DNA from: a virus
Lineage: Duplodnaviria; Heunggongvirae; Uroviricota; Caudoviricetes
Strand: one strand, 5' to 3'
DNA length: 64,000 bases
IMG/VR virus record: IMGVR_UViG_3300028832_000001
Location: 100,007 to 164,006 of that record
The notes beneath the pieces were generated by a model, which saw nothing but the letters and a program-made list of their open reading frames with translations, was not told the origin of the DNA and ran no database searches. The first letter of the stretch is position 1; the number at the start of each line of letters is the position of its first letter. Shown in pieces: positions 1-64,000 of this stretch. A program made the translations under genes and the position numbers.

Positions 1-556
1 TATTCATGATTCCAGCTAATTCTTCACCTTTATCATAAGCTTGATAAACAGATTGTGCTTGTGATGTTATAGTATCAGAAAGTCTAAAATATTGTGGTGT
101 TGTTACAAAAATTAATAAACGAATAATATCATTAAATGCAGAGGTATTATAATAACCATCTATTGGATATGCTCTAAATTTAAAAGATATACTTAATGGT
201 TCGGCAGATTTAGGAAATTGTTGTGTCCAACCGTCAGTTACTAATGGCGGTTTGTAAGTATTTCTTTGCTGAGCAAACATTTTCATCCACTTGTGCTGAG
301 TAAACTTCTTAATCTTTTCATTAAGAACTGCAGCAGGTGAATCACCCCAAGTAGTAGAATATGAAATTTCAGGAATTTCATCAATTATTCCAGTAACAGC
401 GGTTTTACCAGCAAGAAAATTATTCATGCTTTCCACATCTTCTTGACATGTAGTAACAGTAAGAGTAACAGTATGTGCTCTTGTGTAAGGAGAGTCGTTC
501 AAATCTATAATATTTGAGCCAGTCGGCTGATTATAATAACTAATTAATGCCATATA
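1..556 (-). CDS. hypothetical virion-associated protein, C-terminal part (gene continues upstream of window start on minus strand)
   Basis: Open minus-strand frame from ATG at 556-554 running to the window edge without a stop. Co-oriented with and immediately downstream of the TM-rich structural ORF. Not in the ORF track because it has no stop within the window. Confidence 0.4.
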
Positions 557-2338
557 TTAATCTTCTGCTTTACCTGCTGGAACGATTGGTTCTTGGTCCT
601 TAACATACTTGAACCACTTAGATAATGTAGTATTTATAGTATCAAGTGTTGTTTTAATTGCTGCACTCTGTTCATCCTTCTGCATCTGAGAAACATACTG
701 TGCAGAAATATTGGACTGAGTATTATCCGCATTATTAATACTTGCAACAGTATTATTTTCTTTTAAGATAGTCATAACAGACTTTGCAACAGCATTACTG
801 AAGGCATCAGTTGTAGGATTCATTACATCTGACGTGACTTTATCTTTAATTTCACCAACAGCAGTTTTAATATCAGTTAATATATTAGTTATTGGAGAAA
901 GTGCTTGTTCAAATGCATTGACTGTTGGAGATGTTTTTGCTTTAGAAGTTTCAGAAGCTGTTTCTTTCTTTTCTTCTGATGCTCCGCCAAATAACCACTT
1001 AATACCTTTAATAACGGCTTTGATTAAACCGCCAAGAAGACCAACTACGAGTGTTACAACAATATCAGCTAAGAATTTGACAATTCCTATGATAGCATCA
1101 TAAATCATACCACCAATCATAGCAAATACTTCTACAATCTTCTTAACTGCTTCTACAATCTTGTCACCAAAGAGGACGAATACAAGGATAATAAATCCGA
1201 GTAATAACAAGACTGCAGCGATAATTATAAGCCAACCACCGATAGAAACAGCAAGTTTAATACCTTCGAATACAAACTTTAATTTGTTCAATGCCATTTC
1301 AGCGATATGCTCGATGGTAGTACAAATTCTCTTGAATATACCGATAGAAACAGCCATTGAGTGTTCAGAACTGGTAAATGTAATTCTTAAAATATGGAAT
1401 GCAACTTCTAAGCCCCACTTAGCAATTAAGAACATGACCTTCATTACATGGAATACAGTAGTGAGTGTTGATATTAATATTGCAGGACCTTTGAATAGCA
1501 AGAATGCAATTCCAGCATAGAATATTATTGTCTTTGTAACTTCTTCAATTTTTTCTTTTATCGGTTTTGCAAGTTTATTCCAGAATCCTTTAAAGAATGC
1601 AATACCTAAAATTATATAAGGTAGCAAGTGCATAAATACACCTGCAATTAAAGCAACAGGATTTAAAATACCTTTTAAAATCTTTCCTAAACCAGCCATG
1701 AACTGTTTTCCATTAACTGGGAATTTTGGCGCTGGTATTTTAGGGAATTTCTTCATATCAAAGATAAGCTGACTCTGATTTCCCTTTGGATTGAGCAAAC
1801 GTTGTCTTGCATCTGCTTCTTGACGTTTCTTTTCATTTTCAACAAATGCTTTTGTTTGTTCTGTTTGCGCTTTTACTTGATCACCACTTGTTTGTCTAAT
1901 TGTTTCCTGATTATCAATAAATCCTTTTTCAACAGCTGTTTGTAAACCGTTGAATGCAGAAGCTAAAATTGGGTCCATTGCACTAGCGACGCCAGTTGTT
2001 CCTTCACCTACGAAAGATTCTACATTTTCTGATGGCGGAGTTAATGTTTCAGTTAATTGTGCATCTTGTGCAGCAGCTTCAGTTGAAACTGGTTTTTCAA
2101 AAAAATCTCGCATTATTCCAACAAGCTGATTAATACCAGTATTAATATCAACAAGAGTTACTCTTATACTATCAAGGTTAATATTAGTGCTTCCTATTCC
2201 ATGTTGACATGCGGATAAAATATAATCAATGGAGGTTAAGCTTCCATAACCATTACCTTTAAGAGAACGTAATATTGCTATCTTTTCGTCCTCATCTTTA
2301 ATATTTTTTTGCACCAATGCCTTATTTAACTCTGCCAT
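557..2338 (-). CDS. tape-measure-like / membrane-spanning structural protein (N-terminal coiled region, ~8 hydrophobic helices, Ser/Thr/Asn-rich C-terminus)
   Basis: 593-aa ORF with long hydrophobic segments (e.g. IIIAAVLLLLGFIILVFVLFG) flanked by charged coiled regions. Architecture resembles TM-containing tape measure proteins. A TATAAATA motif sits 6 nt upstream of the ATG and a hairpin lies just upstream of that. Confidence 0.35.
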   Translation of the reverse strand: MAELNKALVQKNIKDEDEKIAILRSLKGNGYGSLTSIDYILSACQHGIGSTNINLDSIRVTLVDINTGINQLVGIMRDFFEKPVSTEAAAQDAQLTETLTPPSENVESFVGEGTTGVASAMDPILASAFNGLQTAVEKGFIDNQETIRQTSGDQVKAQTEQTKAFVENEKKRQEADARQRLLNPKGNQSQLIFDMKKFPKIPAPKFPVNGKQFMAGLGKILKGILNPVALIAGVFMHLLPYIILGIAFFKGFWNKLAKPIKEKIEEVTKTIIFYAGIAFLLFKGPAILISTLTTVFHVMKVMFLIAKWGLEVAFHILRITFTSSEHSMAVSIGIFKRICTTIEHIAEMALNKLKFVFEGIKLAVSIGGWLIIIAAVLLLLGFIILVFVLFGDKIVEAVKKIVEVFAMIGGMIYDAIIGIVKFLADIVVTLVVGLLGGLIKAVIKGIKWLFGGASEEKKETASETSKAKTSPTVNAFEQALSPITNILTDIKTAVGEIKDKVTSDVMNPTTDAFSNAVAKSVMTILKENNTVASINNADNTQSNISAQYVSQMQKDEQSAAIKTTLDTINTTLSKWFKYVKDQEPIVPAGKAED

Positions 2339-2360
2339 ATATACTATTTATAGTTTCTGA

Positions 2361-2398
2361 TTTTTATAATAAAAAATCACTCCCAAATAGGAGTGATT
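2361..2398 (-). terminator. rho-independent terminator hairpin (aatcactcc-caaata-ggagtgatt) followed by T-run on minus strand
   Basis: Perfect 9-bp inverted repeat at 2375-2398. A T-tract follows on the minus strand, downstream of the 2419..3894 gene. Confidence 0.5.
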
Positions 2399-2418
2399 TA
2401 TATTAAATTCTGAAATTT

Positions 2419-3894
2419 TTAGAAGTATTTGCCACCATCGAAATCAGTTTTTGGTTTTAGACCTTGTTTAGAGACTCTATAATAGTAGTCATAATCGCCT
2501 TCTTTATATTCTTCAGGATTAGAAGTATAGTTTCCTTCTTCATTGAACTGCGAATAATAGGCAGAATATGGAACATTATACTGGTCACGTAAGGTTTTAT
2601 TACCAAAAGAGATTGTTTGGTCGACATTATGACCGAAACCAGATAATGACATATATTCTTTTTCAACAAGCCATTCATTGGTGTATTCAACACCCCAAAC
2701 TTCTGGATTAAAACCAGATGTTATATCTTCTGGGTCTAAATACATTGGTTTATAACCAATAACATCACCTTTCTTGACATGCTGTTCATTTATGATACAG
2801 TCAGCAGATGCATAAATTGGTCGTGTGTGCAAGATTGGTTTATCTCCACTAACTGTTTCTGTAGCAGGAATCCAAATATTTGTTACCTTTGTAAGAAGCT
2901 TTGCATCTTCTTCATAAGTAGTCAATTCATCAGTTTCCCTATAATCATATGTCGTTATGTATGCAGAAGTTTTTATTCCTTTATATTCATACGGGACAAG
3001 TTCAGTCTTTGGATTACCGTTCAATACATAAGTATGACCAACCTTTGTCTGATAAATCTTGCTGAATTCATAAGGAGTAGTTAAAGAACCGTCTTTATTA
3101 CCAAATGTTGCAGCATGATAAAGATAATCTCCTTTATTTAAAGTAATATAGGTATTAATCTTTTCAATAATCTGTGCATCTTTAATCGGCTTATAAAGGA
3201 ATGCTTCCATAGTAAAGTTAAACGAAACCTTAATCTGTCTCCAGTCTTCTTCACCCATGGATTCACTTTGAATGTCCCATGTCATAGTTTCAAGTTTCAT
3301 CTTGATACTTCTACGTTTATTGAAGAACCAGAATTCCTTAACATCAAAGAATGCAGCAGGCTGGAATCTTACAGCGATTTGTTCGACAATCTGTTCAGCA
3401 TCTGTCATTTTTTCGCAGTTTGCTTCCATTGAAACAGAAATATTATATGGAACCGGTTGAACATCAGACCAGAACTTATCTTGTTGGTCACATACCAATC
3501 CAGCATTTTCCAAATCCTTGTTATAGAATGCACGAGTTTCGTAAATGCCTTTTGCTCTTTCAGTTGCAAATTGCATACTATCCAATCTATAAGTAAGATT
3601 TGGTAAACTTATATAATATTTGTTACCAGATTCTTGTTCAGTTCTGAAGTCATGGGACTTGTTTCTTGGACCGAATTTAATCGGAACATTGATTGTTTTG
3701 ACTGGTTCACCGAACTTATTATAACGAATAACTTTCAATTCGTTAAAGAAATTCTCGAACCCGATAAACAGACTACGCATTGTGTCTGCATAGAAATAAT
3801 TTTGAGGATAACCGAAATTAGGAGCTCCATCAGCAGTTCCTTTCCAATATCCATGTAAACTTGGGTCATACCCTTCTTGTGTGTAATTTGCCAT
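2419..3894 (-). CDS. virion structural protein, unassigned (late gene)
   Basis: 491-aa ORF. TATAAATA at 3916-3923 (minus) lies 21 nt upstream of its ATG with an SD-like AAAGG. Co-transcribed direction with the tape-measure-like ORF. Confidence 0.4.
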   Translation of the reverse strand: MANYTQEGYDPSLHGYWKGTADGAPNFGYPQNYFYADTMRSLFIGFENFFNELKVIRYNKFGEPVKTINVPIKFGPRNKSHDFRTEQESGNKYYISLPNLTYRLDSMQFATERAKGIYETRAFYNKDLENAGLVCDQQDKFWSDVQPVPYNISVSMEANCEKMTDAEQIVEQIAVRFQPAAFFDVKEFWFFNKRRSIKMKLETMTWDIQSESMGEEDWRQIKVSFNFTMEAFLYKPIKDAQIIEKINTYITLNKGDYLYHAATFGNKDGSLTTPYEFSKIYQTKVGHTYVLNGNPKTELVPYEYKGIKTSAYITTYDYRETDELTTYEEDAKLLTKVTNIWIPATETVSGDKPILHTRPIYASADCIINEQHVKKGDVIGYKPMYLDPEDITSGFNPEVWGVEYTNEWLVEKEYMSLSGFGHNVDQTISFGNKTLRDQYNVPYSAYYSQFNEEGNYTSNPEEYKEGDYDYYYRVSKQGLKPKTDFDGGKYF

Positions 3895-3915
3895 AAATAA
3901 CCTTTAATTATATGA

Positions 3916-3923
3916 TATTTATA
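3916..3923 (-). promoter_or_regulatory. T4-late-type TATAAATA motif, canonical spacing (21 nt) to the start of the 491-aa structural gene
   Basis: Exact TATAAATA on the minus strand. The same motif class precedes other structural genes in this window. Confidence 0.4.
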
Positions 3924-3951
3924 GAATTTAAAGTCTTTTTATAAATATATT

Positions 3952-4959
3952 ATGAAATTAAAACTAGTATATAAATGTGAAATTTGTGGATTAAATGACT
4001 TAAATAAGCGTGGTTTAGGTACACATTTACAATTTAAACATTCTGATATTTCTAAAGAAACATATTATAAAAAATATTTAAAATGTATTGATGAAGATAC
4101 TTGTAAAGTTTGCGGGAAACCAACAAAATTTTTATCATTCAAAGTGGGATTTGCTAATTGCTGTTCAAAAGAATGTAGTAGAAAATGGAATAATAAAAGA
4201 ATACAAGATAGTAATTTAGATAAATTTGGGGTTAAAACACCATTTGAGTTAAAAGAAATACAAGAAAAAGTTAAAAATACAATAAAAGAAAAATACAATT
4301 GTGATAATATATTTCAAGTATCAGAAATAAAAGAAAAAATAAAACGGACATTAAAAGAAAAATATAATGTTGAGTACCCGTTAGAGTGTGAATTTTTTAA
4401 GAATAAAGCAAAAGAAACAACGTTTTTAAGATATGGTAATGAAAATTATAGAAATTCATTAAAAGCAGAAGAAACTTGTTTAAAAAACAACGGGGTTAGA
4501 CATCCGGCACAGTCAGGTATAATTGCGAAAAAAACAAGAAGTAAATATATTTATAATAATATAACATTTGATTCTAGTTGGGAACTTGCATATTATATTT
4601 GGTTAAAAGATCATAATATTAATTTTGAATATCATACAATAAAATTAGAATATGAATTTAATAATAATTTATATTATTATTTTCCTGATTTTTTGGTAGA
4701 AAATGATTTGATAGAAATTAAAGGCGATCAGTTTTTATCGGAAACTGGAAATTTAATTTCACCCTATAAAAATACTAATAATGAAAAATTAATTAAAAAA
4801 TTTGAATGCATGAAAAATAATAATGTAAAAATTATTTCTAAAATAGAAATAAAACCTATTATTTTATATATAAAAGAAAAATATGGAAAAAACTTTTTAA
4901 ATAAATTTAGGGAGAAAAATCAGAATGTTTCAGAAAACTGCAGAACTTCGTGGTCATAA
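3952..4959 (+). CDS. putative free-standing homing endonuclease (N-terminal C2H2/zinc-ribbon pair, tandem ~30-aa basic DNA-binding repeats, C-terminal PD-(D/E)xK-like nuclease)
   Basis: The N-terminus has a CxxC...HxxxH finger and a second CxxC...CC..C cluster. Repeats of the form FGVKTPFELKEIQEKVKNTIKEKYN / IFQVSEIKEKIKRTLKEKYNV follow. The C-terminus (WELAYYIWL...FPDFLV...DLIEIKG) is compatible with a D...(D/E)xK nuclease fold. The 3' end overlaps the terminase ORF by 35 nt. Confidence 0.45.
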   Translation: MKLKLVYKCEICGLNDLNKRGLGTHLQFKHSDISKETYYKKYLKCIDEDTCKVCGKPTKFLSFKVGFANCCSKECSRKWNNKRIQDSNLDKFGVKTPFELKEIQEKVKNTIKEKYNCDNIFQVSEIKEKIKRTLKEKYNVEYPLECEFFKNKAKETTFLRYGNENYRNSLKAEETCLKNNGVRHPAQSGIIAKKTRSKYIYNNITFDSSWELAYYIWLKDHNINFEYHTIKLEYEFNNNLYYYFPDFLVENDLIEIKGDQFLSETGNLISPYKNTNNEKLIKKFECMKNNNVKIISKIEIKPIILYIKEKYGKNFLNKFREKNQNVSENCRTSWS

Positions 4960-5845
4960 TGAGGTCGTAGAATTAACTAAAGAACAAATGGATGAATATG
5001 TAAAATGTTCTACAGATATTTTTTATTTTTCCAAATACTTTTATATTTTAAGTGATGAAGGTGAAGCGCCAATACATTTAAGAGAATACCAAGAACGTAT
5101 AGTTCGCTGTCTTGTTGGAAAATATTATGATAAAGAAGGTTCTATTAGAAATAATAGAATAATAATGCAAGGGCGACAGACAGGCAAGACTACTCTGGCC
5201 ACATTATATATTTTATGGTATGCACTTTTTAATGGAGACAAAACTATCGCTGTTCTGGCTAACAAGGAAGACCAAGCAAAAGAAATTATGTTGAGAATTC
5301 GCTCAGCTATTTTGAAACTTCCACTTTGGTTACAACAGGGAATTAATCCTGATAGAGGCGGTTGGTCAAAAGAAAGTATCGGTTTTGATAATGGAACTAA
5401 GATATTCTGTGCTGCTTCTGGTTCTTCTGCTATTAGAGGTAAATCTGTTGACTTGATGCTTGTCGACGAATTTGCATTCTTGCCTGAAGAAGAAGCTAAG
5501 GACTTTATTAAGTCAGTTTTCCCTACACAATCTGGTAGAAAGGATGCTATGATGATTCTTATTTCTACTCCGCATGGTATGAATGAATTTTATAACATCT
5601 GGATGAAAGCTATTTCTGGTGCAAGTTCTTATGTTCCTGCAAAGATTCAATGGTATGAAATTCCTGGAAGAGATGAAGCTTGGAAGAAGAGAATGATTCG
5701 AGACTTCGGTATTCAGATGTTCCAACAGGAATATGCTTGTTTAACTGGAGAACATAAAATAACAGTTCGATCCGAAGAAGGAATCGAACTAACGGAACCG
5801 ATTTCAAAACTATATGAACTTTGGATGGACGGTTTCTTAAGATAA
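4925..5845 (+). CDS. terL: terminase large subunit, ATPase domain only (T4 gp17 N-domain-like); nuclease domain not encoded contiguously
   Basis: Walker A (QGRQTGKTT) and Walker B (DLMLVDEFAF) are present. The order of blocks (YQERIV..., ILISTPHGMNEFYNIW, FQQEYACLTGE) parallels T4 gp17 residues ~130-360. The ORF stops right after the ATPase domain at a bidirectional terminator. Confidence 0.7.
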   Translation: MFQKTAELRGHNEVVELTKEQMDEYVKCSTDIFYFSKYFYILSDEGEAPIHLREYQERIVRCLVGKYYDKEGSIRNNRIIMQGRQTGKTTLATLYILWYALFNGDKTIAVLANKEDQAKEIMLRIRSAILKLPLWLQQGINPDRGGWSKESIGFDNGTKIFCAASGSSAIRGKSVDLMLVDEFAFLPEEEAKDFIKSVFPTQSGRKDAMMILISTPHGMNEFYNIWMKAISGASSYVPAKIQWYEIPGRDEAWKKRMIRDFGIQMFQQEYACLTGEHKITVRSEEGIELTEPISKLYELWMDGFLR

Positions 5846-5848
5846 AAA

Positions 5849-5884
5849 TAAAATCACCTTTTTGAAGGTGATTTTTTATTTTCG
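5849..5884. terminator. bidirectional rho-independent terminator (aaatcacctt-tttg-aaggtgattt) between terL and convergent GT gene
   Basis: 10-bp perfect inverted repeat flanked by A-run and T-run. Sits between convergent genes. Confidence 0.6.
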
Positions 5885-6739
5885 TTTAAACGGATTTAAT
5901 AATTTTGTATATTCATTTTCAGGATAATCTATTGATTTATCAGTAGGTTGATCCTTATATTTTAAATTTTCTACACTATCTATTCTTGTTCTATTTAATT
6001 TTTCTTCCCATTCATCTAATGAACGATGATAATAATGGAACAATCTAATATCACAATTTGATACATTTATTTTTGCTTTTGGTCCTACAACTTTTGGTTC
6101 AAATGTTGTATTATTTGGTAGTGTTACAGGATAATTATTAATAAAATGTGGATATACAAATTTTATATGGTCCATAGTATTTTTTAAAAATCTATGAATA
6201 AATGGTTTTACATCAACAAATGTTTCTTGATTATATTTTTCACTGACATACTTACAATCATCAATCATTGGTTTTTGTCTTGTTTTTGGTGTTTTAGATG
6301 ATTTATAAGAAATATTTGTTCTAGGAACACCAAATTGATAAATATCATTTTCATTTAATTTTTTTAAATAATCATTTATTGTTTTATATTTTGTTTTATC
6401 AAACCATAGATATTCGTCATCATCACAGAAAAATTGATATGTGTATTTATTATTTGTATTAACATATCTAGTATAATAATATTGTTGAACATTTAAAAAT
6501 TTAGATTTATCATATAATAAAACAACATCTACTTTTTCATTATCTTTAAATTTTTCTTTTATATTACAACAATTACTTTCATTATCTACAATAATAATAT
6601 GGTCAAATCCACACCAATTTAAATAGTGGTCAACCCATGAATCTATATCGCATTCTTTATATAATTTTGTTATTAATATAACTTCAGAAGAAATTGGTTT
6701 TGTTTTATATGGATTTTTCAATTCACTAGTTCTAAACAT
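5876..6739 (-). CDS. putative glycosyltransferase, GT92 (DUF23)-like GT-A fold
   Basis: Motif WVDHYLNWCGFDHIIIVDNES resembles the GT92 signature (HYxxxGxDHxxIYDNxS). A later HYYHRS also fits. 287 aa. Confidence 0.4.
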   Translation of the reverse strand: MFRTSELKNPYKTKPISSEVILITKLYKECDIDSWVDHYLNWCGFDHIIIVDNESNCCNIKEKFKDNEKVDVVLLYDKSKFLNVQQYYYTRYVNTNNKYTYQFFCDDDEYLWFDKTKYKTINDYLKKLNENDIYQFGVPRTNISYKSSKTPKTRQKPMIDDCKYVSEKYNQETFVDVKPFIHRFLKNTMDHIKFVYPHFINNYPVTLPNNTTFEPKVVGPKAKINVSNCDIRLFHYYHRSLDEWEEKLNRTRIDSVENLKYKDQPTDKSIDYPENEYTKLLNPFKRK

Positions 6740-6749
6740 TTTTCACCTA

Positions 6750-7526
6750 TTAAATTACACTTTGATATTGTTCAGCAAAAGTTCTGAAAATTTCAATATA
6801 CATCTTAATTATATTAACTGTTTCTTTTGCACTGAACTGATTATTCTTAAATCCATCAGAGTCAATAAAATCTATCTTTAATTTGACTGTAGCATATACA
6901 GAACGCTGATTTACTGAATACCCTAGTATATCTATTCTGGAACCATTATCGACGTTCTGGCGCACATATGGAGCGAAATATTTATTTAACTGCTTAATAT
7001 AACTCTTGACATCTGTATTTATTTCATTACGCATTTCAAAGATTTTAATTTTTAAAACAGCAAAAGCTTCAGTCTTAGTAACTTCGACACCTTTTAAGGC
7101 ACAATTATCAATATTGTGAACTAATAATAAAAGTTGATTTTTTAACAATATATTATCAGCCTTTTTCTTATCGACTTTTATAGTATTCTTTTTAAGCTGT
7201 TCAAGGCAATAATTTGTTGGGACCATCGCATTATAGCCTTCATTGTAAAAATTAACAACAGATTCCATAAGTTCTCTTGGCATCTTAATTATATTATAAC
7301 CAAAAGTTCTGACATTTCTTACTATTTTATCATAATATTTTGAAAATTCATTATTTTGAGAATTCTCATTAAGTGAGATAGAAGAACGAATAAAATCAAT
7401 GGGGTTAACGTCATTAATATAAGCTTCAAACATTTTTTCCATATTAAGCTTAACATCTTTATTGAGATGCTTAGCCTTTCTTTCCATAATTTTTTCGACT
7501 TCTTGTTTATAATCTAAAAATTCCAT
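6750..7526 (-). CDS. hypothetical protein
   Basis: 258-aa ORF with an RBS. Co-directional with the GT92-like gene. No recognisable motif. Confidence 0.4.
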   Translation of the reverse strand: MEFLDYKQEVEKIMERKAKHLNKDVKLNMEKMFEAYINDVNPIDFIRSSISLNENSQNNEFSKYYDKIVRNVRTFGYNIIKMPRELMESVVNFYNEGYNAMVPTNYCLEQLKKNTIKVDKKKADNILLKNQLLLLVHNIDNCALKGVEVTKTEAFAVLKIKIFEMRNEINTDVKSYIKQLNKYFAPYVRQNVDNGSRIDILGYSVNQRSVYATVKLKIDFIDSDGFKNNQFSAKETVNIIKMYIEIFRTFAEQYQSVI

Positions 7527-7636
7527 AAGTTTCGTGTCCCAATACTAGTCTTTTATTATTTATAGTTTAGGGGTTTACAATTATTTTGAAAAATGTTATA
7601 TTTAGGTCAAACACTTAACAAAAAGGAAAAACATCT

Positions 7637-8413
7637 ATGAAAAAAATCTATTCAATCTTTATTATGTTGGCGTTTGCACTCTTTACGGGTTGTACGACAG
7701 TCGACGAAACCGAAAGAGCAGTTGTTCTTGAATTCGGTAAGTACAGCGAAACTTTCGGACCAGGATTGCACTTCTATAATGTGTTCATGAAGAGCATTGT
7801 TACGATTCCCGTCAAAACACAGCTTGAAGCAAGCACATTCGAAGCAGGTTCTAAGGACCTTCAGCAAGTTGTTGTATCGTCAAACGTTAACTATCACGTA
7901 GATCCGCAAGCAGTTGGTAAGGTATATTCGAATTATGGTGTAAATTATGTTCAGACTATTCTTCAGCCTAAAATTAAGGAAACGGTTACGTCTATTACAC
8001 CACAGTATGTCCCTGAAGAAATGTTGCAGAAGCGAGAAGAAATTAATATTAGAATGAAAAATGCATTGAAGGCAAAGCTTGATTCTGCAGATGCACATAT
8101 TGTTATCGATGGTTTTACTGTAACTGGTTTCCAATTTACTCCTGCATTTAATTCTGCTATTGAAGAAAAGCAGGTTGCAGAACAGAAGGCATTGAAGGAA
8201 AAGAACGTTCTTAAGCAGATTGAATATCAGAATGAACAGAAGGTCGCAAAGGCAAGAGCTGATTCTACCGAAATGGCAATTAAGATGGCAACATTGAAGT
8301 CCCAGTCTGGCAAGGAATACTTGATGCTCAAGTGGATTGAAAAGTGGAATGGTCAGTTGCCGAATATGATGCCTGGTGATAACAAGATTATCCCAATGGT
8401 TAATGGACTTTAA
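7637..8413 (+). CDS. SPFH/band-7 (prohibitin/HflC-like) lipoprotein
   Basis: Lipoprotein signal peptide with lipobox (LFTGC). The mature protein begins with an SPFH-type segment (ERAVVLEFGKY...GPGLHF). The C-terminus is a coiled coil (QVAEQKALKEKN...). A promoter-like TATATTTAGGTCAAA lies upstream, and the SD is aaaaggaaaaa. Confidence 0.65.
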   Translation: MKKIYSIFIMLAFALFTGCTTVDETERAVVLEFGKYSETFGPGLHFYNVFMKSIVTIPVKTQLEASTFEAGSKDLQQVVVSSNVNYHVDPQAVGKVYSNYGVNYVQTILQPKIKETVTSITPQYVPEEMLQKREEINIRMKNALKAKLDSADAHIVIDGFTVTGFQFTPAFNSAIEEKQVAEQKALKEKNVLKQIEYQNEQKVAKARADSTEMAIKMATLKSQSGKEYLMLKWIEKWNGQLPNMMPGDNKIIPMVNGL

Positions 8414-8449
8414 AAACACCTAAAAATCTCCATATTTAGGGTCAAATCA

Positions 8450-8490
8450 AAAATACCAGTATTTTATACTGGTATTTTTTTATTTTTTAT
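8450..8490. terminator. rho-independent terminator (aaataccagtattttatactggtattt + T-run)
   Basis: Inverted repeat followed by TTTTTTTATTTTTT. Serves both the plus-strand SPFH gene and the convergent minus-strand genes. Confidence 0.6.
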
Positions 8491-8824
8491 TATTATTTCT
8501 ATTATTTTTTGTCTTACTTAATCGCCACTTTAGAAAGTCTCTTACTTTTTGTAAATCTGGATATTTAACGACTTGGTTTTCTGTAATATCATTCCAAATG
8601 TCCATATAACCGTTATACCAGCAGATAAACCACCAATAGTTTTGTGTCCCATACGCACGATATGAAATAATATCTGGACGACATTCATCCATTTTTCTTA
8701 CAAACAGATAAGATTCTTTACCAAAGTCATATCCGTCTTGGAAGAAAGAACCTAAGTCATATTGGGCAATATTATCAACCAATTCTTTATTTAAAAAGTT
8801 TGTTCTACTAGTTATATTATCCAT
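8480..8824 (-). CDS. hypothetical protein
   Basis: 114-aa ORF immediately downstream of, and co-directional with, the GT2 gene. Trp/Tyr-rich. Confidence 0.35.
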   Translation of the reverse strand: MDNITSRTNFLNKELVDNIAQYDLGSFFQDGYDFGKESYLFVRKMDECRPDIISYRAYGTQNYWWFICWYNGYMDIWNDITENQVVKYPDLQKVRDFLKWRLSKTKNNRNNNKK

Positions 8825-8832
8825 ATTATTAT

Positions 8833-9654
8833 TTATATCTGATAATTATTATATAAATTACGGTATCTTTCCATTATTAAATGTTTTCCTTTAATATGGT
8901 CAAATAATCCGTCAGTTCTTTCATGTGCTTGATGCATAATTTCAATATCTTTTGAAATTCCAACATTTAAACCAGCATACATAGCATCTATACCCATAGC
9001 TACATCTTCATAACCCCAGCCTTTAGCAAATGTTTTACTGTCAAATAAGGCATTATCTATACCATATTCTTTTTTCATAAATTCTATGTGTTTTAGTAAT
9101 CCTGTTTTAGTTATACCGAAATTACATGACCAGCCAATCATTCCAGTAAGCATTAAATCCATTTTTTCATCAAATGTTTTTGCATTATTCCATGCTTTTA
9201 TTGCACCAGAAGTTATCCTAAGATCGTCATAATTTAATGGTCTTTTTTGCCAAAGTTCATCCATATTAGCGGTCAATAAATCAGATGCTGGAACTTTTAT
9301 GTTATCGATTGGTGTATGTCTTCTAGTTCCAAAGACTAAATCATATTTTTCTAATAATTTTTTATAATTTACAATTACTTTTTTATTTGCTAGCCAAGAA
9401 TCACCATCTATAAAAATTAATGCATCTGTTTTATTATTAAGAAAATATGATATTACAGAATTTCTATTAGTGCATCTTCCAGGATTTTTACTATTATCAA
9501 TTATATAAACATTTTTATAAAAATTAACTGGCATTTTACCATCTGATAATACATATATCATTGTAGGTATTTCAGTTTGATTATATATTGAAAAAATGGC
9601 TTTACTTAAAGATTCTTCTTGATTATGATTTGTTATTGCTATTGTTATATCCAT
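8833..9654 (-). CDS. glycosyltransferase family 2 (GT-A fold)
   Basis: N-terminal IAITNHNQEESLSKAIFSIYNQT matches the GT2 opening motif. DGD (DxD) lies at ~aa 83. 273 aa. TATAAATA sits 4 nt upstream of the ATG. Confidence 0.6.
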   Translation of the reverse strand: MDITIAITNHNQEESLSKAIFSIYNQTEIPTMIYVLSDGKMPVNFYKNVYIIDNSKNPGRCTNRNSVISYFLNNKTDALIFIDGDSWLANKKVIVNYKKLLEKYDLVFGTRRHTPIDNIKVPASDLLTANMDELWQKRPLNYDDLRITSGAIKAWNNAKTFDEKMDLMLTGMIGWSCNFGITKTGLLKHIEFMKKEYGIDNALFDSKTFAKGWGYEDVAMGIDAMYAGLNVGISKDIEIMHQAHERTDGLFDHIKGKHLIMERYRNLYNNYQI

Positions 9655-9662
9655 GACATATT

Positions 9663-9698
9663 TATAAAAAGAAAACCGTCTTTATTCAAGACGGTTTA
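9663..9698 (-). terminator. rho-independent terminator for the 1014-aa fiber gene (aaaccgtctt-tattc-aagacggttt)
   Basis: 10-bp perfect inverted repeat. On the minus strand it is followed by TTCTTTTT. Confidence 0.55.
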
Positions 9699-9715
9699 TA
9701 ATATTCTAATTTAAA

Positions 9716-12700
9716 TTATTGAAATGACCATGTACTTGTTGAAGCATCCCAATGTAAATCACCTTGACCCATCGCAGTAGTAAGGAAATCAAATAGCTTA
9801 CCAAGCATGCTATTAGGATCAGCTTTATATGTTTTTGCGGAAACTGTACCATCAGCAGAAACAATCATTGCATTTGATAATTCTACAACATTTGGATTTT
9901 CAATATCTGCATAATTTACCTTATTACAATTTGGGTCAGATACATCATGATTTGCACCACTAAAGAAATAACCGTCATATTCATATGCTTTAAGGCGACC
10001 ATTACCAATAGCAAATATTATACCACTATTTGGTATTGCTACCATCTCATCATTAATCCAAGCAGATGTAGTTCTTACACAACCATCTACTTTTTGGTTA
10101 TACTGACCCATAATAGTTTGATGCTGATTTGCTTTTAAGTATGCGCCAATAGTTGTGGAATGATGTCCTCTATTAACGTTACCTATACCCATACCAATCT
10201 GACAAGAACCGCTTAAACCATTATTATAAGTACCAATTAAAATATTATTACTATAATAAAGGTCACTATCACTAAATAATGTATTTCTATCACCAATTAA
10301 TACATTAGAATTATATTTTTTAGAAACACCATTGAGAACACCAAACATATAGTTTCTATCATTATGATCACTAGTATGTCCTAGTATATTTCCATGATCT
10401 GTAATACCAAATAATGTACCTGATTTAGTTGCACCAAAATAGTTATCAGTACCAATAATAGCATTATCAGTAGTAGTACCAGCAGATGTTTTAATATAGT
10501 TATTAGCACCATATACGAAGTTACGGTCTAATCTGTTATTAGTTGGTGGGACAGTAATTTCTAATCTATTACCTACACCATAAACGAAGTTTCTACTTGC
10601 ATTATTACTGTCTGTAGTTAAGTGCGCAGTTTCTGAGCCTAAATAACCAACACTATTCATTTCACCTATAACATAGGTTCCAATTGAATTTTGAAGAGTA
10701 TTACCAATACCACAGAGTAAGCATTCACAAAGATATTTAGCAATAAAGTCTCCATAGATAAATGAACGGTTTGTATACATAGCAACAGAATCGCTAAGGT
10801 CATTATAAGTATCGGTTTCATGCATATTACCAAAAATATAAGTTTCATTGGTATTATATGCAGCTCCTTTAAATATTATATTATTTTTTAAGCATTGAGT
10901 AGCGCCATTTAAGCTAGAACAAAAATTATTCGGTTTATCTGCTCTATAATATCCTTTGAATAAGAAGTTTTCTGTGGTATATCTGTTATTTGCTGAAAGG
11001 ACAGAACCGAATAATACATTTTGTGTAAATACTGAATTAACTTGTTTTTCAGTATCAAATGTAGCAGTAACTTGTGAATTAATTATAATATTATCAGCTA
11101 GATATTCAACACCAGAGAAACTTAAAGTATCACAGTTTTCAGAACCTTGAGAATTTAAGAAGATATTTTCGGTGAAATATCCCTGTGCAAATGTTGGTGC
11201 ATATGCTTTCAAGTCAGTATTATGAAGAATATTAGCATTAGCTATACAAAAATGATCAATTTCAACTTTTCTGGAATTAAACATTATGTTTTTACTAAAT
11301 GAACCATTAAAATAAGGCCAACCAATATGTTTATGTAATATTATCTCACCATCATTACCAAGACTTTCCAGATTATATAGGAAGTTATACTCAATATTAC
11401 CTTCTTCTGCAGAGAATGTATCAGGAAAATCTACACCATGAGCATAGTTTCCGTGTATTGTGGTTGCATATATAGATGTTGATCTGATATATTGTAAATC
11501 ATAAAGTTTGTTATCATCAAATGAATGTGAAAATATATTTACAGAACCATTTGCATGATTTATAATATTATTTGTTCCATAAGTTGAAATAAGTTTAAAA
11601 TTACCAGGACTACCAACATTTTCAAAGTAATTATTATATAATGAACCACTTAATTCAAACCTACCGCCACCACCGGCAACATGTTTAACGGTATTACGAT
11701 TAAACTCACCACCACCTGAAATAGTTACATTAGAGACATCGTAAAATTCGTTTCCAATAATTCCTGGCGATCCTTCATTGTAGTTTCTTATATATTTTAC
11801 TCCACGAGCATGAGTAAAATCATTATCTTGAAATGGCATTTCAACAAATTGATTACCATAATAAGTGCTACGAATATTGCCGTAATCTATTTTTACTGTA
11901 GCATTAGTAAATTCATTGTGTTCAAAACCATACTTATACCAATCATCTGGTTTATTAACACCAACAATAGTAGAAAAATATATTTTATTAAGACCTACAC
12001 CAGCATCAGAATGACCAAGTGAAAAGTCATAGCCAGAAAAAAGTGATAAAAATGCAATATTATTATGGCCATCAATACGCGAACGAATATTGAAATTTTG
12101 ATAACCGATACTTCTAGTGTCAAATTTTACCGTATTACTATAATCTGGCAAATAATAATTATTTGCATTTAAGTTAGTAACACCTATTACGATATTTTCA
12201 CCACCAGATGCTAATACTCCTTTACCAATTGCAATATCATAGTTACGAATAGCAGAGTTTTCAAGACCAAATGCTAATGTAAAACCATCGTTATTCTGGC
12301 TAGTACTATCTAATTCCAAATCACTTTGTGTGGTTTCGGAATAGTTTTTAGAACCGAAAATGAAAGCGTTTCTTGTAGTGTTGGCAGAGTTATCGTTACC
12401 AACAATAAAATTCTGCGTATTATAAACTTTTGTATTATTGTCTTTAATTAATTTATCAGTGCTTTTAGATTCATTACCATTACCAATAATGATAGAATTA
12501 CCATGTGCGGAGTTACCAGAACCAATATAGTAATTATTATCGCCTTCTATATCAGTATCATGATCTTCAGACCAGTTTTTCCAGCTATTGCTGGCACCTT
12601 CAAGATCTTGCAATAATTCTATAATTTTATCATCACGATTCTTTAACGGTCCAATTGTATTTGCTTGTAACCAGTTACCATCAGCAACGGTATTTCTATC

Positions 12701-12760
12701 CCAGCTTGAAACTGGCAATTCCTCATTAAATTCTTCTACGGTAGGTATATTAGTTGCCAT
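9716..12760 (-). CDS. tail fiber / tailspike with Asn/Gly-rich beta-helix-like repeats
   Basis: The 1014-aa product has degenerate short repeats rich in N, G, S and T (e.g. GNSIIIGNGNESKS, NFIVGNDNSANTTRNAFIFGSKNYSE). This is typical of right-handed beta-helix fibers. A TATAAATA lies 25 nt upstream with an SD-like AAGGAC. Two GT genes lie immediately downstream. Confidence 0.55.
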   Translation of the reverse strand: MATNIPTVEEFNEELPVSSWDRNTVADGNWLQANTIGPLKNRDDKIIELLQDLEGASNSWKNWSEDHDTDIEGDNNYYIGSGNSAHGNSIIIGNGNESKSTDKLIKDNNTKVYNTQNFIVGNDNSANTTRNAFIFGSKNYSETTQSDLELDSTSQNNDGFTLAFGLENSAIRNYDIAIGKGVLASGGENIVIGVTNLNANNYYLPDYSNTVKFDTRSIGYQNFNIRSRIDGHNNIAFLSLFSGYDFSLGHSDAGVGLNKIYFSTIVGVNKPDDWYKYGFEHNEFTNATVKIDYGNIRSTYYGNQFVEMPFQDNDFTHARGVKYIRNYNEGSPGIIGNEFYDVSNVTISGGGEFNRNTVKHVAGGGGRFELSGSLYNNYFENVGSPGNFKLISTYGTNNIINHANGSVNIFSHSFDDNKLYDLQYIRSTSIYATTIHGNYAHGVDFPDTFSAEEGNIEYNFLYNLESLGNDGEIILHKHIGWPYFNGSFSKNIMFNSRKVEIDHFCIANANILHNTDLKAYAPTFAQGYFTENIFLNSQGSENCDTLSFSGVEYLADNIIINSQVTATFDTEKQVNSVFTQNVLFGSVLSANNRYTTENFLFKGYYRADKPNNFCSSLNGATQCLKNNIIFKGAAYNTNETYIFGNMHETDTYNDLSDSVAMYTNRSFIYGDFIAKYLCECLLCGIGNTLQNSIGTYVIGEMNSVGYLGSETAHLTTDSNNASRNFVYGVGNRLEITVPPTNNRLDRNFVYGANNYIKTSAGTTTDNAIIGTDNYFGATKSGTLFGITDHGNILGHTSDHNDRNYMFGVLNGVSKKYNSNVLIGDRNTLFSDSDLYYSNNILIGTYNNGLSGSCQIGMGIGNVNRGHHSTTIGAYLKANQHQTIMGQYNQKVDGCVRTTSAWINDEMVAIPNSGIIFAIGNGRLKAYEYDGYFFSGANHDVSDPNCNKVNYADIENPNVVELSNAMIVSADGTVSAKTYKADPNSMLGKLFDFLTTAMGQGDLHWDASTSTWSFQ

Positions 12761-12892
12761 ATTAAGTCCTTTTTTAATCTTATCTTATTTATAATATTTT
12801 CTGGACATTATAAAATATTATTTTAAAGAAATTTCAGAATTTATTTAAAATAAGTTTACAAAATTCTATAAACCTTTTATATTTGTTTCATA

Positions 12893-13160
12893 TTTTTTAC
12901 ATTAAAGTCCTATTACTGGCTCGGAGTTCAACTCAATGAATTGTCGGATAAGTTTAGGCTAGTTGGAATCATAGGTGTGGTTCCAGGTAAAAACTAATTC
13001 ACCATCGACGTATTACTATAGCATGTAATACTTTAAGCCGCCATTGGTATTGAAAGATGTAGCTGGAGTACAGGATGACCGACCCATAAGCTTTCAAATA
13101 AATCCACTTAGTCGAAGACAGATGATCTTTTGCCTATTTTCCTAAATAGGCTTATTGTCT
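12893..13160 (+). ncRNA. candidate structured non-coding RNA (GC-elevated island with own promoter-like and terminator-like elements)
   Basis: The ~400-nt ORF-free gap is visibly GC-richer than its flanks. A TATATTTG -10-like element lies at ~12879-12886. A perfect 8-bp hairpin (gcctattt-tcct-aaataggc) at ~13131-13152 is followed by TTATTG. No tRNA cloverleaf was found by eye. Confidence 0.25.
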
Positions 13161-13211
13161 CAGAACAGATATTTTGAACGTGTGTGTAGATAAGTTTAAT
13201 ATAAATAATAT

Positions 13212-13682
13212 ATGAATTTTAAAGATTATGTAGATAAACACTTAGATTTATTAAATGAGGTCAAAGGTATTGATTTAATCAATAATTTTAAAAAAGTATT
13301 CCCATTTTCTAAGGAAAGTAATCTTACAGTAAAGCATTTTAATATAAAAGGTGAAGATACTGATACATTAGAAGCTACTGGTACAGTTTCTTCAGAATCT
13401 GAACCAGGTAATTCATATGTTTGTATGGCAAAATTTCATAGAGAAAATAATGAATTGCCATTTTCTTTACAAAATATGTGTAAAGTTTCTTGTAATTGTA
13501 ATGCTTATAGATATAATTTAAGCCATCCAAATTCCAAGAATTCTTCTCAAGCAGAGCCTATTCCAGGATATGCAAGTATAGCTAACACAGTAAGAAACCC
13601 GGATAAAAATGTAGGTGTTTGCAAACATTTATATGCATTTCTGCACTTTTTATATGAAAAAGGAATTATAAGAAATAACTAG
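13212..13682 (+). CDS. SWIM-type zinc-finger protein
   Basis: CxCxnCxH arrangement (SCNCNAY ... GVCKHLYAF) near the C-terminus. 156 aa. Confidence 0.4.
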   Translation: MNFKDYVDKHLDLLNEVKGIDLINNFKKVFPFSKESNLTVKHFNIKGEDTDTLEATGTVSSESEPGNSYVCMAKFHRENNELPFSLQNMCKVSCNCNAYRYNLSHPNSKNSSQAEPIPGYASIANTVRNPDKNVGVCKHLYAFLHFLYEKGIIRNN

Positions 13683-13692
13683 GAGATAAAAA

Positions 13693-14001
13693 ATGTATAA
13701 AAACAAGTATTTTACAAAGAATAACGAAATCGACGTTACAGAGATGCTTAACGCAATTCCTGCACAGATGACTCTTGACGAAAAGACCGATTGGCTTGAA
13801 GCATTCGATTGTCTTGATGAAGAGACACAGGATGAATTGGTAGGTGTTCGTAACATCATGTCTGAACGTCGCCATACCCCAGTTGCAGACGATGAAATCG
13901 AAGATGAAACTGAATTTTCTGACGAACCAGAAGATGAAGCAGAAGCTTATTTCATGCGTAAAGCAAATGAATTCGATAGAAAGAAATCAATGTCTCGATA
14001 A
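13693..14001 (+). CDS. small highly acidic protein (possible DNA mimic / anti-restriction-like)
   Basis: 102 aa with a long Asp/Glu-rich stretch (DDEIEDETEFSDEPEDEAEAYF). SD is aggagataaaaaATG. Confidence 0.35.
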   Translation: MYKNKYFTKNNEIDVTEMLNAIPAQMTLDEKTDWLEAFDCLDEETQDELVGVRNIMSERRHTPVADDEIEDETEFSDEPEDEAEAYFMRKANEFDRKKSMSR

Positions 14002-14066
14002 TTAGAATAATTAGAAAAAAGTAACGTATTGTTTACATAGCAATACGTTTTTCTATATTTGTAAAT

Positions 14067-14942
14067 ATGATAAATTATAATAATCCTAAATTAAGAGTCC
14101 TTAATTGTACACACTATGACATGGACGGTTGCGGTGCTTCTATTGTCTTAAAGAATTTCTATGAAGATGTTATTGTAGTTCCTGTAACTTATAACACGGA
14201 ATGGAAACTTCTTGATGACATTCGTCAATATGAAGGAAAGTATGATGCAATTATTTGCACAGACTTCTATCCAGCACAGACAATCAATGATTTAAGAAAG
14301 TTGTCAACTACATTAGTTCTTGACCATCATGAATCGGTTGTCGATAAGAATAACGATACTGATATTATTATCAATACGTTATATTCTGGAACTAAGCTTG
14401 CCTATAAGTTTGTCAGTAAGTTCAAAGACGTTTCATATCTTGAAAAGCTAGTTGATATTATTGACGATTATGACATGTTTAGACTGAAGATTCCAGCAAG
14501 TGTATATTTCAATAACCTTTTCTGGGAAATGGGTCATAAGTGGTTTACCAGACGTTTCATTACTGGAAATACAGTAATGTACCCTGAAGAAAAGCGATAT
14601 TTTATCGATGCCAAGAAAGAATTTGATAAAATGTATGAAACACTTGAAATTACAGATTTAGCTAGAAACGGTGTATTCTTTGAAACAGACCGATTCCATT
14701 ATGAATGTATCGAAGCACTCAAGAAAGACGGTTATAAGTGGTTTGCAATCAAGAATAAAGGTAATATTTCTGTTCGTTGTGATGATATTGATTTAACTGA
14801 AATTTTCAAGAAACTTGGTCGCGGAGGTGGTCATGCACATGCGGGTGGAGTTCCTCTTACTAAGACAGATAATGTTGCAGAATGGGTAAGAAAAATTGAA
14901 TACTTTATCGATGATTATTACATGAATATGATTGATGATTAA
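14067..14942 (+). CDS. DHH/DHHA1 family phosphoesterase (NrnA/RecJ-like)
   Basis: DHH motif (VLDHHES) with upstream Asp-rich motifs (HYDMDGCGA, ICTDFY). DHHA1 GGGH motif (LGRGGGHAHAGG) at the C-terminus. Confidence 0.7.
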   Translation: MINYNNPKLRVLNCTHYDMDGCGASIVLKNFYEDVIVVPVTYNTEWKLLDDIRQYEGKYDAIICTDFYPAQTINDLRKLSTTLVLDHHESVVDKNNDTDIIINTLYSGTKLAYKFVSKFKDVSYLEKLVDIIDDYDMFRLKIPASVYFNNLFWEMGHKWFTRRFITGNTVMYPEEKRYFIDAKKEFDKMYETLEITDLARNGVFFETDRFHYECIEALKKDGYKWFAIKNKGNISVRCDDIDLTEIFKKLGRGGGHAHAGGVPLTKTDNVAEWVRKIEYFIDDYYMNMIDD

Positions 14943-14945
14943 AAA

Positions 14946-14985
14946 GAAAAGGATATATTTACATATATCCTTTTTTATATTTTAA
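14946..14985. terminator. bidirectional terminator (aaaggatatat-ttac-atatatccttt + T-run)
   Basis: 11-bp inverted repeat between convergent genes. Confidence 0.55.
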
Positions 14986-14994
14986 ATTTTTAAA

Positions 14995-15933
14995 TTAAAG
15001 AATTTTATAACCTTTTTGCTTTAAGAATTCAACCGCTTCTTGTACTTGCCTACTTGATCTTCTTTGCATGATTTCTTGTTGGAATTTTTGAGTAAATTTC
15101 TTAAGAGCATCTGGATCTTTTATCTCTGCAGGTAATCTATCGTAAACACCAAGTTCTTCAGCTTTTTTACAAAGGACGTTTGGTCTAAAACGTTTAGTAA
15201 TAACAAGGTCCATAATTTCATCTTCTGTTCCAGTGCGAAGAATATCTACAACTTCAGGTTGAGTTCTAATTTCCAATCTATTCCAAATCTTTGGTTTCAT
15301 AATTGGTTGGTTGAAATTGAACTTATAACTATCTTTATTTGCTCTTGATTGCAACTGACCGATAGTATAACCTTTTCTAATTAATTTACTATGGTTTCCA
15401 GAATAGAAATCAGCAATATCGCTTTCATCTTTCCAACCTTCAATAGTTGCTTTTAATATATGTTGACGAACAGCCTTTTGAACTTCTGCATCAGGTTTAA
15501 TATCAATGTCTAAGTCATTATTCGGCATTGCAACATAATCTTGAGAAGTATCTTCATCGTCTTCCTTAGGGAAACGGTTGATAGTTCCGGTATATTCAGG
15601 AATGTCGATATATTTGTTCTTATACTGTTCGATTACTTCATCAGTTAAAATTTCAGAAACGAACCAAGGAACACGATAATTTTCACCCATGGTTAAATAA
15701 CCAAACATTAAAGCTCGTTTTGCAAAATTATCTGCTCTTTTTAAGAACTCACTTTTTTCTTCCCTGTTATTACCAACATTGCCACTTTTTAAGAATTTGA
15801 TTAAGTTAGTAATTGTATTATGACATGCTACGAAATAACTTTTTTTGTATTGGCTATTTTTATTTTCTTCTACAAGTTCTTTAGTTTTTGCAAGTGCTTT
15901 TCTCAAGCCAAGCATTAATGAATCATATCCCAT
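14995..15933 (-). CDS. hypothetical late protein carrying a C-terminal copy of the LK-x-x-GY motif
   Basis: 312 aa. TATAAATA at 15957-15964 (minus) lies 23 nt upstream with SD AAGGAAA. The C-terminus ...AVEFLKQKGYKIL matches the motif shared by the 50.7-53.1 kb paralogs. Confidence 0.45.
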   Translation of the reverse strand: MGYDSLMLGLRKALAKTKELVEENKNSQYKKSYFVACHNTITNLIKFLKSGNVGNNREEKSEFLKRADNFAKRALMFGYLTMGENYRVPWFVSEILTDEVIEQYKNKYIDIPEYTGTINRFPKEDDEDTSQDYVAMPNNDLDIDIKPDAEVQKAVRQHILKATIEGWKDESDIADFYSGNHSKLIRKGYTIGQLQSRANKDSYKFNFNQPIMKPKIWNRLEIRTQPEVVDILRTGTEDEIMDLVITKRFRPNVLCKKAEELGVYDRLPAEIKDPDALKKFTQKFQQEIMQRRSSRQVQEAVEFLKQKGYKIL

Positions 15934-16051
15934 AGTATTTTCCTTAATTTTTATTATATTTATAAAAAATACGGATAAATGTAAAATTTTATTTACAATA
16001 ACCAGAAAATTTCTATATTTTATATGATATAATATAAATAGAATAAAAAAT

Positions 16052-17533
16052 ATGGTTGATATTGTAATTGAAAAATCTAACGAATCTTTTGCTCAGCTAC
16101 ATTGTGACGAAGAAATAAATCATGAAATAAATAACCTTTTTTCGGCTTTTGCTCCAGGTTATAGATTCAATCCAAGATATGTAAATCACCTCTGGGATGG
16201 AAAAACCAGAGTCTATTCTCCTATTACACAGTTACTTCCAATAGGGTTAGTTTCTAACCTTATGAAGTGGTGTGATACTAAGAAATATACGTATAAAATG
16301 GATTTTTTCGATGATTTTACTGATGAAATTGATAAGGATGAATTAAGAGAAACTATCAATGGATATGTAAAAAAATTCGATGTAAGAGATTATCAGTTTA
16401 AGGCAGTTTATGAAGCATTAACTAATAAGAAAGGTATTTTGCTTTCTTGTACTGGTTCTGGTAAATCTTTGATGATTTATTGCATTTTCAGATATTTGCT
16501 TGAAAAGAAGAAATTGAAACATTTATTGCTTATTGTTCCTAATACATCGCTCGTAGAACAGATGTATACAGACTTTATTGATTATGGTTGGGATAATATC
16601 GAAGATTCTGTTGAATTATTGTATTCTGGTAAGAAACCAACTTATAGATTACCAGTTTTGATTTCCACTTGGCAAAGTTTACAAACTCAAGATAAGAGTT
16701 TCTTTGATAAGTATAATTGTGTTCTTGTTGACGAGTGCCAACAGAGTAAAGCAAACGTTCTTTCAAAAATTTTGAAAGCTTCATTCAATGCAGAATATAA
16801 GATAGGAACTACTGGTACTTTACCTAAGGAATTATCTGACCAGTTAGTTATTAATTCGGTCATTGGTAACGTTATTTTTGAATTGAAATCCTCTCAACTT
16901 ATCGATGAAGGATATTTGGCTAAAATGTCTGTTGCTGGTATTTTCTTGAAATATCCAGATGAATTTATTGCAGAAAATAAGAATAGAACGTATCAAGAAG
17001 AAGTAAAGATGGTCGAGGAATATGAGAATAGAAATGACGTCCTCAAGTTTATTATTGACCATTCGAAACCTACTGATAATATGCTCGTTTTATTGACTCA
17101 TAAGGCACATTTACAGTCTACTATTGAATATTTAAAGAAGTTATATCCTGATAGAAATGTAAGCGAAATTAGTGGTGATATTAAGACTAAGACTAGAGAA
17201 AATATTAGAACAGGAATTGAAAATGAAGAAGGTTCGATAATTGTTGCTACTTATAAAACAATGGCAGCAGGTGTCAATATTCCTAAATTACACAGTGTCG
17301 TTCTTTATTCTAATAGTAAATCCAGAATCCAAGTTTTACAGTCTATTGGTAGAGGATTGAGACTTCACAAGACTAAAAATAAGGTCATTATTTACGATAT
17401 TATTGACGATTTAAGTTATAAAACAAGAACTGGAAAAACCAAGAAAAATTATTGTATGCAACATTACGATGAAAGATTGGAGTTCTATAAAGAACAGAAT
17501 TTCCCAGTAATTACGATAAATCGCAACATTTAA
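16052..17533 (+). CDS. SF2 DEAD/DEAH-box helicase (UvsW-like / RecG-like)
   Basis: Motif I (CTGSGKS), motif II (LVDECQQ) and motif VI (QSIGRGLR). 493 aa. Confidence 0.7.
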   Translation: MVDIVIEKSNESFAQLHCDEEINHEINNLFSAFAPGYRFNPRYVNHLWDGKTRVYSPITQLLPIGLVSNLMKWCDTKKYTYKMDFFDDFTDEIDKDELRETINGYVKKFDVRDYQFKAVYEALTNKKGILLSCTGSGKSLMIYCIFRYLLEKKKLKHLLLIVPNTSLVEQMYTDFIDYGWDNIEDSVELLYSGKKPTYRLPVLISTWQSLQTQDKSFFDKYNCVLVDECQQSKANVLSKILKASFNAEYKIGTTGTLPKELSDQLVINSVIGNVIFELKSSQLIDEGYLAKMSVAGIFLKYPDEFIAENKNRTYQEEVKMVEEYENRNDVLKFIIDHSKPTDNMLVLLTHKAHLQSTIEYLKKLYPDRNVSEISGDIKTKTRENIRTGIENEEGSIIVATYKTMAAGVNIPKLHSVVLYSNSKSRIQVLQSIGRGLRLHKTKNKVIIYDIIDDLSYKTRTGKTKKNYCMQHYDERLEFYKEQNFPVITINRNI

Positions 17534-17582
17534 ATATAAATATCATACACACAAACGTATAAACAAAAGTGAGGAATAAAAA

Positions 17583-18218
17583 ATGAACTATCTATATATT
17601 GGCATTCTATCAATTGCCGCAATCATAATAATTGGCTTGGGTATCAAGCTTGCAATCACAAAAGCAAACATCAAGAAGAAGAAGGAACTTGCAGCAAAAC
17701 GTAAGGAACTTCTTGCAAAGCGTGACCATGAAATCATGGAAGACACAGCTAAGATTCTTGAAAAGTTCCCGCCTGCAAATGGTCCAGATCCGATTAAGGA
17801 ACCAGACTATGATAACCAGTATACTTCTGAAAATTCAGAACCGTTGGTTATTGCAGAAAAGGATGAACTTACTGAACTTTCTGAAAAGCTTGATGAAGTC
17901 GATACTCATGGTAATGTTATTACAGCTGCAACCGATAAACTTGGAATCATTGCATCTAAGCCAATTCCGGTTGAAGGTGTTATCGATGAAGAATCCTTAA
18001 AGACAATCGGTGAAGCAGTTGCAGCACTTGAACCTAAGAAGACTAGAAAGAAGACAACTAAGAAGGCTACAAAGAAGCCTGCCAAGAAACCAGCTAAGAA
18101 AGCAACTCCTAAGAAGGCAGTTAAACCAGTAAAGGCTAAGGATATTGGTGTTACAGTTGTTGAAGAACCAGTCAAGCCAAAACGTAAATACACTAAGAAA
18201 GCAAAGGTAACTAAATAA
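17583..18218 (+). CDS. membrane-anchored protein with Lys/Pro/Ala-rich (histone H1-like) C-terminal tail
   Basis: N-terminal TM helix (LYIGILSIAAIIIIGLGI). The C-terminus reads KKTRKKTTKKATKKPAKKPAKKATPKKAVKPVKAK. Confidence 0.45.
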   Translation: MNYLYIGILSIAAIIIIGLGIKLAITKANIKKKKELAAKRKELLAKRDHEIMEDTAKILEKFPPANGPDPIKEPDYDNQYTSENSEPLVIAEKDELTELSEKLDEVDTHGNVITAATDKLGIIASKPIPVEGVIDEESLKTIGEAVAALEPKKTRKKTTKKATKKPAKKPAKKATPKKAVKPVKAKDIGVTVVEEPVKPKRKYTKKAKVTK

Positions 18219-18616
18219 TGAGTGATATGGTATGTGATATTTGTGGTGAACCATTTACATCTACCCGTCATAGAGGTTCACATTATTGGAATAAGCACAA
18301 GATTAAATATTCTGAATATGTAAATCAGAATTCTGCAATTAACAATGTTATTGACGAAATGAATAAGCCAGATGTTGCAGTCCAGCAACCACAGGTTATT
18401 CAAGAAGCTAAGACAGTAAAGCCTGCAGAAGCATTGTTCCAGCCGACTCAGATTACCGAAGCTAAGGAATTTGTCAATGAAGCACCAGCAGCAATTATTG
18501 ACAGAGAACTTATGAAGGAAGCTGAACGTAAGGACACAGATTTTGTTCAGACTGTCAGAAATCCATATAAGGATTTATATAATGATGGTGGTCAGGTTCT
18601 TAATGAATGGCTTTAA
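18218..18616 (+). CDS. C2H2-like zinc-finger protein
   Basis: CDICGEPFTSTRHRGSHYWNKH (C-x2-C...H-x4-H) at the N-terminus. Start overlaps the upstream stop (ATGA). Confidence 0.4.
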   Translation: MSDMVCDICGEPFTSTRHRGSHYWNKHKIKYSEYVNQNSAINNVIDEMNKPDVAVQQPQVIQEAKTVKPAEALFQPTQITEAKEFVNEAPAAIIDRELMKEAERKDTDFVQTVRNPYKDLYNDGGQVLNEWL

Positions 18617-18792
18617 AAATTAAATAAAAAATACAAATAAATGTTTCCAAACGCAAAAATTTGGAAACATTTTTCTATATTTACTTATATAAATAAACTA
18701 GTTGATAATAATAAAATGATGAAGATTGGGGCGTGGATTTTCATCAATTATCAATGGAAAGCGCATGACGATGAATAATAAGGAAGATAAAT

Positions 18793-19923
18793 ATGGCAAA
18801 TAAATTACTTGCGAAGATGAAGAAGGATAAGGCTTTTGTAGATTTGTTAACTACAGAAAAGAAGCCGATTGAATGGTTAAGTACCAACTGTATCTCAGTA
18901 AACTTATTGCTTTCTGGTAAAATCAGAGGTGGTATTAAGAAAGGTTCAATCAGTATGATTGCAGCAGGTTCTGGCTGGGGTAAATCTATGATTGGTTATG
19001 CGGTTCTCAAGTCTGCTCAGGATTCTGGTATGAACTGCTTTATTATCGACACAGAAAACAGTGTCAACTATGAATTGCTTACAAAACTTGGTATTGATAT
19101 GAAGGAAGTCGGTGTTTTCGGTCCGACAAACCTTATTCCAGCAATTAAGCAATTTATTATTAAGCTGGCTGATGGTCAGACTTTGGAAGAAAGACGTAAT
19201 ACCTTTATTTTGTTTGACTCTTGGGGCCCACTTGTTACCCAACAGTCTGTTGATAAGGGTGCAGAAGGTAGTTCCGCTGCTGATATGGGTAGCACTCCAA
19301 GATTCAAGAACGAACTTGCTAACCATTTGCTCGGTGCTGGTTTTACTACTCTCGTTATGAACCACGTCTATGCTTCTCTCGAAATGTATGGTGATCCGTA
19401 TAAGATTCCAGGTGGTATGAGACTTATCTTTAATGCTGATTCCATTATGCTTGGTTCTAGTGCTAAGAAGGAAAAGGATAAGGAAAAGAACATTCTCGGT
19501 AAGATTATTACTGCAGGTGTTGCAAAGGGTCGTTCTGCTAAGGAATTCGTTAAGACACAATATCTTATCTTGCATGCTGGTGGTATTTCTCCATATTACG
19601 GTTTGCTTGATGAAGCCATGGAATCTGGTTGTGTCTTCAAGCCGAAGCCGGGATATTATGCTAGAACTGATTATGACGTCGATAAGGAAACTGGCGAAGT
19701 CACTAAGCAGTGGAGAGAAACAGAACTTTATTGCGCACAATTCTGGATTCCATTATACAAGGATGAAAAGTTCAGACATTATGTAGAAAATAAGTTCGCA
19801 TTCGAAGATCAGGTTCTTATTTCTTCTAACCAGGACGTCATGAAAATGCTCAATGGTGAACAGGAAATCGTTGATGATGCTCCAGAAATTATTGATTCTG
19901 AAGAGTATGAAGACGAAGAATAA
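18793..19923 (+). CDS. uvsX: UvsX-like RecA-family recombinase
   Basis: LSGKIRGGIKKGSISMIAAGSGWGKS parallels T4 UvsX ALSGEITGGMQSGLLILAGPSKSFKS. FILFDSWGPL parallels VVFIDSLGNL. The C-terminal block GYYARTDYDVDKETGEV...FWIPLYKD parallels T4 NGWYAREFLDEETGEM...FWGPLFKH. Confidence 0.85.
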   Translation: MANKLLAKMKKDKAFVDLLTTEKKPIEWLSTNCISVNLLLSGKIRGGIKKGSISMIAAGSGWGKSMIGYAVLKSAQDSGMNCFIIDTENSVNYELLTKLGIDMKEVGVFGPTNLIPAIKQFIIKLADGQTLEERRNTFILFDSWGPLVTQQSVDKGAEGSSAADMGSTPRFKNELANHLLGAGFTTLVMNHVYASLEMYGDPYKIPGGMRLIFNADSIMLGSSAKKEKDKEKNILGKIITAGVAKGRSAKEFVKTQYLILHAGGISPYYGLLDEAMESGCVFKPKPGYYARTDYDVDKETGEVTKQWRETELYCAQFWIPLYKDEKFRHYVENKFAFEDQVLISSNQDVMKMLNGEQEIVDDAPEIIDSEEYEDEE

Positions 19924-19945
19924 GAAAAAATCTAAATAAAAATTA

Positions 19946-19972
19946 AAGGTAACTGTCGCCAGTTACCTTTTT
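19946..19972 (+). terminator. terminator hairpin (aaaggtaactg-tcgc-cagttaccttt) fused to TTTTTCTATATTTG promoter-like element
   Basis: 11-bp inverted repeat then T-run. It is directly followed by the TATATT -10-like element that precedes the gp41-like gene. Confidence 0.5.
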
Positions 19973-20032
19973 TCTATATTTGCATAAAAATGATTACGAT
20001 TATCCTGGTATATATAAGGATAAAGGTAAAAA

Positions 20033-21412
20033 ATGACTGATATTGAATTTGAACAAATAATTATTAAGACAATTTATGCAAATCCTGAAGTTTCTGGTAA
20101 GATAATTCCAGAACTTGATACTGGTTGGTTCACAAATGTTGACCACAAATACATCGTTAATGCCATTTTGGAATATAATTCTAAGTTTTCTGCAGTTCCT
20201 AATGCGATTGAAGTTAAAAGACTTTTGTCTGATCAGAGAACAGTAGATGAATTCGAAAAGTGCATGTCTATTAACGATGCAGATGTTAATACACCATATA
20301 TTCTTGATGAAATTCAGAATTTCATTAGAAAACGTTTAGGTAGACAAGTATGTATGGATTATAACGAATATTGTTCTACAGGTAAGTCTAAAGGTAGTTT
20401 TGCTGATGAAATGGCTTATGCTGAAACATTTACGTTTGATACCAAGGTTGGTTTCTCATTCTTCGAAGAACCAGAAGTAATCTTTAATGACATTATTACT
20501 AATGAAAGATTATATCCTACTGGTTGTAGAGCAATCGATGAAATGATTGGTGGTGGTTTACATCCTAAGTCTATTTCTTTGATTATGGCTCCTACCAACG
20601 TTGGTAAAACTTTGTTTATGTGTTCTATCGCATCTGCATTATTACTTGCAGGTTTGAGAGTTCTTTATGTTTCATTCGAAGACTCTGAAGTTAAGATTGG
20701 TCAAAGAATCATGCAGAATTTGTTTGATATTAACCAAACAGAACTTAGAGCTTTGTCTAAGGATGCATATAAGAAGCTTTGGATGAAGAATACACAACAG
20801 ATTGGTCATAATAAGCTTGTTATTAAGGAATATTCAGAAGGTTGTATTAATGCACTTGCATTGAAGGCATTGATTAGAGAACTTAGAGACAAGCGTGGTT
20901 TCGTTCCTGATGTATTGATTGTTGACTATATCGGATGTATGATTCCTAATGGACGACCAAATGCAAATGAAAACGATAACTCCAAGTTAAGAGAAATTTG
21001 TGCTCAGGTTAGAAGTATTGGTATGGAAATGGATATTCCAGTTCTTTCTGCAGCACAGTCTAACAGAGGTGGTTATGGTAAGGGTGAAATTGGACTTGAT
21101 GATGCAGCTGACTCTTTCGGTCAGACAATGAAGGCAGACGTTATCTTTGGTGTTACTCAGTCTCCAGAACTTAAGGAAGGAAGTATGTATCTGGTTAAGC
21201 TTCTGAAGACCAGATATGGTCAACCAAAGTGTCCATTAGCTACGATTGGTGTCGATATTGGTAAACAGCGTATTTTTGACTTGAAGACATTTAATAATGC
21301 TGCAGTTCCAACACAAGGTGCCAATATATTTAATCAACCACAAGAGCAACAATCTGTTTCTGCTTCTAATATTGAAGTAACACAGAATAATTTAAACACT
21401 TTTGAATTTTAA
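20033..21412 (+). CDS. DnaB-family replicative helicase (T4 gp41-like)
   Basis: Walker A (IMAPTNVGKT) with LRVLYVSFEDS. LIVDYIGCM parallels T4 gp41 IIIVDYLGIC. Late motifs LSAAQSNRG and KLLKTRYG are present. 459 aa. Confidence 0.8.
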   Translation: MTDIEFEQIIIKTIYANPEVSGKIIPELDTGWFTNVDHKYIVNAILEYNSKFSAVPNAIEVKRLLSDQRTVDEFEKCMSINDADVNTPYILDEIQNFIRKRLGRQVCMDYNEYCSTGKSKGSFADEMAYAETFTFDTKVGFSFFEEPEVIFNDIITNERLYPTGCRAIDEMIGGGLHPKSISLIMAPTNVGKTLFMCSIASALLLAGLRVLYVSFEDSEVKIGQRIMQNLFDINQTELRALSKDAYKKLWMKNTQQIGHNKLVIKEYSEGCINALALKALIRELRDKRGFVPDVLIVDYIGCMIPNGRPNANENDNSKLREICAQVRSIGMEMDIPVLSAAQSNRGGYGKGEIGLDDAADSFGQTMKADVIFGVTQSPELKEGSMYLVKLLKTRYGQPKCPLATIGVDIGKQRIFDLKTFNNAAVPTQGANIFNQPQEQQSVSASNIEVTQNNLNTFEF

Positions 21413-21424
21413 TGAAGGTAACTT

Positions 21425-21805
21425 ATGATAAACGTATCAGACTTATCAGTAAATGAGGAAGTAACAGAATCTGAGAGCAAAGATTCTTTTTACAAGCGAC
21501 TTAAAGCCGCTGGTATAGACTTTGACGACATCGATTCTGATTCCAGATTACCTAAATATATGATTAAGGTAATCAAGAATGAACCCAAGGAATATAATAA
21601 GTTCAATAATGTTCTTTATAAGCTTAATAAGGATAAGATTGTTACTATTGTCGATTCTATGGCCTATTTGGTCGAGGATTGGTTTGAACCCAATATCTTG
21701 ATTAAGTGTTTAGACGAAATGAACTATTATTCCCTTATGAACGGGTTAAAAAAGAAGTATTTAGTAGATAGAAGTTCATCTGATTTAGAAAATTTCTTTG
21801 TCTAA
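21425..21805 (+). CDS. hypothetical protein (replication-module)
   Basis: 126-aa ORF between the helicase and the gp59-like ORF. Acidic N-terminus. Confidence 0.35.
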   Translation: MINVSDLSVNEEVTESESKDSFYKRLKAAGIDFDDIDSDSRLPKYMIKVIKNEPKEYNKFNNVLYKLNKDKIVTIVDSMAYLVEDWFEPNILIKCLDEMNYYSLMNGLKKKYLVDRSSSDLENFFV

Positions 21806-22439
21806 TATGGTTGATAAATATCAAATTTATATGCTGTATAAAACCGTTAAGAAAATGTGGAATGCAAAACGGTTTAATACAGCAGTTTTTAACGATTTTT
21901 TTGATGATACTTTAGAGAACTATCTAATTTCTCAGTATATACATGAAAGTCCTAGAGTAGAATATATGGCAAATTACGGAATTAAGCTCGTAAATGAGAT
22001 TAATTGCGGTTTAATTGATGTTGAACATTGGTTAATGTATGTCATGATGAAGTGTCTTTGTGACAAAAAATGTCCCGAAATGCCCGAAATAAATTCTATA
22101 AATAAATTAAAGGACAACATGATTTTCAAAAAACGTCCTATTATAGATTCTCAAATCAAGCTTATTCAGAGTTTAATTGCTGAGAAAGGTTCTGGTTTGA
22201 ATGAATTTATGGACACAAGATTCTCTTTGTATGATCTGGACGCGAATCAAGAAAATCAAGCCTACAAAATGTATAGTATAAGCCAGTTGGATCCTGAGTT
22301 TTACATCCAGGGTTTTAAGGCAGGGAAGTTTAAAATAGATATGGACAAGATTAAGAGTATTGATTACAAAAGATTTATAATGTTTACAAAGATGATATTA
22401 AAATTAAATCAAGAAATATCAGATAAAAATGTAAACTGA
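21798..22439 (+). CDS. possible gp59-like helicase loader
   Basis: 213 aa. It sits directly upstream of the gp32-like SSB, as gene 59 does in T4. The N-terminal KYQIYMLYKTVKKMWNAKRFN loosely resembles the T4 gp59 HMG-like N-terminus. Assignment is weak. Confidence 0.3.
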   Translation: MSNMVDKYQIYMLYKTVKKMWNAKRFNTAVFNDFFDDTLENYLISQYIHESPRVEYMANYGIKLVNEINCGLIDVEHWLMYVMMKCLCDKKCPEMPEINSINKLKDNMIFKKRPIIDSQIKLIQSLIAEKGSGLNEFMDTRFSLYDLDANQENQAYKMYSISQLDPEFYIQGFKAGKFKIDMDKIKSIDYKRFIMFTKMILKLNQEISDKNVN

Positions 22440-22521
22440 TAGAAACGTAAAATTATGTTTCTATATTTAGAGCGTCAATTGAATGGTCAATTGGGATAAA
22501 AACAAAAGGATAAAATAAATT

Positions 22522-23589
22522 ATGCCAATAAAGAGAAATAACTTGAACGCACTTTATAGTGCAATGGATAACCTTAACATCGGTAAGAAAGACAACAAGC
22601 AGAAGTCATACGAAATCGAAGGCTTATTTAAGCCAAAGATGGGTGCTGACGGTAAGTTTACTGTTGTTCTTAGATTCCTTCCAGCACACCCAGACGAGGA
22701 AATTCCTTGGGTAGAAAACCGTTCTCACATGTTCCAGCTTTCTAATGGTGCATGGTTCGGTTGTGACTGTGCTAAGAAGTGGAATGAACCATGTCCGATT
22801 TGTGATTATAACGCAAAGATTTGGAATAAGTATGGTAGAACCGATGAAGCTCGTTCCCGTGTAAAGGATAAGTGGAAGCCAAAGTTCTATTCTAACGTTT
22901 ATATCGTTAAGAATCCGAATGCTCCAGAAACAGAAGGTCGTGTTTATCGTCTTGAATATGGTCGTGCAATCATGAAGATGATTCAAGATGCAATGGCTGA
23001 TAAGGATGATGCCGAACTTGGTGTAATTCCAGGTATTAATCCGTTCTCCTGGTGGGGTCCGAACGATAAGGCAGTTCTTGCTGGTGATGATAAGGCTGGT
23101 GCAAACTTTGTTTGGGAAGGCGTTAAGGGTTCTAACGGTCCTAACTACTCTAGCTCTCACTTTAGCAATCCTCGTAGAATGTGCAAGCTTGGTCAGGATG
23201 GTAAGCTCGTCGAAATGACTGATGCAGAACTTGATGTCGTTGAATCTCAGCTCTTCACATTGAAGGATATTGAAAAGCAGAAGGATCAGCTCCGTTCTTA
23301 CGAAGACATTCTTAAGTTCTACAAGACCAAGAGTGGTGAAGATTTGTTTGCAGAATTTGAAGATGGAACTGATTATACTGCAACTGTCAATACAGGTAAG
23401 ACTGTAGAAGCTGATGATGACGATATGTTTGAATCAACTCCGAAGAAGACTGCAGAAGTTCCAATGGAAAAGGAAGTTCCTACTGAACCGCTTTTCGAAC
23501 CAGAATTTGAAGCAACAAAGCCAACAACTTCTAGTGTCGAAGCAGCGGAAGATGAAGAAGACTTCTTTGCAAGACTTGCAAATGGTTAA
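22522..23589 (+). CDS. ssDNA-binding protein (T4 gp32-like) with acidic C-terminal tail
   Basis: Three blocks parallel T4 gp32: GKFTVVLRFLPAH vs GQAVIRFLPSK; a Cys/His zinc site (CDCAKKWNEPCPICDY); and YIVKNPNAPETEGRVYRLEYG vs [22 protein letters not shown]. The C-terminus is acidic (EDEEDFFARL). Confidence 0.85.
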   Translation: MPIKRNNLNALYSAMDNLNIGKKDNKQKSYEIEGLFKPKMGADGKFTVVLRFLPAHPDEEIPWVENRSHMFQLSNGAWFGCDCAKKWNEPCPICDYNAKIWNKYGRTDEARSRVKDKWKPKFYSNVYIVKNPNAPETEGRVYRLEYGRAIMKMIQDAMADKDDAELGVIPGINPFSWWGPNDKAVLAGDDKAGANFVWEGVKGSNGPNYSSSHFSNPRRMCKLGQDGKLVEMTDAELDVVESQLFTLKDIEKQKDQLRSYEDILKFYKTKSGEDLFAEFEDGTDYTATVNTGKTVEADDDDMFESTPKKTAEVPMEKEVPTEPLFEPEFEATKPTTSSVEAAEDEEDFFARLANG

Positions 23590-23662
23590 ATTTTAGTTCT
23601 CCGAAATAAAAAATGTAAAACATAAGATGTAAAAGTCTTATGTTTTATTTTAGGATTTTATT

Positions 23663-23980
23663 ATGACAAAAAAGACAGAAACAAAAACAAAGAAAGTTGA
23701 TTTACAGAGAGCTAAGGATATTGCAGAAGTAATTGGAACACTTTCACAGTTTACACCAAGATTCGATACTGAAAATATTCCGCTCTTTTCAAGAAGATTT
23801 CTTCTCAAGAATTTACTTGGATTTACAGAAGAAGAATTAGAAGAAAATGACATTCTCATTAATGATGAATCTAATGCAATTCTTAAATCATTAGAATATA
23901 TGAGAAGTCCAGCAAATCAGGAAACTCCTGAAGTTGTAACAAAAACAAAAACTAAAAAACCAACAACAAAGGTAAATTAA
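23663..23980 (+). CDS. hypothetical basic protein
   Basis: 105 aa with Lys/Thr-rich termini. Lies downstream of a terminator hairpin. Confidence 0.35.
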   Translation: MTKKTETKTKKVDLQRAKDIAEVIGTLSQFTPRFDTENIPLFSRRFLLKNLLGFTEEELEENDILINDESNAILKSLEYMRSPANQETPEVVTKTKTKKPTTKVN

Positions 23981-23981
23981 A

Positions 23982-24734
23982 ATGATTGATACAAATAGCA
24001 TGTATGGTAATGTTCAAGAAGAACAGGATTCATTCGTTCAACTTCAGAAGCAACTTAAGCAGAAGGTTGAAGGTCAAAAGTTAACAGCAGAAGAAATTCA
24101 ACTTCCAGATTTCCCAAAGGAATATAATCCAGAAACTGCACTTCAGACTATGTTCAATATGCAGGAAGCACTTCAAAATATTCTTGCTGCAAAGCGTGGA
24201 ACTTTGGCTCCGACAAATAAGGAAGATAATTTCAAGAATGCAGTTCGTTCTGGTTATTTTATGATGTCCACTGTTACTGAGATTTGGGAATTCTTTGACC
24301 AACTCAAGAAGGATAATTATGAAATTACTGACCTTGTTAAGTATGAAATTATTGATGCTTGGCACTTCGTTATGAATCAGCTTCTTTATCTCAAGTATAA
24401 GCCAACATTTACACTTCCACAGCTTTACGATTTTGCTGTCGCTGATTTGAAGACTGGTACAATCGGTACTTCTGACCTTCATTATCTCGTCGGTGAATTC
24501 ATTGAAGCAGTTGGTGAACTTTATCAGAATTCGAGTTATAAGGATTGGAAGACTTATAAGGAATGGAAGGAAGATCCTCTTAAGATTAAGGAACTTGGCG
24601 ATACAATGTTGATTAAGTTCTTTAAGATTTTTGTAGCAATTAACCTTACACCTGATCAGATTTATCAGTTCTATTATAACAAGAACATCGAAAATGTCGA
24701 AAGACAGAAGGTCGGTGGAAGATACGAAAAGTAA
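23982..24734 (+). CDS. possible all-alpha NTP pyrophosphohydrolase (MazG / dimeric dUTPase / T4 dCTPase-like)
   Basis: Helical protein with an E...EIIDAWHF-type acidic motif. Weak assignment. 250 aa. Confidence 0.25.
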   Translation: MIDTNSMYGNVQEEQDSFVQLQKQLKQKVEGQKLTAEEIQLPDFPKEYNPETALQTMFNMQEALQNILAAKRGTLAPTNKEDNFKNAVRSGYFMMSTVTEIWEFFDQLKKDNYEITDLVKYEIIDAWHFVMNQLLYLKYKPTFTLPQLYDFAVADLKTGTIGTSDLHYLVGEFIEAVGELYQNSSYKDWKTYKEWKEDPLKIKELGDTMLIKFFKIFVAINLTPDQIYQFYYNKNIENVERQKVGGRYEK

Positions 24735-24756
24735 TTAAATTCTGACATTTTTATAA

Positions 24757-24795
24757 GAAGAGAAGATTTCATATCTTCTCTTTTTATTATAAATA
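24757..24795 (+). promoter_or_regulatory. terminator hairpin (aagagaagat-ttcat-atcttctctt) followed by repeated element TTTTTATTATAAATAATGTA containing TATAAATA
   Basis: The same 20-nt string recurs at 35151-35170 after another terminator hairpin. TATAAATA is at 24788-24795, only 4 nt before the ATG. Confidence 0.4.
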
Positions 24796-24799
24796 ATGT

Positions 24800-25948
24800 A
24801 TGGCAGTTAATGAAGATAAAAAATTATCAGATTATGAACTAAAGACTTTGAGAGAGCTTCAACAGTCTAGCAATACAGCATATGTTCCAGCATTTACTGA
24901 AACAGAAAACTATAAATTTGATTCTAAAGAATTAAATGGACAAGTTTTACAGGCTGGAACTAATGTAACTATTGATAATAATAACGTAATTCGTGCTACA
25001 GATACAAAATTAAAAAGTAGTGATAATATTTCTGTTACATCAGATAATAAATTAGTATATACTGGTCCTCAAGGAGAAGGAACAGATCTTGAAGAAGATA
25101 GTACAAATTTATCAATTGGAAGACAATCAGATGGTAAATATAAAGTAAATCTTAATCTTGGCTATGGTTCAGAAGTAGCACAAGTTCATAGCGGTGCAAC
25201 AACTTATAATTGTACTTCTACATTTTTTACTTCTTCAGATGGCGGTAAATCAATAAAAGGTAATTTTGCAGGATTTGTAAATAATGCCATAACATTTGGT
25301 AGAGACCCAAATGAAGGTAATGTTCCAAATAGTAACCTTAATCTTGTTATTAGTGAAGATATTTCTGTGCAATATTGGAATGGTGGTTCAACAGATAGAT
25401 GGATTTTAGCTACTCCAGATGATGTATTATCATTTAAAAAAGTAAATGGAACATATCCACCTTATGCAAGTCGTGTTCGTGGTGATTATTATTCTCAGCT
25501 TATTTTTAATATGCCAAATATTGCTGCATTAACTTTACATACATGGTGGCTTCAACATGTAACTCATAGAGAGAATATTTTTGTTCAAGTTAATATGGGT
25601 GAAAGAATGCATGCATTATATATTTTTAATGGTATTGGCGATGATAATGAAGGTGCAAATTTTTATTTCTATCATAATGGATTAGTATATAAAAAAGAAA
25701 ATGTAAGTAAAGGAACTTTTGTTAATATTGCTAATATAGTTAACTGGAAATTATATACTGATTTATCTGGGTATGGAATTGAAAATGGTGCAGGCAACTC
25801 AAGACTAGTTAATTCATTACCTTTTACAACAAACACTAGAGGTGATGGTCAGGATGAATGGCTGATTTGCACAGTTCAAAGATTTTATTGTATACATGAA
25901 ACAGTTAATAATAAACATAATTATTATTTTATTGAATCTATGTATTAA
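24800..25948 (+). CDS. tail fiber / receptor-binding protein paralog 1
   Basis: 382 aa. Shares an N-terminal module with the next two ORFs (NVTIDNNNVIRATDTKL...DNISVTSDNKLVYTG). The C-terminal domain is divergent. Confidence 0.5.
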   Translation: MAVNEDKKLSDYELKTLRELQQSSNTAYVPAFTETENYKFDSKELNGQVLQAGTNVTIDNNNVIRATDTKLKSSDNISVTSDNKLVYTGPQGEGTDLEEDSTNLSIGRQSDGKYKVNLNLGYGSEVAQVHSGATTYNCTSTFFTSSDGGKSIKGNFAGFVNNAITFGRDPNEGNVPNSNLNLVISEDISVQYWNGGSTDRWILATPDDVLSFKKVNGTYPPYASRVRGDYYSQLIFNMPNIAALTLHTWWLQHVTHRENIFVQVNMGERMHALYIFNGIGDDNEGANFYFYHNGLVYKKENVSKGTFVNIANIVNWKLYTDLSGYGIENGAGNSRLVNSLPFTTNTRGDGQDEWLICTVQRFYCIHETVNNKHNYYFIESMY

Positions 25949-25957
25949 TGAGGATTT

Positions 25958-27091
25958 ATGGGAAAAATTAAAAGAAAGAAATTGTCATCATTTGAAACTA
26001 AAACACTATCTGAATTAAAAGAAATGGATGATAGAGGTAATAGCGTTTATATCCCATATATTCAACCTATTGACAATAACTATAAGCATGAAATTTCAGA
26101 ATGTGCAGAAAAATTAACTGCTGGTGAAAATATTCAGATAACTAACGAAGGGAGAGTAAACGCTACTGACACCCGTTATGTTGCTGGCGATAATATTGAA
26201 ATTAGTTCTGATGGAAAAGTGTCTTATGTAGGTGATGCTCCACAAACATATGCAACAGGAAGAGGATTAAGATTAACAAATAATACTAATATTTTAGCAT
26301 TAAACCTAGAAACAGATGGTGGGTCAACGTTTACATCGCAATATGGTTCAAAATTATCGCCTGTTACATTTAAAAATAATTACACATTAGAATTAGCTGG
26401 AAATGCAATGGATTCACTTTTTGTTCAAGTTGCAGATAGTGATAGAACCGACGGTTATAAAGTAATATGTTTAGATAATGATGGAATTACATTAAGAACT
26501 TCTTTAACTGCTACTGATACTAAAAAATATTATTGCACAAATGGTACTACTCGTGCTTGGTATAAATCCGCACAACAACCGTCAGGATATACAAAAATAA
26601 GAACATCTGATTATACTCATTTTGCTATTGATGTAGGAAATATTGGTCTATTATCAATGTCTGCTTTATTTTTACAAAGTCATAATAATAGAGAAACAAT
26701 TATTAATATGTTAAATAGAACAAGTGATAAAGAACCTGATTTAATACTTGTAAATGATACGTCATATAAGGCTGATGCATTTATATATGAACAAGGTTTA
26801 TTATCAGGTGCTACTAATATAAGTTTAAATACATCATCTGCAAATTATGCAACTATTGCAAAATTTGAAAACTCACAAAATAAATGGGTATCGTCATTTA
26901 CTCCTAATTATTATATTAAGACTGATGGAACGACACGTGTTGCATTACCGCCATTTTGTGGAAATGTTTTATCAATGGTAAATGGTAGTACATATACTGG
27001 CTTATTTTCTACACTTAGATTTATTCCAGCTGTTTCACTAGATACAACAAATTCAAAAACAACTATATCAATGGTATCAATGGAGTATTAA
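25958..27091 (+). CDS. tail fiber / receptor-binding protein paralog 2
   Basis: 377 aa. The N-terminal ENIQITNEGRVNATDTRYVAGDNIEISSDGKVSYVG aligns with paralog 1. The C-terminus is divergent. Confidence 0.5.
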   Translation: MGKIKRKKLSSFETKTLSELKEMDDRGNSVYIPYIQPIDNNYKHEISECAEKLTAGENIQITNEGRVNATDTRYVAGDNIEISSDGKVSYVGDAPQTYATGRGLRLTNNTNILALNLETDGGSTFTSQYGSKLSPVTFKNNYTLELAGNAMDSLFVQVADSDRTDGYKVICLDNDGITLRTSLTATDTKKYYCTNGTTRAWYKSAQQPSGYTKIRTSDYTHFAIDVGNIGLLSMSALFLQSHNNRETIINMLNRTSDKEPDLILVNDTSYKADAFIYEQGLLSGATNISLNTSSANYATIAKFENSQNKWVSSFTPNYYIKTDGTTRVALPPFCGNVLSMVNGSTYTGLFSTLRFIPAVSLDTTNSKTTISMVSMEY

Positions 27092-27094
27092 ATT

Positions 27095-28633
27095 ATGGCA
27101 GGATGGAAACAAAATAATAAAAATGAATTAGTAAAATTAAATAGTTATAGTAAAACTGATACTACGGATGCCGAGATACCTGTTGTTATTCCAGATGCAG
27201 GTAAAAATGCAAGATTTAAAGTTACTGATTTAGCTCCTGTATATAAAGATGATGAAAATAATTGTCTTAAAATCGAAGATGGTGTTATTTCTAAAACAGA
27301 CACAACATATCAGTCAGGTGATGATGTTATAAAAGTTAATACTGTTGGTAATGAAAATATTATTAGTTGTGATGGTTTTGGTGGTAAAAAATATGTTGCA
27401 GGAACAGCAATCCAAGTAACTGAAACTACTAATACTACCACTAATAAAGCAACATTTTCAACGCTTAAATCCTCAGAAGATAAATTGATGGGTAATATCC
27501 AAACCTATCAAAAACATCAACCTACTTACAGAAAAAATAGTAAAACAGAATTTGCTGGTTTTGCCAATTTATATGGTGTTATTGGAGACCCATGGTGGTC
27601 AGAATCATCACCAAATTCATATACAACAATTGCTAGAATTTCTGGTGGCAGAATTCATTGTTATAATAGTCAAATACAAGAAAAAACATATTATATAAAT
27701 GGTGATACTTCATCAGATGGATTATATAAATTTAATCAATATGCAATACATATGGCACGTGTTGGTGGTATATATGTAGATTATGCTTTTTTAACAAATC
27801 ATTTTAATCGTGAATTATATATTTCAAGAACATATACTCAATTTGATGCTAATCAAGGATCAAATTATGGTTGTAAATTTTATATAACAGAAAATTCTGG
27901 AAGTACTCGTAGACTTAGAGTTATAATTTATTCATGCGGTTATATTTGTGAAGGTTATTCAACTTCAAGCAATCCAGAAATTTGTTTACAAGATATTTGT
28001 TATTGGAATTGGTCTAATGGCCAAAATGGAAATAGTTTTAATTATATATTAAGACCAATAGATTCTTCATATAAGTTAAGAGATTATGGTTATAATGCAG
28101 TTTCTGTTCCAATAGAAAATGATGGCGGTGGACATGCTTTTATTACTGGAGGGATATGGCAGCTTGATAAATATTATGATTCAAATAATATACCATGTAC
28201 AGTAATGAATGATACATGGACAGAATTTGACTATACATGGTCATATAGTCAAACTGTTGGTTGGCGGCCTCAAATAGTACCAGGAACAGGTGTATCATAT
28301 AGCGCGCCAAAAACTATAACACAATATTCTAATTTTTATAAAACAGCAGATCCTCGTTATAATTATTGGCAAACAGCAAATAAAATTAGAACAAAATATT
28401 GTTATAATACAGATGTTGCAACAATAATGACCCTATCTCCTGATAATGCAAATTATGGTAAATATTCAACAATTTTACATGAAGGTGAAGTTCATAGAAA
28501 TTTTAATGAAGTATGTCCAATCTCATATGATGAATATTTTTCTAGTTTTAAATTTATGGTTAATGGATATGGCGTAACAACAGTAAATGGTAAAGATTAT
28601 GATACTGTTTATTTAGTTGATATGAGAAACTAA
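27095..28633 (+). CDS. tail fiber / receptor-binding protein paralog 3
   Basis: 512 aa. CLKIEDGVISKTDTTYQSGDDVIKVNTVGNENIISCDG aligns with paralogs 1 and 2. The large C-terminal domain is Trp/Tyr-rich and divergent. Confidence 0.5.
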   Translation: MAGWKQNNKNELVKLNSYSKTDTTDAEIPVVIPDAGKNARFKVTDLAPVYKDDENNCLKIEDGVISKTDTTYQSGDDVIKVNTVGNENIISCDGFGGKKYVAGTAIQVTETTNTTTNKATFSTLKSSEDKLMGNIQTYQKHQPTYRKNSKTEFAGFANLYGVIGDPWWSESSPNSYTTIARISGGRIHCYNSQIQEKTYYINGDTSSDGLYKFNQYAIHMARVGGIYVDYAFLTNHFNRELYISRTYTQFDANQGSNYGCKFYITENSGSTRRLRVIIYSCGYICEGYSTSSNPEICLQDICYWNWSNGQNGNSFNYILRPIDSSYKLRDYGYNAVSVPIENDGGGHAFITGGIWQLDKYYDSNNIPCTVMNDTWTEFDYTWSYSQTVGWRPQIVPGTGVSYSAPKTITQYSNFYKTADPRYNYWQTANKIRTKYCYNTDVATIMTLSPDNANYGKYSTILHEGEVHRNFNEVCPISYDEYFSSFKFMVNGYGVTTVNGKDYDTVYLVDMRN

Positions 28634-29313
28634 TGAATATAGTAGTAATTAATAAAAATCAAGAAGATAAAATTAATTTAATTGAAGACAAGATACATGA
28701 GTTTAATCATGTATTTTGTTTTGATAGATATAAACCAGATACAACAGTTCCAGCTGTTTATAATACAGAAGGAACTGGATTCTTGGCAGGTAAATGTAGA
28801 GACATCGGTGCAGCATATTTTGACTATAAAGGAGATTTCTTATTTCTTGATGGCGATAAAGTTCCAGAAGGCGATTTGAATATTATTCCTGAAATCGGTG
28901 CTGCCTGTGTTTTACTCGGTGTTGGTAAAAATGATCATCGTCAATTTATGCAGCAAGAAAATATAACGAAAGAATATAATTGGGATGAAGGTTTCGATTG
29001 TAAAAATCCGTTAAATTTTGTATATAGTTGTGGTATTTATCTTTCTCAGAAAGCAGTAGACTTAATGAGGAAAATAAACGGCGGTAGGATATTTCATCCT
29101 TGTTTTGATGGAACTTGGGGTGATGAAGACCGTTGGATTGGTGATGTTTTAGGTTTTTATAAAATTCCGATTTTTTATACTACAAAGGTAACACTGTCTG
29201 GACATATTACTTCTACTAGAGATGACCCGATGTCAGAAAAAGCACAGAATTTACACATAAACATGATAAAACGAATTCATTTGAGACAGGAAAAGTTGGG
29301 ATTACAGTTCTAA
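28633..29313 (+). CDS. hypothetical protein (possible small GT-A-like transferase or fiber accessory protein)
   Basis: 226 aa. FLFLDGD (DxD-like). Start overlaps the upstream stop. Confidence 0.25.
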   Translation: MNIVVINKNQEDKINLIEDKIHEFNHVFCFDRYKPDTTVPAVYNTEGTGFLAGKCRDIGAAYFDYKGDFLFLDGDKVPEGDLNIIPEIGAACVLLGVGKNDHRQFMQQENITKEYNWDEGFDCKNPLNFVYSCGIYLSQKAVDLMRKINGGRIFHPCFDGTWGDEDRWIGDVLGFYKIPIFYTTKVTLSGHITSTRDDPMSEKAQNLHINMIKRIHLRQEKLGLQF

Positions 29314-29318
29314 TTTTT

Positions 29319-29326
29319 TATAAATA
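29319..29326 (+). promoter_or_regulatory. T4-late-type TATAAATA motif, 24 nt upstream of the ATG with SD AAGGAG
   Basis: Exact TATAAATA, with canonical late-promoter-to-start spacing. Confidence 0.4.
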
Positions 29327-29350
29327 ATATAAAATTATTAAGGAGAAAAC

Positions 29351-30637
29351 ATGAATTTAAGTGAAGCAAGAGATATTCTCGGTAAATGTGGATATTCATT
29401 TTTGAAAGAATCTACAGAATTAACCAGAGATATTATGCTTAAATATGCTAAGCAATTAGCACAGCAAAATGATAAAATTGGTATTATCAAGGGAAAAAAC
29501 CCAGAAGATGGTGATTTTGATATAATCATTTATTATAATAATGATAAGATTAAAGTTGCATCATATAAAGGTTATGAAAATGAAGTTTATGTAAGGGAAT
29601 TCAAGAGTTCTTTATCTGGAATGCCAGCAAAGAAAGTTGAAACCTTAGAAGATTTACGTTCATATATTGATTCTACATTGAAATATATGGAAAAATATAA
29701 AGAAGACAACAATAATCAATACAAAACAAGTGTCGAAGATATTGAAAAAGATAAGGAAGAATGGGCTAACAACATGGATCAAAACGAGTCATTAAAACTT
29801 AAAAAAGCATTACAGTTCCTTGCTGAATGCGGTTATACAATTAGTAAAAATACAAGAATTGATGAAATGTCTCGTGCATCTGACCGTGTTCTTGGTCATG
29901 ATTCTGCAGAAAACTTGCTTTATATGCTTGCTGACTGGAAGAAACAGTATGACAGAACTGGTAAGAATGCTACATTAGGTCAATTTGCCAAATTTGTTCA
30001 AGATAATGGCATTAGTTGGGACTTAATTAGTGGTCTCAGCTTACCAGGATTACCAAGAACAGAACCTCCTACACGTTCATCTAGGAGAATTGATTTGGAA
30101 GCTATTATTGCTTCTTTACAAGGTCAGCTTGGACAAGATGTTAGCGATGTTCGTAACCGTGTTGATTTAGGTAAGGATGATTACGATAGATTAATCGACA
30201 CCTTCTGGGATTATTATGAAAAGAACCGTGATGGTGAAGATGTTTCTGCACTTGTTGATTCTGAAAATTTCCAGGCACTCATTAGATTGTTTGCTGAAGA
30301 ACCAGAAACTGCACAGGAAGTCTTTGGTAGAAACTATGACAAGGCTAATAGCAAGTTACAGAGATTTATTAATCCTGATTCCGCAGCTGCTTTGATTGGC
30401 GAATTCTGGGATTGGTATTATGCTAAGAAGGCTGGTCGTGACATTGACTTCGATCCAGAAAAGGCAGAAAAGATTGCAGACTTGCTTGAAACCCCGAATG
30501 CTAAGGATGAAATTTTCGGCGGTAACGGTTCTTACTATACTGTTCTTAGAACAATTAGTAACATTGTTGGTAGACAGCTTGGTCAGAGAGATGCAGACTT
30601 CGATTACGATTCTTTGAATGGTGATTTGAGCCTCTAA
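29351..30637 (+). CDS. late protein with N-terminal SAP/HeH-like motif (MNLSEARDILGKCGYSF) and an internal second copy
   Basis: 428 aa. The N-terminus matches the motif family of the 50.7-53.1 kb paralogs. A second copy lies at ~aa 150 (LKLKKALQFLAECGYTI). The rest is helical and acidic. Confidence 0.5.
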   Translation: MNLSEARDILGKCGYSFLKESTELTRDIMLKYAKQLAQQNDKIGIIKGKNPEDGDFDIIIYYNNDKIKVASYKGYENEVYVREFKSSLSGMPAKKVETLEDLRSYIDSTLKYMEKYKEDNNNQYKTSVEDIEKDKEEWANNMDQNESLKLKKALQFLAECGYTISKNTRIDEMSRASDRVLGHDSAENLLYMLADWKKQYDRTGKNATLGQFAKFVQDNGISWDLISGLSLPGLPRTEPPTRSSRRIDLEAIIASLQGQLGQDVSDVRNRVDLGKDDYDRLIDTFWDYYEKNRDGEDVSALVDSENFQALIRLFAEEPETAQEVFGRNYDKANSKLQRFINPDSAAALIGEFWDWYYAKKAGRDIDFDPEKAEKIADLLETPNAKDEIFGGNGSYYTVLRTISNIVGRQLGQRDADFDYDSLNGDLSL

Positions 30638-30670
30638 TATATCGTTTCAGACAACATTAAATAAAAAGGG

Positions 30671-30699
30671 TTGACGGCAGTCACCCTTTTTGCTATATT
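30671..30699 (+). promoter_or_regulatory. sigma70-like promoter TTGAC-N18-TATATT embedded in conserved element AAAAAGGGTTGAC...CTTTTTGCTATATTTAGG
   Basis: -35 TTGAC at 30671-30675, spacer 18 nt, -10 TATATT at 30694-30699. An almost identical element recurs at 39083-39118. Confidence 0.5.
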
Positions 30700-30726
30700 T
30701 AGGAAAAACTTACAAGGAGATATAAA

Positions 30727-31218
30727 ATGATAGTAATCGCTTGGACGATTGTTGGTTTAACTGCACTTTTCATTATCTGCAGCTGCATAAAGAGTTGCGT
30801 CAGAATGGCAACAATGGAACGCTTTAAAAACGTTCCCATTCAGACACCTACCTTAATTGCAGATAAGAATAAGATTATTCAGTCATTATTTGATGATGAC
30901 GCTGAAAAGTTTTTCAAATATAAAGGTATAACATTCTGGTATTATAAGGATTCAAAGGATTACTTTGAAAAGCAGAGTTTTAGTGTTGCTGATGTAAAGA
31001 ATAAGATTGCACAGAAGTATGATGAACTCAAACAAGAACATCCAGGAATTACAGATTTTTTTGTTTCCATGACAAAACAAAATAATTATTTGACATGGGA
31101 ATTTGATCCGATTGACTTAAACTCTTATGTTCCGCCAAAGTCAACTAAGGATATTTGTATCGATGAGCTTAACAAATTAATAGAAAACAATGAAATAAAG
31201 GAAAAACATGACATCTAA
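30727..31218 (+). CDS. small membrane protein co-transcribed with flotillin (possible NfeD-like partner)
   Basis: 163 aa with an N-terminal TM helix. Stop overlaps the flotillin start. Confidence 0.35.
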   Translation: MIVIAWTIVGLTALFIICSCIKSCVRMATMERFKNVPIQTPTLIADKNKIIQSLFDDDAEKFFKYKGITFWYYKDSKDYFEKQSFSVADVKNKIAQKYDELKQEHPGITDFFVSMTKQNNYLTWEFDPIDLNSYVPPKSTKDICIDELNKLIENNEIKEKHDI

Positions 31219-32806
31219 TATGATCTACCCAATACTTATCGGAATTGCAGTAATTGCTTTAAGTATTCTCTTTTTTGCGTCTTATATCAAAGCCGCACCA
31301 GATGAAGTTAAAATCATCTCTGGTTTCCGACAACTAAGGACAATTATCGGACATTCAGGATTTAGAATTCCGTTCCTTGAGCAAGTCGATACTTTAAGCT
31401 TAAAGCTTATTCCAATCGATGTTAAGACCTCCGGTATTCCAACGTCAGATTATATTAATATCGCAGTTGATGCAGTCGTTCAGGTCAAAATTTCTGATGA
31501 AACTGCTGATATTAAGGTTGCTGCACAGAACTTCTTAAATAAGAATCCAGATGAAATTAAGAAGATGATTAGTGAAGTTCTTGAAGCAAACATGAGAGAG
31601 ATTGTTGGTCAAATGGAACTTGTCAAGCTTGTTAATGACAGACAACAGGTTTCTAAGAAGGTTCTCGAAAATGCTTCTCCAGACTTAAAGAAACTCGGTA
31701 TTGTTATTCAAACATTTAATATTCAGAACTTCTCTGATTCAGCAAAGGTTATTGAAAACCTCGGTGTTGACAAGGCAGTTGCAATTCAGAAAGCAGCAGC
31801 AATTTCTAGGGCCAATGCAGAAAGAGACGTTAAGATTGCTCAGGCAGAAGCAGCTAAGGAAGCAAACGATGCACAGGTTGCATCTAACCTCGAAATCGCA
31901 CAGAAGCAAAACGACTTAGAAGTTAAGAAGGCTGACCTTAAGAGAATTTCCGATAGCAAGAAGGCTGAAGCTGATGCCGCTTACGAAATTCAGAAGCAAG
32001 AACAGCAAAAGACCATTAACATTGCAGCTGCAGCAGCTGAAGTTGCAAAGCAGGAAAAACAGATTGAAATTCGTGAAAGAATGGTAGCTGTTAGACAGAA
32101 GGAACTCGAAGCTGAAATCCAGAAGAAGGCAGAAGCAGAAAAGCAAGCACAAATTCAGAAGTCTGATGCTGACCTTTATAGACAACAGAAGGAAGCTGAA
32201 GCAGCACTCTTCACACAGAAGCAACAGGCTGAAGCTATTAAGGCTAAGGCTGAAGCTGATAAGCAAAAAGCATTCGCTGAAGCTGCAGCAACTAAGGCTA
32301 AGGGTGAAGCAGAAGCTGATGCTGTAAAGGCTAAGGGTCTTGCAGAAGCAGCAGCACTTGACCAGAAGGCTGAAGCTATGAAGAAGTATGGTGATGCAGC
32401 AAGACAGGAAATGCAGCTCAGAACTATTGAAAAGTATTTCGAACAGTTACCAGCTATTGCAAGTGCCGTTGCAAAACCGATGGAAAAGATTGGCAATATC
32501 AATATGTATGGTGAAAGCGGTACAGCTAAGCTCACTGGCGATATTACCAAGACACTTACACAAGTTTCTAGTGGTTTAACTGATTCTCTTGGTATTGATC
32601 TTAAGACTGTTCTCGGTTCTATGTTCGGTGCACATCTTGCTGGACTCGAAAAGAAACCGTCGCAGGTCCCTGTTGAAGTTGCAAAGAACGATCCAGCAGT
32701 TCCAGCTACCCCAGCTCAGGCTACTCCAGTAGAATCTCCGGTTCAAATGTCTGAATCTGATATTGAACAGGCAGCAGCAGCATTTCTTAGAAAGCGTAAG
32801 CACTAA
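31208..32806 (+). CDS. flotillin-family SPFH protein (FloT/YuaG-like)
   Basis: N-terminal TM/hairpin helix, then an SPFH domain. A long Ala/Glu/Lys/Gln coiled-coil region (AEAEKQAQIQK...AEAIKAKAEADKQKAFAEAAATKAKGEAEADAVKAKGLAEAAA) is typical of the flotillin C-terminus. 532 aa. Confidence 0.7.
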   Translation: MTSNMIYPILIGIAVIALSILFFASYIKAAPDEVKIISGFRQLRTIIGHSGFRIPFLEQVDTLSLKLIPIDVKTSGIPTSDYINIAVDAVVQVKISDETADIKVAAQNFLNKNPDEIKKMISEVLEANMREIVGQMELVKLVNDRQQVSKKVLENASPDLKKLGIVIQTFNIQNFSDSAKVIENLGVDKAVAIQKAAAISRANAERDVKIAQAEAAKEANDAQVASNLEIAQKQNDLEVKKADLKRISDSKKAEADAAYEIQKQEQQKTINIAAAAAEVAKQEKQIEIRERMVAVRQKELEAEIQKKAEAEKQAQIQKSDADLYRQQKEAEAALFTQKQQAEAIKAKAEADKQKAFAEAAATKAKGEAEADAVKAKGLAEAAALDQKAEAMKKYGDAARQEMQLRTIEKYFEQLPAIASAVAKPMEKIGNINMYGESGTAKLTGDITKTLTQVSSGLTDSLGIDLKTVLGSMFGAHLAGLEKKPSQVPVEVAKNDPAVPATPAQATPVESPVQMSESDIEQAAAAFLRKRKH

Positions 32807-32919
32807 TAAGAAATAGATTAAATAAAAAGATCAGACTTATGTCTGGTCTTTTTGTTGTATTTTTAAAAAATTAAAATATTTTTACATTTAATAAATAAGA
32901 AAATAGAAAAATACTATAT

Positions 32920-33795
32920 TTGTTATTGATTATGAGAACAATCCAGACAATACAAAATCAATATGATAATATCATGAAGCCATTAGTATGGTCGGATAAA
33001 GTTGCAAAGAATTTTTTGAATTGTATAAAAAATCCAATTGTAGTAGAAAAGAAAGACATGATACCGCAATGGAAGATTTGTACTGTTAGCGACACTAAAA
33101 GACGAACTGAAAGTATTGGTTCTACTGATGTTTTAATTTTAGATTATGATGATCCGAATTATAGCATAAAGGAATTTGAAGATAGTTTTAGAGAATATTT
33201 CTATGTATTACATACTTCACATTCTTATGATGGAACAAACCAGAAGTTCAGAGTATTTTTGTTTCTTGATAAAGAATATGATATAAATAGAATGTTTTAT
33301 AAATGTTTTAATCAAGCATTTAGTCCATATCATTTTCTTGTAAATTATTTTCCACATGCAGATAAGGCATCATTCGTTAGAGCACAGTTCTTTAAGGTTC
33401 CTTGTGTAAAATATAAAGGTGCACCTTATTATTACAGTTGTCATAACGGTAAGTTATTTGACCCTGCTAGTGCAATCGGGTTTGAATTTAGAATGGCTTA
33501 TGAATATTGTGTAGAGAAACAAGAAGAACATCTTAAGCAACTTGAAAAACGAGCAAAATGGTATCGCAAGATGCATGGTTCAATCGATTTAACGAATGCA
33601 AAACAATATATAAATGAAAAGATTGAAACATGTGAAGCTGGTGGTAGACATATGCAGATTTTAGGTCTGGCATGTTGGTTTAAGAAGATTGGCGGAACGT
33701 TTAAAGAATTTGAGGAAATAATGCCATCATGGGCTGATAAAGGTTTCCATAAACAGATGGAACATATTAGACATGAATGGGATAGATTTAGGTAA
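32920..33795 (+). CDS. archaeo-eukaryotic-type primase with PriCT-1 C-terminal domain
   Basis: VLILDYDD (DxD), FYVLHTSHSYDG (SxH-like) and the C-terminal GGRHMQILGLACWFKKIGG (PriCT-1 G.R...L..A......G pattern). A TATATTTG promoter-like element lies upstream. Confidence 0.5.
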   Translation: MLLIMRTIQTIQNQYDNIMKPLVWSDKVAKNFLNCIKNPIVVEKKDMIPQWKICTVSDTKRRTESIGSTDVLILDYDDPNYSIKEFEDSFREYFYVLHTSHSYDGTNQKFRVFLFLDKEYDINRMFYKCFNQAFSPYHFLVNYFPHADKASFVRAQFFKVPCVKYKGAPYYYSCHNGKLFDPASAIGFEFRMAYEYCVEKQEEHLKQLEKRAKWYRKMHGSIDLTNAKQYINEKIETCEAGGRHMQILGLACWFKKIGGTFKEFEEIMPSWADKGFHKQMEHIRHEWDRFR

Positions 33796-33797
33796 GT

Positions 33798-34583
33798 ATG
33801 AAAGACGTATATCAACAATTATGGGAAGCATTCAGTGATATATATTTCGAAGAAGTTCCGCACAAATATACAGATAGTTACGGAACGAAATATACATCAG
33901 TTACTACATTTGTCGGTCAACTTGAAGTAGAAAAAGACTGGGACTTAATTGCAGAAAAAGCAATTAAAAAGAAAGACAGTCAATATAAGGGAATGACTGT
34001 GGAACAAGTCAGAGCAGCCTGGAAAGCTTCAGGCGACTATGCTTGTCAGTTAGGAACTTATGTCCATAGTGTTATGGAACTTGGTTGGCAAAATAAGGAA
34101 TTTTATCCTGATGAGAATGTTCTTGCAAAATATCCTGGAATGAAGGAAGATTTTGAATATAGAAAACAAAGATGTAAGAAAGCTTTGTCTATTTTGAAAG
34201 AACGTTATATTCCCATCAAGAATGAAACAATTGTTTATGACCGTGACTGGCAGTTGTGTGGAACTATTGACTTCTTATGTTATAATAAAGTAAAGAATTG
34301 TATTGCAATCCTTGACTGGAAGACAAACAAGAAATGGGATTTTAACAATAGGTATCAGAAACTTAGAGCTCCGTTCGATATGATGGACGATTGTAATATT
34401 AACCATTATGAGTTACAGTTAAATACCTATAAGGCAATTTTAGAGAAACATACGGATATTAAAGTTGGTGAAATGTTATTGGTTCAAATTCCAAATAAAG
34501 AAAAGGAATTAATCGAAACACATCAATGTAAGGATTGGCAAAAAGTTTTAGTTCCGTATTTAGACAGTTTACACAAAAAATAA
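33798..34583 (+). CDS. PD-(D/E)xK nuclease (YqaJ/Cas4-like phage exonuclease)
   Basis: EEVPHKYT...YTSVTTF, then GTIDFLCYNK...AILDWKTNKK (D...D/ExK) and HYELQLNTYKAIL (QxxxY). 261 aa. Confidence 0.55.
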   Translation: MKDVYQQLWEAFSDIYFEEVPHKYTDSYGTKYTSVTTFVGQLEVEKDWDLIAEKAIKKKDSQYKGMTVEQVRAAWKASGDYACQLGTYVHSVMELGWQNKEFYPDENVLAKYPGMKEDFEYRKQRCKKALSILKERYIPIKNETIVYDRDWQLCGTIDFLCYNKVKNCIAILDWKTNKKWDFNNRYQKLRAPFDMMDDCNINHYELQLNTYKAILEKHTDIKVGEMLLVQIPNKEKELIETHQCKDWQKVLVPYLDSLHKK

Positions 34584-34616
34584 ATTATATATAAAAAACA
34601 ATATAAAGGTGAAAAA

Positions 34617-35108
34617 ATGAAAGTATCAGAAGTACAGATTACAAATTTCCAGCTCCAGCAACTTTTTGAGGAATTTAATTCCCGTTTGACTGTAGATGGT
34701 ATTAATGCTAAGTATTCTTGGTTCATGTATAAGAATAGCGAAGCAATGGCTCCATTGTATAGTCAGTTGATGAATGAACTTTATGATGAACGTAAGGAAC
34801 CAGATTTTCCGGCTATGTTCTCTGAAGGTCAGCTTCTTATCGAAAAGTATCGTGATCGCGATGCTGAAGGTAAGGAAATTAACGATAAGGCTGGTAATGC
34901 TCAGTTTACTCAGCATAGAGAAGAATATGTCAAAGAATATCAGGCTTTGAGAGAAAAGTATAAGGAATTATTCGAAAAGATTGACAAGAAACCCGAAGTA
35001 AACCGTGAAATTTATATGAAAAATGTAAGTTTTATGGCTACTCAGTTGGAATTGTCAGAATTCCCGAATAATACGAAGCCATATATTATTGGTCTTCTCG
35101 GCTATTAA
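34617..35108 (+). CDS. hypothetical protein
   Basis: 163-aa ORF with a good SD (aaaggtgaaaaaATG). Confidence 0.4.
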   Translation: MKVSEVQITNFQLQQLFEEFNSRLTVDGINAKYSWFMYKNSEAMAPLYSQLMNELYDERKEPDFPAMFSEGQLLIEKYRDRDAEGKEINDKAGNAQFTQHREEYVKEYQALREKYKELFEKIDKKPEVNREIYMKNVSFMATQLELSEFPNNTKPYIIGLLGY

Positions 35109-35128
35109 TTTAAAATAACATTTAAAAA

Positions 35129-35165
35129 GAAACCGCTTTTAACAAGCGGTTTTTTATTATAAATA
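35129..35165 (+). promoter_or_regulatory. terminator hairpin (aaaccgctt-ttaaca-agcggttt) followed by second copy of TTTTTATTATAAATAATGTA element
   Basis: TATAAATA at 35158-35165, 7 nt before the ATG at 35173. The string is identical to 24781-24800. Confidence 0.4.
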
Positions 35166-35172
35166 ATGTAAG

Positions 35173-35967
35173 ATGATAACTAATAAAACTGTATTTAATG
35201 TTAATCGTGTAGCAATACCATTCTCTAAGAAAGAATTAGAATCGGTAATCAATCAGAATGTAGTAAATGGGTATATTTCTACTACATATGATAATTTAAT
35301 ACAAACTTTGGAAGATATTTCCCGTTCTAAGGAATATCCAGTTGTATTAAATCCGAATGAAATTTTTACTTCATCTAATAATCCGTTAATTAGAAATGAC
35401 GTTTTGATTAGGGTTGAAGGTTTACAATCCTATGGTGAATTCATTAATAATGTTATAAGAGATAGCGAAGATGGTTATTGGACCGATTTTATGACTTATT
35501 CTGAATTATTCAAGGATGAAATCAAGAAAGTCAAAATACTTGCTTATAAGAAGTTTTTGTGGAATTATCATAATATTGATGAATGGTTTACGTCTAAGAA
35601 TATCGGTTTGATTGACGATGATAAGAATATGTTGGTTACTGATTTCCAGACATTTAAGGAAAGAGTTTTATTAACAGATGACTATGAAACCTTTATTGAT
35701 TCTTGTAAAACAGAAGATGTTGCTAACGCTATAAAATATATCATAAAGAAAGGTTGTGAAGTTTTACAAAAATATAAGGTTGAACTGAATAATCATATTG
35801 CGATTGATAATAAAAGACAGACAAATATAATTTTGAAGAATCCAATTATTACAAAGATATTCTTACAGTCTTCTGCTGCATCTCGTTGCAAGAAAGACTG
35901 GCCAAGAATTAAATTTACTACATTGGATAAGAAATCATTTGACACTATTGGTATTTGGGAAGTTTAA
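35173..35967 (+). CDS. hypothetical structural-module protein
   Basis: 264-aa ORF at the head of a co-directional late cluster. Confidence 0.35.
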   Translation: MITNKTVFNVNRVAIPFSKKELESVINQNVVNGYISTTYDNLIQTLEDISRSKEYPVVLNPNEIFTSSNNPLIRNDVLIRVEGLQSYGEFINNVIRDSEDGYWTDFMTYSELFKDEIKKVKILAYKKFLWNYHNIDEWFTSKNIGLIDDDKNMLVTDFQTFKERVLLTDDYETFIDSCKTEDVANAIKYIIKKGCEVLQKYKVELNNHIAIDNKRQTNIILKNPIITKIFLQSSAASRCKKDWPRIKFTTLDKKSFDTIGIWEV

Positions 35968-37268
35968 TTATGTCATTTAAAAAATCAGAAACTATTACAA
36001 AGGAAGGCGGATATAGAAAGTTTGATTCCGTCGAGGAAATGCAATCAGCTACTAACTGGTTTTTTAAATACATTACTTATAATGATGGAACTACTGAAGA
36101 GTGGACTCCAGGACATTTACCAAATAAAAATAAGAATGATTATCCACCTCCGCTTGGAGAAGTAACTGGAACGATCTTCTTAGATTCTTCTCCTGGTATC
36201 ATTTACATGACCAGTCTTATTGGTGATATTATCATCGATACGAAAGGTCCTGAATTTGTTTCTGAAGATGTTCAGTATGTAGTTATTGATTCTAACAGAA
36301 AGTGTAGCTTTACAATTAATTCTGATACGTTAATTGATGTTTGCCAATTAAGAATAAAATGTGGTGATGACGTTCTTTATGAATGTCTTAGAAAAGAAAC
36401 AGAACATACAATTTCTGAAAGTATTTCTAAACTATCTTATAATAAGACAGGAAATACTTATGTTTTGTCTTTTACATTAGATAAAAGCTATTCAGTTGAT
36501 AAACTTAATGAAGATCAGCTTAAGATTGAAGTCTGGGATATTGCAGCAAATAAAGCTGAATATACAACAGATGGAAAATGGGATTATATAACACTTGATG
36601 ATGATGAGAAAATCCAACATCTTATTATTGATTTTATTGATATTTATCCAAAAAATATGATTGTTTCAAAAAACATTGAAGGAAAAGTATTAGTTAGGGT
36701 TACTAATCCAAATAAGTTTTTATGGGCTTATCAACCGACAGTAAATTTATTTAATGATAGTATTGGTGTTATTGATGAATCAACATTAACATATTATGCA
36801 GATCAGGGAGTATTAACCTTTTATATTACACATATTAATAAGAAAGGAAATATCAATGTTGAAGCATGGATTGATGTTGATAATAATGAAATTAAAGAAT
36901 TTGTAAGAAATGCAACTTATGCTGATGCTACATTAGGACCATTTATATTTGCTGATGAAGGACGTAAGTATAAATTTAATTCTTATACTCCAGAATATCT
37001 TACTGACGAAATATATAAGGCATTTGTAAAATTTACAGAAGATTTCTTGAATACTTCGCAGGAAAGTTTGTCTACTGGAAATGCTGTAAGTACACTTGAA
37101 AAAATTGCTAGAATAAATAATTTTAATGACCCATTCAGAACAGAAACTCCTTTGCTTAGTGAATATGTAAAGCAGTTTAATATTGAAGTAAATCCAAATT
37201 TAAATGAATATGTATATTTCTTGGATGCAGCAAGAACTATAAAGGACAAGGAAACTGATGGAAATTAA
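35955..37268 (+). CDS. hypothetical structural-module protein
   Basis: 437-aa ORF overlapping its neighbours by a few nt. Confidence 0.35.
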   Translation: MGSLIMSFKKSETITKEGGYRKFDSVEEMQSATNWFFKYITYNDGTTEEWTPGHLPNKNKNDYPPPLGEVTGTIFLDSSPGIIYMTSLIGDIIIDTKGPEFVSEDVQYVVIDSNRKCSFTINSDTLIDVCQLRIKCGDDVLYECLRKETEHTISESISKLSYNKTGNTYVLSFTLDKSYSVDKLNEDQLKIEVWDIAANKAEYTTDGKWDYITLDDDEKIQHLIIDFIDIYPKNMIVSKNIEGKVLVRVTNPNKFLWAYQPTVNLFNDSIGVIDESTLTYYADQGVLTFYITHINKKGNINVEAWIDVDNNEIKEFVRNATYADATLGPFIFADEGRKYKFNSYTPEYLTDEIYKAFVKFTEDFLNTSQESLSTGNAVSTLEKIARINNFNDPFRTETPLLSEYVKQFNIEVNPNLNEYVYFLDAARTIKDKETDGN

Positions 37269-38577
37269 CGATTTACCACAACAATATAAAGACGAAGCAT
37301 ACAGACTTCTTCGTTCTATCTATAAGTTTATTCCTTATTATAACCAGATTAAAGGAACGTATCTTGGTATACAATTTATTTTAAATACCATGGGTTTATG
37401 TGCATCGATTGTCGAGCTTTGGGCAGCACCTAATAATATTACGAACTTTTCTGAAAATGCAGAATATTATAGAGAAGATGAAATCCATGCAGTTCGTAGA
37501 TTTACTGAAGATGTCGCAATGCATGCAGGAGTTAAAGATTATTATTTAACTTCTACATTTGATGTTGATTTGACTTCTCAAGCTGGCATTACATTTAAAG
37601 AATTTAACGGTATGGCTAAGACAATAATTACCGTTATTAATGAAGTTCGTCCAGTTACAAGATGTTTAAGAAAATTATATTACTTATTGCTTGTTAATTC
37701 AAATATTCATTTTGATTATTATTTTGAAAATCAAAAATCTCCTAATTTGGAATATGGTAATCCAGGTGTAGTTGGTGAAAATCCATATAATTTAGATTTT
37801 AGAAGATTTGACTATTTGTGGTATTGTTATAGAGATGAACCATTTAATAAATGTGAATATGATTTTAGATTAAAACAATTATCAAAAATATATTTACCTT
37901 ATGATGCATTAGGTGCTAGATTTACTCCAAATGGTGATGATTATACAACTGATAGCACTTATACAATGATTAATACTTATTTTAATCTAAATAAGTTAAA
38001 TGTAAAGTTAAGAAAATCGCAAGTAGAAAAATTTAGATTTAAGATTTTTATAAGACGTAGAGATAGGATTTTTGATATTCGTTCTACACCTGTTATAGAA
38101 GGAAATCTCGGAACTGATATTAGTATCAGTTTAGATCGTAACGGTATTTATATAAATTTATTAAATGCTGGTTTACAAACTGCATTAAATTTAGATGAGT
38201 TATTTTCTGATTTACGTCCATTACCAACACCAGCTGGGAAAAAAGGACAACTTGGTAATTATGATTTATTCATTGCGACTAATTTTATTATTGTCTTAGG
38301 AACTAATTACTTATTCCAAGATAAGGATATTTATGATTGGTCGCAGAATGCAGAAATTAACTTCTTATTAGACGAATACTGTGGATTAATTCCAGAAGCA
38401 TCGAGCTATGCTAGTGGTGTTCATCTTGCTTCTCAGCATAATGATGTATTGGTTGGTGAAGATATGTCTGAAGAAGATGATACTGAATATCCAGATGGAT
38501 TATTAACATATTCAGAAGATGATAATGATGATTCTGCATATATTACCACAGAAGACGGTGAATATATATATAGATAA
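37258..38577 (+). CDS. hypothetical structural-module protein
   Basis: 439-aa ORF with an acidic C-terminus. Confidence 0.35.
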   Translation: MEINDLPQQYKDEAYRLLRSIYKFIPYYNQIKGTYLGIQFILNTMGLCASIVELWAAPNNITNFSENAEYYREDEIHAVRRFTEDVAMHAGVKDYYLTSTFDVDLTSQAGITFKEFNGMAKTIITVINEVRPVTRCLRKLYYLLLVNSNIHFDYYFENQKSPNLEYGNPGVVGENPYNLDFRRFDYLWYCYRDEPFNKCEYDFRLKQLSKIYLPYDALGARFTPNGDDYTTDSTYTMINTYFNLNKLNVKLRKSQVEKFRFKIFIRRRDRIFDIRSTPVIEGNLGTDISISLDRNGIYINLLNAGLQTALNLDELFSDLRPLPTPAGKKGQLGNYDLFIATNFIIVLGTNYLFQDKDIYDWSQNAEINFLLDEYCGLIPEASSYASGVHLASQHNDVLVGEDMSEEDDTEYPDGLLTYSEDDNDDSAYITTEDGEYIYR

Positions 38578-38588
38578 AGAGAGGATTT

Positions 38589-39059
38589 ATGGCAAGAGCA
38601 AAAACACTTAAATTAAAAGCTGGAACTAATATTACATTGACAAAAGATGATACATCTGTAACAGTAGGATGTATTAGTGATGGTCCATCTGTTACTAATG
38701 AAAAAATCAAAATTTATGATATAAAAATTATAGCAGACCGGCAAGAATCAACAGGCTATCGTTTTGATGGTACGCCATCTGCAGAAGAATTAATATCTTT
38801 ATTGGTTGGTGATACTGGAGCTGGTAGTTTAGCAATATTAAGAGCTATAGAAGATGTCGGTGAAGGCATAAAAAATGAAAAATGGTATTATTTACAAGAT
38901 ATTAGTGGTTGGCATATTGAAATGCAGTCAAACATGTATGTTTTTACATTTATCCATACTAATGCAGTAACTAGTATTTCCCATGATGTTATTACATGTA
39001 ATGTTGGAAAAACTGGTGAAGGATATAGTACAGTATGGACACTATCACATATGCAATAA
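38589..39059 (+). CDS. hypothetical structural-module protein
   Basis: 156-aa ORF with SD gagaggatttATG. Confidence 0.35.
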   Translation: MARAKTLKLKAGTNITLTKDDTSVTVGCISDGPSVTNEKIKIYDIKIIADRQESTGYRFDGTPSAEELISLLVGDTGAGSLAILRAIEDVGEGIKNEKWYYLQDISGWHIEMQSNMYVFTFIHTNAVTSISHDVITCNVGKTGEGYSTVWTLSHMQ

Positions 39060-39089
39060 TTTAAAACAATAATATTACAATAAAAAGGG

Positions 39090-39118
39090 TTGACAAAAGT
39101 CAGCTCTTTTTCTATATT
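39090..39118 (+). promoter_or_regulatory. sigma70-like promoter TTGAC-N18-TATATT, second copy of the conserved AAAAAGGGTTGAC...TTTTTCTATATTTA element
   Basis: -35 at 39090-39094, -10 at 39113-39118. Shares the AAAAAGGGTTGAC prefix with the 30664 element. Confidence 0.5.
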
Positions 39119-39177
39119 TATTTAAATTAATTAGAAAACTATAAATATATAGAATTTTTAATAAGAAGGTAATAAAA

Positions 39178-42100
39178 ATGAAAAAGATAATCGGAATATT
39201 ATTAGTTTTAGCTGCATTTGTTTTTTCTGCAGACTATAAGCCGTTTAACTTTGAAACTATCCCACAAGATTCTGCAAGTCAACAGGATCAATTTGATTAT
39301 ATGCTTCAATATAAGTTATATGGTCATGATTTTATCAAAATGGGAAATGATGTTCGTATTCCAGACAAGTCAGGTTGGAATGGTACTGTAGGTAATATTA
39401 CTTCTAATGCAAGATTGACCTTGGGCGGTCCGATTCTTGCAAATGGTAGTATTTCTATGGGTGATGGTCCAAATAATATTACTGGACCAGTTCGCTCAGT
39501 CGATTTTGATCTTGGAAATGTAAATAATTCCAAAATCGCAAGCCCTGTTTGCTTAAGCGGAACCGCAAATGCTAATGCATTGTCTGCGATTGAAGATCAT
39601 AAGACTTATTCTTTCGATGCAAACATTTGTAAGGACAGCGTTCCTGCTGCACCTACAAATCTTTATATGCCGATTGTTGATTGGGATAATCTTGGTGCTG
39701 ATGTTAAGTTGGATGATATTGTTTTAAGTGGCAATGATGCTACAGATACTATTTTTGTTCCTAAAGGTGAAGGCGCATATAAGATTTTAATTGATAAGAT
39801 TCAGTTTGGCCTTGGCGGAACTAATGCAAGCCATTTGTATGTTAAGATGCAAGATGGCGGTAGATTGACCCAGATTTTCGTAAAGAATTTTATTTATGGA
39901 AATCATGCTACAATTCAGGTTGTTTATGATACTGACAGTGGAAGCGTAGTATTGAATCAGGACCAATATCGTGGTAACTTGATGTTCTATTCTAATAATG
40001 TTATCAGTTTTGATAATATGGACTATGCTCCTATTCAAGGTTCATTTATTTCTACTGATTCAATTTTCTTGGGAAGAAACGTTAATATTTCTGGTCAGTT
40101 ATTGACTAATAAGCTTGAAATTGGAAATGATATTGATGGTAAAAACTTCAGATTTGTTAAATTCGACCCTGATACAATCGATGTTAAGCTTGATAAGTAT
40201 GGTGGTTTGAGAGAAAATGATTCTACTGTTATTATTCCTATTGAACTAAGTGATACTGCTACTATCGCTGTATATTTTAGATATTGTTTTGATTTGAAAG
40301 ATGGTGTAACTGTTGAAGATTTTAATATTCCGCCTACATTCCCTATTTGTAACATCGATCAACCGAAAGAAGTATCTATTCCTATCGGTTCAAAGATTCC
40401 AAGTGATCCAATTAAGGTAAATGTTAAAGTCGATACATTGACAGAAAATGAATATCTTGTAATTAAGATTGATAGCATTTCTGGTGCTATTCTTCCTGAT
40501 GGTAAGACTGAAGGAGAATTAAAGATTAAGATTATTGACGCTCCTATTGGACATGTTGAATTTGATACTACAAAGACATATGAGTTTGAGGAAAATAAAC
40601 TTGGTGAAGTAGATGTAATCAAGATTTTAAATGGAACTGAAAATACTCGTTTCCATCTTGATAGTGCATATACTGATAGATATGAATTGGATAGCTTGAC
40701 TGGTAAGTTGACACTTATTGGTGAACCATTAGATTATGAAAAGGCTGCAATCGATGTTATTAAGGTTACATTGACTGATACTGGCAATGTAAGTGTAACT
40801 CGTAATATTCCTATTACAGTAATTGACGTTAATGAAGCACCTACTATCGATGATGTAACTGCTAATCTTCCGGAAAATCTTATTCATCCATTCATGGTTG
40901 AAAAGTTAGTTGCAAAAGATCCAGATACTAAGACAACATTTACTCAAAATGTTTTCAGTATGCTTGAAGGTGATACAAGCTTATTTAGAGTAGATTCTGA
41001 TGGTGAAATTTGGGCAAAGAAGACATTTGACTATGAAACTGATCAGAAAACCTATACTTTGAAGGTTTTGGTTCATGATAAGACTAATCCAGCATTGAAG
41101 GATAGTGCTATTGTTACTGTTAATATCACAAACAGCAATGATGGTCCTAAGTTTGACAGAAATGATACTACATTCCATGTAAATGAAAATGAACCATTTA
41201 AGGATAGTGTAAAGGCAACTGACCAGGATGGTGATAAGATTACTTATTCTATCATTGGAAGTGTTCCATTCAAAATTGATTCTACTGGCGTAATTACTTC
41301 TACTAGAACATTTGACTATGAAAAAGAAAAAGAATTTACATTCAAGGTCATTGCTGATGATGGTAAAGCAAAAGATACAATGACTGTAAATATTATAGTA
41401 GACAATGTAAATGAGCCTGTTCATACCAAAGATACAACTTTTGTTGTAGATGAAGGTAAAACTGGTGAAATCGGTAAAGTCAAAGGAGAAGATGAAGATG
41501 GAAAGCCTGTTAAATTTTCTTGCGATGATAGTGTGCATTACAGCATCGATACTAATACTGGTATTCTTAGACTGGTAGACCCATTTGACTATGAGATTAC
41601 AAAATCTGATACCATAAAGGTATTTGTTACTGATAGTCTATTTACAGATACTGCCATAGTTATTATTAATGTTAATAATGTAAATGAACCTCCTGTATTA
41701 CAGCCAAATGATTCTCTTACAGTTCCAGAAAATTGTAAGAATTGTATTGTTGGTATTATTACAGCAGTTGACCCTGACAGTGATAAGGTAATTTACGAAG
41801 TTAAGGAACCTGGTTTCACAATCGATACAAATGGAGTATTAAAGCTCACTGATCCTCTTGATTATGAGAAAACTCCAGAAGTTAAGATTACAGTTATTGC
41901 AAAGGATTCTAGTGGCGCAGCTGATACTGCCACCTATATAATTAAGATAACTGATATTAATGAACCAGTCCATGTTCAAGATACAACTTGTTCTGTAAAG
42001 GAAAATTATACTGGTAAGGTTTGCAAGATTACAGCAACTGATGAAGATAAAACAACTCCTAAATATATAATTACCGATACTACAAATTATTCTATCGATT

Positions 42101-43986
42101 CTACTGGTGTAATTACTATTAAGAACCCGATTGATTATGAAAAGAAGACTAAGGACACAGTAACTGTTATTGTAACTGATGACGAATTTTCTGATACCGC
42201 ACAGGTAATTATCAGAGTTCTCGATGAACCTGAAAAGGTTGAAATTACCACATGGGATGATGAAAAGCCTAAAGATACAGTAAAGACAAATGACCCAGAT
42301 CATAAGTTCGAATGGGAACTTTGTGAAGGTGATAGCTGTATTAAGCATGAAGAATTTCCGCATATCAAGAAAGATACAACTATCAAGGTATGTAATGATA
42401 AGAAGACTGTTTGTGATTCAGTTGTAGTTTTATTCAATGATGCACCTCCAGTTGTTACTTTGACAAATGCAAAGTCTACTGATGCATTGATTGACTATAT
42501 TACAATCGAAGAACAGAAGGACGATAAGATTTATGTCAACAAGAAAGAAAATCCAATTACTGTAACTGTTAGAGATACTGTTCATAAGACAGAAAAGAAA
42601 TTTGATATTAAAGTTAAGCTTGATACAATTCCTACTAAGGATATTAAGATTAAGGAATATAACTACTTGATTGATGAATCTCTTGCAACTCATACAGCAA
42701 TAGGTAACAATCTTATTGAAGTTTCTGAAGTTATTTCTGTTGACGGTAATAAGATAACAATTTCTAAGATTGTTGATAAGAAGACAATGGAACCAATCGA
42801 TACAGTTCAAACTGTTACTTATCATAAGAAGGTTGGTGGTAAGGACGTAGTTGTTTCTTATAAGACTGATAATCTTACTGGTCAGAGAGTTTCTGATTAT
42901 GAAATTTCTTACATGGCTGATTCTTGCACTAAGGTTACATATACTGTAAATGATAAGAAGGAAATTGTTAAGAATAAGGAAGGAAATATTGCATATAATA
43001 TCACTTATGATTATGTAGATGATTTTGGTAACAAAGCATCTGCATCAGTTGAAATTATCTTCGACGATATTCCGCCTAAGGTTGAAATTCTTGGACCTGG
43101 TCCAATGGAACATTTCAATACAAATGCAATTCCAGTTAAGTGGACAGTTAATGGCGAAACACAAGATACTTTGACATTACAGAGACTTGAAAAAGGTGTT
43201 AACTATATTATCAGAAGATATGTAGATAAGGCTGGTAACGTCGCTGCTGATACAGTCACAGTTCTTATGAATGAAGCCAAGGATATTGATATTGAAATTA
43301 TCAATCCAGTAACCAAGGTTGACCAGGATAAAGTTGATGAATATTATTCTGAAGGTCATAAGTATAATGATAAGAAACCGTTTGACGTCAAGTTTGTTGA
43401 CCCGAAGAACGATACAATTCCAGATGTAATTGGTGTTGGTTTCAAGGTTGATATTGTACTTCCGTCTGTTTCTCCTACTGGTTCTCTTGCAACATTGGAT
43501 GACATTGTAAAGAATGGTCAGATTCCAGTTGATGATAAGGGAAATATCGTTGGTGCTTCTACAAAGGGAATTCCAGTAGATAAGTATGTTGAAGAACATT
43601 GTACTGAAGAATTCCAGAAGGATTACGATAAGTATGGTTTGAATATTCCGCTTTATGACGTTACTTATAAACTTCATCTTTGGGTATATACAACTACTGC
43701 AAACTATGTAAATGATTTTAATATTGAATTTACATTGAATGATGAAGCTAAGACTACTACAGCAGGAACTGTCCAGATGGTTATCGACTGGTTGTCTGAT
43801 AAGGATGGAAACGTCAAGGCTAAGAACCATCATGCTTTAGGAACAGGCGCATATATAACCAAGTTGTTCAGCACTTCTGTTGCAAAACACCGTTGTGATT
43901 ATAAGGATCAAGTTAAGGGTGATAGAACTGTAAAGAAGGATGAAACAATGAAAACATTTGGTTATAAGCGACCAAACAACAAGTAA
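39178..43986 (+). CDS. giant secreted protein with multiple cadherin-like repeats
   Basis: Signal peptide (MKKIIGILLVLAAFVFSA). At least six domain junctions carry cadherin-type linker motifs (VIDVNEAPTI, NSNDGPKF, DNVNEPVHT, NVNEPPVL, DINEPVHV, LDEPEKV). Each is preceded by ...DYE(K/T)... blocks. 1602 aa. Confidence 0.6.
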   Translation: MKKIIGILLVLAAFVFSADYKPFNFETIPQDSASQQDQFDYMLQYKLYGHDFIKMGNDVRIPDKSGWNGTVGNITSNARLTLGGPILANGSISMGDGPNNITGPVRSVDFDLGNVNNSKIASPVCLSGTANANALSAIEDHKTYSFDANICKDSVPAAPTNLYMPIVDWDNLGADVKLDDIVLSGNDATDTIFVPKGEGAYKILIDKIQFGLGGTNASHLYVKMQDGGRLTQIFVKNFIYGNHATIQVVYDTDSGSVVLNQDQYRGNLMFYSNNVISFDNMDYAPIQGSFISTDSIFLGRNVNISGQLLTNKLEIGNDIDGKNFRFVKFDPDTIDVKLDKYGGLRENDSTVIIPIELSDTATIAVYFRYCFDLKDGVTVEDFNIPPTFPICNIDQPKEVSIPIGSKIPSDPIKVNVKVDTLTENEYLVIKIDSISGAILPDGKTEGELKIKIIDAPIGHVEFDTTKTYEFEENKLGEVDVIKILNGTENTRFHLDSAYTDRYELDSLTGKLTLIGEPLDYEKAAIDVIKVTLTDTGNVSVTRNIPITVIDVNEAPTIDDVTANLPENLIHPFMVEKLVAKDPDTKTTFTQNVFSMLEGDTSLFRVDSDGEIWAKKTFDYETDQKTYTLKVLVHDKTNPALKDSAIVTVNITNSNDGPKFDRNDTTFHVNENEPFKDSVKATDQDGDKITYSIIGSVPFKIDSTGVITSTRTFDYEKEKEFTFKVIADDGKAKDTMTVNIIVDNVNEPVHTKDTTFVVDEGKTGEIGKVKGEDEDGKPVKFSCDDSVHYSIDTNTGILRLVDPFDYEITKSDTIKVFVTDSLFTDTAIVIINVNNVNEPPVLQPNDSLTVPENCKNCIVGIITAVDPDSDKVIYEVKEPGFTIDTNGVLKLTDPLDYEKTPEVKITVIAKDSSGAADTATYIIKITDINEPVHVQDTTCSVKENYTGKVCKITATDEDKTTPKYIITDTTNYSIDSTGVITIKNPIDYEKKTKDTVTVIVTDDEFSDTAQVIIRVLDEPEKVEITTWDDEKPKDTVKTNDPDHKFEWELCEGDSCIKHEEFPHIKKDTTIKVCNDKKTVCDSVVVLFNDAPPVVTLTNAKSTDALIDYITIEEQKDDKIYVNKKENPITVTVRDTVHKTEKKFDIKVKLDTIPTKDIKIKEYNYLIDESLATHTAIGNNLIEVSEVISVDGNKITISKIVDKKTMEPIDTVQTVTYHKKVGGKDVVVSYKTDNLTGQRVSDYEISYMADSCTKVTYTVNDKKEIVKNKEGNIAYNITYDYVDDFGNKASASVEIIFDDIPPKVEILGPGPMEHFNTNAIPVKWTVNGETQDTLTLQRLEKGVNYIIRRYVDKAGNVAADTVTVLMNEAKDIDIEIINPVTKVDQDKVDEYYSEGHKYNDKKPFDVKFVDPKNDTIPDVIGVGFKVDIVLPSVSPTGSLATLDDIVKNGQIPVDDKGNIVGASTKGIPVDKYVEEHCTEEFQKDYDKYGLNIPLYDVTYKLHLWVYTTTANYVNDFNIEFTLNDEAKTTTAGTVQMVIDWLSDKDGNVKAKNHHALGTGAYITKLFSTSVAKHRCDYKDQVKGDRTVKKDETMKTFGYKRPNNK

Positions 43987-44044
43987 TAAATAAACCAGGA
44001 GTAAATCCTGGTTTTTTATTTTAGGGTTTACAACTAAAAAATAT

Positions 44045-44245
44045 TTGCTATATTATAATATTATGCAAAAAACAAAAATTGATATCGTAGTATTTGTAGT
44101 TATTTTTATTTTCGTATTTAGTTTAATGATATTTGGATGTAGTTCTGAAAGTTCTACTTCTCCTGAAGATATGTATCAGAAGTGTATTACTGTTAACGAA
44201 GAAAATCCAGATGCATGTGACCAAGAATTTACAATATATAAATGA
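44045..44245 (+). CDS. small membrane/secreted protein
   Basis: 66 aa. Hydrophobic N-terminus ending FGCSS (lipobox-like). Confidence 0.3.
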   Translation: MLYYNIMQKTKIDIVVFVVIFIFVFSLMIFGCSSESSTSPEDMYQKCITVNEENPDACDQEFTIYK

Positions 44246-44724
44246 ATTATTTAAAAACATATTTCGCAATTATTGCCAAAGCGGCAGGGAGAGAGCCATC
44301 GATATTATATGATAAGCATCATATAATTCCTCAGTCATTGGGTGGTCCAGACGTGCCTACGAACTGGATTTATTTAACCCCTAGGGAACATATGATTGCA
44401 CATCATTTGCTTGCCAGAGCTTATCCAGACGTCGAATTATTGCAGTCTGGATTTAACCTGAAGAAAGTCTGTATTAAGTATTATGACTATTATAGATGGT
44501 CTATGAGGTTAAAAGACTTAGCAGGTATGATAGAATATAGTAAGAATAAAAAAGAGATTGTAACGCGTTTAAGAGTGCTTCTGGACGCAATTGGTGATGT
44601 AGACCTAGATAAACATATTCCGGTAAAACAACAGCCTAATATGGTCAAATCTAAAGCACCAGCAGTTACTGAAAAAACTGAAAAAATAGAAACTAAAAAA
44701 GGAAAAAAGAAATGCAAAGAATAA
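44242..44724 (+). CDS. HNH endonuclease
   Basis: HHIIPQSLGGPDVPTNWIYLTPREHMIAHHLL is the HNH core (H-H...N...H..H). 160 aa with a Lys-rich C-terminus. Confidence 0.65.
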   Translation: MNYLKTYFAIIAKAAGREPSILYDKHHIIPQSLGGPDVPTNWIYLTPREHMIAHHLLARAYPDVELLQSGFNLKKVCIKYYDYYRWSMRLKDLAGMIEYSKNKKEIVTRLRVLLDAIGDVDLDKHIPVKQQPNMVKSKAPAVTEKTEKIETKKGKKKCKE

Positions 44725-44915
44725 TTGGAATCTTACTGTTACTATGTGGCATGTCATTTGCATGTTCACCCTTCTTCACTTCTGAATTTTGTAAGGAGAT
44801 AGATTTCTGGAATACTCAGTATTCTAGTTATCATTACAAATATTTTGAAATTTCTCCTAACTGGCTACTCTGGATTAACGGTTATCAAGCGTTTAATTTC
44901 ACGATTCGTTTCTAA
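44712..44915 (+). CDS. small lipoprotein-like ORF
   Basis: 67 aa. The N-terminus IIGILLLLCGMSFACS resembles a lipoprotein signal. Confidence 0.25.
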   Translation: MQRIIGILLLLCGMSFACSPFFTSEFCKEIDFWNTQYSSYHYKYFEISPNWLLWINGYQAFNFTIRF

Positions 44916-44957
44916 ATAAAAATTTACAAATTAATTTAAACTATGCAAAATTTTGCA

Positions 44958-44989
44958 TAGTTTTTTTTATATTTGATATGAAATTTGTA
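44958..44989 (+). terminator. rho-independent terminator (perfect palindrome ctatgcaaaattttgcatag + T8)
   Basis: 20-bp palindrome followed by TTTTTTTT. Confidence 0.6.
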
Positions 44990-45188
44990 ACGTAAAAAAT
45001 AATAAATAATTATATTTGTCGGTTGAAGTTTATGTTAAATCTTAGTGAAAAAATTTCTCAAAAATGTAGCTTTAAAATAGTAAAGGCTACATTTTTCATT
45101 GTGCTATAAATATAAAACCGATAAAGAAAATGAAAGTTATTAGTGTTGTGAATTAAATGTTTATTGAGCGTTTATAAAGAGGAAATAG

Positions 45189-47660
45189 ATGATTAAAAAC
45201 GTAATTAAGCGAGATAATCGCAGACGAAAATTCAACATTGCAAAAGTATATACAGCCATAGAAAATGCATTTAAATCAATAAATGAAAAATATACAGAAG
45301 AAGGTATAGACCAATTAGTTGATGAAGTAGTCGAGAAGATTTCCGCAAATGATGCCAAGTCAGCAAGAGTTGAAGATATTCAGAATGTTATTGAAAAGAC
45401 ATTGATGAATAGCGGATTCGGAACAGTTGCTAAGGCATTTATTTTATATAGAGACGAACGTAACCGTGCACGTGAAACAAAATCAGAAATTGTAAAGACC
45501 ATTAAGGAAATTACAGAGTCTGATATTAAAAGTTCGAATATTTTAAGAGACAATGCAAACGAATCTGGTGCTACTCCTGCTGGAACATACGGTAAGATTG
45601 CATCTGAAACGAATAAGATGTATAACCTGTTGAATAACATCAACAGAAAGTATGCACAGGAACATAAGGACGGACATTTACATATCCATGACCTTAACCA
45701 GTATAATTTGACATTCAACTGCTTGTTTGCTCCAGTTGGAAAGTTATTGAAGAACGGTTTTGACTCTGGAACTGGTTTCTTACGTTCCCCGAAGTCAATC
45801 CAGACTGCAGCAGCATTGACAGCAGTTATTCTTCAGCTCCAGTCCAACCAGCAATATGGTGGTATCGCTGATGATAATCTCGATTTTGATTTAGCACCGT
45901 TTGTCGATATTTCATTTAGAAAGAATCTTAAGGAAGAATTAGAAAGATATATAGAATATAATCCAGATCATGAAGAAATGACCAATCTTGATGAAGTTGC
46001 AACAGCTTCTATGAACTGGCCTTCTGCACTTCTTTATACTAAGTTCCCTAAGATTTGTGTTATTAAGGCAATTCAGAAGACAGATGATGATACACATCAG
46101 GCTATGGAAGGTCTTATTGGTAATTTGAATTCTTTACAGTCTCGTTCTGGAAACCAAGTTCCATTTAGTTCTTTGAACTTCGGTCTTAATACTTCTAATT
46201 GTGGTCGTATGATTAGCAAGAATCTTATTAAGTCTCAGATGGAAGGTCTCGGTGACGGATTGACAGCAATTTTCCCAATCTTGATTTTCAAGTTGATGGA
46301 AGGTTACACAAAGAATCCAGAAGATCCTAACTATGATTTGTATCTCGACTCTATTAAGTGTCTTGCTCGTAGATTCTACCCGAACTTTGTAAAGGTCGAT
46401 AGTTCCTTCAATAAGCCATACATCAAGTATGAAACTAAGGAAGTTGAAATTCTTGAAAATGTTATTGGTGTTAAGGTTCGTGGTAAAGATGAAGCAACAA
46501 TTATCCCAATGCAAGACCAGAAGTTTGATAAGTTTGTCTATCAGTATGATGTAGGTCAAGGTGACTATTGGGAAATTGAAGAAATTTCTGGAAATAAGTT
46601 GAAGTTGAAGAAACTCATTGAAAATACAACTATTTCTACTATGGGTTGTAGAACCAGAGTTATTGGTAATATCAATGGTGCTGAACAGACAACTGGTAGA
46701 GGTAACTTTGCATTCCATACAATTAACCTTCCTAGACTTGCTATTGAAGCTCATATCGCAGCAAAGGATGAAGAAGAACGTAAGACTATTTTCTTCGAAA
46801 AGCTTGCTGAAATGCTTGAAGATGCAAAGGGAAGTTTGCTTGACAGATTCGCATTGATTTCTAACAAGACATATGAGAATTTCCCATTTACTATGCAACA
46901 GGGTCTTTATCTCACATCTGATGACCAACCGCATGAAGTTACTGATAAGATTGGTGAAGTTCTTAAACAGGCTTCGTTGTCAATCGGTTACGTCGGTCTT
47001 GCTGAAACCATGTTACTCTTGACAGGTAAGACTTATGGTGTTGACCATGAAATTGATGATTATGCTTTCTCTATTGTAAAGACTATTCGTGAATTTGTTG
47101 ATAAGACACAGAAGGAAACTCATTTGAACTGGTCTTGTTTCGCTACTCCAGCTGAAGCAGTTGCAGGTCGTTTTGCTAACATCGATAAAAATCTTTTCCA
47201 GAATGAAAAGAAGCTTGCTGATGTAGATTTACAGAGAGTCTTCGGTAAGGGTTATTACACAAATAGCCACATGCTTGATTATTCTTTGGAAACTACTCTT
47301 GAAAACAAGATTAAGATGGAAGCTCCATATCACAAGATTACAAATGCTGGTCATATCTTCTATTACAAGTTGAATGGTGACTTGTCTAAGAATCTTGAAG
47401 CGGTCAAGGCAACTATTGATGCCATGTATGAAGGTGACCTTGGTTATTTCACTTGCACATTTGACAGTGATACTTGTACTAAGTGCCATTTCCATGGAAT
47501 CATCAATAATGAATGTCCATGTTGTGGTAACAAGAATGAAGACGAGATTATTCGTGTTAGAAGAATTACCGGATATTTGACTGGTTCTCCTAAGAAGACT
47601 ATTTTTAAGTCTTGGAATGATGGAAAATTAGCAGAATTGAGAGACCGTCATAATATTTAA
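45189..47660 (+). CDS. nrdD: anaerobic ribonucleoside-triphosphate reductase (class III RNR)
   Basis: 823 aa. ATP-cone-like N-terminus (VIKRDNRRRKFNIAKV). C-terminal Zn-ribbon (CTKCHFHG...CPCCG). Glycyl-radical-type motif RVRRITGYLTG near the C-terminus. Confidence 0.85.
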   Translation: MIKNVIKRDNRRRKFNIAKVYTAIENAFKSINEKYTEEGIDQLVDEVVEKISANDAKSARVEDIQNVIEKTLMNSGFGTVAKAFILYRDERNRARETKSEIVKTIKEITESDIKSSNILRDNANESGATPAGTYGKIASETNKMYNLLNNINRKYAQEHKDGHLHIHDLNQYNLTFNCLFAPVGKLLKNGFDSGTGFLRSPKSIQTAAALTAVILQLQSNQQYGGIADDNLDFDLAPFVDISFRKNLKEELERYIEYNPDHEEMTNLDEVATASMNWPSALLYTKFPKICVIKAIQKTDDDTHQAMEGLIGNLNSLQSRSGNQVPFSSLNFGLNTSNCGRMISKNLIKSQMEGLGDGLTAIFPILIFKLMEGYTKNPEDPNYDLYLDSIKCLARRFYPNFVKVDSSFNKPYIKYETKEVEILENVIGVKVRGKDEATIIPMQDQKFDKFVYQYDVGQGDYWEIEEISGNKLKLKKLIENTTISTMGCRTRVIGNINGAEQTTGRGNFAFHTINLPRLAIEAHIAAKDEEERKTIFFEKLAEMLEDAKGSLLDRFALISNKTYENFPFTMQQGLYLTSDDQPHEVTDKIGEVLKQASLSIGYVGLAETMLLLTGKTYGVDHEIDDYAFSIVKTIREFVDKTQKETHLNWSCFATPAEAVAGRFANIDKNLFQNEKKLADVDLQRVFGKGYYTNSHMLDYSLETTLENKIKMEAPYHKITNAGHIFYYKLNGDLSKNLEAVKATIDAMYEGDLGYFTCTFDSDTCTKCHFHGIINNECPCCGNKNEDEIIRVRRITGYLTGSPKKTIFKSWNDGKLAELRDRHNI

Positions 47661-47682
47661 TAAAAACAACTAGAAAAAAATC

Positions 47683-47712
47683 ATACGGGTTGAAAAACCG
47701 TATGGTTTTTCT
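47683..47712 (+). terminator. terminator-like hairpin (catacgggtt-gaaaa-accgtatg + T-run) after nrdD
   Basis: 8-bp stem then GTTTTTCT. It overlaps the first in-frame ATG of the following ORF, supporting a downstream start. Confidence 0.45.
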
Positions 47713-47734
47713 ATCTTTAAGCAAAAGGAAGCGA

Positions 47735-48028
47735 ATGTTAGATACTTTAATGTTAATCTGTGGTTTTTGTGGAGCTGGTGCTTTTGCAGTTTGTTCATTA
47801 CCACAAGTTATTAAAGCTTATAAAACTAAGTCGACAGGTGATATAAGTATTTTCTTTATTATCTTGTCAATTATCGGTAATTTATGTAGTGCTGCTTATA
47901 TATTCTATACTAATTATATAAGTGGAATGTGGCAATATCCGCAATATGTAAATTATACTTTGGCAACTATACTTATATTTATCCTTCTCGGGTTAAAACT
48001 AAAATATGATAAGGAAAATAAAAAATGA
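47735..48028 (+). CDS. SemiSWEET-like PQ-loop membrane protein (3-TM, ~97 aa)
   Basis: AFAVCSLPQVIKAYKTKSTGDISIFFIILSIIGN parallels the bacterial SemiSWEET core (FLPQV...TK.T.DIS). Three predicted TM helices. The start chosen is the ATG preceded by SD AAGGAAG; the ORF-track start at 47690 lies inside the nrdD terminator. Confidence 0.6.
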   Translation: MLDTLMLICGFCGAGAFAVCSLPQVIKAYKTKSTGDISIFFIILSIIGNLCSAAYIFYTNYISGMWQYPQYVNYTLATILIFILLGLKLKYDKENKK

Positions 48029-48684
48029 GTATAATGGATCTTATCGGTGTTCAAAGAGGAATTGATTTTGAACATAGTTTACCAACTGTAATGCGATATA
48101 AACCTGATATAAGAGAAGGTTATGAATATGGCAGTTTTGAACCTAAATATGGTCATACGCCAAATTGGCAACCTTTATGTAGTAATTCTTCAGACTTATA
48201 TAAAGAAATCGTTTTAGCATGTAAGCAGGTTGCAAAAGTTACAGAAATGAAAAATCCAATAGGTAATGATCCTTTTTGGCATCGTAGTGGACCTGAACGT
48301 GCAGGAACGATTGTTTCTAAGATAATACAGCTTTGTAATGATATTGCTATTGCTACTCGACAAGGTCAAGGCAATGTTATTGTATTAAATACTAAGATGT
48401 ATGATTTATTACGTGAGTTAACATTTGGTTTTATGGATTGCCCATTTATTTCTGAATCTGCTCCAGGCGTATTAAAGATTGTTGGAAGAGATGCTTTTAA
48501 AATGGATTTTGACGATTATTCAAATTATCCAGAAGCTATTATGACATATCATTCTAATAATTCGTGTGTATGTGGTGCTATTGCAGCACTTAGTCCTACC
48601 GAGACTTATTTTTCAATTAATACTGATATGGAAGGAACAGAGAATTATTATAGACTTTTAAGGGTAAAAGATGAATTACAGTAA
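48025..48684 (+). CDS. hypothetical protein, paralog A of a ~220-aa pair flanking nrdG
   Basis: 219 aa. Shares with 49152..49823 an N-terminal DLIGVQRG / DLIKVQKKDG block, a central ...V..I.....P.....E.R.G..L........A..T.R..G.ILIN...Y.LL.EL... block and a C-terminal YYRL block. Confidence 0.45.
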   Translation: MSIMDLIGVQRGIDFEHSLPTVMRYKPDIREGYEYGSFEPKYGHTPNWQPLCSNSSDLYKEIVLACKQVAKVTEMKNPIGNDPFWHRSGPERAGTIVSKIIQLCNDIAIATRQGQGNVIVLNTKMYDLLRELTFGFMDCPFISESAPGVLKIVGRDAFKMDFDDYSNYPEAIMTYHSNNSCVCGAIAALSPTETYFSINTDMEGTENYYRLLRVKDELQ

Positions 48685-49183
48685 AATTGATCCAATGAGT
48701 ATTGTCGATGGTGACGGTTGTCGAGTAACACTTTTTGTTTCAGGTTGTAGAAATCATTGTAAAGGGTGTTTTAATCCAGAAACATGGAATTTTGACTATG
48801 GTCAACCATATACAGAAATTACAGAAAATGAAATTATTGAAGCCTGTAAGAAATCATATATTGCTGGGTTAACTGTTCTTGGTGGAGAACCAATGGAAAA
48901 AGAAAACCAAGCAGAAATTTATAAACTCATTACTAATTTCAAACGTGCATATCCTGGTAAAAATGTTTGGTTATTTACTGGTTATATTTATGAAAAAGAT
49001 TTATTAGAAGGTCAGCGTCAAAATATAAATGGGTTAACTTCTTCTTTATTAGAAATGGTTGATATTCTGGTTGACGGACCATTTATTCTTGAACAGAGAG
49101 ATTTGAATTTAAAGTTTAGGGGAAGCACGAATCAAAGGCTATTAACAAGAGATGAAAGACAAAGGTTACAAAATGACAATTAA
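48671..49183 (+). CDS. nrdG: anaerobic RNR activating enzyme (radical SAM)
   Basis: CRNHCKGC (CxxxCxxC) after DGDGCRVTLFVSGC. LTVLGGEP follows. 170 aa, immediately after the nrdD neighbourhood. Confidence 0.8.
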   Translation: MNYSKIDPMSIVDGDGCRVTLFVSGCRNHCKGCFNPETWNFDYGQPYTEITENEIIEACKKSYIAGLTVLGGEPMEKENQAEIYKLITNFKRAYPGKNVWLFTGYIYEKDLLEGQRQNINGLTSSLLEMVDILVDGPFILEQRDLNLKFRGSTNQRLLTRDERQRLQNDN

Positions 49184-49823
49184 AGACTTAATTAAAGTCC
49201 AGAAGAAAGACGGATTATTTAAAAACTGTGCATCCGTTTTAAGATATATTCCAAGAGAACTATTATTCGATGGTAGAGAAGCTGACCGTCCAGAATTAAC
49301 ATTGGGTCTTGAAAGACAACTTATCCATGAAAAAGATTGGAAAGATGCAAGTGATGAAAGTAAGAAAGAATTAGATGTAATTCATGCATGTATGGATGTT
49401 GCTAATGTTATTGAAATTCACAAAGATCCAGAGTCTACTGCTTCTAAAGAAGAACGTTGTGGTGTATTGTTGACTAATTTAATGAAGGAATGTAATTCTA
49501 TTAGAACAAGTACTCGCCGTTGTGCAGGTAATTATATTCTTATCAATAATGCATTTAAGAAAGAATTAGAAGAACTTGGTGCATTTTCAACTCCATTTAT
49601 TAATGTTTCAACTGATAACACTGAATATCTTGTTAATGGTGTTATTAAAATGAGTGTTGCAACATTTGATGAAGATACACCAATGGCATTAATCGGATAT
49701 TCTGGAACTAGTAGGTTTGATGGTGGAATCGTTTTAGCAGAAGACGAAGAAAATAATAAGTATGCGATTGCTGACCGATTCTACGATAGTGATAAGTATT
49801 ATAGATTAATTAAACTTGTATAG
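49152..49823 (+). CDS. hypothetical protein, paralog B of the ~220-aa pair
   Basis: 223 aa. Paralogous to 48025..48684 (see that entry). Ends ...DKYYRLIKLV. Confidence 0.45.
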   Translation: MKDKGYKMTIKDLIKVQKKDGLFKNCASVLRYIPRELLFDGREADRPELTLGLERQLIHEKDWKDASDESKKELDVIHACMDVANVIEIHKDPESTASKEERCGVLLTNLMKECNSIRTSTRRCAGNYILINNAFKKELEELGAFSTPFINVSTDNTEYLVNGVIKMSVATFDEDTPMALIGYSGTSRFDGGIVLAEDEENNKYAIADRFYDSDKYYRLIKLV

Positions 49824-49826
49824 AAT

Positions 49827-50756
49827 ATGAGATATATTAAAGGGAGAAGTAATTTAAGTTGCACAATTTTTGTGCCATGGGATTGTAATAATCATTGCAA
49901 GTTCTGTACATCTAAGCAGATGTATAAACAAAGAACTTGTGATATTAATGCAATTCTTGCACAAATCAAAAAACTTAATGAAAATCCGTTAATTGAAGAA
50001 TTTGTATTAACAGGTGGAGAACCATTAGCAGATATTGAGAAATGTCAGATTCTTATTGACGCTATGGAGAAACCTGTTTATATCAATACTACATTCCCAA
50101 CATTTACAGATTTGCCTGGAACAGTAGAAATGTCTAAAGTCAAGACGTTAATCGATTTCATTAATAATAATGAAAAGATTGGTGGTTTGAATATTTCCAG
50201 ACATATGCATCAACAGTTTTATGAACCAGTTTTGCCAGTAGATATGTTTGCACATTTAATTAAGAAACATATTAAATTAAATGTAGTTCTTTCTAAGGAG
50301 TTTAATATAAACGAATTTAAAGCGTTTATAGAACCTTATAAAGAATTAGAAAATCTATCTATCTGTATTAGAGCAGATTATCGGAATATTACTAAAGATA
50401 ACTTAAAGAATCGTGACGATGTATTTGAAAAGTTAATTTTAGAATATGAATATGAAAGTTCTGGCGGATGTATGGTTTGTAATGACGATAGATTTTGGAA
50501 TAATAATTTATTAATCAGTTATCATCGTGGAATGGAACATTCTAAAGTAGTTTATGGTAATAAGATATTTGTAAATGATATTTTGATTACTATTGATGGA
50601 CAAGTTTATGATGACTGGGATTTAGTAACAAATACAGAATTTGAAAGATGGGTATTTGGCGAATATTTATTGACAGATGATATATCTGAATATGAAAATG
50701 ATCCAGTATATATTGATTGGTTATTGAAAAAGAATGGTGAAGAAGGTATATTATGA
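49827..50756 (+). CDS. second radical-SAM enzyme (N-terminal CxxxCxxC, no obvious SPASM/RRE); function unknown
   Basis: VPWDCNNHCKFC at aa 17-28, FVLTGGEPLA at aa ~60, and a lone CMVC pair at ~aa 212. 309 aa. The stop overlaps the start of the Cys/Gly peptide ORF (ATGA). Confidence 0.6.
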   Translation: MRYIKGRSNLSCTIFVPWDCNNHCKFCTSKQMYKQRTCDINAILAQIKKLNENPLIEEFVLTGGEPLADIEKCQILIDAMEKPVYINTTFPTFTDLPGTVEMSKVKTLIDFINNNEKIGGLNISRHMHQQFYEPVLPVDMFAHLIKKHIKLNVVLSKEFNINEFKAFIEPYKELENLSICIRADYRNITKDNLKNRDDVFEKLILEYEYESSGGCMVCNDDRFWNNNLLISYHRGMEHSKVVYGNKIFVNDILITIDGQVYDDWDLVTNTEFERWVFGEYLLTDDISEYENDPVYIDWLLKKNGEEGIL

Positions 50757-50953
50757 CATTAACTGAATTACGACAAAAACTTAAAACCGCAGGTATGAAA
50801 CAACTTAAAATTACTGGTTGTGGTGGATATGTAGGATGTGGAACTGGTGGTTATTATGACTATGCCAATGCACATTTTGGAAATCCTCCACAATGGGTAT
50901 CGTATAGTTGCGGATTTTATATGAGATGTGGTGGTCCTACTACATGTGGTTAA
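50753..50953 (+). CDS. Cys/Gly-rich 66-aa peptide with SAP/HeH-like N-terminal helix (candidate rSAM substrate / RiPP-like precursor)
   Basis: MTLTELRQKLKTAGMKQLKITG followed by CGGYVGCGTGGYYDYANAHFGNPPQWVSYSCGFYMRCGGPTTCG (6 Cys, 11 Gly). Translationally coupled to the rSAM ORF. Confidence 0.45.
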   Translation: MTLTELRQKLKTAGMKQLKITGCGGYVGCGTGGYYDYANAHFGNPPQWVSYSCGFYMRCGGPTTCG

Positions 50954-50956
50954 AAA

Positions 50957-50985
50957 GAAAGAGTCAAGAAAACCTTGACTCTTTT
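50957..50985. terminator. bidirectional terminator (aaagagtcaag-aaaacc-ttgactcttt)
   Basis: 10-bp inverted repeat between the convergent peptide gene and the minus-strand paralog operon. Confidence 0.55.
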
Positions 50986-50993
50986 TATATTAT

Positions 50994-51605
50994 TTAAATT
51001 GATGGTTTAACATGTGTTATAGGCAGTCTAAGTAATTTATCTGGAAGTATATTTAATTTTGAAAGTAATGTATATGCGACTTCACGACTAATACCAGATT
51101 CATATAAAGTTTCAATTATTTCAACTGTTCTTATCTCGCTAGTTTTTATTTTACGTGCAAGTTTATAAATTTTAGTGAATTTAGAATAGTCATTACTTTC
51201 ATTTATATTAATTATAATTTTGCCAGTTTTAGGATTTTTATATTCTGCACAACCATAATATGAATTATATCCAGTAAATTCATATCTTTTATTTTTGACA
51301 ATAATAGTTGCTGGTGTTTCATCTTCATCATCGTCATAATAATAACTGCCACAACCGCTACTATGACAACTAGAAACATATCCGCAACCTACTCTGACAC
51401 TTCTGGATATTGTACCACATCCACCACCATAACTACTGCTACTACCACATCCAGAACTATAGCTGGAACCGCAACCACTGCTGCCGCACCCAGAACTATA
51501 ACTGCTGCTTCCGCTACAACCACCACTATAACTACCGCATTCATTAAGCCTACGAACAGTGTAGCCTTTATTTTTAAGTAATTCTCTTGCTTCTAATAAA
51601 TTCAT
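50994..51605 (-). CDS. motif-family paralog 4: N-terminal MNLLEARELLKNKGY helix + (S/G/C)-rich low-complexity core with repeated SSGCG units
   Basis: 203 aa. Residues ~20-95 read NECGSYSGGCSGSSSYSSGCGSSGCGSSYSSGCGSSSSYGGGCGTISRSVRVGCGYVSSCHSSGCGSYYYDDDEDE (13 Cys). A normal-composition C-terminal domain follows. Confidence 0.5.
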   Translation of the reverse strand: MNLLEARELLKNKGYTVRRLNECGSYSGGCSGSSSYSSGCGSSGCGSSYSSGCGSSSSYGGGCGTISRSVRVGCGYVSSCHSSGCGSYYYDDDEDETPATIIVKNKRYEFTGYNSYYGCAEYKNPKTGKIIININESNDYSKFTKIYKLARKIKTSEIRTVEIIETLYESGISREVAYTLLSKLNILPDKLLRLPITHVKPSI

Positions 51606-51619
51606 AAATGCCCCTTACA

Positions 51620-51994
51620 TTAGAACAACCAGTCTAATTCTATCATTACTCCCCATTTACAATATCTAATAGTTACATCAAAGCCTCGTTCTTTTGCAAG
51701 TTTAAAGTATTTTTTAAATATTGTAGGATTATCTTCGTATTCTTTATCATGTACTATAATACCTGTACTACCTTCTTCATATTTAGCATGACCATATTTA
51801 ACATTTGATAATATAGCATCAAGGCCAACAAGTTTTGATTCTTCTGCAGTAAGTTCATTTTTTATTGCAGTAAATTCATCAAACAGTAATTTTTGTTTGT
51901 CAGAATCTAATTTTATTGGGGCTTCTTCAAGTTCTTCTTTAATAATAGCATAGCCATTATCTTTAAGTAATTCTGTTGCTTCTTGTAAGTTCAT
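51620..51994 (-). CDS. motif-family paralog 3 (MNLQEATELLKDNGYAI...)
   Basis: 124 aa. The N-terminal 17 aa match the family motif. The remainder is unique. Confidence 0.45.
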   Translation of the reverse strand: MNLQEATELLKDNGYAIIKEELEEAPIKLDSDKQKLLFDEFTAIKNELTAEESKLVGLDAILSNVKYGHAKYEEGSTGIIVHDKEYEDNPTIFKKYFKLAKERGFDVTIRYCKWGVMIELDWLF

Positions 51995-52007
51995 TTTAAA
52001 TCCTTTA

Positions 52008-52442
52008 TTAAAAATTATTTAAAAATGCATGCATTATTGCACCTTTTTGGTAAATAGCATTACATTCTTCATAAACTGCTTTTTTGCTTTTTAGTTTCTT
52101 AAAGTCTTCTTCAGTTAATGGATTAGGATCTTCAGATTTCCAACCTAATTCCCATGCTTCCTGTAGGTCTTTTTTAGGGGTATCATAGTCTTTGCAATAA
52201 CGTTTTAAAACAATTTCACCAATATCTTTACCGGTATCGTTCAATTCTTTTTCAGAGAGAATGGTATTTTGATAGCCTATTTGGACGGTATTCTGTGCCC
52301 AAGAAGAATTTATAAGTTTAGAACGATATGCTAGATAATCATCGGCACTATTAAAACGTATTTCAGATTCATTCATTACAGGTTTATCTATAACCTTGTA
52401 ATGATTTTCTTTTAATATAGATATAGCTTCTTTTAAGTTCAT
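52008..52442 (-). CDS. motif-family paralog 2 (MNLKEAISILKENHYKV...)
   Basis: 144 aa. N-terminal family motif, unique C-terminal domain. Confidence 0.45.
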   Translation of the reverse strand: MNLKEAISILKENHYKVIDKPVMNESEIRFNSADDYLAYRSKLINSSWAQNTVQIGYQNTILSEKELNDTGKDIGEIVLKRYCKDYDTPKKDLQEAWELGWKSEDPNPLTEEDFKKLKSKKAVYEECNAIYQKGAIMHAFLNNF

Positions 52443-52460
52443 AAGAGTATTCTTTAAATA

Positions 52461-53096
52461 TTAGAGTTCTTCGTTAATTCTATCAGCAGCATCTTGTGGA
52501 GCAATAAGACCTTGATTATAAAGGTCAGCAGCAATTTGCTTTGCCCTTGGTAAATCTTCATCATCGAGCATACCACCATCTTCCTGAGCTAAAGATAGAG
52601 CCTTAGCAATATAGTCTTCTTCAGCATTTGGAACCATAGTTTCGATTTCATCATCGTCAATCGGTGCAAATTCCATTTCATCAAAGAAAAGTTCAATCTT
52701 ACGGCCAGGTTTCTTTTCTTCTCTGACATAACCAAGTTCCTTAAGAACTTCAGACCATTGTGTATTTTTGTATGTTCTTAGGCGAGACTTTACAAAAGCA
52801 ATTTCACGTGGAGTCAAAACTTCACCATTCTGAACTTTTTCTGCTAATGGAGAAAGATAAGCAGCATCAGTTTGGTTAAAACCCCTATAATTACGTAAAA
52901 CGGTACGTCTACCTTGCTTTTCGAAATCTACCTGACGTCCATACATACCAATGAGAAGAACAATAACGAACTTATCATTTTCCAAATATTCCTTAATTCG
53001 CTGATTAAGCTGGAAATTTGATGTATAAACATCTTCCTTTATGATTTTATAACCGTGTTCTTTAATAACTTTAATAGCTTCTGCCATTTTTTTCAT
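52461..53096 (-). CDS. motif-family paralog 1 (MKKMAEAIKVIKEHGYKII...), first gene of the late operon
   Basis: 211 aa. TATAAATA at 53116-53123 (minus) lies 19 nt upstream with SD AAGGAGA. The acidic C-terminus also contains a second loosely similar helix (AKQIAADLYNQGLI). Confidence 0.45.
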   Translation of the reverse strand: MKKMAEAIKVIKEHGYKIIKEDVYTSNFQLNQRIKEYLENDKFVIVLLIGMYGRQVDFEKQGRRTVLRNYRGFNQTDAAYLSPLAEKVQNGEVLTPREIAFVKSRLRTYKNTQWSEVLKELGYVREEKKPGRKIELFFDEMEFAPIDDDEIETMVPNAEEDYIAKALSLAQEDGGMLDDEDLPRAKQIAADLYNQGLIAPQDAADRINEEL

Positions 53097-53115
53097 AATT
53101 TAATCTCCTTACTAT

Positions 53116-53165
53116 TATTTATAAGATAAAAACAGATTATATCCGATTATTTTGAGTTATAAATA
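53116..53165. promoter_or_regulatory. divergent pair of T4-late-type TATAAATA motifs (53116-53123 minus; 53158-53165 plus)
   Basis: Each lies 19-24 nt upstream of its gene start, driving the paralog operon leftward and the 1128-aa fiber operon rightward. Confidence 0.4.
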
Positions 53166-53189
53166 ATAATAGAAAAAGGAAAGCTGCAT

Positions 53190-56100
53190 ATGATTATAAA
53201 AAACGGTAAAGTACTTGCTATAAATTCAGTAAAACATGATGATACTCTTAAGGGTAATGGTCTTAGCGGAACGCCATTAGGACTAAGTGAAACTGTAAAA
53301 CAGGTAATAGAAAGTAAGCAAAATAAATTATCTCCAGCCGATAATACTATTGCTATTTCTAATGACAAAATTAAGGTTAATACATCTGGTATTTCTGCTC
53401 AACAGATTCATCCGTCTGTTTTTGACCCGTATGCTTCTAAAACTTGGGTTAATGAACAAGGATTTTTAAAACAAGTAGCCCTTGAACCATATGCTTTATC
53501 AGCTGATGTAAGACGTGAATTTGATGCCTCTGCAGCATGGGTCAATGACCGTTTTGAACATATCCCTGGTGCTGAAGCTTATTATGGTGGCAATGGAATT
53601 AATGTAGATGGACACAAGATTGACCTTACTGCTGATGTTGTTTCTCATAATGAATTAACAGAAGCATTAAATCCATATGCAACTCAGGAATGGGTTGAAG
53701 GACACGGCTATTTAACAGATGCAGATTTAAGTGATTTTGCAACAAAAGAATATGCACGTCAAGCTTCAGCTGCAGCTGTTTCTACTACTCAAAGTTGGGT
53801 AAATGATCAGGGTTATTTAAAAGCTAACGCATTAGACCCATATGCAAAAACTTCAGATGTTAATGCACAATTTAATGCTACTTCTGCTTGGGCAAATGAT
53901 AAATTCCAAGTTAAAGGTGATTATCTTACAAGTGCAGATTTAAATAATTATTATACAAAAGATAAAGTTTATAATAAAGAAGAAATTGATACATTACTTG
54001 CAAATTTTGGTGGTTTTAAAGTAGTATCTGGTGATGCACAACAAAATTATGCACCATCTTTAGATGAACACGGTGAATTATCTGACCATACAAAGCCAAA
54101 TGAAAAAACTATTTACTTGACAAAAGTAAGTACATTGTTAGAAGATAATTATAAAGAATGGATTTGGAAAGGTGGATCCATCTTTGATTGCATTGGTATT
54201 GCAACTATCGATTTACAAGGCTATGTAACTGATGAAGAATTAGCGGCAGAATTATTAAAGTATTATAAAAAATCAGATGTTGATGAGATGTTCCGAGTAA
54301 CTTCTGCTTGGGCTAATGAAACATTCCAGCCTATTGGTGAATATGTTAGTGCATCAAAGTTAAATGAGTATTATACAAAAACAGAAGTTGATGCAGAATT
54401 TAGAGAAACTTCTAGTTGGGCTAATGAAACATTCCAGCCTATTGGTAAATATGTCAGTGCAACAGACTTAGACAATTATTATACTAAGTCTGAAGTTAAT
54501 AATCAGTTTGAAGATTTATCTGCTACTGTTTCTAGCGAATATGCTAAGAAGACAGATATTCCAGAAGTTCCAGTTTATACTGCAGCTAATGAATATATTA
54601 AGATTACTAATGATTATGGTGTTTCTGGTTATGACTGGACAGATAAAATTAATACAAAGCAAGATGTTTTAACAATCGAACAACTTTCTGCAATTAGTTC
54701 TGTAAGTTCTGTTCAAGTTGTTTCTGGCAATTGGGTTACTTCTGCTTCTGATATTATCAGTGCTGAGGGTTTAGCATATTTCTTAGTCAAGGACGGAGAT
54801 AGTTCTAAGTGGGAAGGTGTTAATCTCTCTACATTGGGTAGTTCTTACGATGTTACTTCTGAAGATGATACTTTATTACATGTTACAACAGCAGTTGATA
54901 ATGGTGATGTAACATATACATTAAGCGCAAAAGATTGGACTACTGAGCTCGATGAAAAACAAGATAAACTCACAGAAGAACAAATCGAAGCAATTAGCTC
55001 TGTAAGTGCAATTCAGAATACTTCTGGAAATTGGGTTACTTCTGGTATTGATACAATCAGTGACCCTGCTCTTGCTTATGTTTTGGTCAGGGACGGTAAT
55101 AGTTCTAAATGGAATGGTGTAGATTTATCTACATTAGGAAAAACATATAATGTTTCTTCTGTAACTGAAAACTTGCTTACTGTTTCTGCTAAGACAGAAG
55201 ATAACCAAACAACATATATTTTAAGTGCTGCTGATTATCCAGAAATTCCAGAAATTCCTGATATTGTTGGTAGTGGTCTTGAAGCAGAATATGATGATGT
55301 AAATAACGAATATCTTGTTACAATGAGTGCAAGAGGTAATAATGGTATTTCTGCTGCTTATGATGATGAAAATAATGTTTGGGATATTGGTTTAAGTGCA
55401 AATAATTTTGCATATATGTATGATTCTTATACAAACGGCTATGTTGGTGATGTTAGTGCAAATACAATTCTTAATTTTAGTGGAACTAATCATAATAATA
55501 TTACAGTTGATCAAGACGGTTATATTATATTACCAGAGACCGGTAATAAGTTTACTTTCTGTATAAATGAATATATTGATAATAATAACCCTGGAACACA
55601 TAGTTACTTATTAAATAAATTAACATTAAGTTCTGATAAAGGTGATAATCTTGCTTCTACAATGACATATTATCCAACCGAAGTTGGTGCAAGTAATGCA
55701 ACATTGGCAATTACTATTGACCATTCTGTAGATCCTACAAGAAAATATGCGGTTGTTTATGAAGGAAGTACAATTCCACTTTCTGCATATTTGAATGCAA
55801 CTATCAGCGTTGTTGAAGAAGTTTCAACACTTGGTATGATTAATCGTGGTGAAAGCGACGTTTATGTAGGTGATAAGCCAATTAATGTCAATAATGATAC
55901 AAGACATATTAGCCTTGGTTTTGATACTGGTATTTTCACATTAAATAGTAATCAAGAATTAACACTTAATGCAAATGGTACTGGTGGTGGTGATACTCCA
56001 GTTGATCCTGTTGCATTTAATAAGTTACTTAATAGCATTAATGGTCGTATTGTTGAAACAATCCCTATCGGTGTTATTAATTATGCAACTGCTCTTAATA

Positions 56101-56576
56101 ATAATTATTCCATTGCATATCTATTCAGACCAATGATTGAATTCGATATGACACCTCAGACAACTGCCAGATTTATTGCAGGTAATGCCAGTGCAGGTAA
56201 TTCTACTGTCATGATTGACGTTTATGAATTAAATGAATCTAATTACACAATAAATCTTATGTGGTGGAGTGAAACTAAGACATTAACTACATCTAAGGGC
56301 GAACAGGTATTAAATGCAAACAATGGTTGTACTCAAACAAAAACAATTTATCCAGATAGATTGTATTATGCTAGAATTATTTGTACTGGACAACAGATAC
56401 AACAGTTATTAGGTATAAATAATACAGTAACTGAAGATATAGGACCTTATGACCTTGTATATGTCAACGACCATCCAGACACTAATCCATTTAACTTGGA
56501 GGGTAGAACAGTTAATAATCTTGGTGTTGTTGGAAATGCTAGCTTTAAACCATATATCGGCTTTAAGAATACGTAG
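53190..56576 (+). CDS. long tail fiber protein with ~40-aa fiber repeats and internal tandem duplications
   Basis: 1128 aa. Many repeats of the type ...NPYATQEWVEGHGYLTDADL... / ...DPYAKTSDVNAQFNATSAWANDKFQ.... Near-identical tandem repeats occur at DNA level at ~54290-54540. A duplicated ~100-aa module lies at ~54640-54960 and 54960-55250. Confidence 0.6.
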   Translation: MIIKNGKVLAINSVKHDDTLKGNGLSGTPLGLSETVKQVIESKQNKLSPADNTIAISNDKIKVNTSGISAQQIHPSVFDPYASKTWVNEQGFLKQVALEPYALSADVRREFDASAAWVNDRFEHIPGAEAYYGGNGINVDGHKIDLTADVVSHNELTEALNPYATQEWVEGHGYLTDADLSDFATKEYARQASAAAVSTTQSWVNDQGYLKANALDPYAKTSDVNAQFNATSAWANDKFQVKGDYLTSADLNNYYTKDKVYNKEEIDTLLANFGGFKVVSGDAQQNYAPSLDEHGELSDHTKPNEKTIYLTKVSTLLEDNYKEWIWKGGSIFDCIGIATIDLQGYVTDEELAAELLKYYKKSDVDEMFRVTSAWANETFQPIGEYVSASKLNEYYTKTEVDAEFRETSSWANETFQPIGKYVSATDLDNYYTKSEVNNQFEDLSATVSSEYAKKTDIPEVPVYTAANEYIKITNDYGVSGYDWTDKINTKQDVLTIEQLSAISSVSSVQVVSGNWVTSASDIISAEGLAYFLVKDGDSSKWEGVNLSTLGSSYDVTSEDDTLLHVTTAVDNGDVTYTLSAKDWTTELDEKQDKLTEEQIEAISSVSAIQNTSGNWVTSGIDTISDPALAYVLVRDGNSSKWNGVDLSTLGKTYNVSSVTENLLTVSAKTEDNQTTYILSAADYPEIPEIPDIVGSGLEAEYDDVNNEYLVTMSARGNNGISAAYDDENNVWDIGLSANNFAYMYDSYTNGYVGDVSANTILNFSGTNHNNITVDQDGYIILPETGNKFTFCINEYIDNNNPGTHSYLLNKLTLSSDKGDNLASTMTYYPTEVGASNATLAITIDHSVDPTRKYAVVYEGSTIPLSAYLNATISVVEEVSTLGMINRGESDVYVGDKPINVNNDTRHISLGFDTGIFTLNSNQELTLNANGTGGGDTPVDPVAFNKLLNSINGRIVETIPIGVINYATALNNNYSIAYLFRPMIEFDMTPQTTARFIAGNASAGNSTVMIDVYELNESNYTINLMWWSETKTLTTSKGEQVLNANNGCTQTKTIYPDRLYYARIICTGQQIQQLLGINNTVTEDIGPYDLVYVNDHPDTNPFNLEGRTVNNLGVVGNASFKPYIGFKNT

Positions 56577-56584
56577 GTAAGTAA

Positions 56585-56935
56585 ATGATTACAAGTTATA
56601 ATAAAAAGACAATTAGTGAAGGAAAAGCCGGTTTTACACTTGGCATTCCTGAATTATGGAATGGCGCTCATAATCTTTCTGGTCTTGACTGGAATTATTG
56701 TGTTGCACCGTTTATTGACAGAGACTTACATGAAAAATTGTTGGCTGTCACACAAAAAGAAATGGCACCAATCATTACTACTGTTACAATGATTCTTTCT
56801 TTAATTAGAAGCGGATATTTTTATACAGCAAGTTTATTGGTTCAACAGCTTGATGTTTCATCAAGCGCAACATTAACAGAAATTAAAGCTTGGTTACTTA
56901 AGACTTTGATTGAAGCAGACGATACAGAGGAATAA
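56585..56935 (+). CDS. hypothetical fiber-module protein
   Basis: 116-aa ORF between two fiber genes. Confidence 0.35.
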   Translation: MITSYNKKTISEGKAGFTLGIPELWNGAHNLSGLDWNYCVAPFIDRDLHEKLLAVTQKEMAPIITTVTMILSLIRSGYFYTASLLVQQLDVSSSATLTEIKAWLLKTLIEADDTEE

Positions 56936-56938
56936 TTT

Positions 56939-58876
56939 ATGGCAGAATTGATAATTCAAAATCCAAGTATAACAACAGACGCCTTTGAATATGATGAAGC
57001 AGGGCGTGTTTCTGCTATTGCTGAACATCCTCTTGCTGGTGGAGGTGGTGGCACAATTGAAAAAAGTGACTTAATGTGGAAACCTAATGTTGGAAGTGAT
57101 GGCTATGTTCGCTGGACACTCGCATCTTCTGCTACGACACCAGACGCAGCCTACATTTCTGGTGCACAAGGTCCCGCTGGTCCACAAGGTGTTTCTGGTA
57201 ATCCTGGTAAAAATCCACTATTCCAGATTAACTCAGAAAATGCTCATTGGGAATGGAAATATTCAGGAGATGAGGGTTGGACAGATCTCGGAGTAGTAGC
57301 TTCTGGTGCTGTTGGTCCACAAGGTCTTTCTGGTGATGATGGTATTTCGCCAAAAGTCAGAATTAATAATTCAACTAATTTTTGGGAAATTTCTGAAGAT
57401 GATGGTAAAACATGGACATCCACTAATGTTTCTGCAACCGGTCCTGCAGGTGAAGATGGTACAAATGGAACTAACGGTGTTTCTCCGACAGTTTCTACTT
57501 CTGCAATTCCTGGTGGTAACAGAGTTATATTTACTTACGACAATGGCGGAACTACTGCAACAGAATCAATCGATGTTATGAGCGGTGTTTCTGGTGCTAA
57601 CGGTTCTGACGGTTTTTCTCCGACAGTTGTTACTGCTGCCATTCCAGTATCAGAACAATTCCCGGCAGGTGGTACCGAGGTTACTATTACAGATAGTGAT
57701 GGTCAGCATATATTTAATATTTCAAACGGCCTGGATGGGCAAGGTGCAACAGTTAATCTTCTTGGTGGAGAAGGTATTGAAGTCACTAAAGTTGCCTCAA
57801 ATTATACTATTTCTGTTTCTGCTGATTATGCAACTAAAGCTTATGTTGAAGCCGCAAGTGCTAATGCTTATAATGAAGCAGAAACTTGGGTTAGAAATCA
57901 AGGTTATTTGACATCAGTTCCTCCTGAATATGCCTTGACATCTGATATTCCTACAGCAGTTGCTCAATTAACAGATAGTGGAAATTATTATAAAAAGGCA
58001 GAAACAAGTGGCGCAACTGAAATTACCAATGCTTTGAGTACAAAACTTGATTCAACTGCTGCTGCTCAAACATATCAAACTAAATCTGATATGGCTAATT
58101 ACTTGACAACAAGCGACGCTTCTACTACATATCAGCCAAAAGGAAATTATGCTTCTGCATCAGATATTGTTGGAATGGCTACTCAGACATGGGTTGGACA
58201 GCAAGGATTTATAACGAAAGATGCTAACGATTTAACATATTACTATAAGAAGACAGAAACAAGTGGTGCAAGTGAGTTATCTACTGAATTTGCAAAGTAT
58301 GTTACCAAACCAGATTCTTCATTAGTAAATAATTATTTAGTATTAAGAACAGATAATGCTGGTAATGTAAGTGGTTGGTGTGACTTCAATGATCAATGTT
58401 ATTCAAAATCAGAAGCATTAGGAACATTTGTTGCTACAGCTAACATAGACACTACAACATTATCAGGTGATGGTAAATCTGTAAGTACAAAACTAGGTGT
58501 AAAGACAGATGTTATTGCTACTACAGATTATGTAAATAGTAGTTTCTTACCAACTTCAGGTGGAACAGTATCTGGTGAAACAATACTAAGTGCCGCAACA
58601 GGAACATTTGATGGTAGTTATCTTAAATGTGTCAATGATGGTAATAATGGTTATGCCAGATTTGGTGTCGGTAGTTATGGTGGGGCTGTAATTAAAGCAG
58701 TAGATGGTAGTAATAATAGAGTTCAAGTAAATGTAAAAACAAATTCAAATAATAATGAATTAATTTCAGTACAAACAAATGATTCTACTATTGGTTATTT
58801 AATTCCTGCCGTAACTTCAACAACAACTGCTGGACTAACAAATGATGGTATTCTACATATTATTGTAGAGAGTTAA
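56939..58876 (+). CDS. tail fiber protein with collagen-like Gly-X-Y segments
   Basis: GAQGPAGPQGVSGNPGKNP, GAVGPQGLSGDDGIS, GPAGEDGTNGTNGVS and GANGSDGFS. The same fiber repeats as the 1128-aa protein follow (YATKAYVEAASANAYNEAETWVRNQGYLTS...). Confidence 0.6.
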   Translation: MAELIIQNPSITTDAFEYDEAGRVSAIAEHPLAGGGGGTIEKSDLMWKPNVGSDGYVRWTLASSATTPDAAYISGAQGPAGPQGVSGNPGKNPLFQINSENAHWEWKYSGDEGWTDLGVVASGAVGPQGLSGDDGISPKVRINNSTNFWEISEDDGKTWTSTNVSATGPAGEDGTNGTNGVSPTVSTSAIPGGNRVIFTYDNGGTTATESIDVMSGVSGANGSDGFSPTVVTAAIPVSEQFPAGGTEVTITDSDGQHIFNISNGLDGQGATVNLLGGEGIEVTKVASNYTISVSADYATKAYVEAASANAYNEAETWVRNQGYLTSVPPEYALTSDIPTAVAQLTDSGNYYKKAETSGATEITNALSTKLDSTAAAQTYQTKSDMANYLTTSDASTTYQPKGNYASASDIVGMATQTWVGQQGFITKDANDLTYYYKKTETSGASELSTEFAKYVTKPDSSLVNNYLVLRTDNAGNVSGWCDFNDQCYSKSEALGTFVATANIDTTTLSGDGKSVSTKLGVKTDVIATTDYVNSSFLPTSGGTVSGETILSAATGTFDGSYLKCVNDGNNGYARFGVGSYGGAVIKAVDGSNNRVQVNVKTNSNNNELISVQTNDSTIGYLIPAVTSTTTAGLTNDGILHIIVES

Positions 58877-58877
58877 T

Positions 58878-60230
58878 ATGGCTAATGATTTTAAATTTGG
58901 AAATAAAGCAATACAAGACTTGTATTTCGGCAACAAAGCCGTTTTACAGGTCTATTTTGGTGATAAATTAATCTGGCAAAAATTACAAAAAATACTTTTA
59001 ACACAAAACGATAATGTGGTAATTGAATATGAACCTTCTGCAAATGAAGAAATAGAACATATATCTTGTTTCTTTAACCCAACGGATGATAATAGCACAC
59101 AAATCTTTTTTAAGATTTTCCACGAATCTGGTCTAGTTGTAGCACAGGTAGGAAGTGATAGTATTGACTCCCAGGTTACAGAATTATATGAATTACAAGG
59201 TCAAAAAAGAATTGTAACATTAAATCCAAAACTAACATTACGTGCTGGAGAAAAATACTATTTCCAATATACTTATAATAATGGTGTTCAAATTAAACCA
59301 ACTTATTTCCAAGGTATGACTGGAAACTATAAAGTATTTAGAAATAATGAAAATAAAAATGTAGCAAATATATCTTCATTAGGTGATTATCTTGGTTATG
59401 TAGATGATTTAGGCGATTTTATGGAAGCATCTAATAATGATTTTATGGTTTGGGATGTTAATGGAGAAAACCTTACACAAGGAAATGTCTATGTTAGAGG
59501 CAGTCAAACTTGCACAAAGTATTATGGTAATTTAGGTAGTGGTTCGTATGGTGGTGCAGAAGCACAACAAATTTATTTTATGCAAGTTGGTGAAATTTTT
59601 AAATGGACTGGTTATAATGGTGCCGGTGATGATAGATTACATTCAAATTATTTTTATAGAAGATTAGACTATCCTATGAAACTGTATACAACAGAAGTTA
59701 ATTTAAACAACTATTCAAATAATATGCAAAAAATAACGGCTGTTATTCTTGGAGCAAGTAAAAAGAATGATGATGAAAATACGGCCGGTGCTAAATTTAC
59801 AGGTAACATTTGGGGATATGCTCCATACTTTGACAACATAATTTACACATTAAATGATGGATATACTGTTGATTTTGACTGGGCAGATGCAGATGCAAAA
59901 ACACTTGTTTTGGAAAATGACCCTGGTACTTATGTAGAAAAAAGATTTTATTATATGAATCATAATAATACTGCAGGGCTATACCTTTATCTAAATGGTA
60001 ATTTAATATTAATGAATGAATATAATGGTGCACATCAAGAAGGTCAATATGATAGAATCATTGACTATATAACTGAAGTAGATGCTCTTAATGCTGTAAC
60101 AGAAGTAGGAACAATAACTTCATTTATTTCAAATACTTTTGATGGAAACTATTATTCAAATAATTTTAGACAAGCGTCATTAGAAACAACAAAGAAATTT
60201 TATCTACAAATTGATGGTAGAGAGGTTTAA
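58878..60230 (+). CDS. hypothetical fiber-module / distal tip protein
   Basis: 450-aa ORF, Asn/Tyr/Gly-rich, co-transcribed with the fibers. Confidence 0.35.
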   Translation: MANDFKFGNKAIQDLYFGNKAVLQVYFGDKLIWQKLQKILLTQNDNVVIEYEPSANEEIEHISCFFNPTDDNSTQIFFKIFHESGLVVAQVGSDSIDSQVTELYELQGQKRIVTLNPKLTLRAGEKYYFQYTYNNGVQIKPTYFQGMTGNYKVFRNNENKNVANISSLGDYLGYVDDLGDFMEASNNDFMVWDVNGENLTQGNVYVRGSQTCTKYYGNLGSGSYGGAEAQQIYFMQVGEIFKWTGYNGAGDDRLHSNYFYRRLDYPMKLYTTEVNLNNYSNNMQKITAVILGASKKNDDENTAGAKFTGNIWGYAPYFDNIIYTLNDGYTVDFDWADADAKTLVLENDPGTYVEKRFYYMNHNNTAGLYLYLNGNLILMNEYNGAHQEGQYDRIIDYITEVDALNAVTEVGTITSFISNTFDGNYYSNNFRQASLETTKKFYLQIDGREV

Positions 60231-61626
60231 AATGCATCAGTTTTATGCTATTGAAAAATTTACAAAAAAATTATTATATCAGTCAGCAAGTTTATATTTG
60301 CTAAAAGATATGATTAAATTTAAAGGACTAACCGAGAGCGATTGTATTATAACAGAGGATGTAGATATGAAGTACATATCACGAATTGTTTATGTGGATG
60401 GTGAATGTGTTTATAACAATAAAGAATTTTGGGTAAATTCAGCTCCTGAAATTTTAGAGAATTTTGAAGAACACGAAGTTCTTGATTTTATGGATAAACC
60501 AGTTGATAAATTTAGATTTGAAACTGAATATAATTCTAATTCATCAAGAATTTCAAACATTGATGGTGTAGCGGGCGAAGTTGACTATAACATCACAGTT
60601 GGTAACGAATTCATTTCGTTGTTCCGTGAAGAATGTATCTTCACTGACTTCCAGACGGTCACACCGCTTGACATCGCTCAGAAACTTCTAACAGTCATCT
60701 CGCTTGTTCAGACAGGTTCATTCCGAGAAGCAAAGATAGTTTTGAAGACAGTAGAGCCTGATGCATTCTTGACAGCTGAACGTTTGAAGAAGTATGAAGA
60801 CATGCTTGATGCCGCTGACGCAATAACTTACGCAACAGCTGAAGATTACTTTTATACAGCCGCTGACATTACAGAAGAACAACTTGAAGAAACATATCAA
60901 AGAATTTATGGAATGTTTACTTCGGAAAAGAAAAGAACTGTAAAATATATTCTTCCACAACTTTCCGAAACTGATAAGATTATTTACTTGATTAGACACT
61001 CTGAAAGAGGAAGCGATACATCTCAGAATGGCGATTTAACAGATAATGGTATTACATTAGCTCAGAATTTTGGTAAGTTGATAACACATGGTTATGAAAC
61101 TTCTAGTGGTGCCGTTAATTGTGAACCAAATAATGCACATTATTTCTCTACTGATTTTGCAAGAACAAAGCATACTGCTCAAATTATTGCAGAAACTAGA
61201 GGCGATACTGATTATGCTAGTTCTGACTATGAAAATATTACATTAATTGATAATTTAATTGCTGGTGATAAATTCTGGGATGCGCATACTTCTGCATTGA
61301 AGACATATGCTTATCATCCTGAAGATTTAACTGAATCTCAACTTGAATCTTTGGGCGTTTCTACAGTAGAAGAAGCAATAACTAAGAGACAGAACGATTT
61401 TGAATCTATTAACCAGAGCTTAATTGCATTAGCTGATAAACGTTTAAATGTAATGATTACACATGATTATTTCTTATATGTTTATCTTGGTGCTGCAGTT
61501 TATACCGATGAATCATGTACAAATCCGGCAAATGTTTGTTCAGAAGTGAATTATCTTGACGGCGCAGTAATTATTATACATGATGATAAAACTTATGAAG
61601 TATATCCAGTAGATTGCACACCATAA
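60211..61626 (+). CDS. protein with C-terminal histidine-phosphatase-superfamily (RHG-type) domain
   Basis: IIYLIRHSERGSD (RHxxR catalytic-type motif) at ~aa 250. 471 aa. Last gene of the fiber operon before a bidirectional terminator. Confidence 0.4.
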   Translation: MMVERFKMHQFYAIEKFTKKLLYQSASLYLLKDMIKFKGLTESDCIITEDVDMKYISRIVYVDGECVYNNKEFWVNSAPEILENFEEHEVLDFMDKPVDKFRFETEYNSNSSRISNIDGVAGEVDYNITVGNEFISLFREECIFTDFQTVTPLDIAQKLLTVISLVQTGSFREAKIVLKTVEPDAFLTAERLKKYEDMLDAADAITYATAEDYFYTAADITEEQLEETYQRIYGMFTSEKKRTVKYILPQLSETDKIIYLIRHSERGSDTSQNGDLTDNGITLAQNFGKLITHGYETSSGAVNCEPNNAHYFSTDFARTKHTAQIIAETRGDTDYASSDYENITLIDNLIAGDKFWDAHTSALKTYAYHPEDLTESQLESLGVSTVEEAITKRQNDFESINQSLIALADKRLNVMITHDYFLYVYLGAAVYTDESCTNPANVCSEVNYLDGAVIIIHDDKTYEVYPVDCTP

Positions 61627-61646
61627 TTAAAAATACATAAAATAAA

Positions 61647-61674
61647 AAAGGTAAGTCAATTAAGACTTACCTTT
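61647..61674. terminator. bidirectional terminator (aaaggtaagtc-aattaa-gacttaccttt)
   Basis: 11-bp perfect inverted repeat between convergent genes. Confidence 0.55.
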
Positions 61675-61698
61675 ATATTTTTGATTTAAAATCGGTTA

Positions 61699-62127
61699 TT
61701 AGCCAACGTTAAATTCAACCGGACGGGCTTCAGGACAGACCGGAATGTTGATGGTCAAGAGACCATTTTCAACCTTAGCGGTGAGTTCCTTCATGCTGAG
61801 GTTAGCCGGAACAAAGATCTTGATAGAGAGCTTACCGCTACCCTTGATCTTACGAACTGTGTAAACACGCTTTGCTTCAGCATCCTTTTCAGCGTCGGTG
61901 ACTTCCTTCTCAACAGTTTCGATAGTAAGATATGCCTTACCGTCTTCAATGGTGCCCTTGAGCTTGATGTCTTCACGGGTCTTACCAACGACTGCAACTT
62001 CAATAGTGCTCGAACCATCTTCTTCGTGAATGATGTTGAGCGGGACATTGACCTTTTCAGCAGTGTCATTAAAAGATGCATCGAATGCATTGAGTTCCTT
62101 GAGAAGATTTTCAAAAATATTATTCAT
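61699..62127 (-). CDS. Hsp20/alpha-crystallin family small heat-shock protein
   Basis: C-terminal GLLTINIPV and central alpha-crystallin-like beta-rich region. 142 aa. Markedly higher GC than neighbouring genes. Confidence 0.65.
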   Translation of the reverse strand: MNNIFENLLKELNAFDASFNDTAEKVNVPLNIIHEEDGSSTIEVAVVGKTREDIKLKGTIEDGKAYLTIETVEKEVTDAEKDAEAKRVYTVRKIKGSGKLSIKIFVPANLSMKELTAKVENGLLTINIPVCPEARPVEFNVG

Positions 62128-62275
62128 AGTATTCTATCCTTTCGAGACCTTACGTGTCTCTTTTCGTTTCATTGTTAAGACATAAATCACATTTGTGTAT
62201 TCATGTTTTAATTGGCGAAACTAACCAATTAAACTCTTGTTAAACTCATTTTCGTTATATTTATAACGAAAATTT

Positions 62276-62731
62276 TTACGATGTCGCCATCATGAGTTTC
62301 TTGTAATCAAGGTAATTCTTGATAGCGAAAGATAAATTCTTTATGTTATTCAGTGTGTTTTCGATGAATTCCAAAAAGTATTTCTGTTGGTTGACCTGTT
62401 TTAGTTTTGCTACATAAGGAGTACAACAATTAATCTGAGAATCAATTTCTTTTGCTGTTTCCCAAAATTCATTGATTGAGATATTGTATTTCTTTTGTAA
62501 TTCCACTGTATTTCTAGGTCTTTTGAAACACTTTGTCAAATCACCGTATAATTCCAACAATTCTACATTTAAGCTTGCACAGACATATTTTTGGTCTTGA
62601 TACAATTTAATCCATTCTTGAATAACAGCTGGCAAAATATTATTCTTTTTAATAATTGCCTCCAAAGTATCAGGCATAGATAAATCTGTTTTTGCTTTTT
62701 CCTCAACTTGTTTAAACGTCTCTAAATTCAT
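62276..62731 (-). CDS. hypothetical protein
   Basis: 151 aa. Start overlaps the NUDIX stop (co-transcribed). Confidence 0.35.
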   Translation of the reverse strand: MNLETFKQVEEKAKTDLSMPDTLEAIIKKNNILPAVIQEWIKLYQDQKYVCASLNVELLELYGDLTKCFKRPRNTVELQKKYNISINEFWETAKEIDSQINCCTPYVAKLKQVNQQKYFLEFIENTLNNIKNLSFAIKNYLDYKKLMMATS

Positions 62732-63174
62732 ACCTTATTTATGTCACGCTCTTTGTAGCGTTTAATGCAATCGGCTACGAGCGGTCCCAAACTTCTGTAA
62801 TATGTTTGGGTAGCGGTGTCATCAATCAGTTTGTAATCATCTACTTCCAAAGGAGTTCTTCCTTCGAAATTGAAAGTAGTAGAACAGCTTAAGTCTTTAA
62901 GATTGATGTCAGTTTCTGCGACATAAAGATGTAAATCTTTATACTTGGTATATAAGAACATACCACAGTCATAAAGATCAGATTCGGTAAGTATAATATT
63001 AGCTTCTTCTTTTAATTCACGTAAAGCTGTTTCTACATGAGTCTCGTTACCTTCTACATGTCCCTTGGGAATATCCCAATTACCGTCTCTATATGAGTGA
63101 CAAGACGGATGACATGCCAAAAGCTTACGAGATGCTTTATCAATAATAATTACACCACAACTAATAGCCTTCAT
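62728..63174 (-). CDS. NUDIX hydrolase
   Basis: Nudix box GHVEGNETHVETALRELKEEANI (G-x5-E-x7-REUxEExGU). 148 aa. Confidence 0.7.
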   Translation of the reverse strand: MKAISCGVIIIDKASRKLLACHPSCHSYRDGNWDIPKGHVEGNETHVETALRELKEEANIILTESDLYDCGMFLYTKYKDLHLYVAETDINLKDLSCSTTFNFEGRTPLEVDDYKLIDDTATQTYYRSLGPLVADCIKRYKERDINKV

Positions 63175-63236
63175 ATAATTCCTTTATCACAAATATAGTA
63201 AAAACGGTTGGTTTTGTAAACGGTTAAAGATTTATT

Positions 63237-63548
63237 TTAAATATATTCCGGATGAGTATCTTTAATATGCTCATATTGGTTCATGAGACTAACATAAAAT
63301 TCAGAAAGCTTGTCAATTTGCATATTAAGCGTTTTAGACTTGTCTTTTACAGTAGGTATAGATTCTTTCGCCTCTGCAAAAGAAACAAGTTTAAACGGCG
63401 TTTTAAAGCAATCTGGATGCGTTTCGCTAATACCCTTTAAAAGATTATACTTCTCAGTATAAAACTCCTCCAGGGTATGCATACGGTTAGTTAAAGTCTC
63501 ATTAGTAGCCTCTTGACGAGCTACACTTTCGTTTAATGTTTCTGCCAT
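63237..63548 (-). CDS. hypothetical protein
   Basis: 103-aa helical ORF co-directional with its neighbours. Confidence 0.3.
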   Translation of the reverse strand: MAETLNESVARQEATNETLTNRMHTLEEFYTEKYNLLKGISETHPDCFKTPFKLVSFAEAKESIPTVKDKSKTLNMQIDKLSEFYVSLMNQYEHIKDTHPEYI

Positions 63549-63557
63549 AGAATTTCC

Positions 63558-64000
63558 TTAAATACTGTAGTTAGGATTCTTGACCTTGAACGAAACGTTA
63601 TAGTCGTCACGAAGTCTAAGAACGAAACCTTCTCTCTTATGACTGAGGTTGTTACCGAAAACGGTATTTGCATCAGATTCTTGAAGCATGATGTCAGCAC
63701 CAGAAACGAATACACCCTTGTCATTTACATGACCTTCTGGTAATTCGTAATTGTCATCAAGAACTGGAACGAACTTCAATCCCCATTGTTCAGCGAAAAG
63801 AACAGAATCTTCGAAATTCAACTTTTCCCACTTGAACAATACCTTTCTATTTATAGTATCTTCAAAATAGACTTTCTTGTAAAAGTCGAAGAAGATAATA
63901 TCAGTTCTTGGAAGGTTATAGATATTCTTTTGAATACCTGGACCGACATGTTCACCACGGCAGAACCATTCACCTGGAATCTTCTTGATTTTTTCATCAA
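63558..64000 (-). CDS. ATP-dependent RNA/DNA ligase-like nucleotidyltransferase, C-terminal part (gene continues beyond window end)
   Basis: The minus-strand frame is open to the window edge (...EWFCRGEHVGPGIQKNIYNL...). Nucleotidyltransferase motif IV (REGFVLRL) and motif V (FKVKNPNY) are present. The protein ends ~6 aa after motif V, so no OB domain follows. The ORF track shows only the internal-Met fragment 63558..63839. Confidence 0.5.
   Translation of the reverse strand, partial: DEKIKKIPGEWFCRGEHVGPGIQKNIYNLPRTDIIFFDFYKKVYFEDTINRKVLFKWEKLNFEDSVLFAEQWGLKFVPVLDDNYELPEGHVNDKGVFVSGADIMLQESDANTVFGNNLSHKREGFVLRLRDDYNVSFKVKNPNYSI

Follow-up and report, generated by a model that had tools for sequence, protein, structure and literature searches.

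A prohibitin-type SPFH protein with a predicted lipid anchor encoded by a T4-like phage

What would a T4-like phage gain from a protein of the SPFH superfamily, and on which membrane face would such a protein act? The question is raised by a gene found in a 64,000-nt stretch of viral DNA, the whole of which was analysed and is referred to as the window. Cages of SPFH proteins (HflK/C, prohibitin, flotillin, stomatin and erlin) have recently been solved, and SPFH copies borne by phages point to a membrane process that is worth controlling during infection. Phage genes for SPFH or prohibitin proteins are already annotated widely, their function being uncharacterised (PMC7760394).

The gene, its flanking signals and its phage

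The SPFH gene, delimited by the ORF call and by profile and structure matches, occupies positions 7637..8413 of the plus strand (stop codon included) and encodes a prohibitin-type protein of 258 aa. Both neighbours lie on the opposite strand, namely a gene for a conserved 258-aa protein (6750..7526) and one for a 113-aa, baseplate-wedge-like protein (8480..8824), and these adjoining genes are conserved in the closest relatives only. The upstream spacer of 110 nt (7527-7636) is 94.5–98.2% identical in relatives whose SPFH cores are only about 70% identical. In relatives, gene callers have chosen an upstream ATG, located at 7593, leading to a 273-aa form. An A-run whose length varies by one base puts this ATG in another frame in the window, and the methionine of the MKK sequence is therefore the real start.

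A sigma-70-like promoter site is predicted on the plus strand at 7574..7602, composed of TTTACA (7574-7579), a 17-nt spacing and TATATT (7597-7602), with 10 of 12 positions matching. It includes the TG of an extended -10 element at 7594-7595 and overlaps the motif TGTTATATTTAG (7594-7605). Inspection of the sequence furthermore reveals a Shine-Dalgarno-like AGGA (7624..7627, plus strand) 9 nt 5′ of the ATG. Downstream, positions 8449..8479 form a perfect hairpin with a stem of 14 bp and a 3-nt loop, flanked by an A-run on one side and a T-run on the other, as expected of a bidirectional intrinsic terminator. Its fold energy of -19.9 kcal/mol corresponds to z = -5.05 and was not reached by any of 200 shuffled sequences; being bidirectional, the hairpin can serve the SPFH gene as well as the 113-aa gene that converges on it. 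The promoter and terminator ascribed to the gene in the preliminary description are thus recovered, and they enclose a small unit directed opposite to both neighbours. The repeat TATTTAGG(G)TCAAA, present at 7599 and 8433, was rejected as a gene-flanking element, as its 5 matches are not significant against 3.3 expected. No conserved partner gene (NfeD, FtsH or other) was found next to the SPFH gene by Pfam searches of the neighbours in the window and in five related contexts.

The window has a GC content of about 32% and encodes a T4 gp15-type tail sheath stabiliser, a T4-type TerL ATPase and a baseplate-wedge-like protein, as well as UvsW, UvsX, a DnaB-like helicase, gp32 and Hsp20. An anaerobic ribonucleotide reductase and, possibly as its activase, a radical-SAM protein are encoded as well. 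The T4-type structural and replication genes, in combination with the anaerobic ribonucleotide reductase, identify a T4-like myovirus of an anaerobe, and the SPFH gene, standing amid T4-type structural genes, is phage-encoded as proposed previously. The window contains no tRNA genes, the other half of TerL was not found among the window ORFs scanned, and none of 50,697 phage records was matched by positions 1-25000 in a megablast search. A metagenomic contig of 244,213 bp encodes the protein in a 98%-identical copy, with an identical arrangement of the local gene trio, and 100%-identical copies reside on two IMG/VR contigs. Since the gene occurs sporadically among related phages, infection does not depend on it and it counts as accessory.

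Fold, anchor and evolution of the SPFH protein

The Pfam profile Band_7 (PF01145) matches residues 21-200 (7697..8236) with E = 1.9e-33 and 116.4 bits, well over the cut-off of 23.6 bits, which confirms the SPFH domain. A match to phrog_200, labelled 'lipoprotein', was obtained with E = 2.5e-43, and the homologues carry the NCBI label 'prohibitin family protein'. In a sequence search of the PDB the prohibitins score best (E = 1.6e-19 to 8e-14), followed by weaker matches to HflK (9.4e-5), erlin (4e-4), HflC (0.013) and QmcA (0.053). The monomer was modelled with AF2 from an alignment of 57 sequences at a mean pLDDT of 83.1, the SPFH domain reaching 84–96. According to DSSP, the model comprises strands within residues 17-88, helices within 90-150, a long helix of 54 residues (169-222) and a second helix (226-236). 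Foldseek places human PHB1 and PHB2 first (E = 1.7e-17 and 3.4e-17), the top four matches being PHB1/2 chains; HflK/C (3e-14 to 6e-14), erlin, stomatin, QmcA and flotillin follow. The probability is 1.00 for the prohibitin, HflK/C, erlin, stomatin and flotillin chains.

The two C-terminal helices (8141..8344) would correspond to the coiled-coil wall elements of SPFH cages, judging from the alignment of the model with the PHB1/2 and HflK/C chains of cage structures. They are followed by the motif W237-N-G-Q-L-P242 (8345..8362), an instance of the family signature KW[NDS]GxLP that is present in all seven isolated-phage homologues inspected. In the underlying alignment (A1) W237 is invariant, while at least 90% of the sequences retain G239 and P242. 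The tail itself (237-258) is modelled with a pLDDT below 50.

The earlier label 'prohibitin/HflC-like' is retained in its first half only. The sequence and fold matches put prohibitins on top, whereas the NCBIfam equivalogs fail by a wide distance (TIGR01933 HflK with 50.1 against 159.4 bits, TIGR01932 HflC with 24.2 against 134.4 bits) and the protein is the product of a single gene. Neither this locus nor any related locus contains a second SPFH gene beside the first, and no hflK-hflC pair was found there. The protein is prohibitin-type, no orthologue of HflK or HflC, and HflC-like at the superfamily level only; its identity and architecture can be regarded as practically certain.

The N-terminus (codons 1-18 and the Cys19 codon TGT at 7691-7693; 7637..7693) reads MKKIYSIFIMLAFALFTG immediately before C19 and combines K2 and K3 with a 13-residue hydrophobic stretch (I4-F16) and the lipobox L-F-T-G-C19. 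It was evaluated with a lipoprotein rule in the style of PROSITE PS51257, under which K or R has to occur among residues 1-7, the hydrophobic stretch carries no charge, the lipobox has the form [LIVMF..]-x-[AGS]-C and the cysteine lies at position 15-35. Just 3 of 868 candidate start sites in the whole window (ORFs of at least 50 aa) comply with the rule, as do 85 of the 109 homologues of at least 225 aa, so that the lipobox noted in the preliminary description withstands scrutiny. The combination of MKK, hydrophobic stretch and, at positions 16-19, [LFIM]-x-[GA]-C persists in homologues that have diverged to about 40% identity. Two other ORFs with a lipobox (44063..44245 and 44712..44915) flank an ORF of 160 aa whose sequence suggests an HNH endonuclease and no i-spanin, and for which Pfam gave no match. 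The SPFH protein as a spanin was ruled out on size and architecture.

Comparison with relatives reveals how the predicted lipid anchor may have arisen. Among the 12 IMG/VR relatives that share at least 50% identity, 11 have a lipobox. By contrast, an N-terminal helix without lipobox is present in all of the 80 best relatives from bacterial genomes (each at most 38% identical), and an N-terminal helix in 62 of 63 IMG/VR relatives below 38% identity; the seven isolated-phage homologues inspected are likewise helix-anchored without lipobox, including one annotated 'lipoprotein'. In a neighbour-joining tree from which the anchor region was left out, all lipobox proteins fall into one clade that is embedded in the helix-anchored ones. 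Within this clade, a sub-branch (P0039 and P0043) has secondarily lost the cysteine and carries an uncleaved helix. On these grounds the putative lipid anchor is a derived feature of one clade. A family scan of 1.84 billion cluster representatives, with 4058 matches at E ≤ 0.001 and 192 at E ≤ 1e-30, sets the clade apart, its members being 47–61% identical and all others about 39% or less. About four more distant representatives possess convincing lipobox-like N-termini of their own, so lipid anchoring appears to be recurrent in the family and not unique to this phage.

Members of the lipobox clade are mostly encoded on large contigs of 116–455 kb, which are rich in small ORFs of unknown function, carry NUDIX, NAPRTase, Thg1 and polyA-polymerase genes and, by gene content, look like large phages. 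Further members occur in regions of about 42 kb classed as viral by IMG/VR, where SSB, exonuclease and ParB-like genes give the appearance of a prophage early region. A cluster with 55% identity (P0066) holds proteins of cultured Fibrobacter, for instance of sp. UWH9 (WP_073285811.1), and in one Fibrobacter MAG the SPFH gene stands amid an excisionase-like gene and a HicAB pair, followed by host genes. These homologues in Fibrobacter isolates and a Fibrobacter-like flotillin in the phage itself (see below) make Fibrobacter, a gut and rumen fibre degrader, the probable host lineage; the GC content of the phage (32%) against that of the Fibrobacter prophage-like regions (47–49%) calls for caution in this assignment.

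The SPFH gene is a mosaic. Relative to the two related loci L094 and L095, the core shows about 70% nucleotide and 68% amino acid identity with dS values of 1.1–1.4, whereas the flanks are 96–100% identical. L094 is about 97% identical apart from the core, and its codons 1-20 and 173-258 specify the same protein sequence as those of the window (dS about 0.19). The core delimited in this way (codons ~21-172; 7697-8152) has been replaced by recombination between near-identical phages. Segment 173-236 is 91–100% identical in P0001-P0016 with the exception of P0003 and P0010 (89%); in phage-like contigs of about 55% GC it is 91–95% identical to that of the window, with cores of about 72–74%. For the swapped core a dN/dS of 0.18 was calculated against L094, which indicates purifying and not diversifying selection, and values against orthologues range from 0.04 to 0.2. 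These ratios show a functional gene, which purifying selection maintains as a genuine accessory of the T4-like myovirus. With a GC3 of 0.39 (mean 0.23) the gene ranks second among 59 ORFs, gp32 and UvsX also being high, which would fit either high expression or recent import from a source of higher GC.

A second SPFH gene of the window codes for a flotillin. Its locus (30727..32806, plus strand, assigned by profiles) comprises a gene for a 163-aa membrane protein, which gave no family match, and the flotillin gene itself (31208..32806, 532 aa; Band_7 6.7e-23, Flot 1.5e-10, E = 1.3e-50 to flotillin-1 in the PDB). The flotillin has an N-terminal hydrophobic segment and is predicted to face the cytoplasm. 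It is the only other SPFH protein encoded in the window, which harbors no second prohibitin-type paralogue. With P0195 the flotillin shares 69% identity; P0195 represents a cluster, formed at 90% identity, to which the flotillin of Fibrobacter isolates such as UWB16 belongs. P0195 adjoins panD, rsfS and argS on a contig of a metagenome-derived assembly; located among housekeeping genes it is a cellular gene, and the phage flotillin is therefore most likely derived from the host. Flotillins are rare in isolated phages, with 9 records, and were found on 49 IMG/VR contigs. Both SPFH genes reside together only on the IMG/VR contig of this phage, other large contigs carrying one of them, and the sizes of the longest contigs of the two families do not match. 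This single shared contig rules out the flotillin as an obligate partner of the lipoprotein.

The motif TGYTATATTTAG lies 33–40 nt 5′ of the start codon in both SPFH genes, the copy of the flotillin operon being at 30691, and a similar motif, cTATATTTAG, is found upstream of gp32 at 22462. By position this is suggestive of a common promoter class for both SPFH genes and gp32; as a class defined by counts it was rejected, since 4 matches of TGYTATATTTAG against 1.3 expected and 6 of TATATTTRG against 4.1 are not significant.

Proposed mechanism and competing readings

The mechanism favored here would begin with export of the precursor by Sec, transfer of diacylglyceryl to Cys19 and cleavage by signal peptidase II, as predicted from the N-terminus. 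A tether of about 6 residues would then hold the SPFH domain flat on the periplasmic face of the cytoplasmic membrane. By analogy with known cages, helix 169-222, the second helix and the WNGxLP tail would drive assembly of a homo-oligomeric ring or cage; that the lipoprotein forms homo-oligomers we infer from homology. Such a cage would fence a patch of the inner membrane together with its proteins, an FtsH-type protease being the likeliest client by precedent, and enclosing that protease would alter the turnover or organisation of membrane proteins during infection. The precedent itself is established, as HflK/C and prohibitin cages enclose FtsH or m-AAA (PDB codes 7vhp, 7wi3, 9cz2 and 8rrh; PMC13086221). 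A cage at the periplasmic face of the inner membrane is somewhat more probable than all other placements taken together. The predicted periplasmic topology would agree with the action on host FtsH suggested in the preliminary description, but no FtsH gene adjoins the SPFH gene in the contexts examined. The mechanism in its entirety, from export and lipidation to a periplasmic-face cage that would corral FtsH-type or other membrane proteins, is put forward tentatively, and FtsH as the particular client, an assignment made by analogy, remains rather doubtful.

Placement at the inner membrane follows from the relatives. Where the helix-anchored ones were read, positive charges precede the helix, which orients these proteins N-in with the SPFH domain outside; the lipid anchor would thus keep that side of the membrane. 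As P0039 and P0043 have reverted to an uncleaved helix, bound to the inner membrane, the two anchors appear to be interchangeable. The N-in orientation of the relatives, the reversion within the clade and the short tether together argue for the inner membrane. A virion component was rejected as a role, because capsid and tail are assembled in the cytoplasm, where a Sec-exported lipoprotein cannot enter them; in addition, the surrounding structural genes are on the other strand.

Superinfection exclusion or a related conflict is an unlikely purpose, albeit one with several observations in its favor. As an envelope lipoprotein, the protein would shield the infected or lysogenic cell from other phages, for instance by barring ejected genomes from crossing the inner membrane or by masking an envelope component. 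Exclusion by phage T5 Llp and by T4 Imm and Sp is achieved with other folds. The gene resembles a moron in being single, equipped with its own promoter and terminator and directed opposite to both neighbours, and its 55%-identical homologues are located near one end of Fibrobacter prophage-like regions, among early genes and beside a HicAB pair. Furthermore, the SPFH core has been exchanged between phages of about 97% identity, and modules are common to phage-like contigs of 29–58% GC; core exchange and module sharing are a pattern common in conflict genes and were for this reason counted for exclusion. PADLOC, however, gives no defence model, only a chance-level match of 15 bits (E = 0.0037), an orphan methyltransferase; there is no similarity to known exclusion proteins, and the swapped core is under purifying selection. 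No SPFH protein is known to exclude phages.

Similarly improbable is a general membrane stabiliser without a client, which, together with the flotillin, would maintain the host envelope and the proton-motive force while a large phage completes its cycle, or organise membrane domains for assembly and timed lysis. The presence of a Fibrobacter-like flotillin (69%) and of Hsp20 in the same phage, the promoter-like motif common to both SPFH genes, the large contigs on which most of the clade is found and the GC3 value, ranking alongside gp32 and UvsX and fitting high expression, are all consistent with such a role. Yet the two SPFH genes co-occur on one IMG/VR contig only, the GC3 is equally explained by recent transfer from a source of higher GC, and no lysis genes were identified near the SPFH gene.

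A modular conflict device of Fibrobacter phages is a further reading, which we consider quite improbable. In this case the constant coiled coil and WNGxLP tail would serve oligomerisation and the exchangeable core would set the client or target, so that the periplasmic cage would exclude competing phages or neutralise an envelope defence of the host and, with the captured flotillin, the phage would remodel both faces of the inner membrane.

Placement in the outer membrane, at the cell surface or in vesicles, via Lol or surface export and with a function of the lysogenic-conversion type, is very unlikely. Under the E. coli +2 rule lipoproteins without Asp after the cysteine are sorted to the outer membrane, though Fibrobacter may sort differently. 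Residue +2 of the clade is Thr, Ala or Ser and in no member Asp, which under that rule counts against the inner membrane. In a study of linkers of E. coli outer-membrane lipoproteins, removal of the linker is said to impair sorting. A disordered N-terminal linker is described in a preprint for about half of these lipoproteins (bioRxiv 10.1101/2021.01.05.425367), whereas the tether between Cys19 and the first SPFH strand is very short. In favor of this location, PM0222, an HflK/C-like protein of a prophage island, is secreted in outer-membrane vesicles (PMC9872710), and virion preparations of Eneladusvirus jumbo phages have yielded SPFH proteins, which would fit carry-over of membranes or vesicles (PMC7760394). 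Against it stand the reversion to an uncleaved inner-membrane helix inside the clade and the inner-membrane helix anchors of all other relatives. SPFH cages are, moreover, not known from outer membranes.

That the N-terminus is an uncleaved signal anchor with an incidental cysteine and no lipid modification is highly improbable, since the position of the hydrophobic stretch, which is where relatives have their helix, and the two clade members without Cys are outweighed by the full lipobox pattern kept across most homologues, the rarity of compliant start sites in the window and the 13-residue length of the stretch, short for a membrane-spanning helix.

Three natural situations offer an experimental handle, namely the switch between helix and lipid anchor inside one clade, the exchange of SPFH cores while the rest of the gene stays constant, and one phage with a scaffold of predicted periplasmic type and another of predicted cytoplasmic type. 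Practical value is limited, as the phage is known only from metagenomes and its host is hard to manipulate.

Relation to known SPFH systems

The nearest known group is formed by the phage prohibitin or Band 7 proteins of PHROG 200, represented by 71 phage records, which are 25–35% identical in alignments spanning more than 90% of the length, and by 196 IMG/VR loci. It includes the 'prohibitin family protein' of Fusobacterium phage Fnu1, the 'band 7 protein' of Escherichia phage Skarpretter and homologues in Serratia phage BF, other Eneladusvirus jumbo phages and Acinetobacter phage nACB2. The window protein resembles them in size, in the architecture of an SPFH domain plus helix and in the C-terminal KW[NDS]GxLP. 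While the seven inspected homologues of isolated phages are helix-anchored, the window protein belongs to the lipobox clade, outside which identity does not exceed about 39%.

Mitochondrial PHB1 and PHB2 share with it a short N-terminal anchor, the SPFH domain, a long helix and a short tail, as well as the location of the SPFH domain on the side away from the cytoplasm or matrix, which for the phage protein is predicted. Identity is about 20%, however, and a hetero-oligomer of two helix-anchored paralogues stands against one gene with a putative lipid anchor. The association with the m-AAA/FtsH protease is that of PHB, the phage protein being known from its sequence.

E. coli HflK/HflC agree with the window protein in superfamily, in periplasmic orientation (again predicted for the phage protein) and in fold (E = 3e-14 to 6e-14), and have a historical link to phages through the stability of lambda CII. 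They are encoded by a gene pair and anchored by helices, HflK comprising 419 aa, in contrast to a single protein of 258 aa with a predicted lipid anchor.

The 'prohibitin family protein' WP_073285811.1 of Fibrobacter (UWH9, of the P0066 cluster) shares 55% full-length identity, the lipobox, the C-terminal motif and the clade. The members of its cluster differ in context, as they are found in prophage-like regions of about 47–49% GC among early genes or, in one MAG, host genes, and not in a T4-like phage of 32% GC. Pasteurella multocida PM0222, compared by description, is likewise a prophage-borne SPFH protein exported to the envelope or to vesicles (PMC9872710); it is described as a virulence factor acting on macrophage TLR1/2, for which a cellulolytic host of gut or rumen has no counterpart. 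Phage prohibitin genes as such are thus known, and what sets the locus described here apart is that a derived, predicted lipid anchor coincides with an SPFH core exchanged by recombination, with a flotillin probably captured from the host and with Fibrobacter as the probable host lineage.

Divergence within the SPFH lipoprotein gene

The SPFH lipoprotein gene (7637..8413, + strand; 258 aa) was compared with its homologues in the related loci L094 and L095. Divergence is confined to the part of the gene encoding the SPFH-domain core (7697..8152), where nucleotide identity is about 70%, whereas the flanking genes, the spacers, the signal peptide and the coiled coil are 96-100% identical to those of L094 and L095. 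Divergence of the core alone on this near-identical background points to an allele swap by recombination. In its coiled coil, residues 173-236 of the protein are also 91-95% identical to proteins from phage-like contigs with a GC content of about 55%.

Gene order around the terminase and the SPFH gene

The SPFH lipoprotein gene and its two neighbors (6750..7526 and 8480..8824, both - strand) are flanked within the structural gene block by two family-2 glycosyltransferase genes on the - strand (5876..6739 and 8833..9654). These are absent from the corresponding positions of four related loci (L001-L004), where the trio is directly abutted by TerL and gp15. The order of genes around TerL in these loci also differs from that in the window. 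The product of the TerL gene (4925..5845, +) is limited to a T4-type N-terminal ATPase part of 306 aa, a piece carried in the same form by L001-L004. A homing-endonuclease-like ORF (DUF7487; 3952..4959, +) overlaps the start of the gene. The C-terminal end of the product reads QEYA followed by CLTGEHKITVRSEEGIELTEPISKLYELWMDGFLR and the stop. It resembles the short N-terminal piece of the atypical inteins, split by nature, that occur in phage TerL genes. The C-terminal half of TerL was not found among the scanned window ORFs.

Further lipobox ORFs and other genes of the window

Besides the SPFH lipoprotein, a PROSITE-style lipoprotein pattern (PS51257) matches only two small ORFs in the whole window, of 60 aa (44063..44245, +) and 67 aa (44712..44915, +). 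Both are candidates for small phage lipoproteins, for example an o-spanin; a matching i-spanin was not identified. They flank a 160-aa ORF (44242..44724), which reads like an HNH endonuclease and has no Pfam match.

The product of the gene at 39178..43986 (+) is 1602 aa long and contains four or more domains of the cadherin and bacterial Ig-like types (Cadherin E = 1.5e-42); it is probably an adhesin, fibre or capsid decoration. NrdD, an ATP-cone-bearing anaerobic ribonucleotide reductase (45189..47660, +), and a radical-SAM protein (49827..50756, +), which may be its activase, fit a strictly anaerobic host. A DHH/DHHA1 phosphoesterase-family gene (14067..14942, +) lies between the block of structural genes and that of replication genes, and an Hsp20/alpha-crystallin small heat-shock protein gene (61699..62127, -) has the highest GC3 of all window ORFs (0.46; mean 0.23).

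The flotillin locus and a promoter-like motif

A second SPFH-family gene, encoding a 532-aa flotillin (31208..32806, +), is 69% identical to a cluster holding the flotillin of Fibrobacter isolates. It forms a locus (30727..32806, +) with the gene just before it, whose product is a 163-aa membrane protein without family match. Upstream of this locus, at about 30670-30702, are a hairpin resembling a terminator and a copy of the motif TGCTATATTTAG.

The motif (T)G(Y)TATATTTAG is found on the + strand in front of the SPFH lipoprotein gene (7594..7605), gp32 (22461..22470) and the flotillin operon (30691..30702), at distances of 33-60 nt. Motif counts alone give no significance; comparable TGCTAyATTTG elements stand before the SPFH gene of the distant relatives L006, L007 and L098. 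The motif may be a promoter element common to the three window loci, and it resembles the Bacteroidota-type -7 box TAnnTTTG.

Follow-up and report, generated by a model that had tools for sequence, protein, structure and literature searches.

What occupies the longest gap between genes in this phage sequence? The gap runs from 12761 to 13211 of the window (by which we mean the whole 64,000-nt stretch of viral DNA that was analyzed) and, at 451 nt, is the longest of the 13 intergenic regions of ≥80 nt found there. It separates an ORF of 1014 amino acids on the minus strand (9716-12760) from one of 156 amino acids on the plus strand (13212-13682). Neither ORF has a Pfam or PHROGs match at E≤0.001, which leaves the labels "fiber gene" and "SWIM-finger gene," given to them in a first-pass annotation of the same DNA, without support. 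That annotation also described a gap of about 400 nt, of unusual base composition and free of ORFs, and proposed that it holds a structured non-coding RNA.

The length and the composition stand up to measurement. In 200-nt windows the G+C content is 0.395 at 12900-13099 versus 0.215-0.31 in the flanks, and the 100-nt maximum reaches 0.43 in the gap versus ≤0.33 in every other intergenic region of ≥80 nt (13 compared). The statement that no ORF exceeds 20 codons does not: there are five of 23-33 codons and none longer, namely 12999-13097, 13016-13087, 13033-13107, and 13152-13241 on the minus strand and 13044-13145 on the plus strand. Homologs are separated by indels of 1-2 nt inside these five short ORFs, so they are not conserved reading frames.

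Identity of the RNA

A cmscan search matches the cow-rumen-2 RNA, Rfam family RF02947, to positions 13004-13110 of the plus strand with 102.8 bits versus a gathering score of 66 (E-value 1e-18 for the 64-kb window and 1.3e-20 for the local search). The alignment covers model positions 1-106 of 106 without truncation and with posterior probabilities near 1 throughout; just two non-standard pairs are flagged in the consensus helices, and the conserved unpaired nucleotides are all present at 13019-13095 (the UAGC loop, AGCCGCCA, GAUGUAGC, ACAGGAUGACC, and UAAGC). Score, full length, supported helices, unpaired nucleotides, and the ruminant-gut occurrence of the relatives all agree with membership of the family. 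At gathering thresholds this is the sole Rfam 15 match in the whole window. When 17 diverse homolog loci were scanned, all 17 carried RF02947 at 87-109 bits, and no other Rfam family covers their flanks.

The G+C-rich gap is, on this full-length match and the covariation described below, the gene for a structured non-coding RNA of family RF02947 in a phage with T4-like genes. The proposal of the first-pass annotation is thereby supported, and both checks that it had suggested, an Rfam scan and a covariation analysis, turned out positive; the more specific comparisons that it offered (GOLLD, ROOL, HEARO, tmRNA, introns, tRNA) did not. A permissive Rfam scan of 12600-13400 (E≤10) returned noise alone beyond RF02947, with no match to GOLLD, ROOL, HEARO, group I or II intron, RNase P, 6S, or SRP RNA, and none of these models reached its gathering score across the window. 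ARAGORN found no tRNA or tmRNA gene in the window.

The 2017 survey of Weinberg et al. reportedly introduced cow-rumen-2; its main text does not mention the motif by name. In Rfam it is a bioinformatically defined motif from cow-rumen metagenomes, typed "Gene; sRNA," and the Rfam 15 paper lists it among the families whose structure was improved with R-scape. A literature search for "cow-rumen-2" and "RF02947" returned only the Rfam 15 paper, in its two versions, and no published function was found. The RNA of the window is therefore a new member of an already catalogued family, and what is newly described here is its extended architecture.

The carrier phage and its relatives

Judged by its predicted genes, the carrier is a large myovirus-type phage with T4-like genes. 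These include a tail-sheath-stabilizer-like protein (2419-3894), a DHH phosphoesterase (14067-14942), a UvsW-like helicase (16052-17533), a DnaB/gp41-like helicase (20033-21412), and the anaerobic ribonucleotide reductase NrdD (45189-47660).

Scanning for exact matches to conserved words of the core yielded 36 viral, 11 genome, and 107 metagenome loci. Once chance matches in G+C-rich coding DNA were removed, there were 127 true copies, which represent 100 unique sequences and 35 clusters at 92% identity. Nearly all come from ruminant-gut viral or metagenome contigs (IMG/VR and JGI contigs, AUXO contigs from cow rumen, and goat and yak gut MAG contigs), of lengths from 1.3 kb to 424 kb, several of them >140 kb. 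The RNA is also present on MAG contigs labeled Methanobrevibacter, Succinivibrionaceae, Bacilli, and Clostridia. Since these labels conflict and the neighboring genes are of phage type (baseplate hub, SbcC-like), we take them to be mis-binned phage contigs.

The relatives fall into three classes, which share the core and the 3' hairpin Pf described below. Class A, to which the window belongs, has a 5' domain of helices Pa and Pb behind a sigma70-type promoter; class B (eight clusters) has a different 5' domain, and class C (two clusters) a third kind of 5' region. More than one class may be found in the same genome. The MAG RGIG2231 has three paralogs at different sites: its 191-kb contig JAFQXD010000042.1 carries a window-type and an L002-type copy, separated by ~56 kb, and the class-B copy is on another contig. 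A second MAG carries the same three-paralog set. The window itself has one copy only, both by the Rfam scan and by a scan with our model of the 5' domain.

Extent and overall architecture

How much of the gap belongs to the RNA? In core-anchored alignments, conservation spans the region from the promoter hexamers to ~80 nt beyond the core, and conservation and covariation extend beyond the Rfam model by ~100 nt upstream and 50-80 nt downstream. They delimit a predicted RNA from ~12900 to at least 13161, probably to ~13187, or roughly 270-290 nt. The catalogued 106-nt motif is thus the core of an RNA that is, by conservation and covariation, ~2.5 times longer and that appears to reach up to ~350 nt in other lineages. 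The predicted architecture, which covariation bears out, has three parts: a 5' domain (Pa, Pb, and Pc), a docking pseudoknot, and a core of P1 and P2/P3 with a 3' domain centered on Pf.

Outside the Rfam core, the evidence for structure consists of MAFFT alignments, inspection by eye, RNAalifold, and permutation tests rather than R-scape results. As the clusters are mutually related, shuffles overstate significance somewhat, and controls with swapped or slid partners are fairer. The folding energy of the single sequence is no better than that of shuffled sequences (z = -0.66) and is uninformative.

The 5' domain and the pseudoknot

The 5' domain, at 12902-12963, lies outside the Rfam model; like all features of the RNA described below, it is on the plus strand. 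Helix Pb (12922-12930 with 12937-12946), with CAAYYCAAUG as its conserved loop, lies inside helix Pa (12907-12917 with 12951-12960). Among 32 distinct homologs RNAalifold predicts 17 pairs in Pa/Pb, and compensatory changes occur in nine of these; pairing holds in 97.2% of cells, with both sides changed in 58. This covariation was reached by 0 of 500 shuffles, and the slid controls gave 30-38% paired. A covariance model of the domain, R1, has a single match in the window, at 12902-12963 (the window being part of its training set). It finds one match per class-A locus, for 59 matches in 82 loci, invariably on the strand of the core and 100-200 nt upstream of it.

Next comes hairpin Pc, with a stem of 12963-12970 and 12979-12986 and the loop AUAGGUGU at 12971-12978. 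All class-A clusters have a hairpin here, of variable sequence. The loop pairs with the four to five bases directly 5' of the core linker (AUCGAA, or AUCGAC in the window); here, GGUG in the loop (12974-12977) faces CACC (13000-13003). Across clusters there are ~18 different complementary pairs of sequences, for example GAAC/GUUC, GGUAC/GUACC, ACUGU/ACAGU, AAUCG/CGAUU, and AUUAG/CUAAU, as well as GUUCG/CGAAC, GACGC/GCGUC, ACUCC/GGAGU, and GAUGC/GCAUC. The different 5' domain of class B offers the motif GGAG-NNNNN-GCA to the same pre-core bases (GUCAG/CUGAC, ACUGG/CCAGU, GAUGG/CCAUC, and GCCAG/CUGGC).

For a permutation test the Pc loop was defined blind to its partner, and partners swapped between clusters served as the control. 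Four or more contiguous pairs form with the RNA's own partner in 20 of 24 clusters versus 13% when swapped, and five pairs in 12 of 24 versus 1.2%. A wider search found an exact 5-mer complement in 21 of 35 clusters versus 13% for swapped partners. Covariation thus establishes the predicted pseudoknot, through which the loop of Pc would dock on the four bases that immediately precede the core. The same covariation is compatible with pairing inside one molecule or between molecules.

The core

The core, which is the RF02947 motif at 13004-13110, opens with the linker AUCGAC (13004-13009). It is followed by helix P1 (13010-13016 with 13025-13031; loop UAUAGCAU) and the conserved junction strand UUUAAGCCGCCA (13032-13043), and then by the long helix P2, with its internal loop GAUGUAGC/UAAGC, and P3, capped by GG-AUGA-CC. 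RNAalifold predicts 13 pairs in P2/P3 among 27 homologs, nine of them with compensatory changes, and P1 also varies with compensation.

The word UCGAAG occurs just before P1 and again just after the core. As UCGA is self-complementary, its two copies may close the core into a three-way junction. Three to four pairs are possible in nearly all clusters, and there is no informative covariation for this pairing among the homologs.

Two other ideas about the core were set aside. AGCCGCCA could be read as a mimic of a tRNA 3' end, and L010-type RNAs carry AGCCCGUCA there. A tertiary pairing of AGCC in the junction strand with GGCU in Pf is left as an idea, as UGCC variants in L013 and L083 are uncompensated. 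The L010-type RNAs have a matched insertion on both sides of this same pair (AGCCC and GGGCU), which is suggestive.

The 3' domain

Downstream of the core there is a linker (13111-13131) that is conserved in homologs and comprises UCGAAG (13112-13117), ACAGAU (13118-13123), and a U-rich run. It leads to hairpin Pf, GCCUAUUU-UCCU-AAAUAGGC (13132-13151), with the pyrimidine-rich tail UUAUUGUCUC, the whole part spanning 13132-13161. The first-pass annotation had noted a hairpin and U-rich tail at ~13131-13160, and a search for terminator-like sites did recover it: the search gave a single site, GCCTATTT-TCCT-AAATAGGC and then TTATTGTCTC, where shuffles expect 0.5.

Pf has eight pairs, of which only three are G-C, and its U tract is interrupted. 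It would be a weak terminator and is possibly the intrinsic terminator of the RNA. Its loop motif UUCCU and its 3' strand AUAGGCU are kept in nearly all homologs. Pf is included in the RNAalifold consensus, and other lineages have compensated variants (AGUCUAG/CUAGGCU and CCUAUC/GGAUAGG). By eye, AGACAG (13116-13121) can pair with UUGUCU (13155-13160) around Pf. The corresponding region of L014-type RNAs holds a 13-bp helix, and by this analogy the AGACAG/UUGUCU helix may form in the window RNA too.

A second ACAGAU (13165-13170) stands to the right of Pf and is followed by the conserved AUUUUGAACGUGUGUG, the part as a whole covering 13165-13187; the 3' end of the conserved RNA probably falls within it. 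Within each RNA, one and the same 6-9-mer flanks Pf on the left and on the right, its positions being fixed; the sequence differs between lineages and changes in parallel. The forms include ACAGAU (window), ACGGAAUAU, GCAGGU, GCAGAA, CCAAAAG, CAAAAAG, CUAAAAG, AGCAAAAGA, GUAAAAG, and GUGAAG. From the left repeat to the end of the core there are 15-17 nt in RNAs with the short type of 3' domain and ~30-33 nt in most clusters with the long type.

A switch based on competition of the two repeats for a single partner was considered and rejected, since there is no consistent partner and the duplexes are of -2 to -6 kcal/mol. By eye, such a switch fits L026 and L001.

Several resemblances to known RNAs were also pursued and dropped. 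AAAGUCCUAU (12904-12913) and AUAGGCUUAU (13146-13155) look like the P4 strands CR-I and CR-V of RNase P. That identity was rejected because the 5' segment varies without compensation by the invariant 3' segment and pairs in Pa instead, there is no space for P1-P3 of RNase P, and no RNase P model matches. Short word matches to tmRNA, 4.5S RNA, 5S RNA, group II domain V, and the CsrA-site consensus had no support from ARAGORN or Rfam, and the domain-V-like alternative pairing is not conserved among homologs.

Promoter and transcription unit

A sigma70-type promoter precedes the RNA at 12855-12883 on the plus strand (TTTACA at -35, a 17-nt spacer, and TATATT at -10). Agreeing with the consensus at 10 of 12 positions, it scores best among the sites of this region. 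The promoter-like element of the first-pass annotation, a -10-like sequence at ~12879, belongs here, as TATATTTG at 12878-12885. Alignments show both hexamers and their spacing kept upstream of class-A homologs, and transcription would start at ~12890-12900.

We also considered a Bacteroidota -33/-7 promoter reading of TATATTTG. It was not retained, since a near-consensus sigma70 promoter fits the site just as well. In homologs, downstream genes have Shine-Dalgarno sequences such as AAAGGTGA, which are little used in Bacteroidota.

TATAAATA, which is the T4 late-promoter consensus, has 27 copies in the window versus 14.8 ± 3.9 expected. Most of them precede an ORF start in the orientation of that ORF, at distances from a few bases to some tens of bases. 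Two copies flank the RNA gene, one at 12786-12793 on the minus strand and the other at 13200-13207 on the plus strand, 4 nt before the ATG at 13212. In L002-type and related lineages, TATAAATA and a Shine-Dalgarno sequence stand between the RNA and a late-type downstream gene. An exact TATAAATA is found upstream of class C, and similar A/T-rich elements upstream of class B.

We infer that the RNA would be transcribed rightward from the 12855-12883 promoter as its own, probably early, transcription unit, ending at Pf or shortly after, and that the two divergent T4-late-type elements could serve the flanking genes. The arguments for a separate unit are the conserved promoter, the flanking TATAAATA elements, the existence of lone antisense copies, and the variety of neighbors.

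Gene context

The nearest ORFs of the 127 copies belong to >45 unrelated families, including a baseplate-hub-like protein, an SbcC-like nuclease subunit, GroEL, and a phosphoesterase; the functionally coherent downstream genes that mark a riboswitch or leader are not seen among them. Of 124 copies, 104 share their strand with the downstream gene, which lies close by and often has its start codon 10-75 nt away; in the window, 25 nt separate the conserved RNA from the start of the 13212 ORF. A convergent gene lies downstream of 17 copies, and 13 of them stand alone, antisense to the genes on either side. Ordinary intrinsic terminators follow some of these copies (L014, L055, L064, and L010), and a canonical terminator lies ≤160 nt after Pf in 5 of 33 cluster representatives.

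Antisense targets were sought in the window for invariant single-stranded motifs, including AUAGGCU and AGCCGCCA. Complements of these motifs are not enriched there, and this candidate was rejected.

What might the RNA do?

The reading that we favor, with moderate confidence, is that of a stand-alone structured RNA of family RF02947 that has its own transcription unit and probably acts in trans. The compactly folded RNA would act in trans by binding a conserved protein or complex, which is the weakest step of the proposal. Binding would putatively involve the invariant unpaired nucleotides (AGCCGCCA, GAUGUAGC/UAAGC, ACAGGAUGACC, and UUCCU..AUAGGCU). The case for action in trans is mainly that there is neither a link to a particular gene nor an enrichment of complementary targets in the window. 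Antisense pairing thus appears not to be its mode of action, and neither does service as a leader for any single gene. The parallel-changing repeats around Pf have no explanation in this favored model.

The principal rival, which we consider unlikely overall, is a cis-acting leader, that is, a 5' UTR that controls the downstream gene through a riboswitch-like core with Pf as a conditional terminator, or as an antiterminator of the put/EAR type. The RNA is indeed promoter-proximal, on the strand of the next gene and often close to its start codon, with the terminator-like Pf at its 3' end and, in few copies, another terminator downstream. The anatomy of the core, in which variable, covarying stems surround invariant junction and loop nucleotides, is riboswitch-like, and there are several copies per phage genome, as with putL and putR, which phage HK022 reportedly carries. 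For the copy in the window, read-through into the downstream gene, and with it a cis role, is possible, given the weak Pf, the few downstream terminators, and an ORF 25 nt away. Against a leader in general are the mutually unrelated downstream genes, the 17 convergent copies, of which the 13 lone antisense units leave no room for a downstream ORF, and the TATAAATA promoter-like element that, in the window as in other lineages, separates the RNA from the downstream gene. In addition, the near-invariant sequence of Pf is unlike that of typical expression platforms, and the search for alternative pairings able to toggle Pf turned up none that is consistent, the weak duplexes noted above having no common partner. 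It is less probable still, and in our view doubtful, that the RNA is self-processing or otherwise a ribozyme, in which a catalytic core would act on the repeats around Pf as two equivalent cleavage or ligation sites. Its size, pseudoknot, and many invariant unpaired nucleotides make a catalytic role possible in principle, and repeats that change in parallel at fixed positions are the behavior expected of two sites under one active center; on the other hand, no Rfam ribozyme family matches even at E≤10, and no guide region complementary to the repeats was found.

The two remaining explanations deny the RNA any function of its own. T4-type phages have PeSL cassettes, which are promoter plus stem-loop modules, and a regulatory or recombination cassette of this kind, with no RNA-level function and dispersed by recombination to various intergenic regions, would suit an element that has several copies per genome, at the boundaries of gene modules, each with a promoter. 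We regard it as very improbable because compensatory changes in at least five helices and the pseudoknot indicate selection on RNA structure. L126 and L149, the apparent recombinant RNAs, have halves that fail to pair in P2 and are better read as probable assembly chimeras joined inside the core. A decayed gene, which the first-pass annotation had named as an outcome that would refute its own proposal, or a chance compositional island has nothing in its favor beyond the five short ORFs. This explanation has already been refuted and retains almost no probability, in view of the RF02947 match, the 127 conserved copies with indels that are not multiples of three, and the intergenic region's lack of any DNA match among deposited phage genomes.

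Beyond the favored reading of a trans-acting RNA there is a bolder one, which we put forward tentatively and with low confidence: a class of large, three-domain, pseudoknotted phage RNAs (~270-350 nt, with at least three paralogs in rumen phages with T4-like genes) that act as a ribozyme or as the RNA subunit of an RNP central to infection. Within such a class, the paralogs would share the core and Pf and differ in their 5' domain (A, B, or C) and type of promoter (sigma70-like, or TATAAATA and similar elements), and the parallel-changing repeats would mark two equivalent sites for one active center or partner.

Significance and comparison with known systems

Until now, cow-rumen-2 has been an orphan motif in Rfam, with no carrier, extent, or function. 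It is now placed in large rumen phages with T4-like genes, and the catalogued motif gains a phage carrier, a full extent, a 5' domain, a pseudoknot, Pf with its repeats, and a multi-paralog organization. A bare motif thus becomes a defined, testable construct, with ends, helices, and phage lineages in which to search for protein partners. Should the RNA turn out to be catalytic or a component of an RNP, it would add to the few large phage RNAs with roles now being uncovered.

ROOL and GOLLD are likewise structured RNAs encoded by phages or prophages. They often adjoin tRNAs, whereas no tRNA gene was found nearby at any of 45 loci of the relatives of the window RNA. They are also larger; ROOL, first seen in rumen data, averages 581 nt (Weinberg et al. 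2017), and GOLLD is larger still, versus ~280 nt for the window RNA. Neither of their models matches it.

The pRNA of phi29 is similarly a phage-encoded early RNA in which a loop-to-strand pairing covaries between phages, and it resembles the window RNA in neither sequence nor secondary structure. No T4-type packaging motor is known to use RNA. The put RNAs of HK022 and EAR share with the window RNA a promoter-proximal position, several copies per genome, and the strand of the downstream genes. The window RNA is much larger, and some of its copies are lone, face convergent genes, and have terminators directly after them.

The closest comparison is that with RF02947 itself. The window RNA has all the helices and conserved unpaired nucleotides of this model and, beyond the 13004-13110 that the model covers, adds Pa, Pb, Pc, the pseudoknot, Pf, and the repeats. 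Two further points set it apart from the Rfam entry: it is carried by a phage that has T4-like genes, and at least three paralogs occur in related genomes.

Genes flanking the RNA

In the first-pass annotation, the ORF at 9716–12760 (−) was called a fiber gene; its product has no match in Pfam or PHROGs at E ≤ 0.001. The ORF on the other side of the RNA (13212–13682, +; 156 aa) was labeled “SWIM-finger”; its product likewise finds no match in either database at that threshold, but it does contain a SWIM-type CxC...CxH pattern (SCNCN...VCKHLY). Orthologs of this 156-aa protein are encoded after the cow-rumen-2 RNA (Rfam RF02947) at 10 loci. Elsewhere in the window, the 1602-aa product of ORF 39178–43986 (+) has at least four cadherin-type repeats (Pfam Cadherin, E 1.5e-42) together with bacterial Ig-like domains, and may be a phage adhesin or decoration protein.

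Homologs with other 5' domains

Class B and class C RNAs possess the same core and the same terminator-like 3' hairpin, Pf, but each class carries a different, unrelated 5' domain of ~150–170 nt in front of them, and neither domain matched any Rfam family. The class B domain (sequence examples GGUCUUCCUAAAGG..GAGGCACCUAACGG) occurs, for example, at homolog loci L043 (~1029–1300, −), L063, L076, L082, and L097, and the class C domain (AAUCCCUG..AGCCAACUCAAUGG) at L055 and L071. At L126 (Ga0326512_10201635) and L149 (Ga0233366_1004998), the RNA has its 5' half from one type and its 3' half from another, and as a result the strands of the long core helix, P2, are unable to pair. These two loci look like metagenome assembly chimeras with a junction within the highly conserved core, rather than natural recombinants.

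Genomic context of the homologs

Goat-gut contigs binned as Methanobrevibacter MAGs contain two or three copies of the RNA (L037 and L042 on JAFQXD010000042.1, 191 kb; L038 and L041 on JAFRFB010000097.1, 173 kb; L043 and L046 also belong here). The copies adjoin phage-type genes, such as those for a baseplate hub and an SbcC-like protein, and the contigs are probably low-G+C phage genomes that were wrongly binned into an archaeal MAG. Further copies are found in bins named Succinivibrionaceae, Bacilli, Clostridia, and Coprovivens. The 148.6-kb contig Ga0265298_10000069, presumably a phage, carries a tmRNA gene (5818–6175, −) ~3.3 kb from its cow-rumen-2 copy, L083; the gene scores 134 bits with Rfam, and ARAGORN predicts the tag peptide ANTYAMAA*.

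Late-promoter-type elements

Two intergenic regions of the window are strongly A+T-rich: 32807–32931 (G+C 0.15) and 15934–16051 (G+C 0.12). The latter, between a 312-aa ORF and a UvsW-like helicase gene, includes a divergent pair of TATAAATA elements at 15957–64 (−) and 16033–40 (+).

This element, the T4 late-promoter consensus, has 27 sites in the window versus 14.8 ± 3.9 expected, a count reached in none of 100 shuffles. Examples lie at 2345–2352, 8830–8837, 9659–9666, and 12786–12793 (all −), and at 3940–3947, 13200–13207, 24788–24795, and 53158–53165 (all +). At least 18 of the 27 are a short distance 5' of an ORF start, in the orientation of that ORF. Because only 4–6 nt separate TATAAATA from the ATG in several copies, a start site like that of T4 would imply late mRNAs that are leaderless or nearly so.

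Follow-up and report, generated by a model that had tools for sequence, protein, structure and literature searches.

Flotillins of the FloT/YuaG type, such as FloT of Bacillus subtilis and YqiK of Escherichia coli, combine an N-terminal anchor, an SPFH/Band_7 domain, an Ala/Glu-rich coiled coil, and a Flot domain. What flotillins do in bacteria is a matter of continuing debate. On the structural side, eukaryotic flotillin-1 and flotillin-2 form a solved 44-subunit cage (PDB 9l3g, 9bq2), which is the source of the cage model used here. SPFH proteins are also recurrent phage cargo, as phrog_200 and the annotated phage flotillins of csAssE-Sib (OR575929) and Vibrio phage KIT04 (LC487410) show. 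The flotillin described here shares the FloT-type domain order, yet it is encoded by a lytic-type T4-like phage and has no associated NfeD gene.

The window—the whole 64,000-nucleotide stretch of DNA that was analyzed—is from an uncultured T4-like jumbo phage of rumen or ruminant gut metagenomes and encodes the phage hallmarks UvsX, DnaB, a gp32-like SSB, NrdD, a tail sheath stabilizer, and TerL. Within it, the flotillin gene is located inside a conserved replication module, outside the variable accessory islands, and both of its flanks carry T4-like hallmark genes. The synteny of this locus is common to rumen contigs (L005–L007) and to IMG/VR viral contigs of up to 411 kb; related contigs are called viral by IMG/VR. 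For relatives of 405 to 469 kb, an identity as bacterial chromosomes was considered and is disfavored by gene content, by a common LemA–263–136–flotillin module, and by IMG/VR viral calls for relatives of 348 to 424 kb, all of which make megaphages the probable identity. The flotillin locus comprises the following features.

30662–30692, plus strand: hairpin (A-tract, stem, T-tract), −15.2 kcal/mol, z = −4.3, 0/200 shuffles as stable
30671–30699, plus strand: predicted sigma70-like promoter TTGACG-17-TATATT with TG before the −10, 10/12 matches
30714–30719, plus strand: Shine–Dalgarno sequence AAGGAG, 7 nt upstream of the partner ATG
30727–31218, plus strand: partner gene, 163 aa, ATG start
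31198–31202, plus strand: flotillin ribosome-binding site AAGGA within the partner ORF, sequence AAGGAAAAACATG
31208–32806, plus strand: flotillin gene, 532 aa, ATG start
32654–32803, plus strand: phage-specific C-terminal extension of the flotillin, residues 483–532, a Pro/Ala/Val-rich linker with the end AAAFLRKRKH
32821–32856, plus strand: intrinsic terminator, 16-bp stem then T-run, −21.3 kcal/mol, z = −7.3

The initial annotation had named the 532-aa protein a flotillin, and a Pfam profile search bears this out: Band_7 (PF01145; E = 6.7e-23, 82.1 bits versus a cut-off of 23.6, residues 31–205) and Flot (PF15975; E = 1.5e-10, 41.6 bits versus a cut-off of 27, residues 368–443) both score above their curated cut-offs. 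The presence of an SPFH domain speaks against a coiled region of some unrelated family, the outcome that would have overturned this naming. Residues 28–466 are colinear with human flotillin-1 (9l3g_A, E = 1.3e-50), covering the SPFH domain, the coiled coil, and the C-terminal region. The NCBIfam FloT model NF058507 is matched end to end (7.7e-75) with 252.7 bits, which is under its 700-bit equivalog cut-off; hence, the protein is a member of the flotillin family but no FloT orthologue. Likewise, the Ala/Glu-rich coiled coil expected from the annotation is present at residues ~206–400 (26% Ala, 15% Lys, 13% Glu, and 12% Gln), as judged by composition and by colinearity with the coiled coil of flotillin-1. 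Two minus-strand ORFs of 116 and 124 aa within the flotillin gene are Leu/Ser/Cys/Phe-rich mirror frames of this coil and were rejected as non-genes. Whereas flotillin-1/2 are anchored by acylation or a hairpin, the phage flotillin bears a hydrophobic N-terminal segment (best 19-mer at residues 9–27, mean Kyte–Doolittle 2.65), which might form a hairpin or a full transmembrane (TM) helix. Being encoded by a single gene, it presumably assembles into a homo-oligomer, in contrast to the hetero-oligomer of flotillin-1/2.

The conserved C-terminal region extends to residue ~482. Fibrobacter chromosomal flotillins stop ~10 residues past a conserved SMFGAKLAGV motif, whereas the phage protein continues into a linker of 45 to 60 aa with a polybasic tip. 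This extension is present in all phage-clade copies inspected and ends in RKRKH or RKRKR, in RRRRR, in the K/R-rich tips RKNGRNK and NKFKPNR, or in RKLPWE.

A search of 50,697 phage records brought up flotillin relatives in just 9. A megablast search of the locus against the same records gave no match, and no record of the exact flotillin protein was found. The annotated phage flotillins named above share 27 to 28% identity with it in the SPFH part, and among PHROGs only phrog_200 is matched, weakly and over coiled-coil residues 337–420 (2e-4, 21.6 bits). The flotillin is under purifying selection (dN/dS of 0.08 to 0.13) throughout a clade of jumbo and mega-sized phages, and its position is kept in lineages spanning 32% to 52% GC. 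In a comparison with the related contig L001, it is 77% conserved versus 62 to 65% for the neighboring primase-like and exonuclease genes. Clade-wide purifying selection together with a conservation above that of neighboring replication genes argues that the scaffold directly benefits infection fitness.

The two ORFs overlap by 11 nt, such that the flotillin ATG lies inside the partner ORF and the partner stop codon (31216–31218) overlaps the flotillin start region. Translational coupling of the two genes is supported by a flotillin ribosome-binding site that falls within the partner ORF. Ahead of the unit, the anticipated sigma70-like promoter was found at 30671–30699, where the 10/12 match is complemented by an extended −10 TG. 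Among three 10/12 sites between 29 and 34 kb, it alone lies between genes on the coding strand with TG ahead of the −10. Across the window, 13 of 41 sites with at least 10/12 matches are intergenic, compared with an intergenic share of 7.2% of bases (binomial P = 3.6e-6), and the flotillin promoter belongs to a recurrent intergenic motif TT(T/G)ACA-N16/17-TATATT; judged from these sequence features, the site would function as a promoter. Its −35 hexamer sits within the hairpin at 30662–30692, which probably terminates the upstream 428-aa gene and whose sequence is identical in the related contigs L005, L091, and L008. Directly 3′ of the flotillin stop codon, the terminator at 32821–32856 closes the two-gene unit. 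From this anatomy—promoter, ribosome-binding sites, overlap, and terminator—we infer that partner and flotillin are cotranscribed.

As a whole, the locus is probably best explained as an early two-gene unit, in which a Fibrobacter-derived flotillin with a scaffold role is joined to a phage-specific partner. The specific mechanism of scaffolding and membrane maintenance is offered more tentatively, as a possibility that falls short of being likely. The pair would be transcribed early by the host sigma70 RNA polymerase, with coupled translation. Both proteins have no K/R before their N-terminal helix and three to four K/R after it; by the positive-inside rule, both might insert via this hydrophobic helix and keep their soluble parts cytoplasmic. 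Oligomerization through the coiled coil could set up an SPFH dome at the cytoplasmic membrane of the host, on its inner face—fencing a membrane patch—and a high-order membrane assembly of this type is suggested by homology to the flotillin-1/2 structure. At this patch, the partner would likely act as a client or regulator. The linker and its polybasic tip would be found at the dome cap, as a possible binding site for acidic lipid, nucleic acid, or some other component of the phage. The likely gain would be a membrane that is kept organized and energized during the long infection by a jumbo phage, or a membrane platform under phage control. The phage flotillin also provides a natural gain-of-function system in which the roles of SPFH assemblies can be studied.

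A second SPFH gene is encoded further upstream in the window.

7574–7602, plus strand: sigma70-like promoter TTTACA-17-TG-TATATT, of the motif class of the flotillin promoter, upstream of the second SPFH gene
7637–8413, plus strand: second SPFH gene, a prohibitin-like lipoprotein of 258 aa, Band_7 1.9e-33, lipobox LFTG-C

Its lipobox was called by sequence pattern in the signal peptide MKKIYSIFIMLAFALFTGC, which bears two Lys, a hydrophobic core, and F-T-G-C, the Phe at −3 being atypical. The initial annotation had described an HflC-like lipoprotein. A second SPFH lipoprotein does exist; the protein is a prohibitin-like member of phrog_200 'lipoprotein' (2.5e-43, residues 2–256) and stays under the HflC/HflK equivalog cut-offs (TIGR01933, 50.1 versus 159.4 bits; TIGR01932, 24.2 versus 134.4 bits). 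Prohibitin 9urz is matched with 1.6e-19, and solved HflK structures are also among the matches. In the proposed mechanism, this exported protein might act alongside the flotillin from the opposite membrane face.

Both SPFH genes are probably expressed early from sigma70-type promoters, which would also suit a function in conflict, that is, superinfection exclusion or a membrane shield against depolarizing abortive-infection effectors. The same holds for the exported SPFH lipoproteins forming a large phage family (phrog_200), for the variable gene neighborhood with strain-specific insertions, and for a role in adsorption or entry, on which a phage-genome paper speculates (PMC13239085). However, PADLOC models searched with the flotillin, its partner, the second SPFH protein, and the 428-aa neighbor yielded no meaningful match or defense-system assignment (best E = 7.7e-4, 16.5 bits). 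The flotillin, moreover, belongs to the conserved replication module and is more conserved than its neighbors, which is unusual for fast-evolving conflict genes. A conflict role is, hence, regarded as unlikely.

HflK/C forms a cage around FtsH, and B. subtilis flotillins associate with FtsH. By this precedent, phage SPFH assemblies could cage or relocate the host FtsH or another membrane protease and so stabilize phage proteins—a thought in line with the HflK structures and the weak HflK/HflC model matches obtained for the second SPFH protein. These matches, however, are far under cut-off and confined to the generic SPFH core, the flotillin is not HflK/C-like, and the surroundings of both SPFH loci yielded neither a gene nor a motif related to FtsH. 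We consider protease control rather improbable as the explanation of the locus; it is compatible with the scaffold reading as one possible client, not as a true alternative.

Like NfeD, YuaF, and YqiJ, the partner is a small membrane protein encoded directly upstream of, and overlapping, an SPFH gene. An analogue of the NfeD–flotillin operon, whose partner binds the flotillin C-terminus via an OB-fold as in YuaF/YqiJ, would account for this position, for the 11-nt overlap under a single promoter and terminator, for a soluble domain of ~130 aa after an N-terminal TM helix, and for co-conservation with the flotillin in the closest relatives—partner and flotillin adjoin and overlap in the window, L005, and L091. 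Nevertheless, the partner shows no NfeD signal (PF01957) and no sequence similarity to NfeD, and the OB fold suggested by the annotated NfeD position gave way to an alpha/beta fold with no OB barrel in an alignment-based AlphaFold run; a single-sequence run (pLDDT 53) was set aside. Unlike NfeD, YuaF, and YqiJ, it is a predicted bitopic protein with one conserved N-terminal TM helix, roughly residues 2–24, and a soluble alpha/beta domain. A membrane-spanning N-terminal part is common to the partner and NfeD, but it is a generic trait. The cellular flotillins nearest to the phage one are adjoined neither by NfeD nor by any other partner of this kind. Such an operon analogue is, thus, very unlikely, and it is virtually certain that the window encodes a real phage-borne flotillin whose partner is not NfeD. 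A Foldseek comparison of the partner with viral structures returned nothing significant (best E = 0.15); the partner is a lineage-specific phage orphan.

The adjacency of the two genes is itself derived, not ancestral. In L001, L089, and L092–L097, LemA (PF04011, phrog_1383) and the two-TM protein phrog_3886 lie between a probable partner homologue and the flotillin. The sister-lineage order is, hence, partner homologue, LemA, phrog_3886, and flotillin—a four-gene membrane-protein module. As the partner homologue of these relatives is separated from the flotillin, the two-gene unit of the window, from which LemA and phrog_3886 are absent, is derived and reduced. Pfam scans of the module proteins of relatives (263, 246, 168, 136, and 122 aa) gave sub-threshold matches only. 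A bactofilin-like protein is also found in the sister lineages. LemA and the phrog_3886 protein might, like the partner, be clients or regulators at the membrane patch of related phages. That flotillin, polybasic tail, partner, LemA, phrog_3886, and bactofilin-like protein constitute a dedicated phage membrane-organizing module is a highly doubtful extension of the scaffold reading. If true, Fibrobacter jumbo and megaphages would build a membrane platform or compartment, tethering, for example, replication machinery, assembly machinery, or DNA to a fenced membrane patch; this would be the bacterial-virus counterpart of the raft-based platforms of eukaryotic viruses.

The best cellular matches of the flotillin are ~25 Fibrobacter MAG loci with 65 to 71% identity, followed by others at 45 to 49%. 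These Fibrobacter flotillins adjoin panD, in a locus of 50% GC. Phage, Fibrobacter, and allied flotillins form one clade with 100% bootstrap, within which monophyly of the phage copies receives 44%; therefore, a single capture is not claimed from the tree alone. Most likely, the flotillin was captured long ago from a Fibrobacter-like host. The gene has a total GC of 41% versus 31% in its flanks, with GC1 at 0.57 and GC3 at 0.31, the latter equal to the GC3 of core phage genes. The gene is compositionally ameliorated, and recent horizontal transfer was rejected because the GC excess sits in GC1—reflecting the Ala/Glu content—while GC3 is typical of the phage. That the flotillin is a recent neutral host passenger, or the region bacterial DNA, as its raised GC and near-identical or related contigs in Methanobrevibacter, Fibrobacter, and Prevotella MAGs might suggest, is hardly credible given the phage-like GC3, the low dN/dS, the position kept across lineages of such different GC, the T4-like hallmarks on both sides, the IMG/VR viral calls, and a two-phylum contig that points to a binning artefact.

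The named cellular relatives of the second SPFH gene are also Fibrobacterota, and chromosomal. Together with the Fibrobacter-shared ancestry of the flotillin, this affinity provides a host lead for uncultured rumen jumbo and megaphages. No tRNA genes for host assignment are present in the window. A Fibrobacter host, taken together with a Fibrobacter origin of the flotillin, appears reasonably likely. Among fibre degraders, Fibrobacter is a key genus. The literature surveyed offered no description of jumbo or mega-sized phages of Fibrobacter; rumen-virome papers do mention the genus. In public databases, contigs nearly identical to the window appear under 'Methanobrevibacter' MAGs, while the MAGs of Fibrobacter and Prevotella hold related ones. 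The binning of one contig into two different phyla points to a binning artefact, and these phage contigs are mis-binned into the MAGs of all three genera.

The 532-aa protein is, judged from its sequence, a genuine flotillin; its reading frame and that of a 163-aa membrane protein (the partner) lie exactly where the initial annotation had placed them. The elements of this two-gene unit, together with a second SPFH gene, are:

7637–8413, + strand: second SPFH protein, 258 aa (Band_7 1.9e-33)
30662–30692: hairpin after the 428-aa gene (RNA fold −15.2 kcal/mol, z = −4.3)
30671–30699: sigma70-like promoter found by sequence scan (TTGACG, 17 nt, TG, TATATT)
30714–30719: ribosome-binding site AAGGAG, 3′ of the promoter
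30727–31218, + strand: partner, 163 aa
31208–32806, + strand: flotillin, 532 aa
32821–32856: terminator with a 16-bp stem, after the flotillin stop (−21.3 kcal/mol, z = −7.3)

Pfam Band_7 (residues 31–205, 6.7e-23) and Flot (residues 368–443, 1.5e-10) both pass their curated cut-offs, the NCBIfam FloT model spans the protein end to end (residues 12–472, 7.7e-75), and residues 28–466 are colinear with human flotillin-1 (1.3e-50; 9l3g, the solved 44-subunit flotillin-1/2 assembly). The FloT equivalog level is not reached (253 bits versus the 700-bit NCBIfam cut-off). A strongly hydrophobic segment occupies residues 9–27, and the Ala/Glu-rich coiled coil described initially is borne out by residues 206–400 (26% Ala, 15% Lys, 13% Glu, 12% Gln). 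A generic coiled coil without SPFH domain is ruled out by Band_7 at residues 31–205. Fibrobacter flotillins stop within about 10 residues of the conserved SMFGAKLAGV motif, whereas phage-clade copies run 45–60 residues past it—an extension that, by sequence comparison of the copies inspected, is specific to the phage proteins. It consists of a linker rich in Pro/Ala/Glu/Lys and a tip, which is the polybasic AAAFLRKRKH in the window, RRRRR in several sister lineages, and RKLPWE in a subgroup of 50% GC.

The partner, on the other hand, is not the NfeD counterpart that the initial annotation took it for. None of 21 family members matched NfeD even at E ≤ 10, and an AlphaFold model from the family alignment (residues 45–135 at pLDDT 80–92; order H, EE, H, H, EE, H) predicts an alpha/beta fold, unlike the all-beta OB barrel of NfeD. 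Hence, the NfeD-operon framing should go. The partner has no match in Pfam, PHROG, NCBIfam, or PADLOC, and its family profile matched no PDB sequence. Family members are few (43 clusters at 56–98% identity; only 9 matches among 1.84 billion representative proteins), and the N-terminal TM helix is conserved among them; versions of 137 aa reflect gene-caller start choices, as the full ORF exists in the near-identical contig L005. With a dN/dS of 0.11 against L005, the partner is thus a real, constrained gene.

A comparison of 30-odd related loci places the unit in a wider context. The common layout (L001, L089, L092–L097) reads dUTPase, 428/438-aa protein, 164–168 aa TM protein, LemA (PF04011, phrog_1383), 246-aa protein (two TMs; phrog_3886, full-length match 3e-47), flotillin, primase-like protein, and PD-(D/E)XK exonuclease. 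A subgroup of about 50% GC (L088, L098, L010; contigs of 348–468 kb) encodes CCA-adding enzyme, LemA, a 263-aa and a 136-aa protein, and flotillin. In the lineage of the window, L005, and L091, the flanks are unchanged and LemA and the 246-aa gene are missing; homologues of the two were found nowhere in the window. The partner and the 164–168 aa proteins are reciprocal best matches (phmmer about 1e-4; hhalign E 9.5e-5, probability 59%, 93 columns) and have architecture and syntenic slot in common. Taken together, the shared flanks, the missing genes, and this homology are most simply read as a two-gene unit reduced from a four-gene membrane-protein module, with the partner–flotillin adjacency being secondary—a reading that is moderately supported, since the partner homology signal is weak.

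Some of these loci carry further genes. The 136-aa protein immediately upstream of flotillin (L088:9578-9988, L098:7503-7913) shows repeated GDV/SG motifs, a phrog_3163 match (9.6e-15), and a sub-threshold bactofilin-like Pfam signal (E 0.053), and may be a polymer-forming partner. In L001 (3771–4970, − strand) and likewise in L002, an IS605-family TnpB (OrfB_IS605, Cas12f-like TNB domain) sits between LemA and the 246-aa gene; the TnpB-carrying related phage contig measures 175 kb. Flotillin contigs of 350–470 kb (L088, 468 kb; L098, 348 kb, IMG/VR; L095, 411 kb; L099, 424 kb) bear phage-like content—NAPRTase, NMNAT-NUDIX, and isochorismatase for NAD salvage, a CCA-adding enzyme, and arrays of small paralogue-sized ORFs—and several are classed viral by IMG/VR. 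These contigs may stem from megaphages akin to that of the window.

At the nucleotide level, the partner follows a 428-aa gene ending at 30637, the promoter −35 hexamer is contained in the hairpin, and the flotillin ATG, preceded by AAGGA, lies 11 nt within the partner ORF. The promoter–terminator cassette has the same sequence in L091 and in the mis-binned phage contig L008, and differs in L005 by one base outside both hexamers and hairpin. A simple scan of the 5 kb around the locus gave no excess of promoter sites (17 versus 18.9 in shuffles); over the whole window, sites of ≥10/12 cluster intergenically (13 of the 41 fall in the 7.2% of bases that are intergenic; binomial P = 3.6e-6). Given this anatomy, enrichment, and conservation, co-transcription and early expression are well-founded inferences. 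A recurrent form, TT(T/G)ACA-N16/17-TATATT, stands immediately 5′ of several genes, the two SPFH genes among them (intergenic at 7574, 12855, 14032, 15992, 30671, 39090, and 44027 on the + strand, and 63192 on the − strand), and is probably the early-promoter class of this phage.

The second SPFH protein had been called an HflC-like lipoprotein. SPFH domain and lipobox stand (signal peptide ending LFTG|C), as does clear membership in phrog_200 'lipoprotein' (2.5e-43); the likeness to HflC holds less well. HflK and HflC equivalog cut-offs are not reached, HflK matches only at about 1e-4 at the N-terminus, and prohibitins are closest among solved structures (1.6e-19), so that by sequence 'prohibitin-like SPFH lipoprotein' fits better. 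Genes of this kind have been remarked in phage-genome papers and left unexplained (PMC13239085). Named cellular relatives are from Fibrobacterota only: a Fibrobacter copy adjoins SurA, NadB, and CvpA inside an apparent integrated element, and a Chitinispirillia copy is close to dnaA, dnaN, and rpoD.

For flotillin, a search of bacteria and archaea (one genome per species) gave as best cellular matches—mis-binned phage contigs aside—about 25 Fibrobacter MAG loci at 65–71% identity, followed by a sharp fall to 45–49% (Streptococcus, Treponema). The Fibrobacter genes have about 50% GC and a conserved chromosomal setting adjoining panD; no NfeD neighbour was found at the nearest cellular flotillins. 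Phage and Fibrobacter flotillins, joined by a few metagenomic sequences without assignment, make up one clade in an NJ tree (bootstrap 100%), with the core Fibrobacter group at 100% and phage-copy monophyly at only 44%. These matches, the tree, and the relatives of the second SPFH gene point, indirectly, to a Fibrobacter-like host. A separate IMG/VR phage group (L100–L115; contigs of 92–196 kb, about 32% GC) with flotillins of 45–53% identity branches elsewhere (74%), which suggests independent gain in other large phages. In three of these contigs, flotillin is preceded, about 2.4 kb upstream, by a pair of LemA and phrog_3886-like genes, hinting at a recurrent association.

The gene is not a recent passenger. 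Its dN/dS is 0.08 against L005 and 0.13–0.18 against L092 and L094, it is kept across phage lineages of 32% to 52% GC, and between the window and L001 lineages it is 77% identical versus 62–65% for the adjacent primase-like and exonuclease genes. A recent transfer, as might be read from the total GC (41% versus 31% in the flanks), is ruled out: GC3 is 0.31, equal to UvsX, gp32, and NrdD, and the excess sits in codon position 1 (0.57) owing to the Ala/Glu content. Among 50,697 phage records, only 9 hold flotillin relatives (two of them annotated 'flotillin family protein'); a pattern-limited scan of IMG/VR yielded 26 contigs. The literature searched contained no study on the function of a phage-encoded flotillin and no paper joining Fibrobacter, phage, rumen, and jumbo. 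The protein adds a member to a known family; its carrier is unusual, and its tail and neighbours are lineage-specific.

Flotillin and partner alike have no K/R before the hydrophobic helix and 3–4 just after it; by the positive-inside rule, their soluble parts would be cytoplasmic. Going by the solved homologous assembly, flotillin would oligomerise via the coiled coil and form a dome on the host membrane's inner face, with the phage-specific tail at or near the cap. A plausible role for the partner, as for LemA and phrog_3886 in sister phages, is that of an enclosed client or regulator, and the outer face would be where the prohibitin-like lipoprotein acts. The gain to the phage may lie equally well in a membrane kept organised and energised through a long jumbo-phage cycle, in a platform for phage machinery, in the exclusion of competitors, or in control of a membrane protease.

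By gene content, the window belongs to a large T4-like myovirus: it encodes UvsW-like helicase, UvsX, DnaB, gp32-like SSB, NrdD, tail sheath stabiliser, and a terminase fragment beside a homing endonuclease. The homing-endonuclease-like ORF (3952–4959) overlaps and directly precedes a 306-aa ORF (region 3952–5845) matching large terminase in its C-terminal part only, which suggests that terL was split or invaded by a mobile endonuclease. No close relative was found among 50,697 deposited phage genomes; near-identical contigs come from rumen and ruminant-gut metagenomes (L005–L007, L091). Partner-bearing contigs reach 244–297 kb, so the genome is jumbo-sized. Two contigs of 173–191 kb were deposited within 'Methanobrevibacter' MAGs, an archaeal label against which stand bacterial-type promoters, the lipobox lipoprotein, and T4-like replication genes, and which is best explained by composition-driven mis-binning. 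Window copies of 98% identity occur in two 'Methanobrevibacter sp.' MAGs (JAFRFB010000097, JAFQXD010000042), L008–L011 are mis-binned phage contigs in public MAGs, and a Fibrobacter and a Prevotella MAG share one LemA-263-136-flotillin locus, its ORF layout and GC identical between the two copies.

Between dUTPase and the 428-aa gene, 24800–29313 (+) holds four ORFs (382, 377, 512, and 226 aa) that neither Pfam nor PHROG matches; GC3 is about 0.10 in the first three, versus 0.23–0.35 in neighbours. By composition, this block is a distinct insertion; it is missing from L005 and present in L008 and L091, and thus strain-variable. At 39178–43986 lies a 1602-aa ORF without PHROG match, which may encode a large adhesin-like or fibre protein, since a 1781-aa gene of L005 at the matching downstream locus end—equivalent by position alone—carries cadherin-like repeats.
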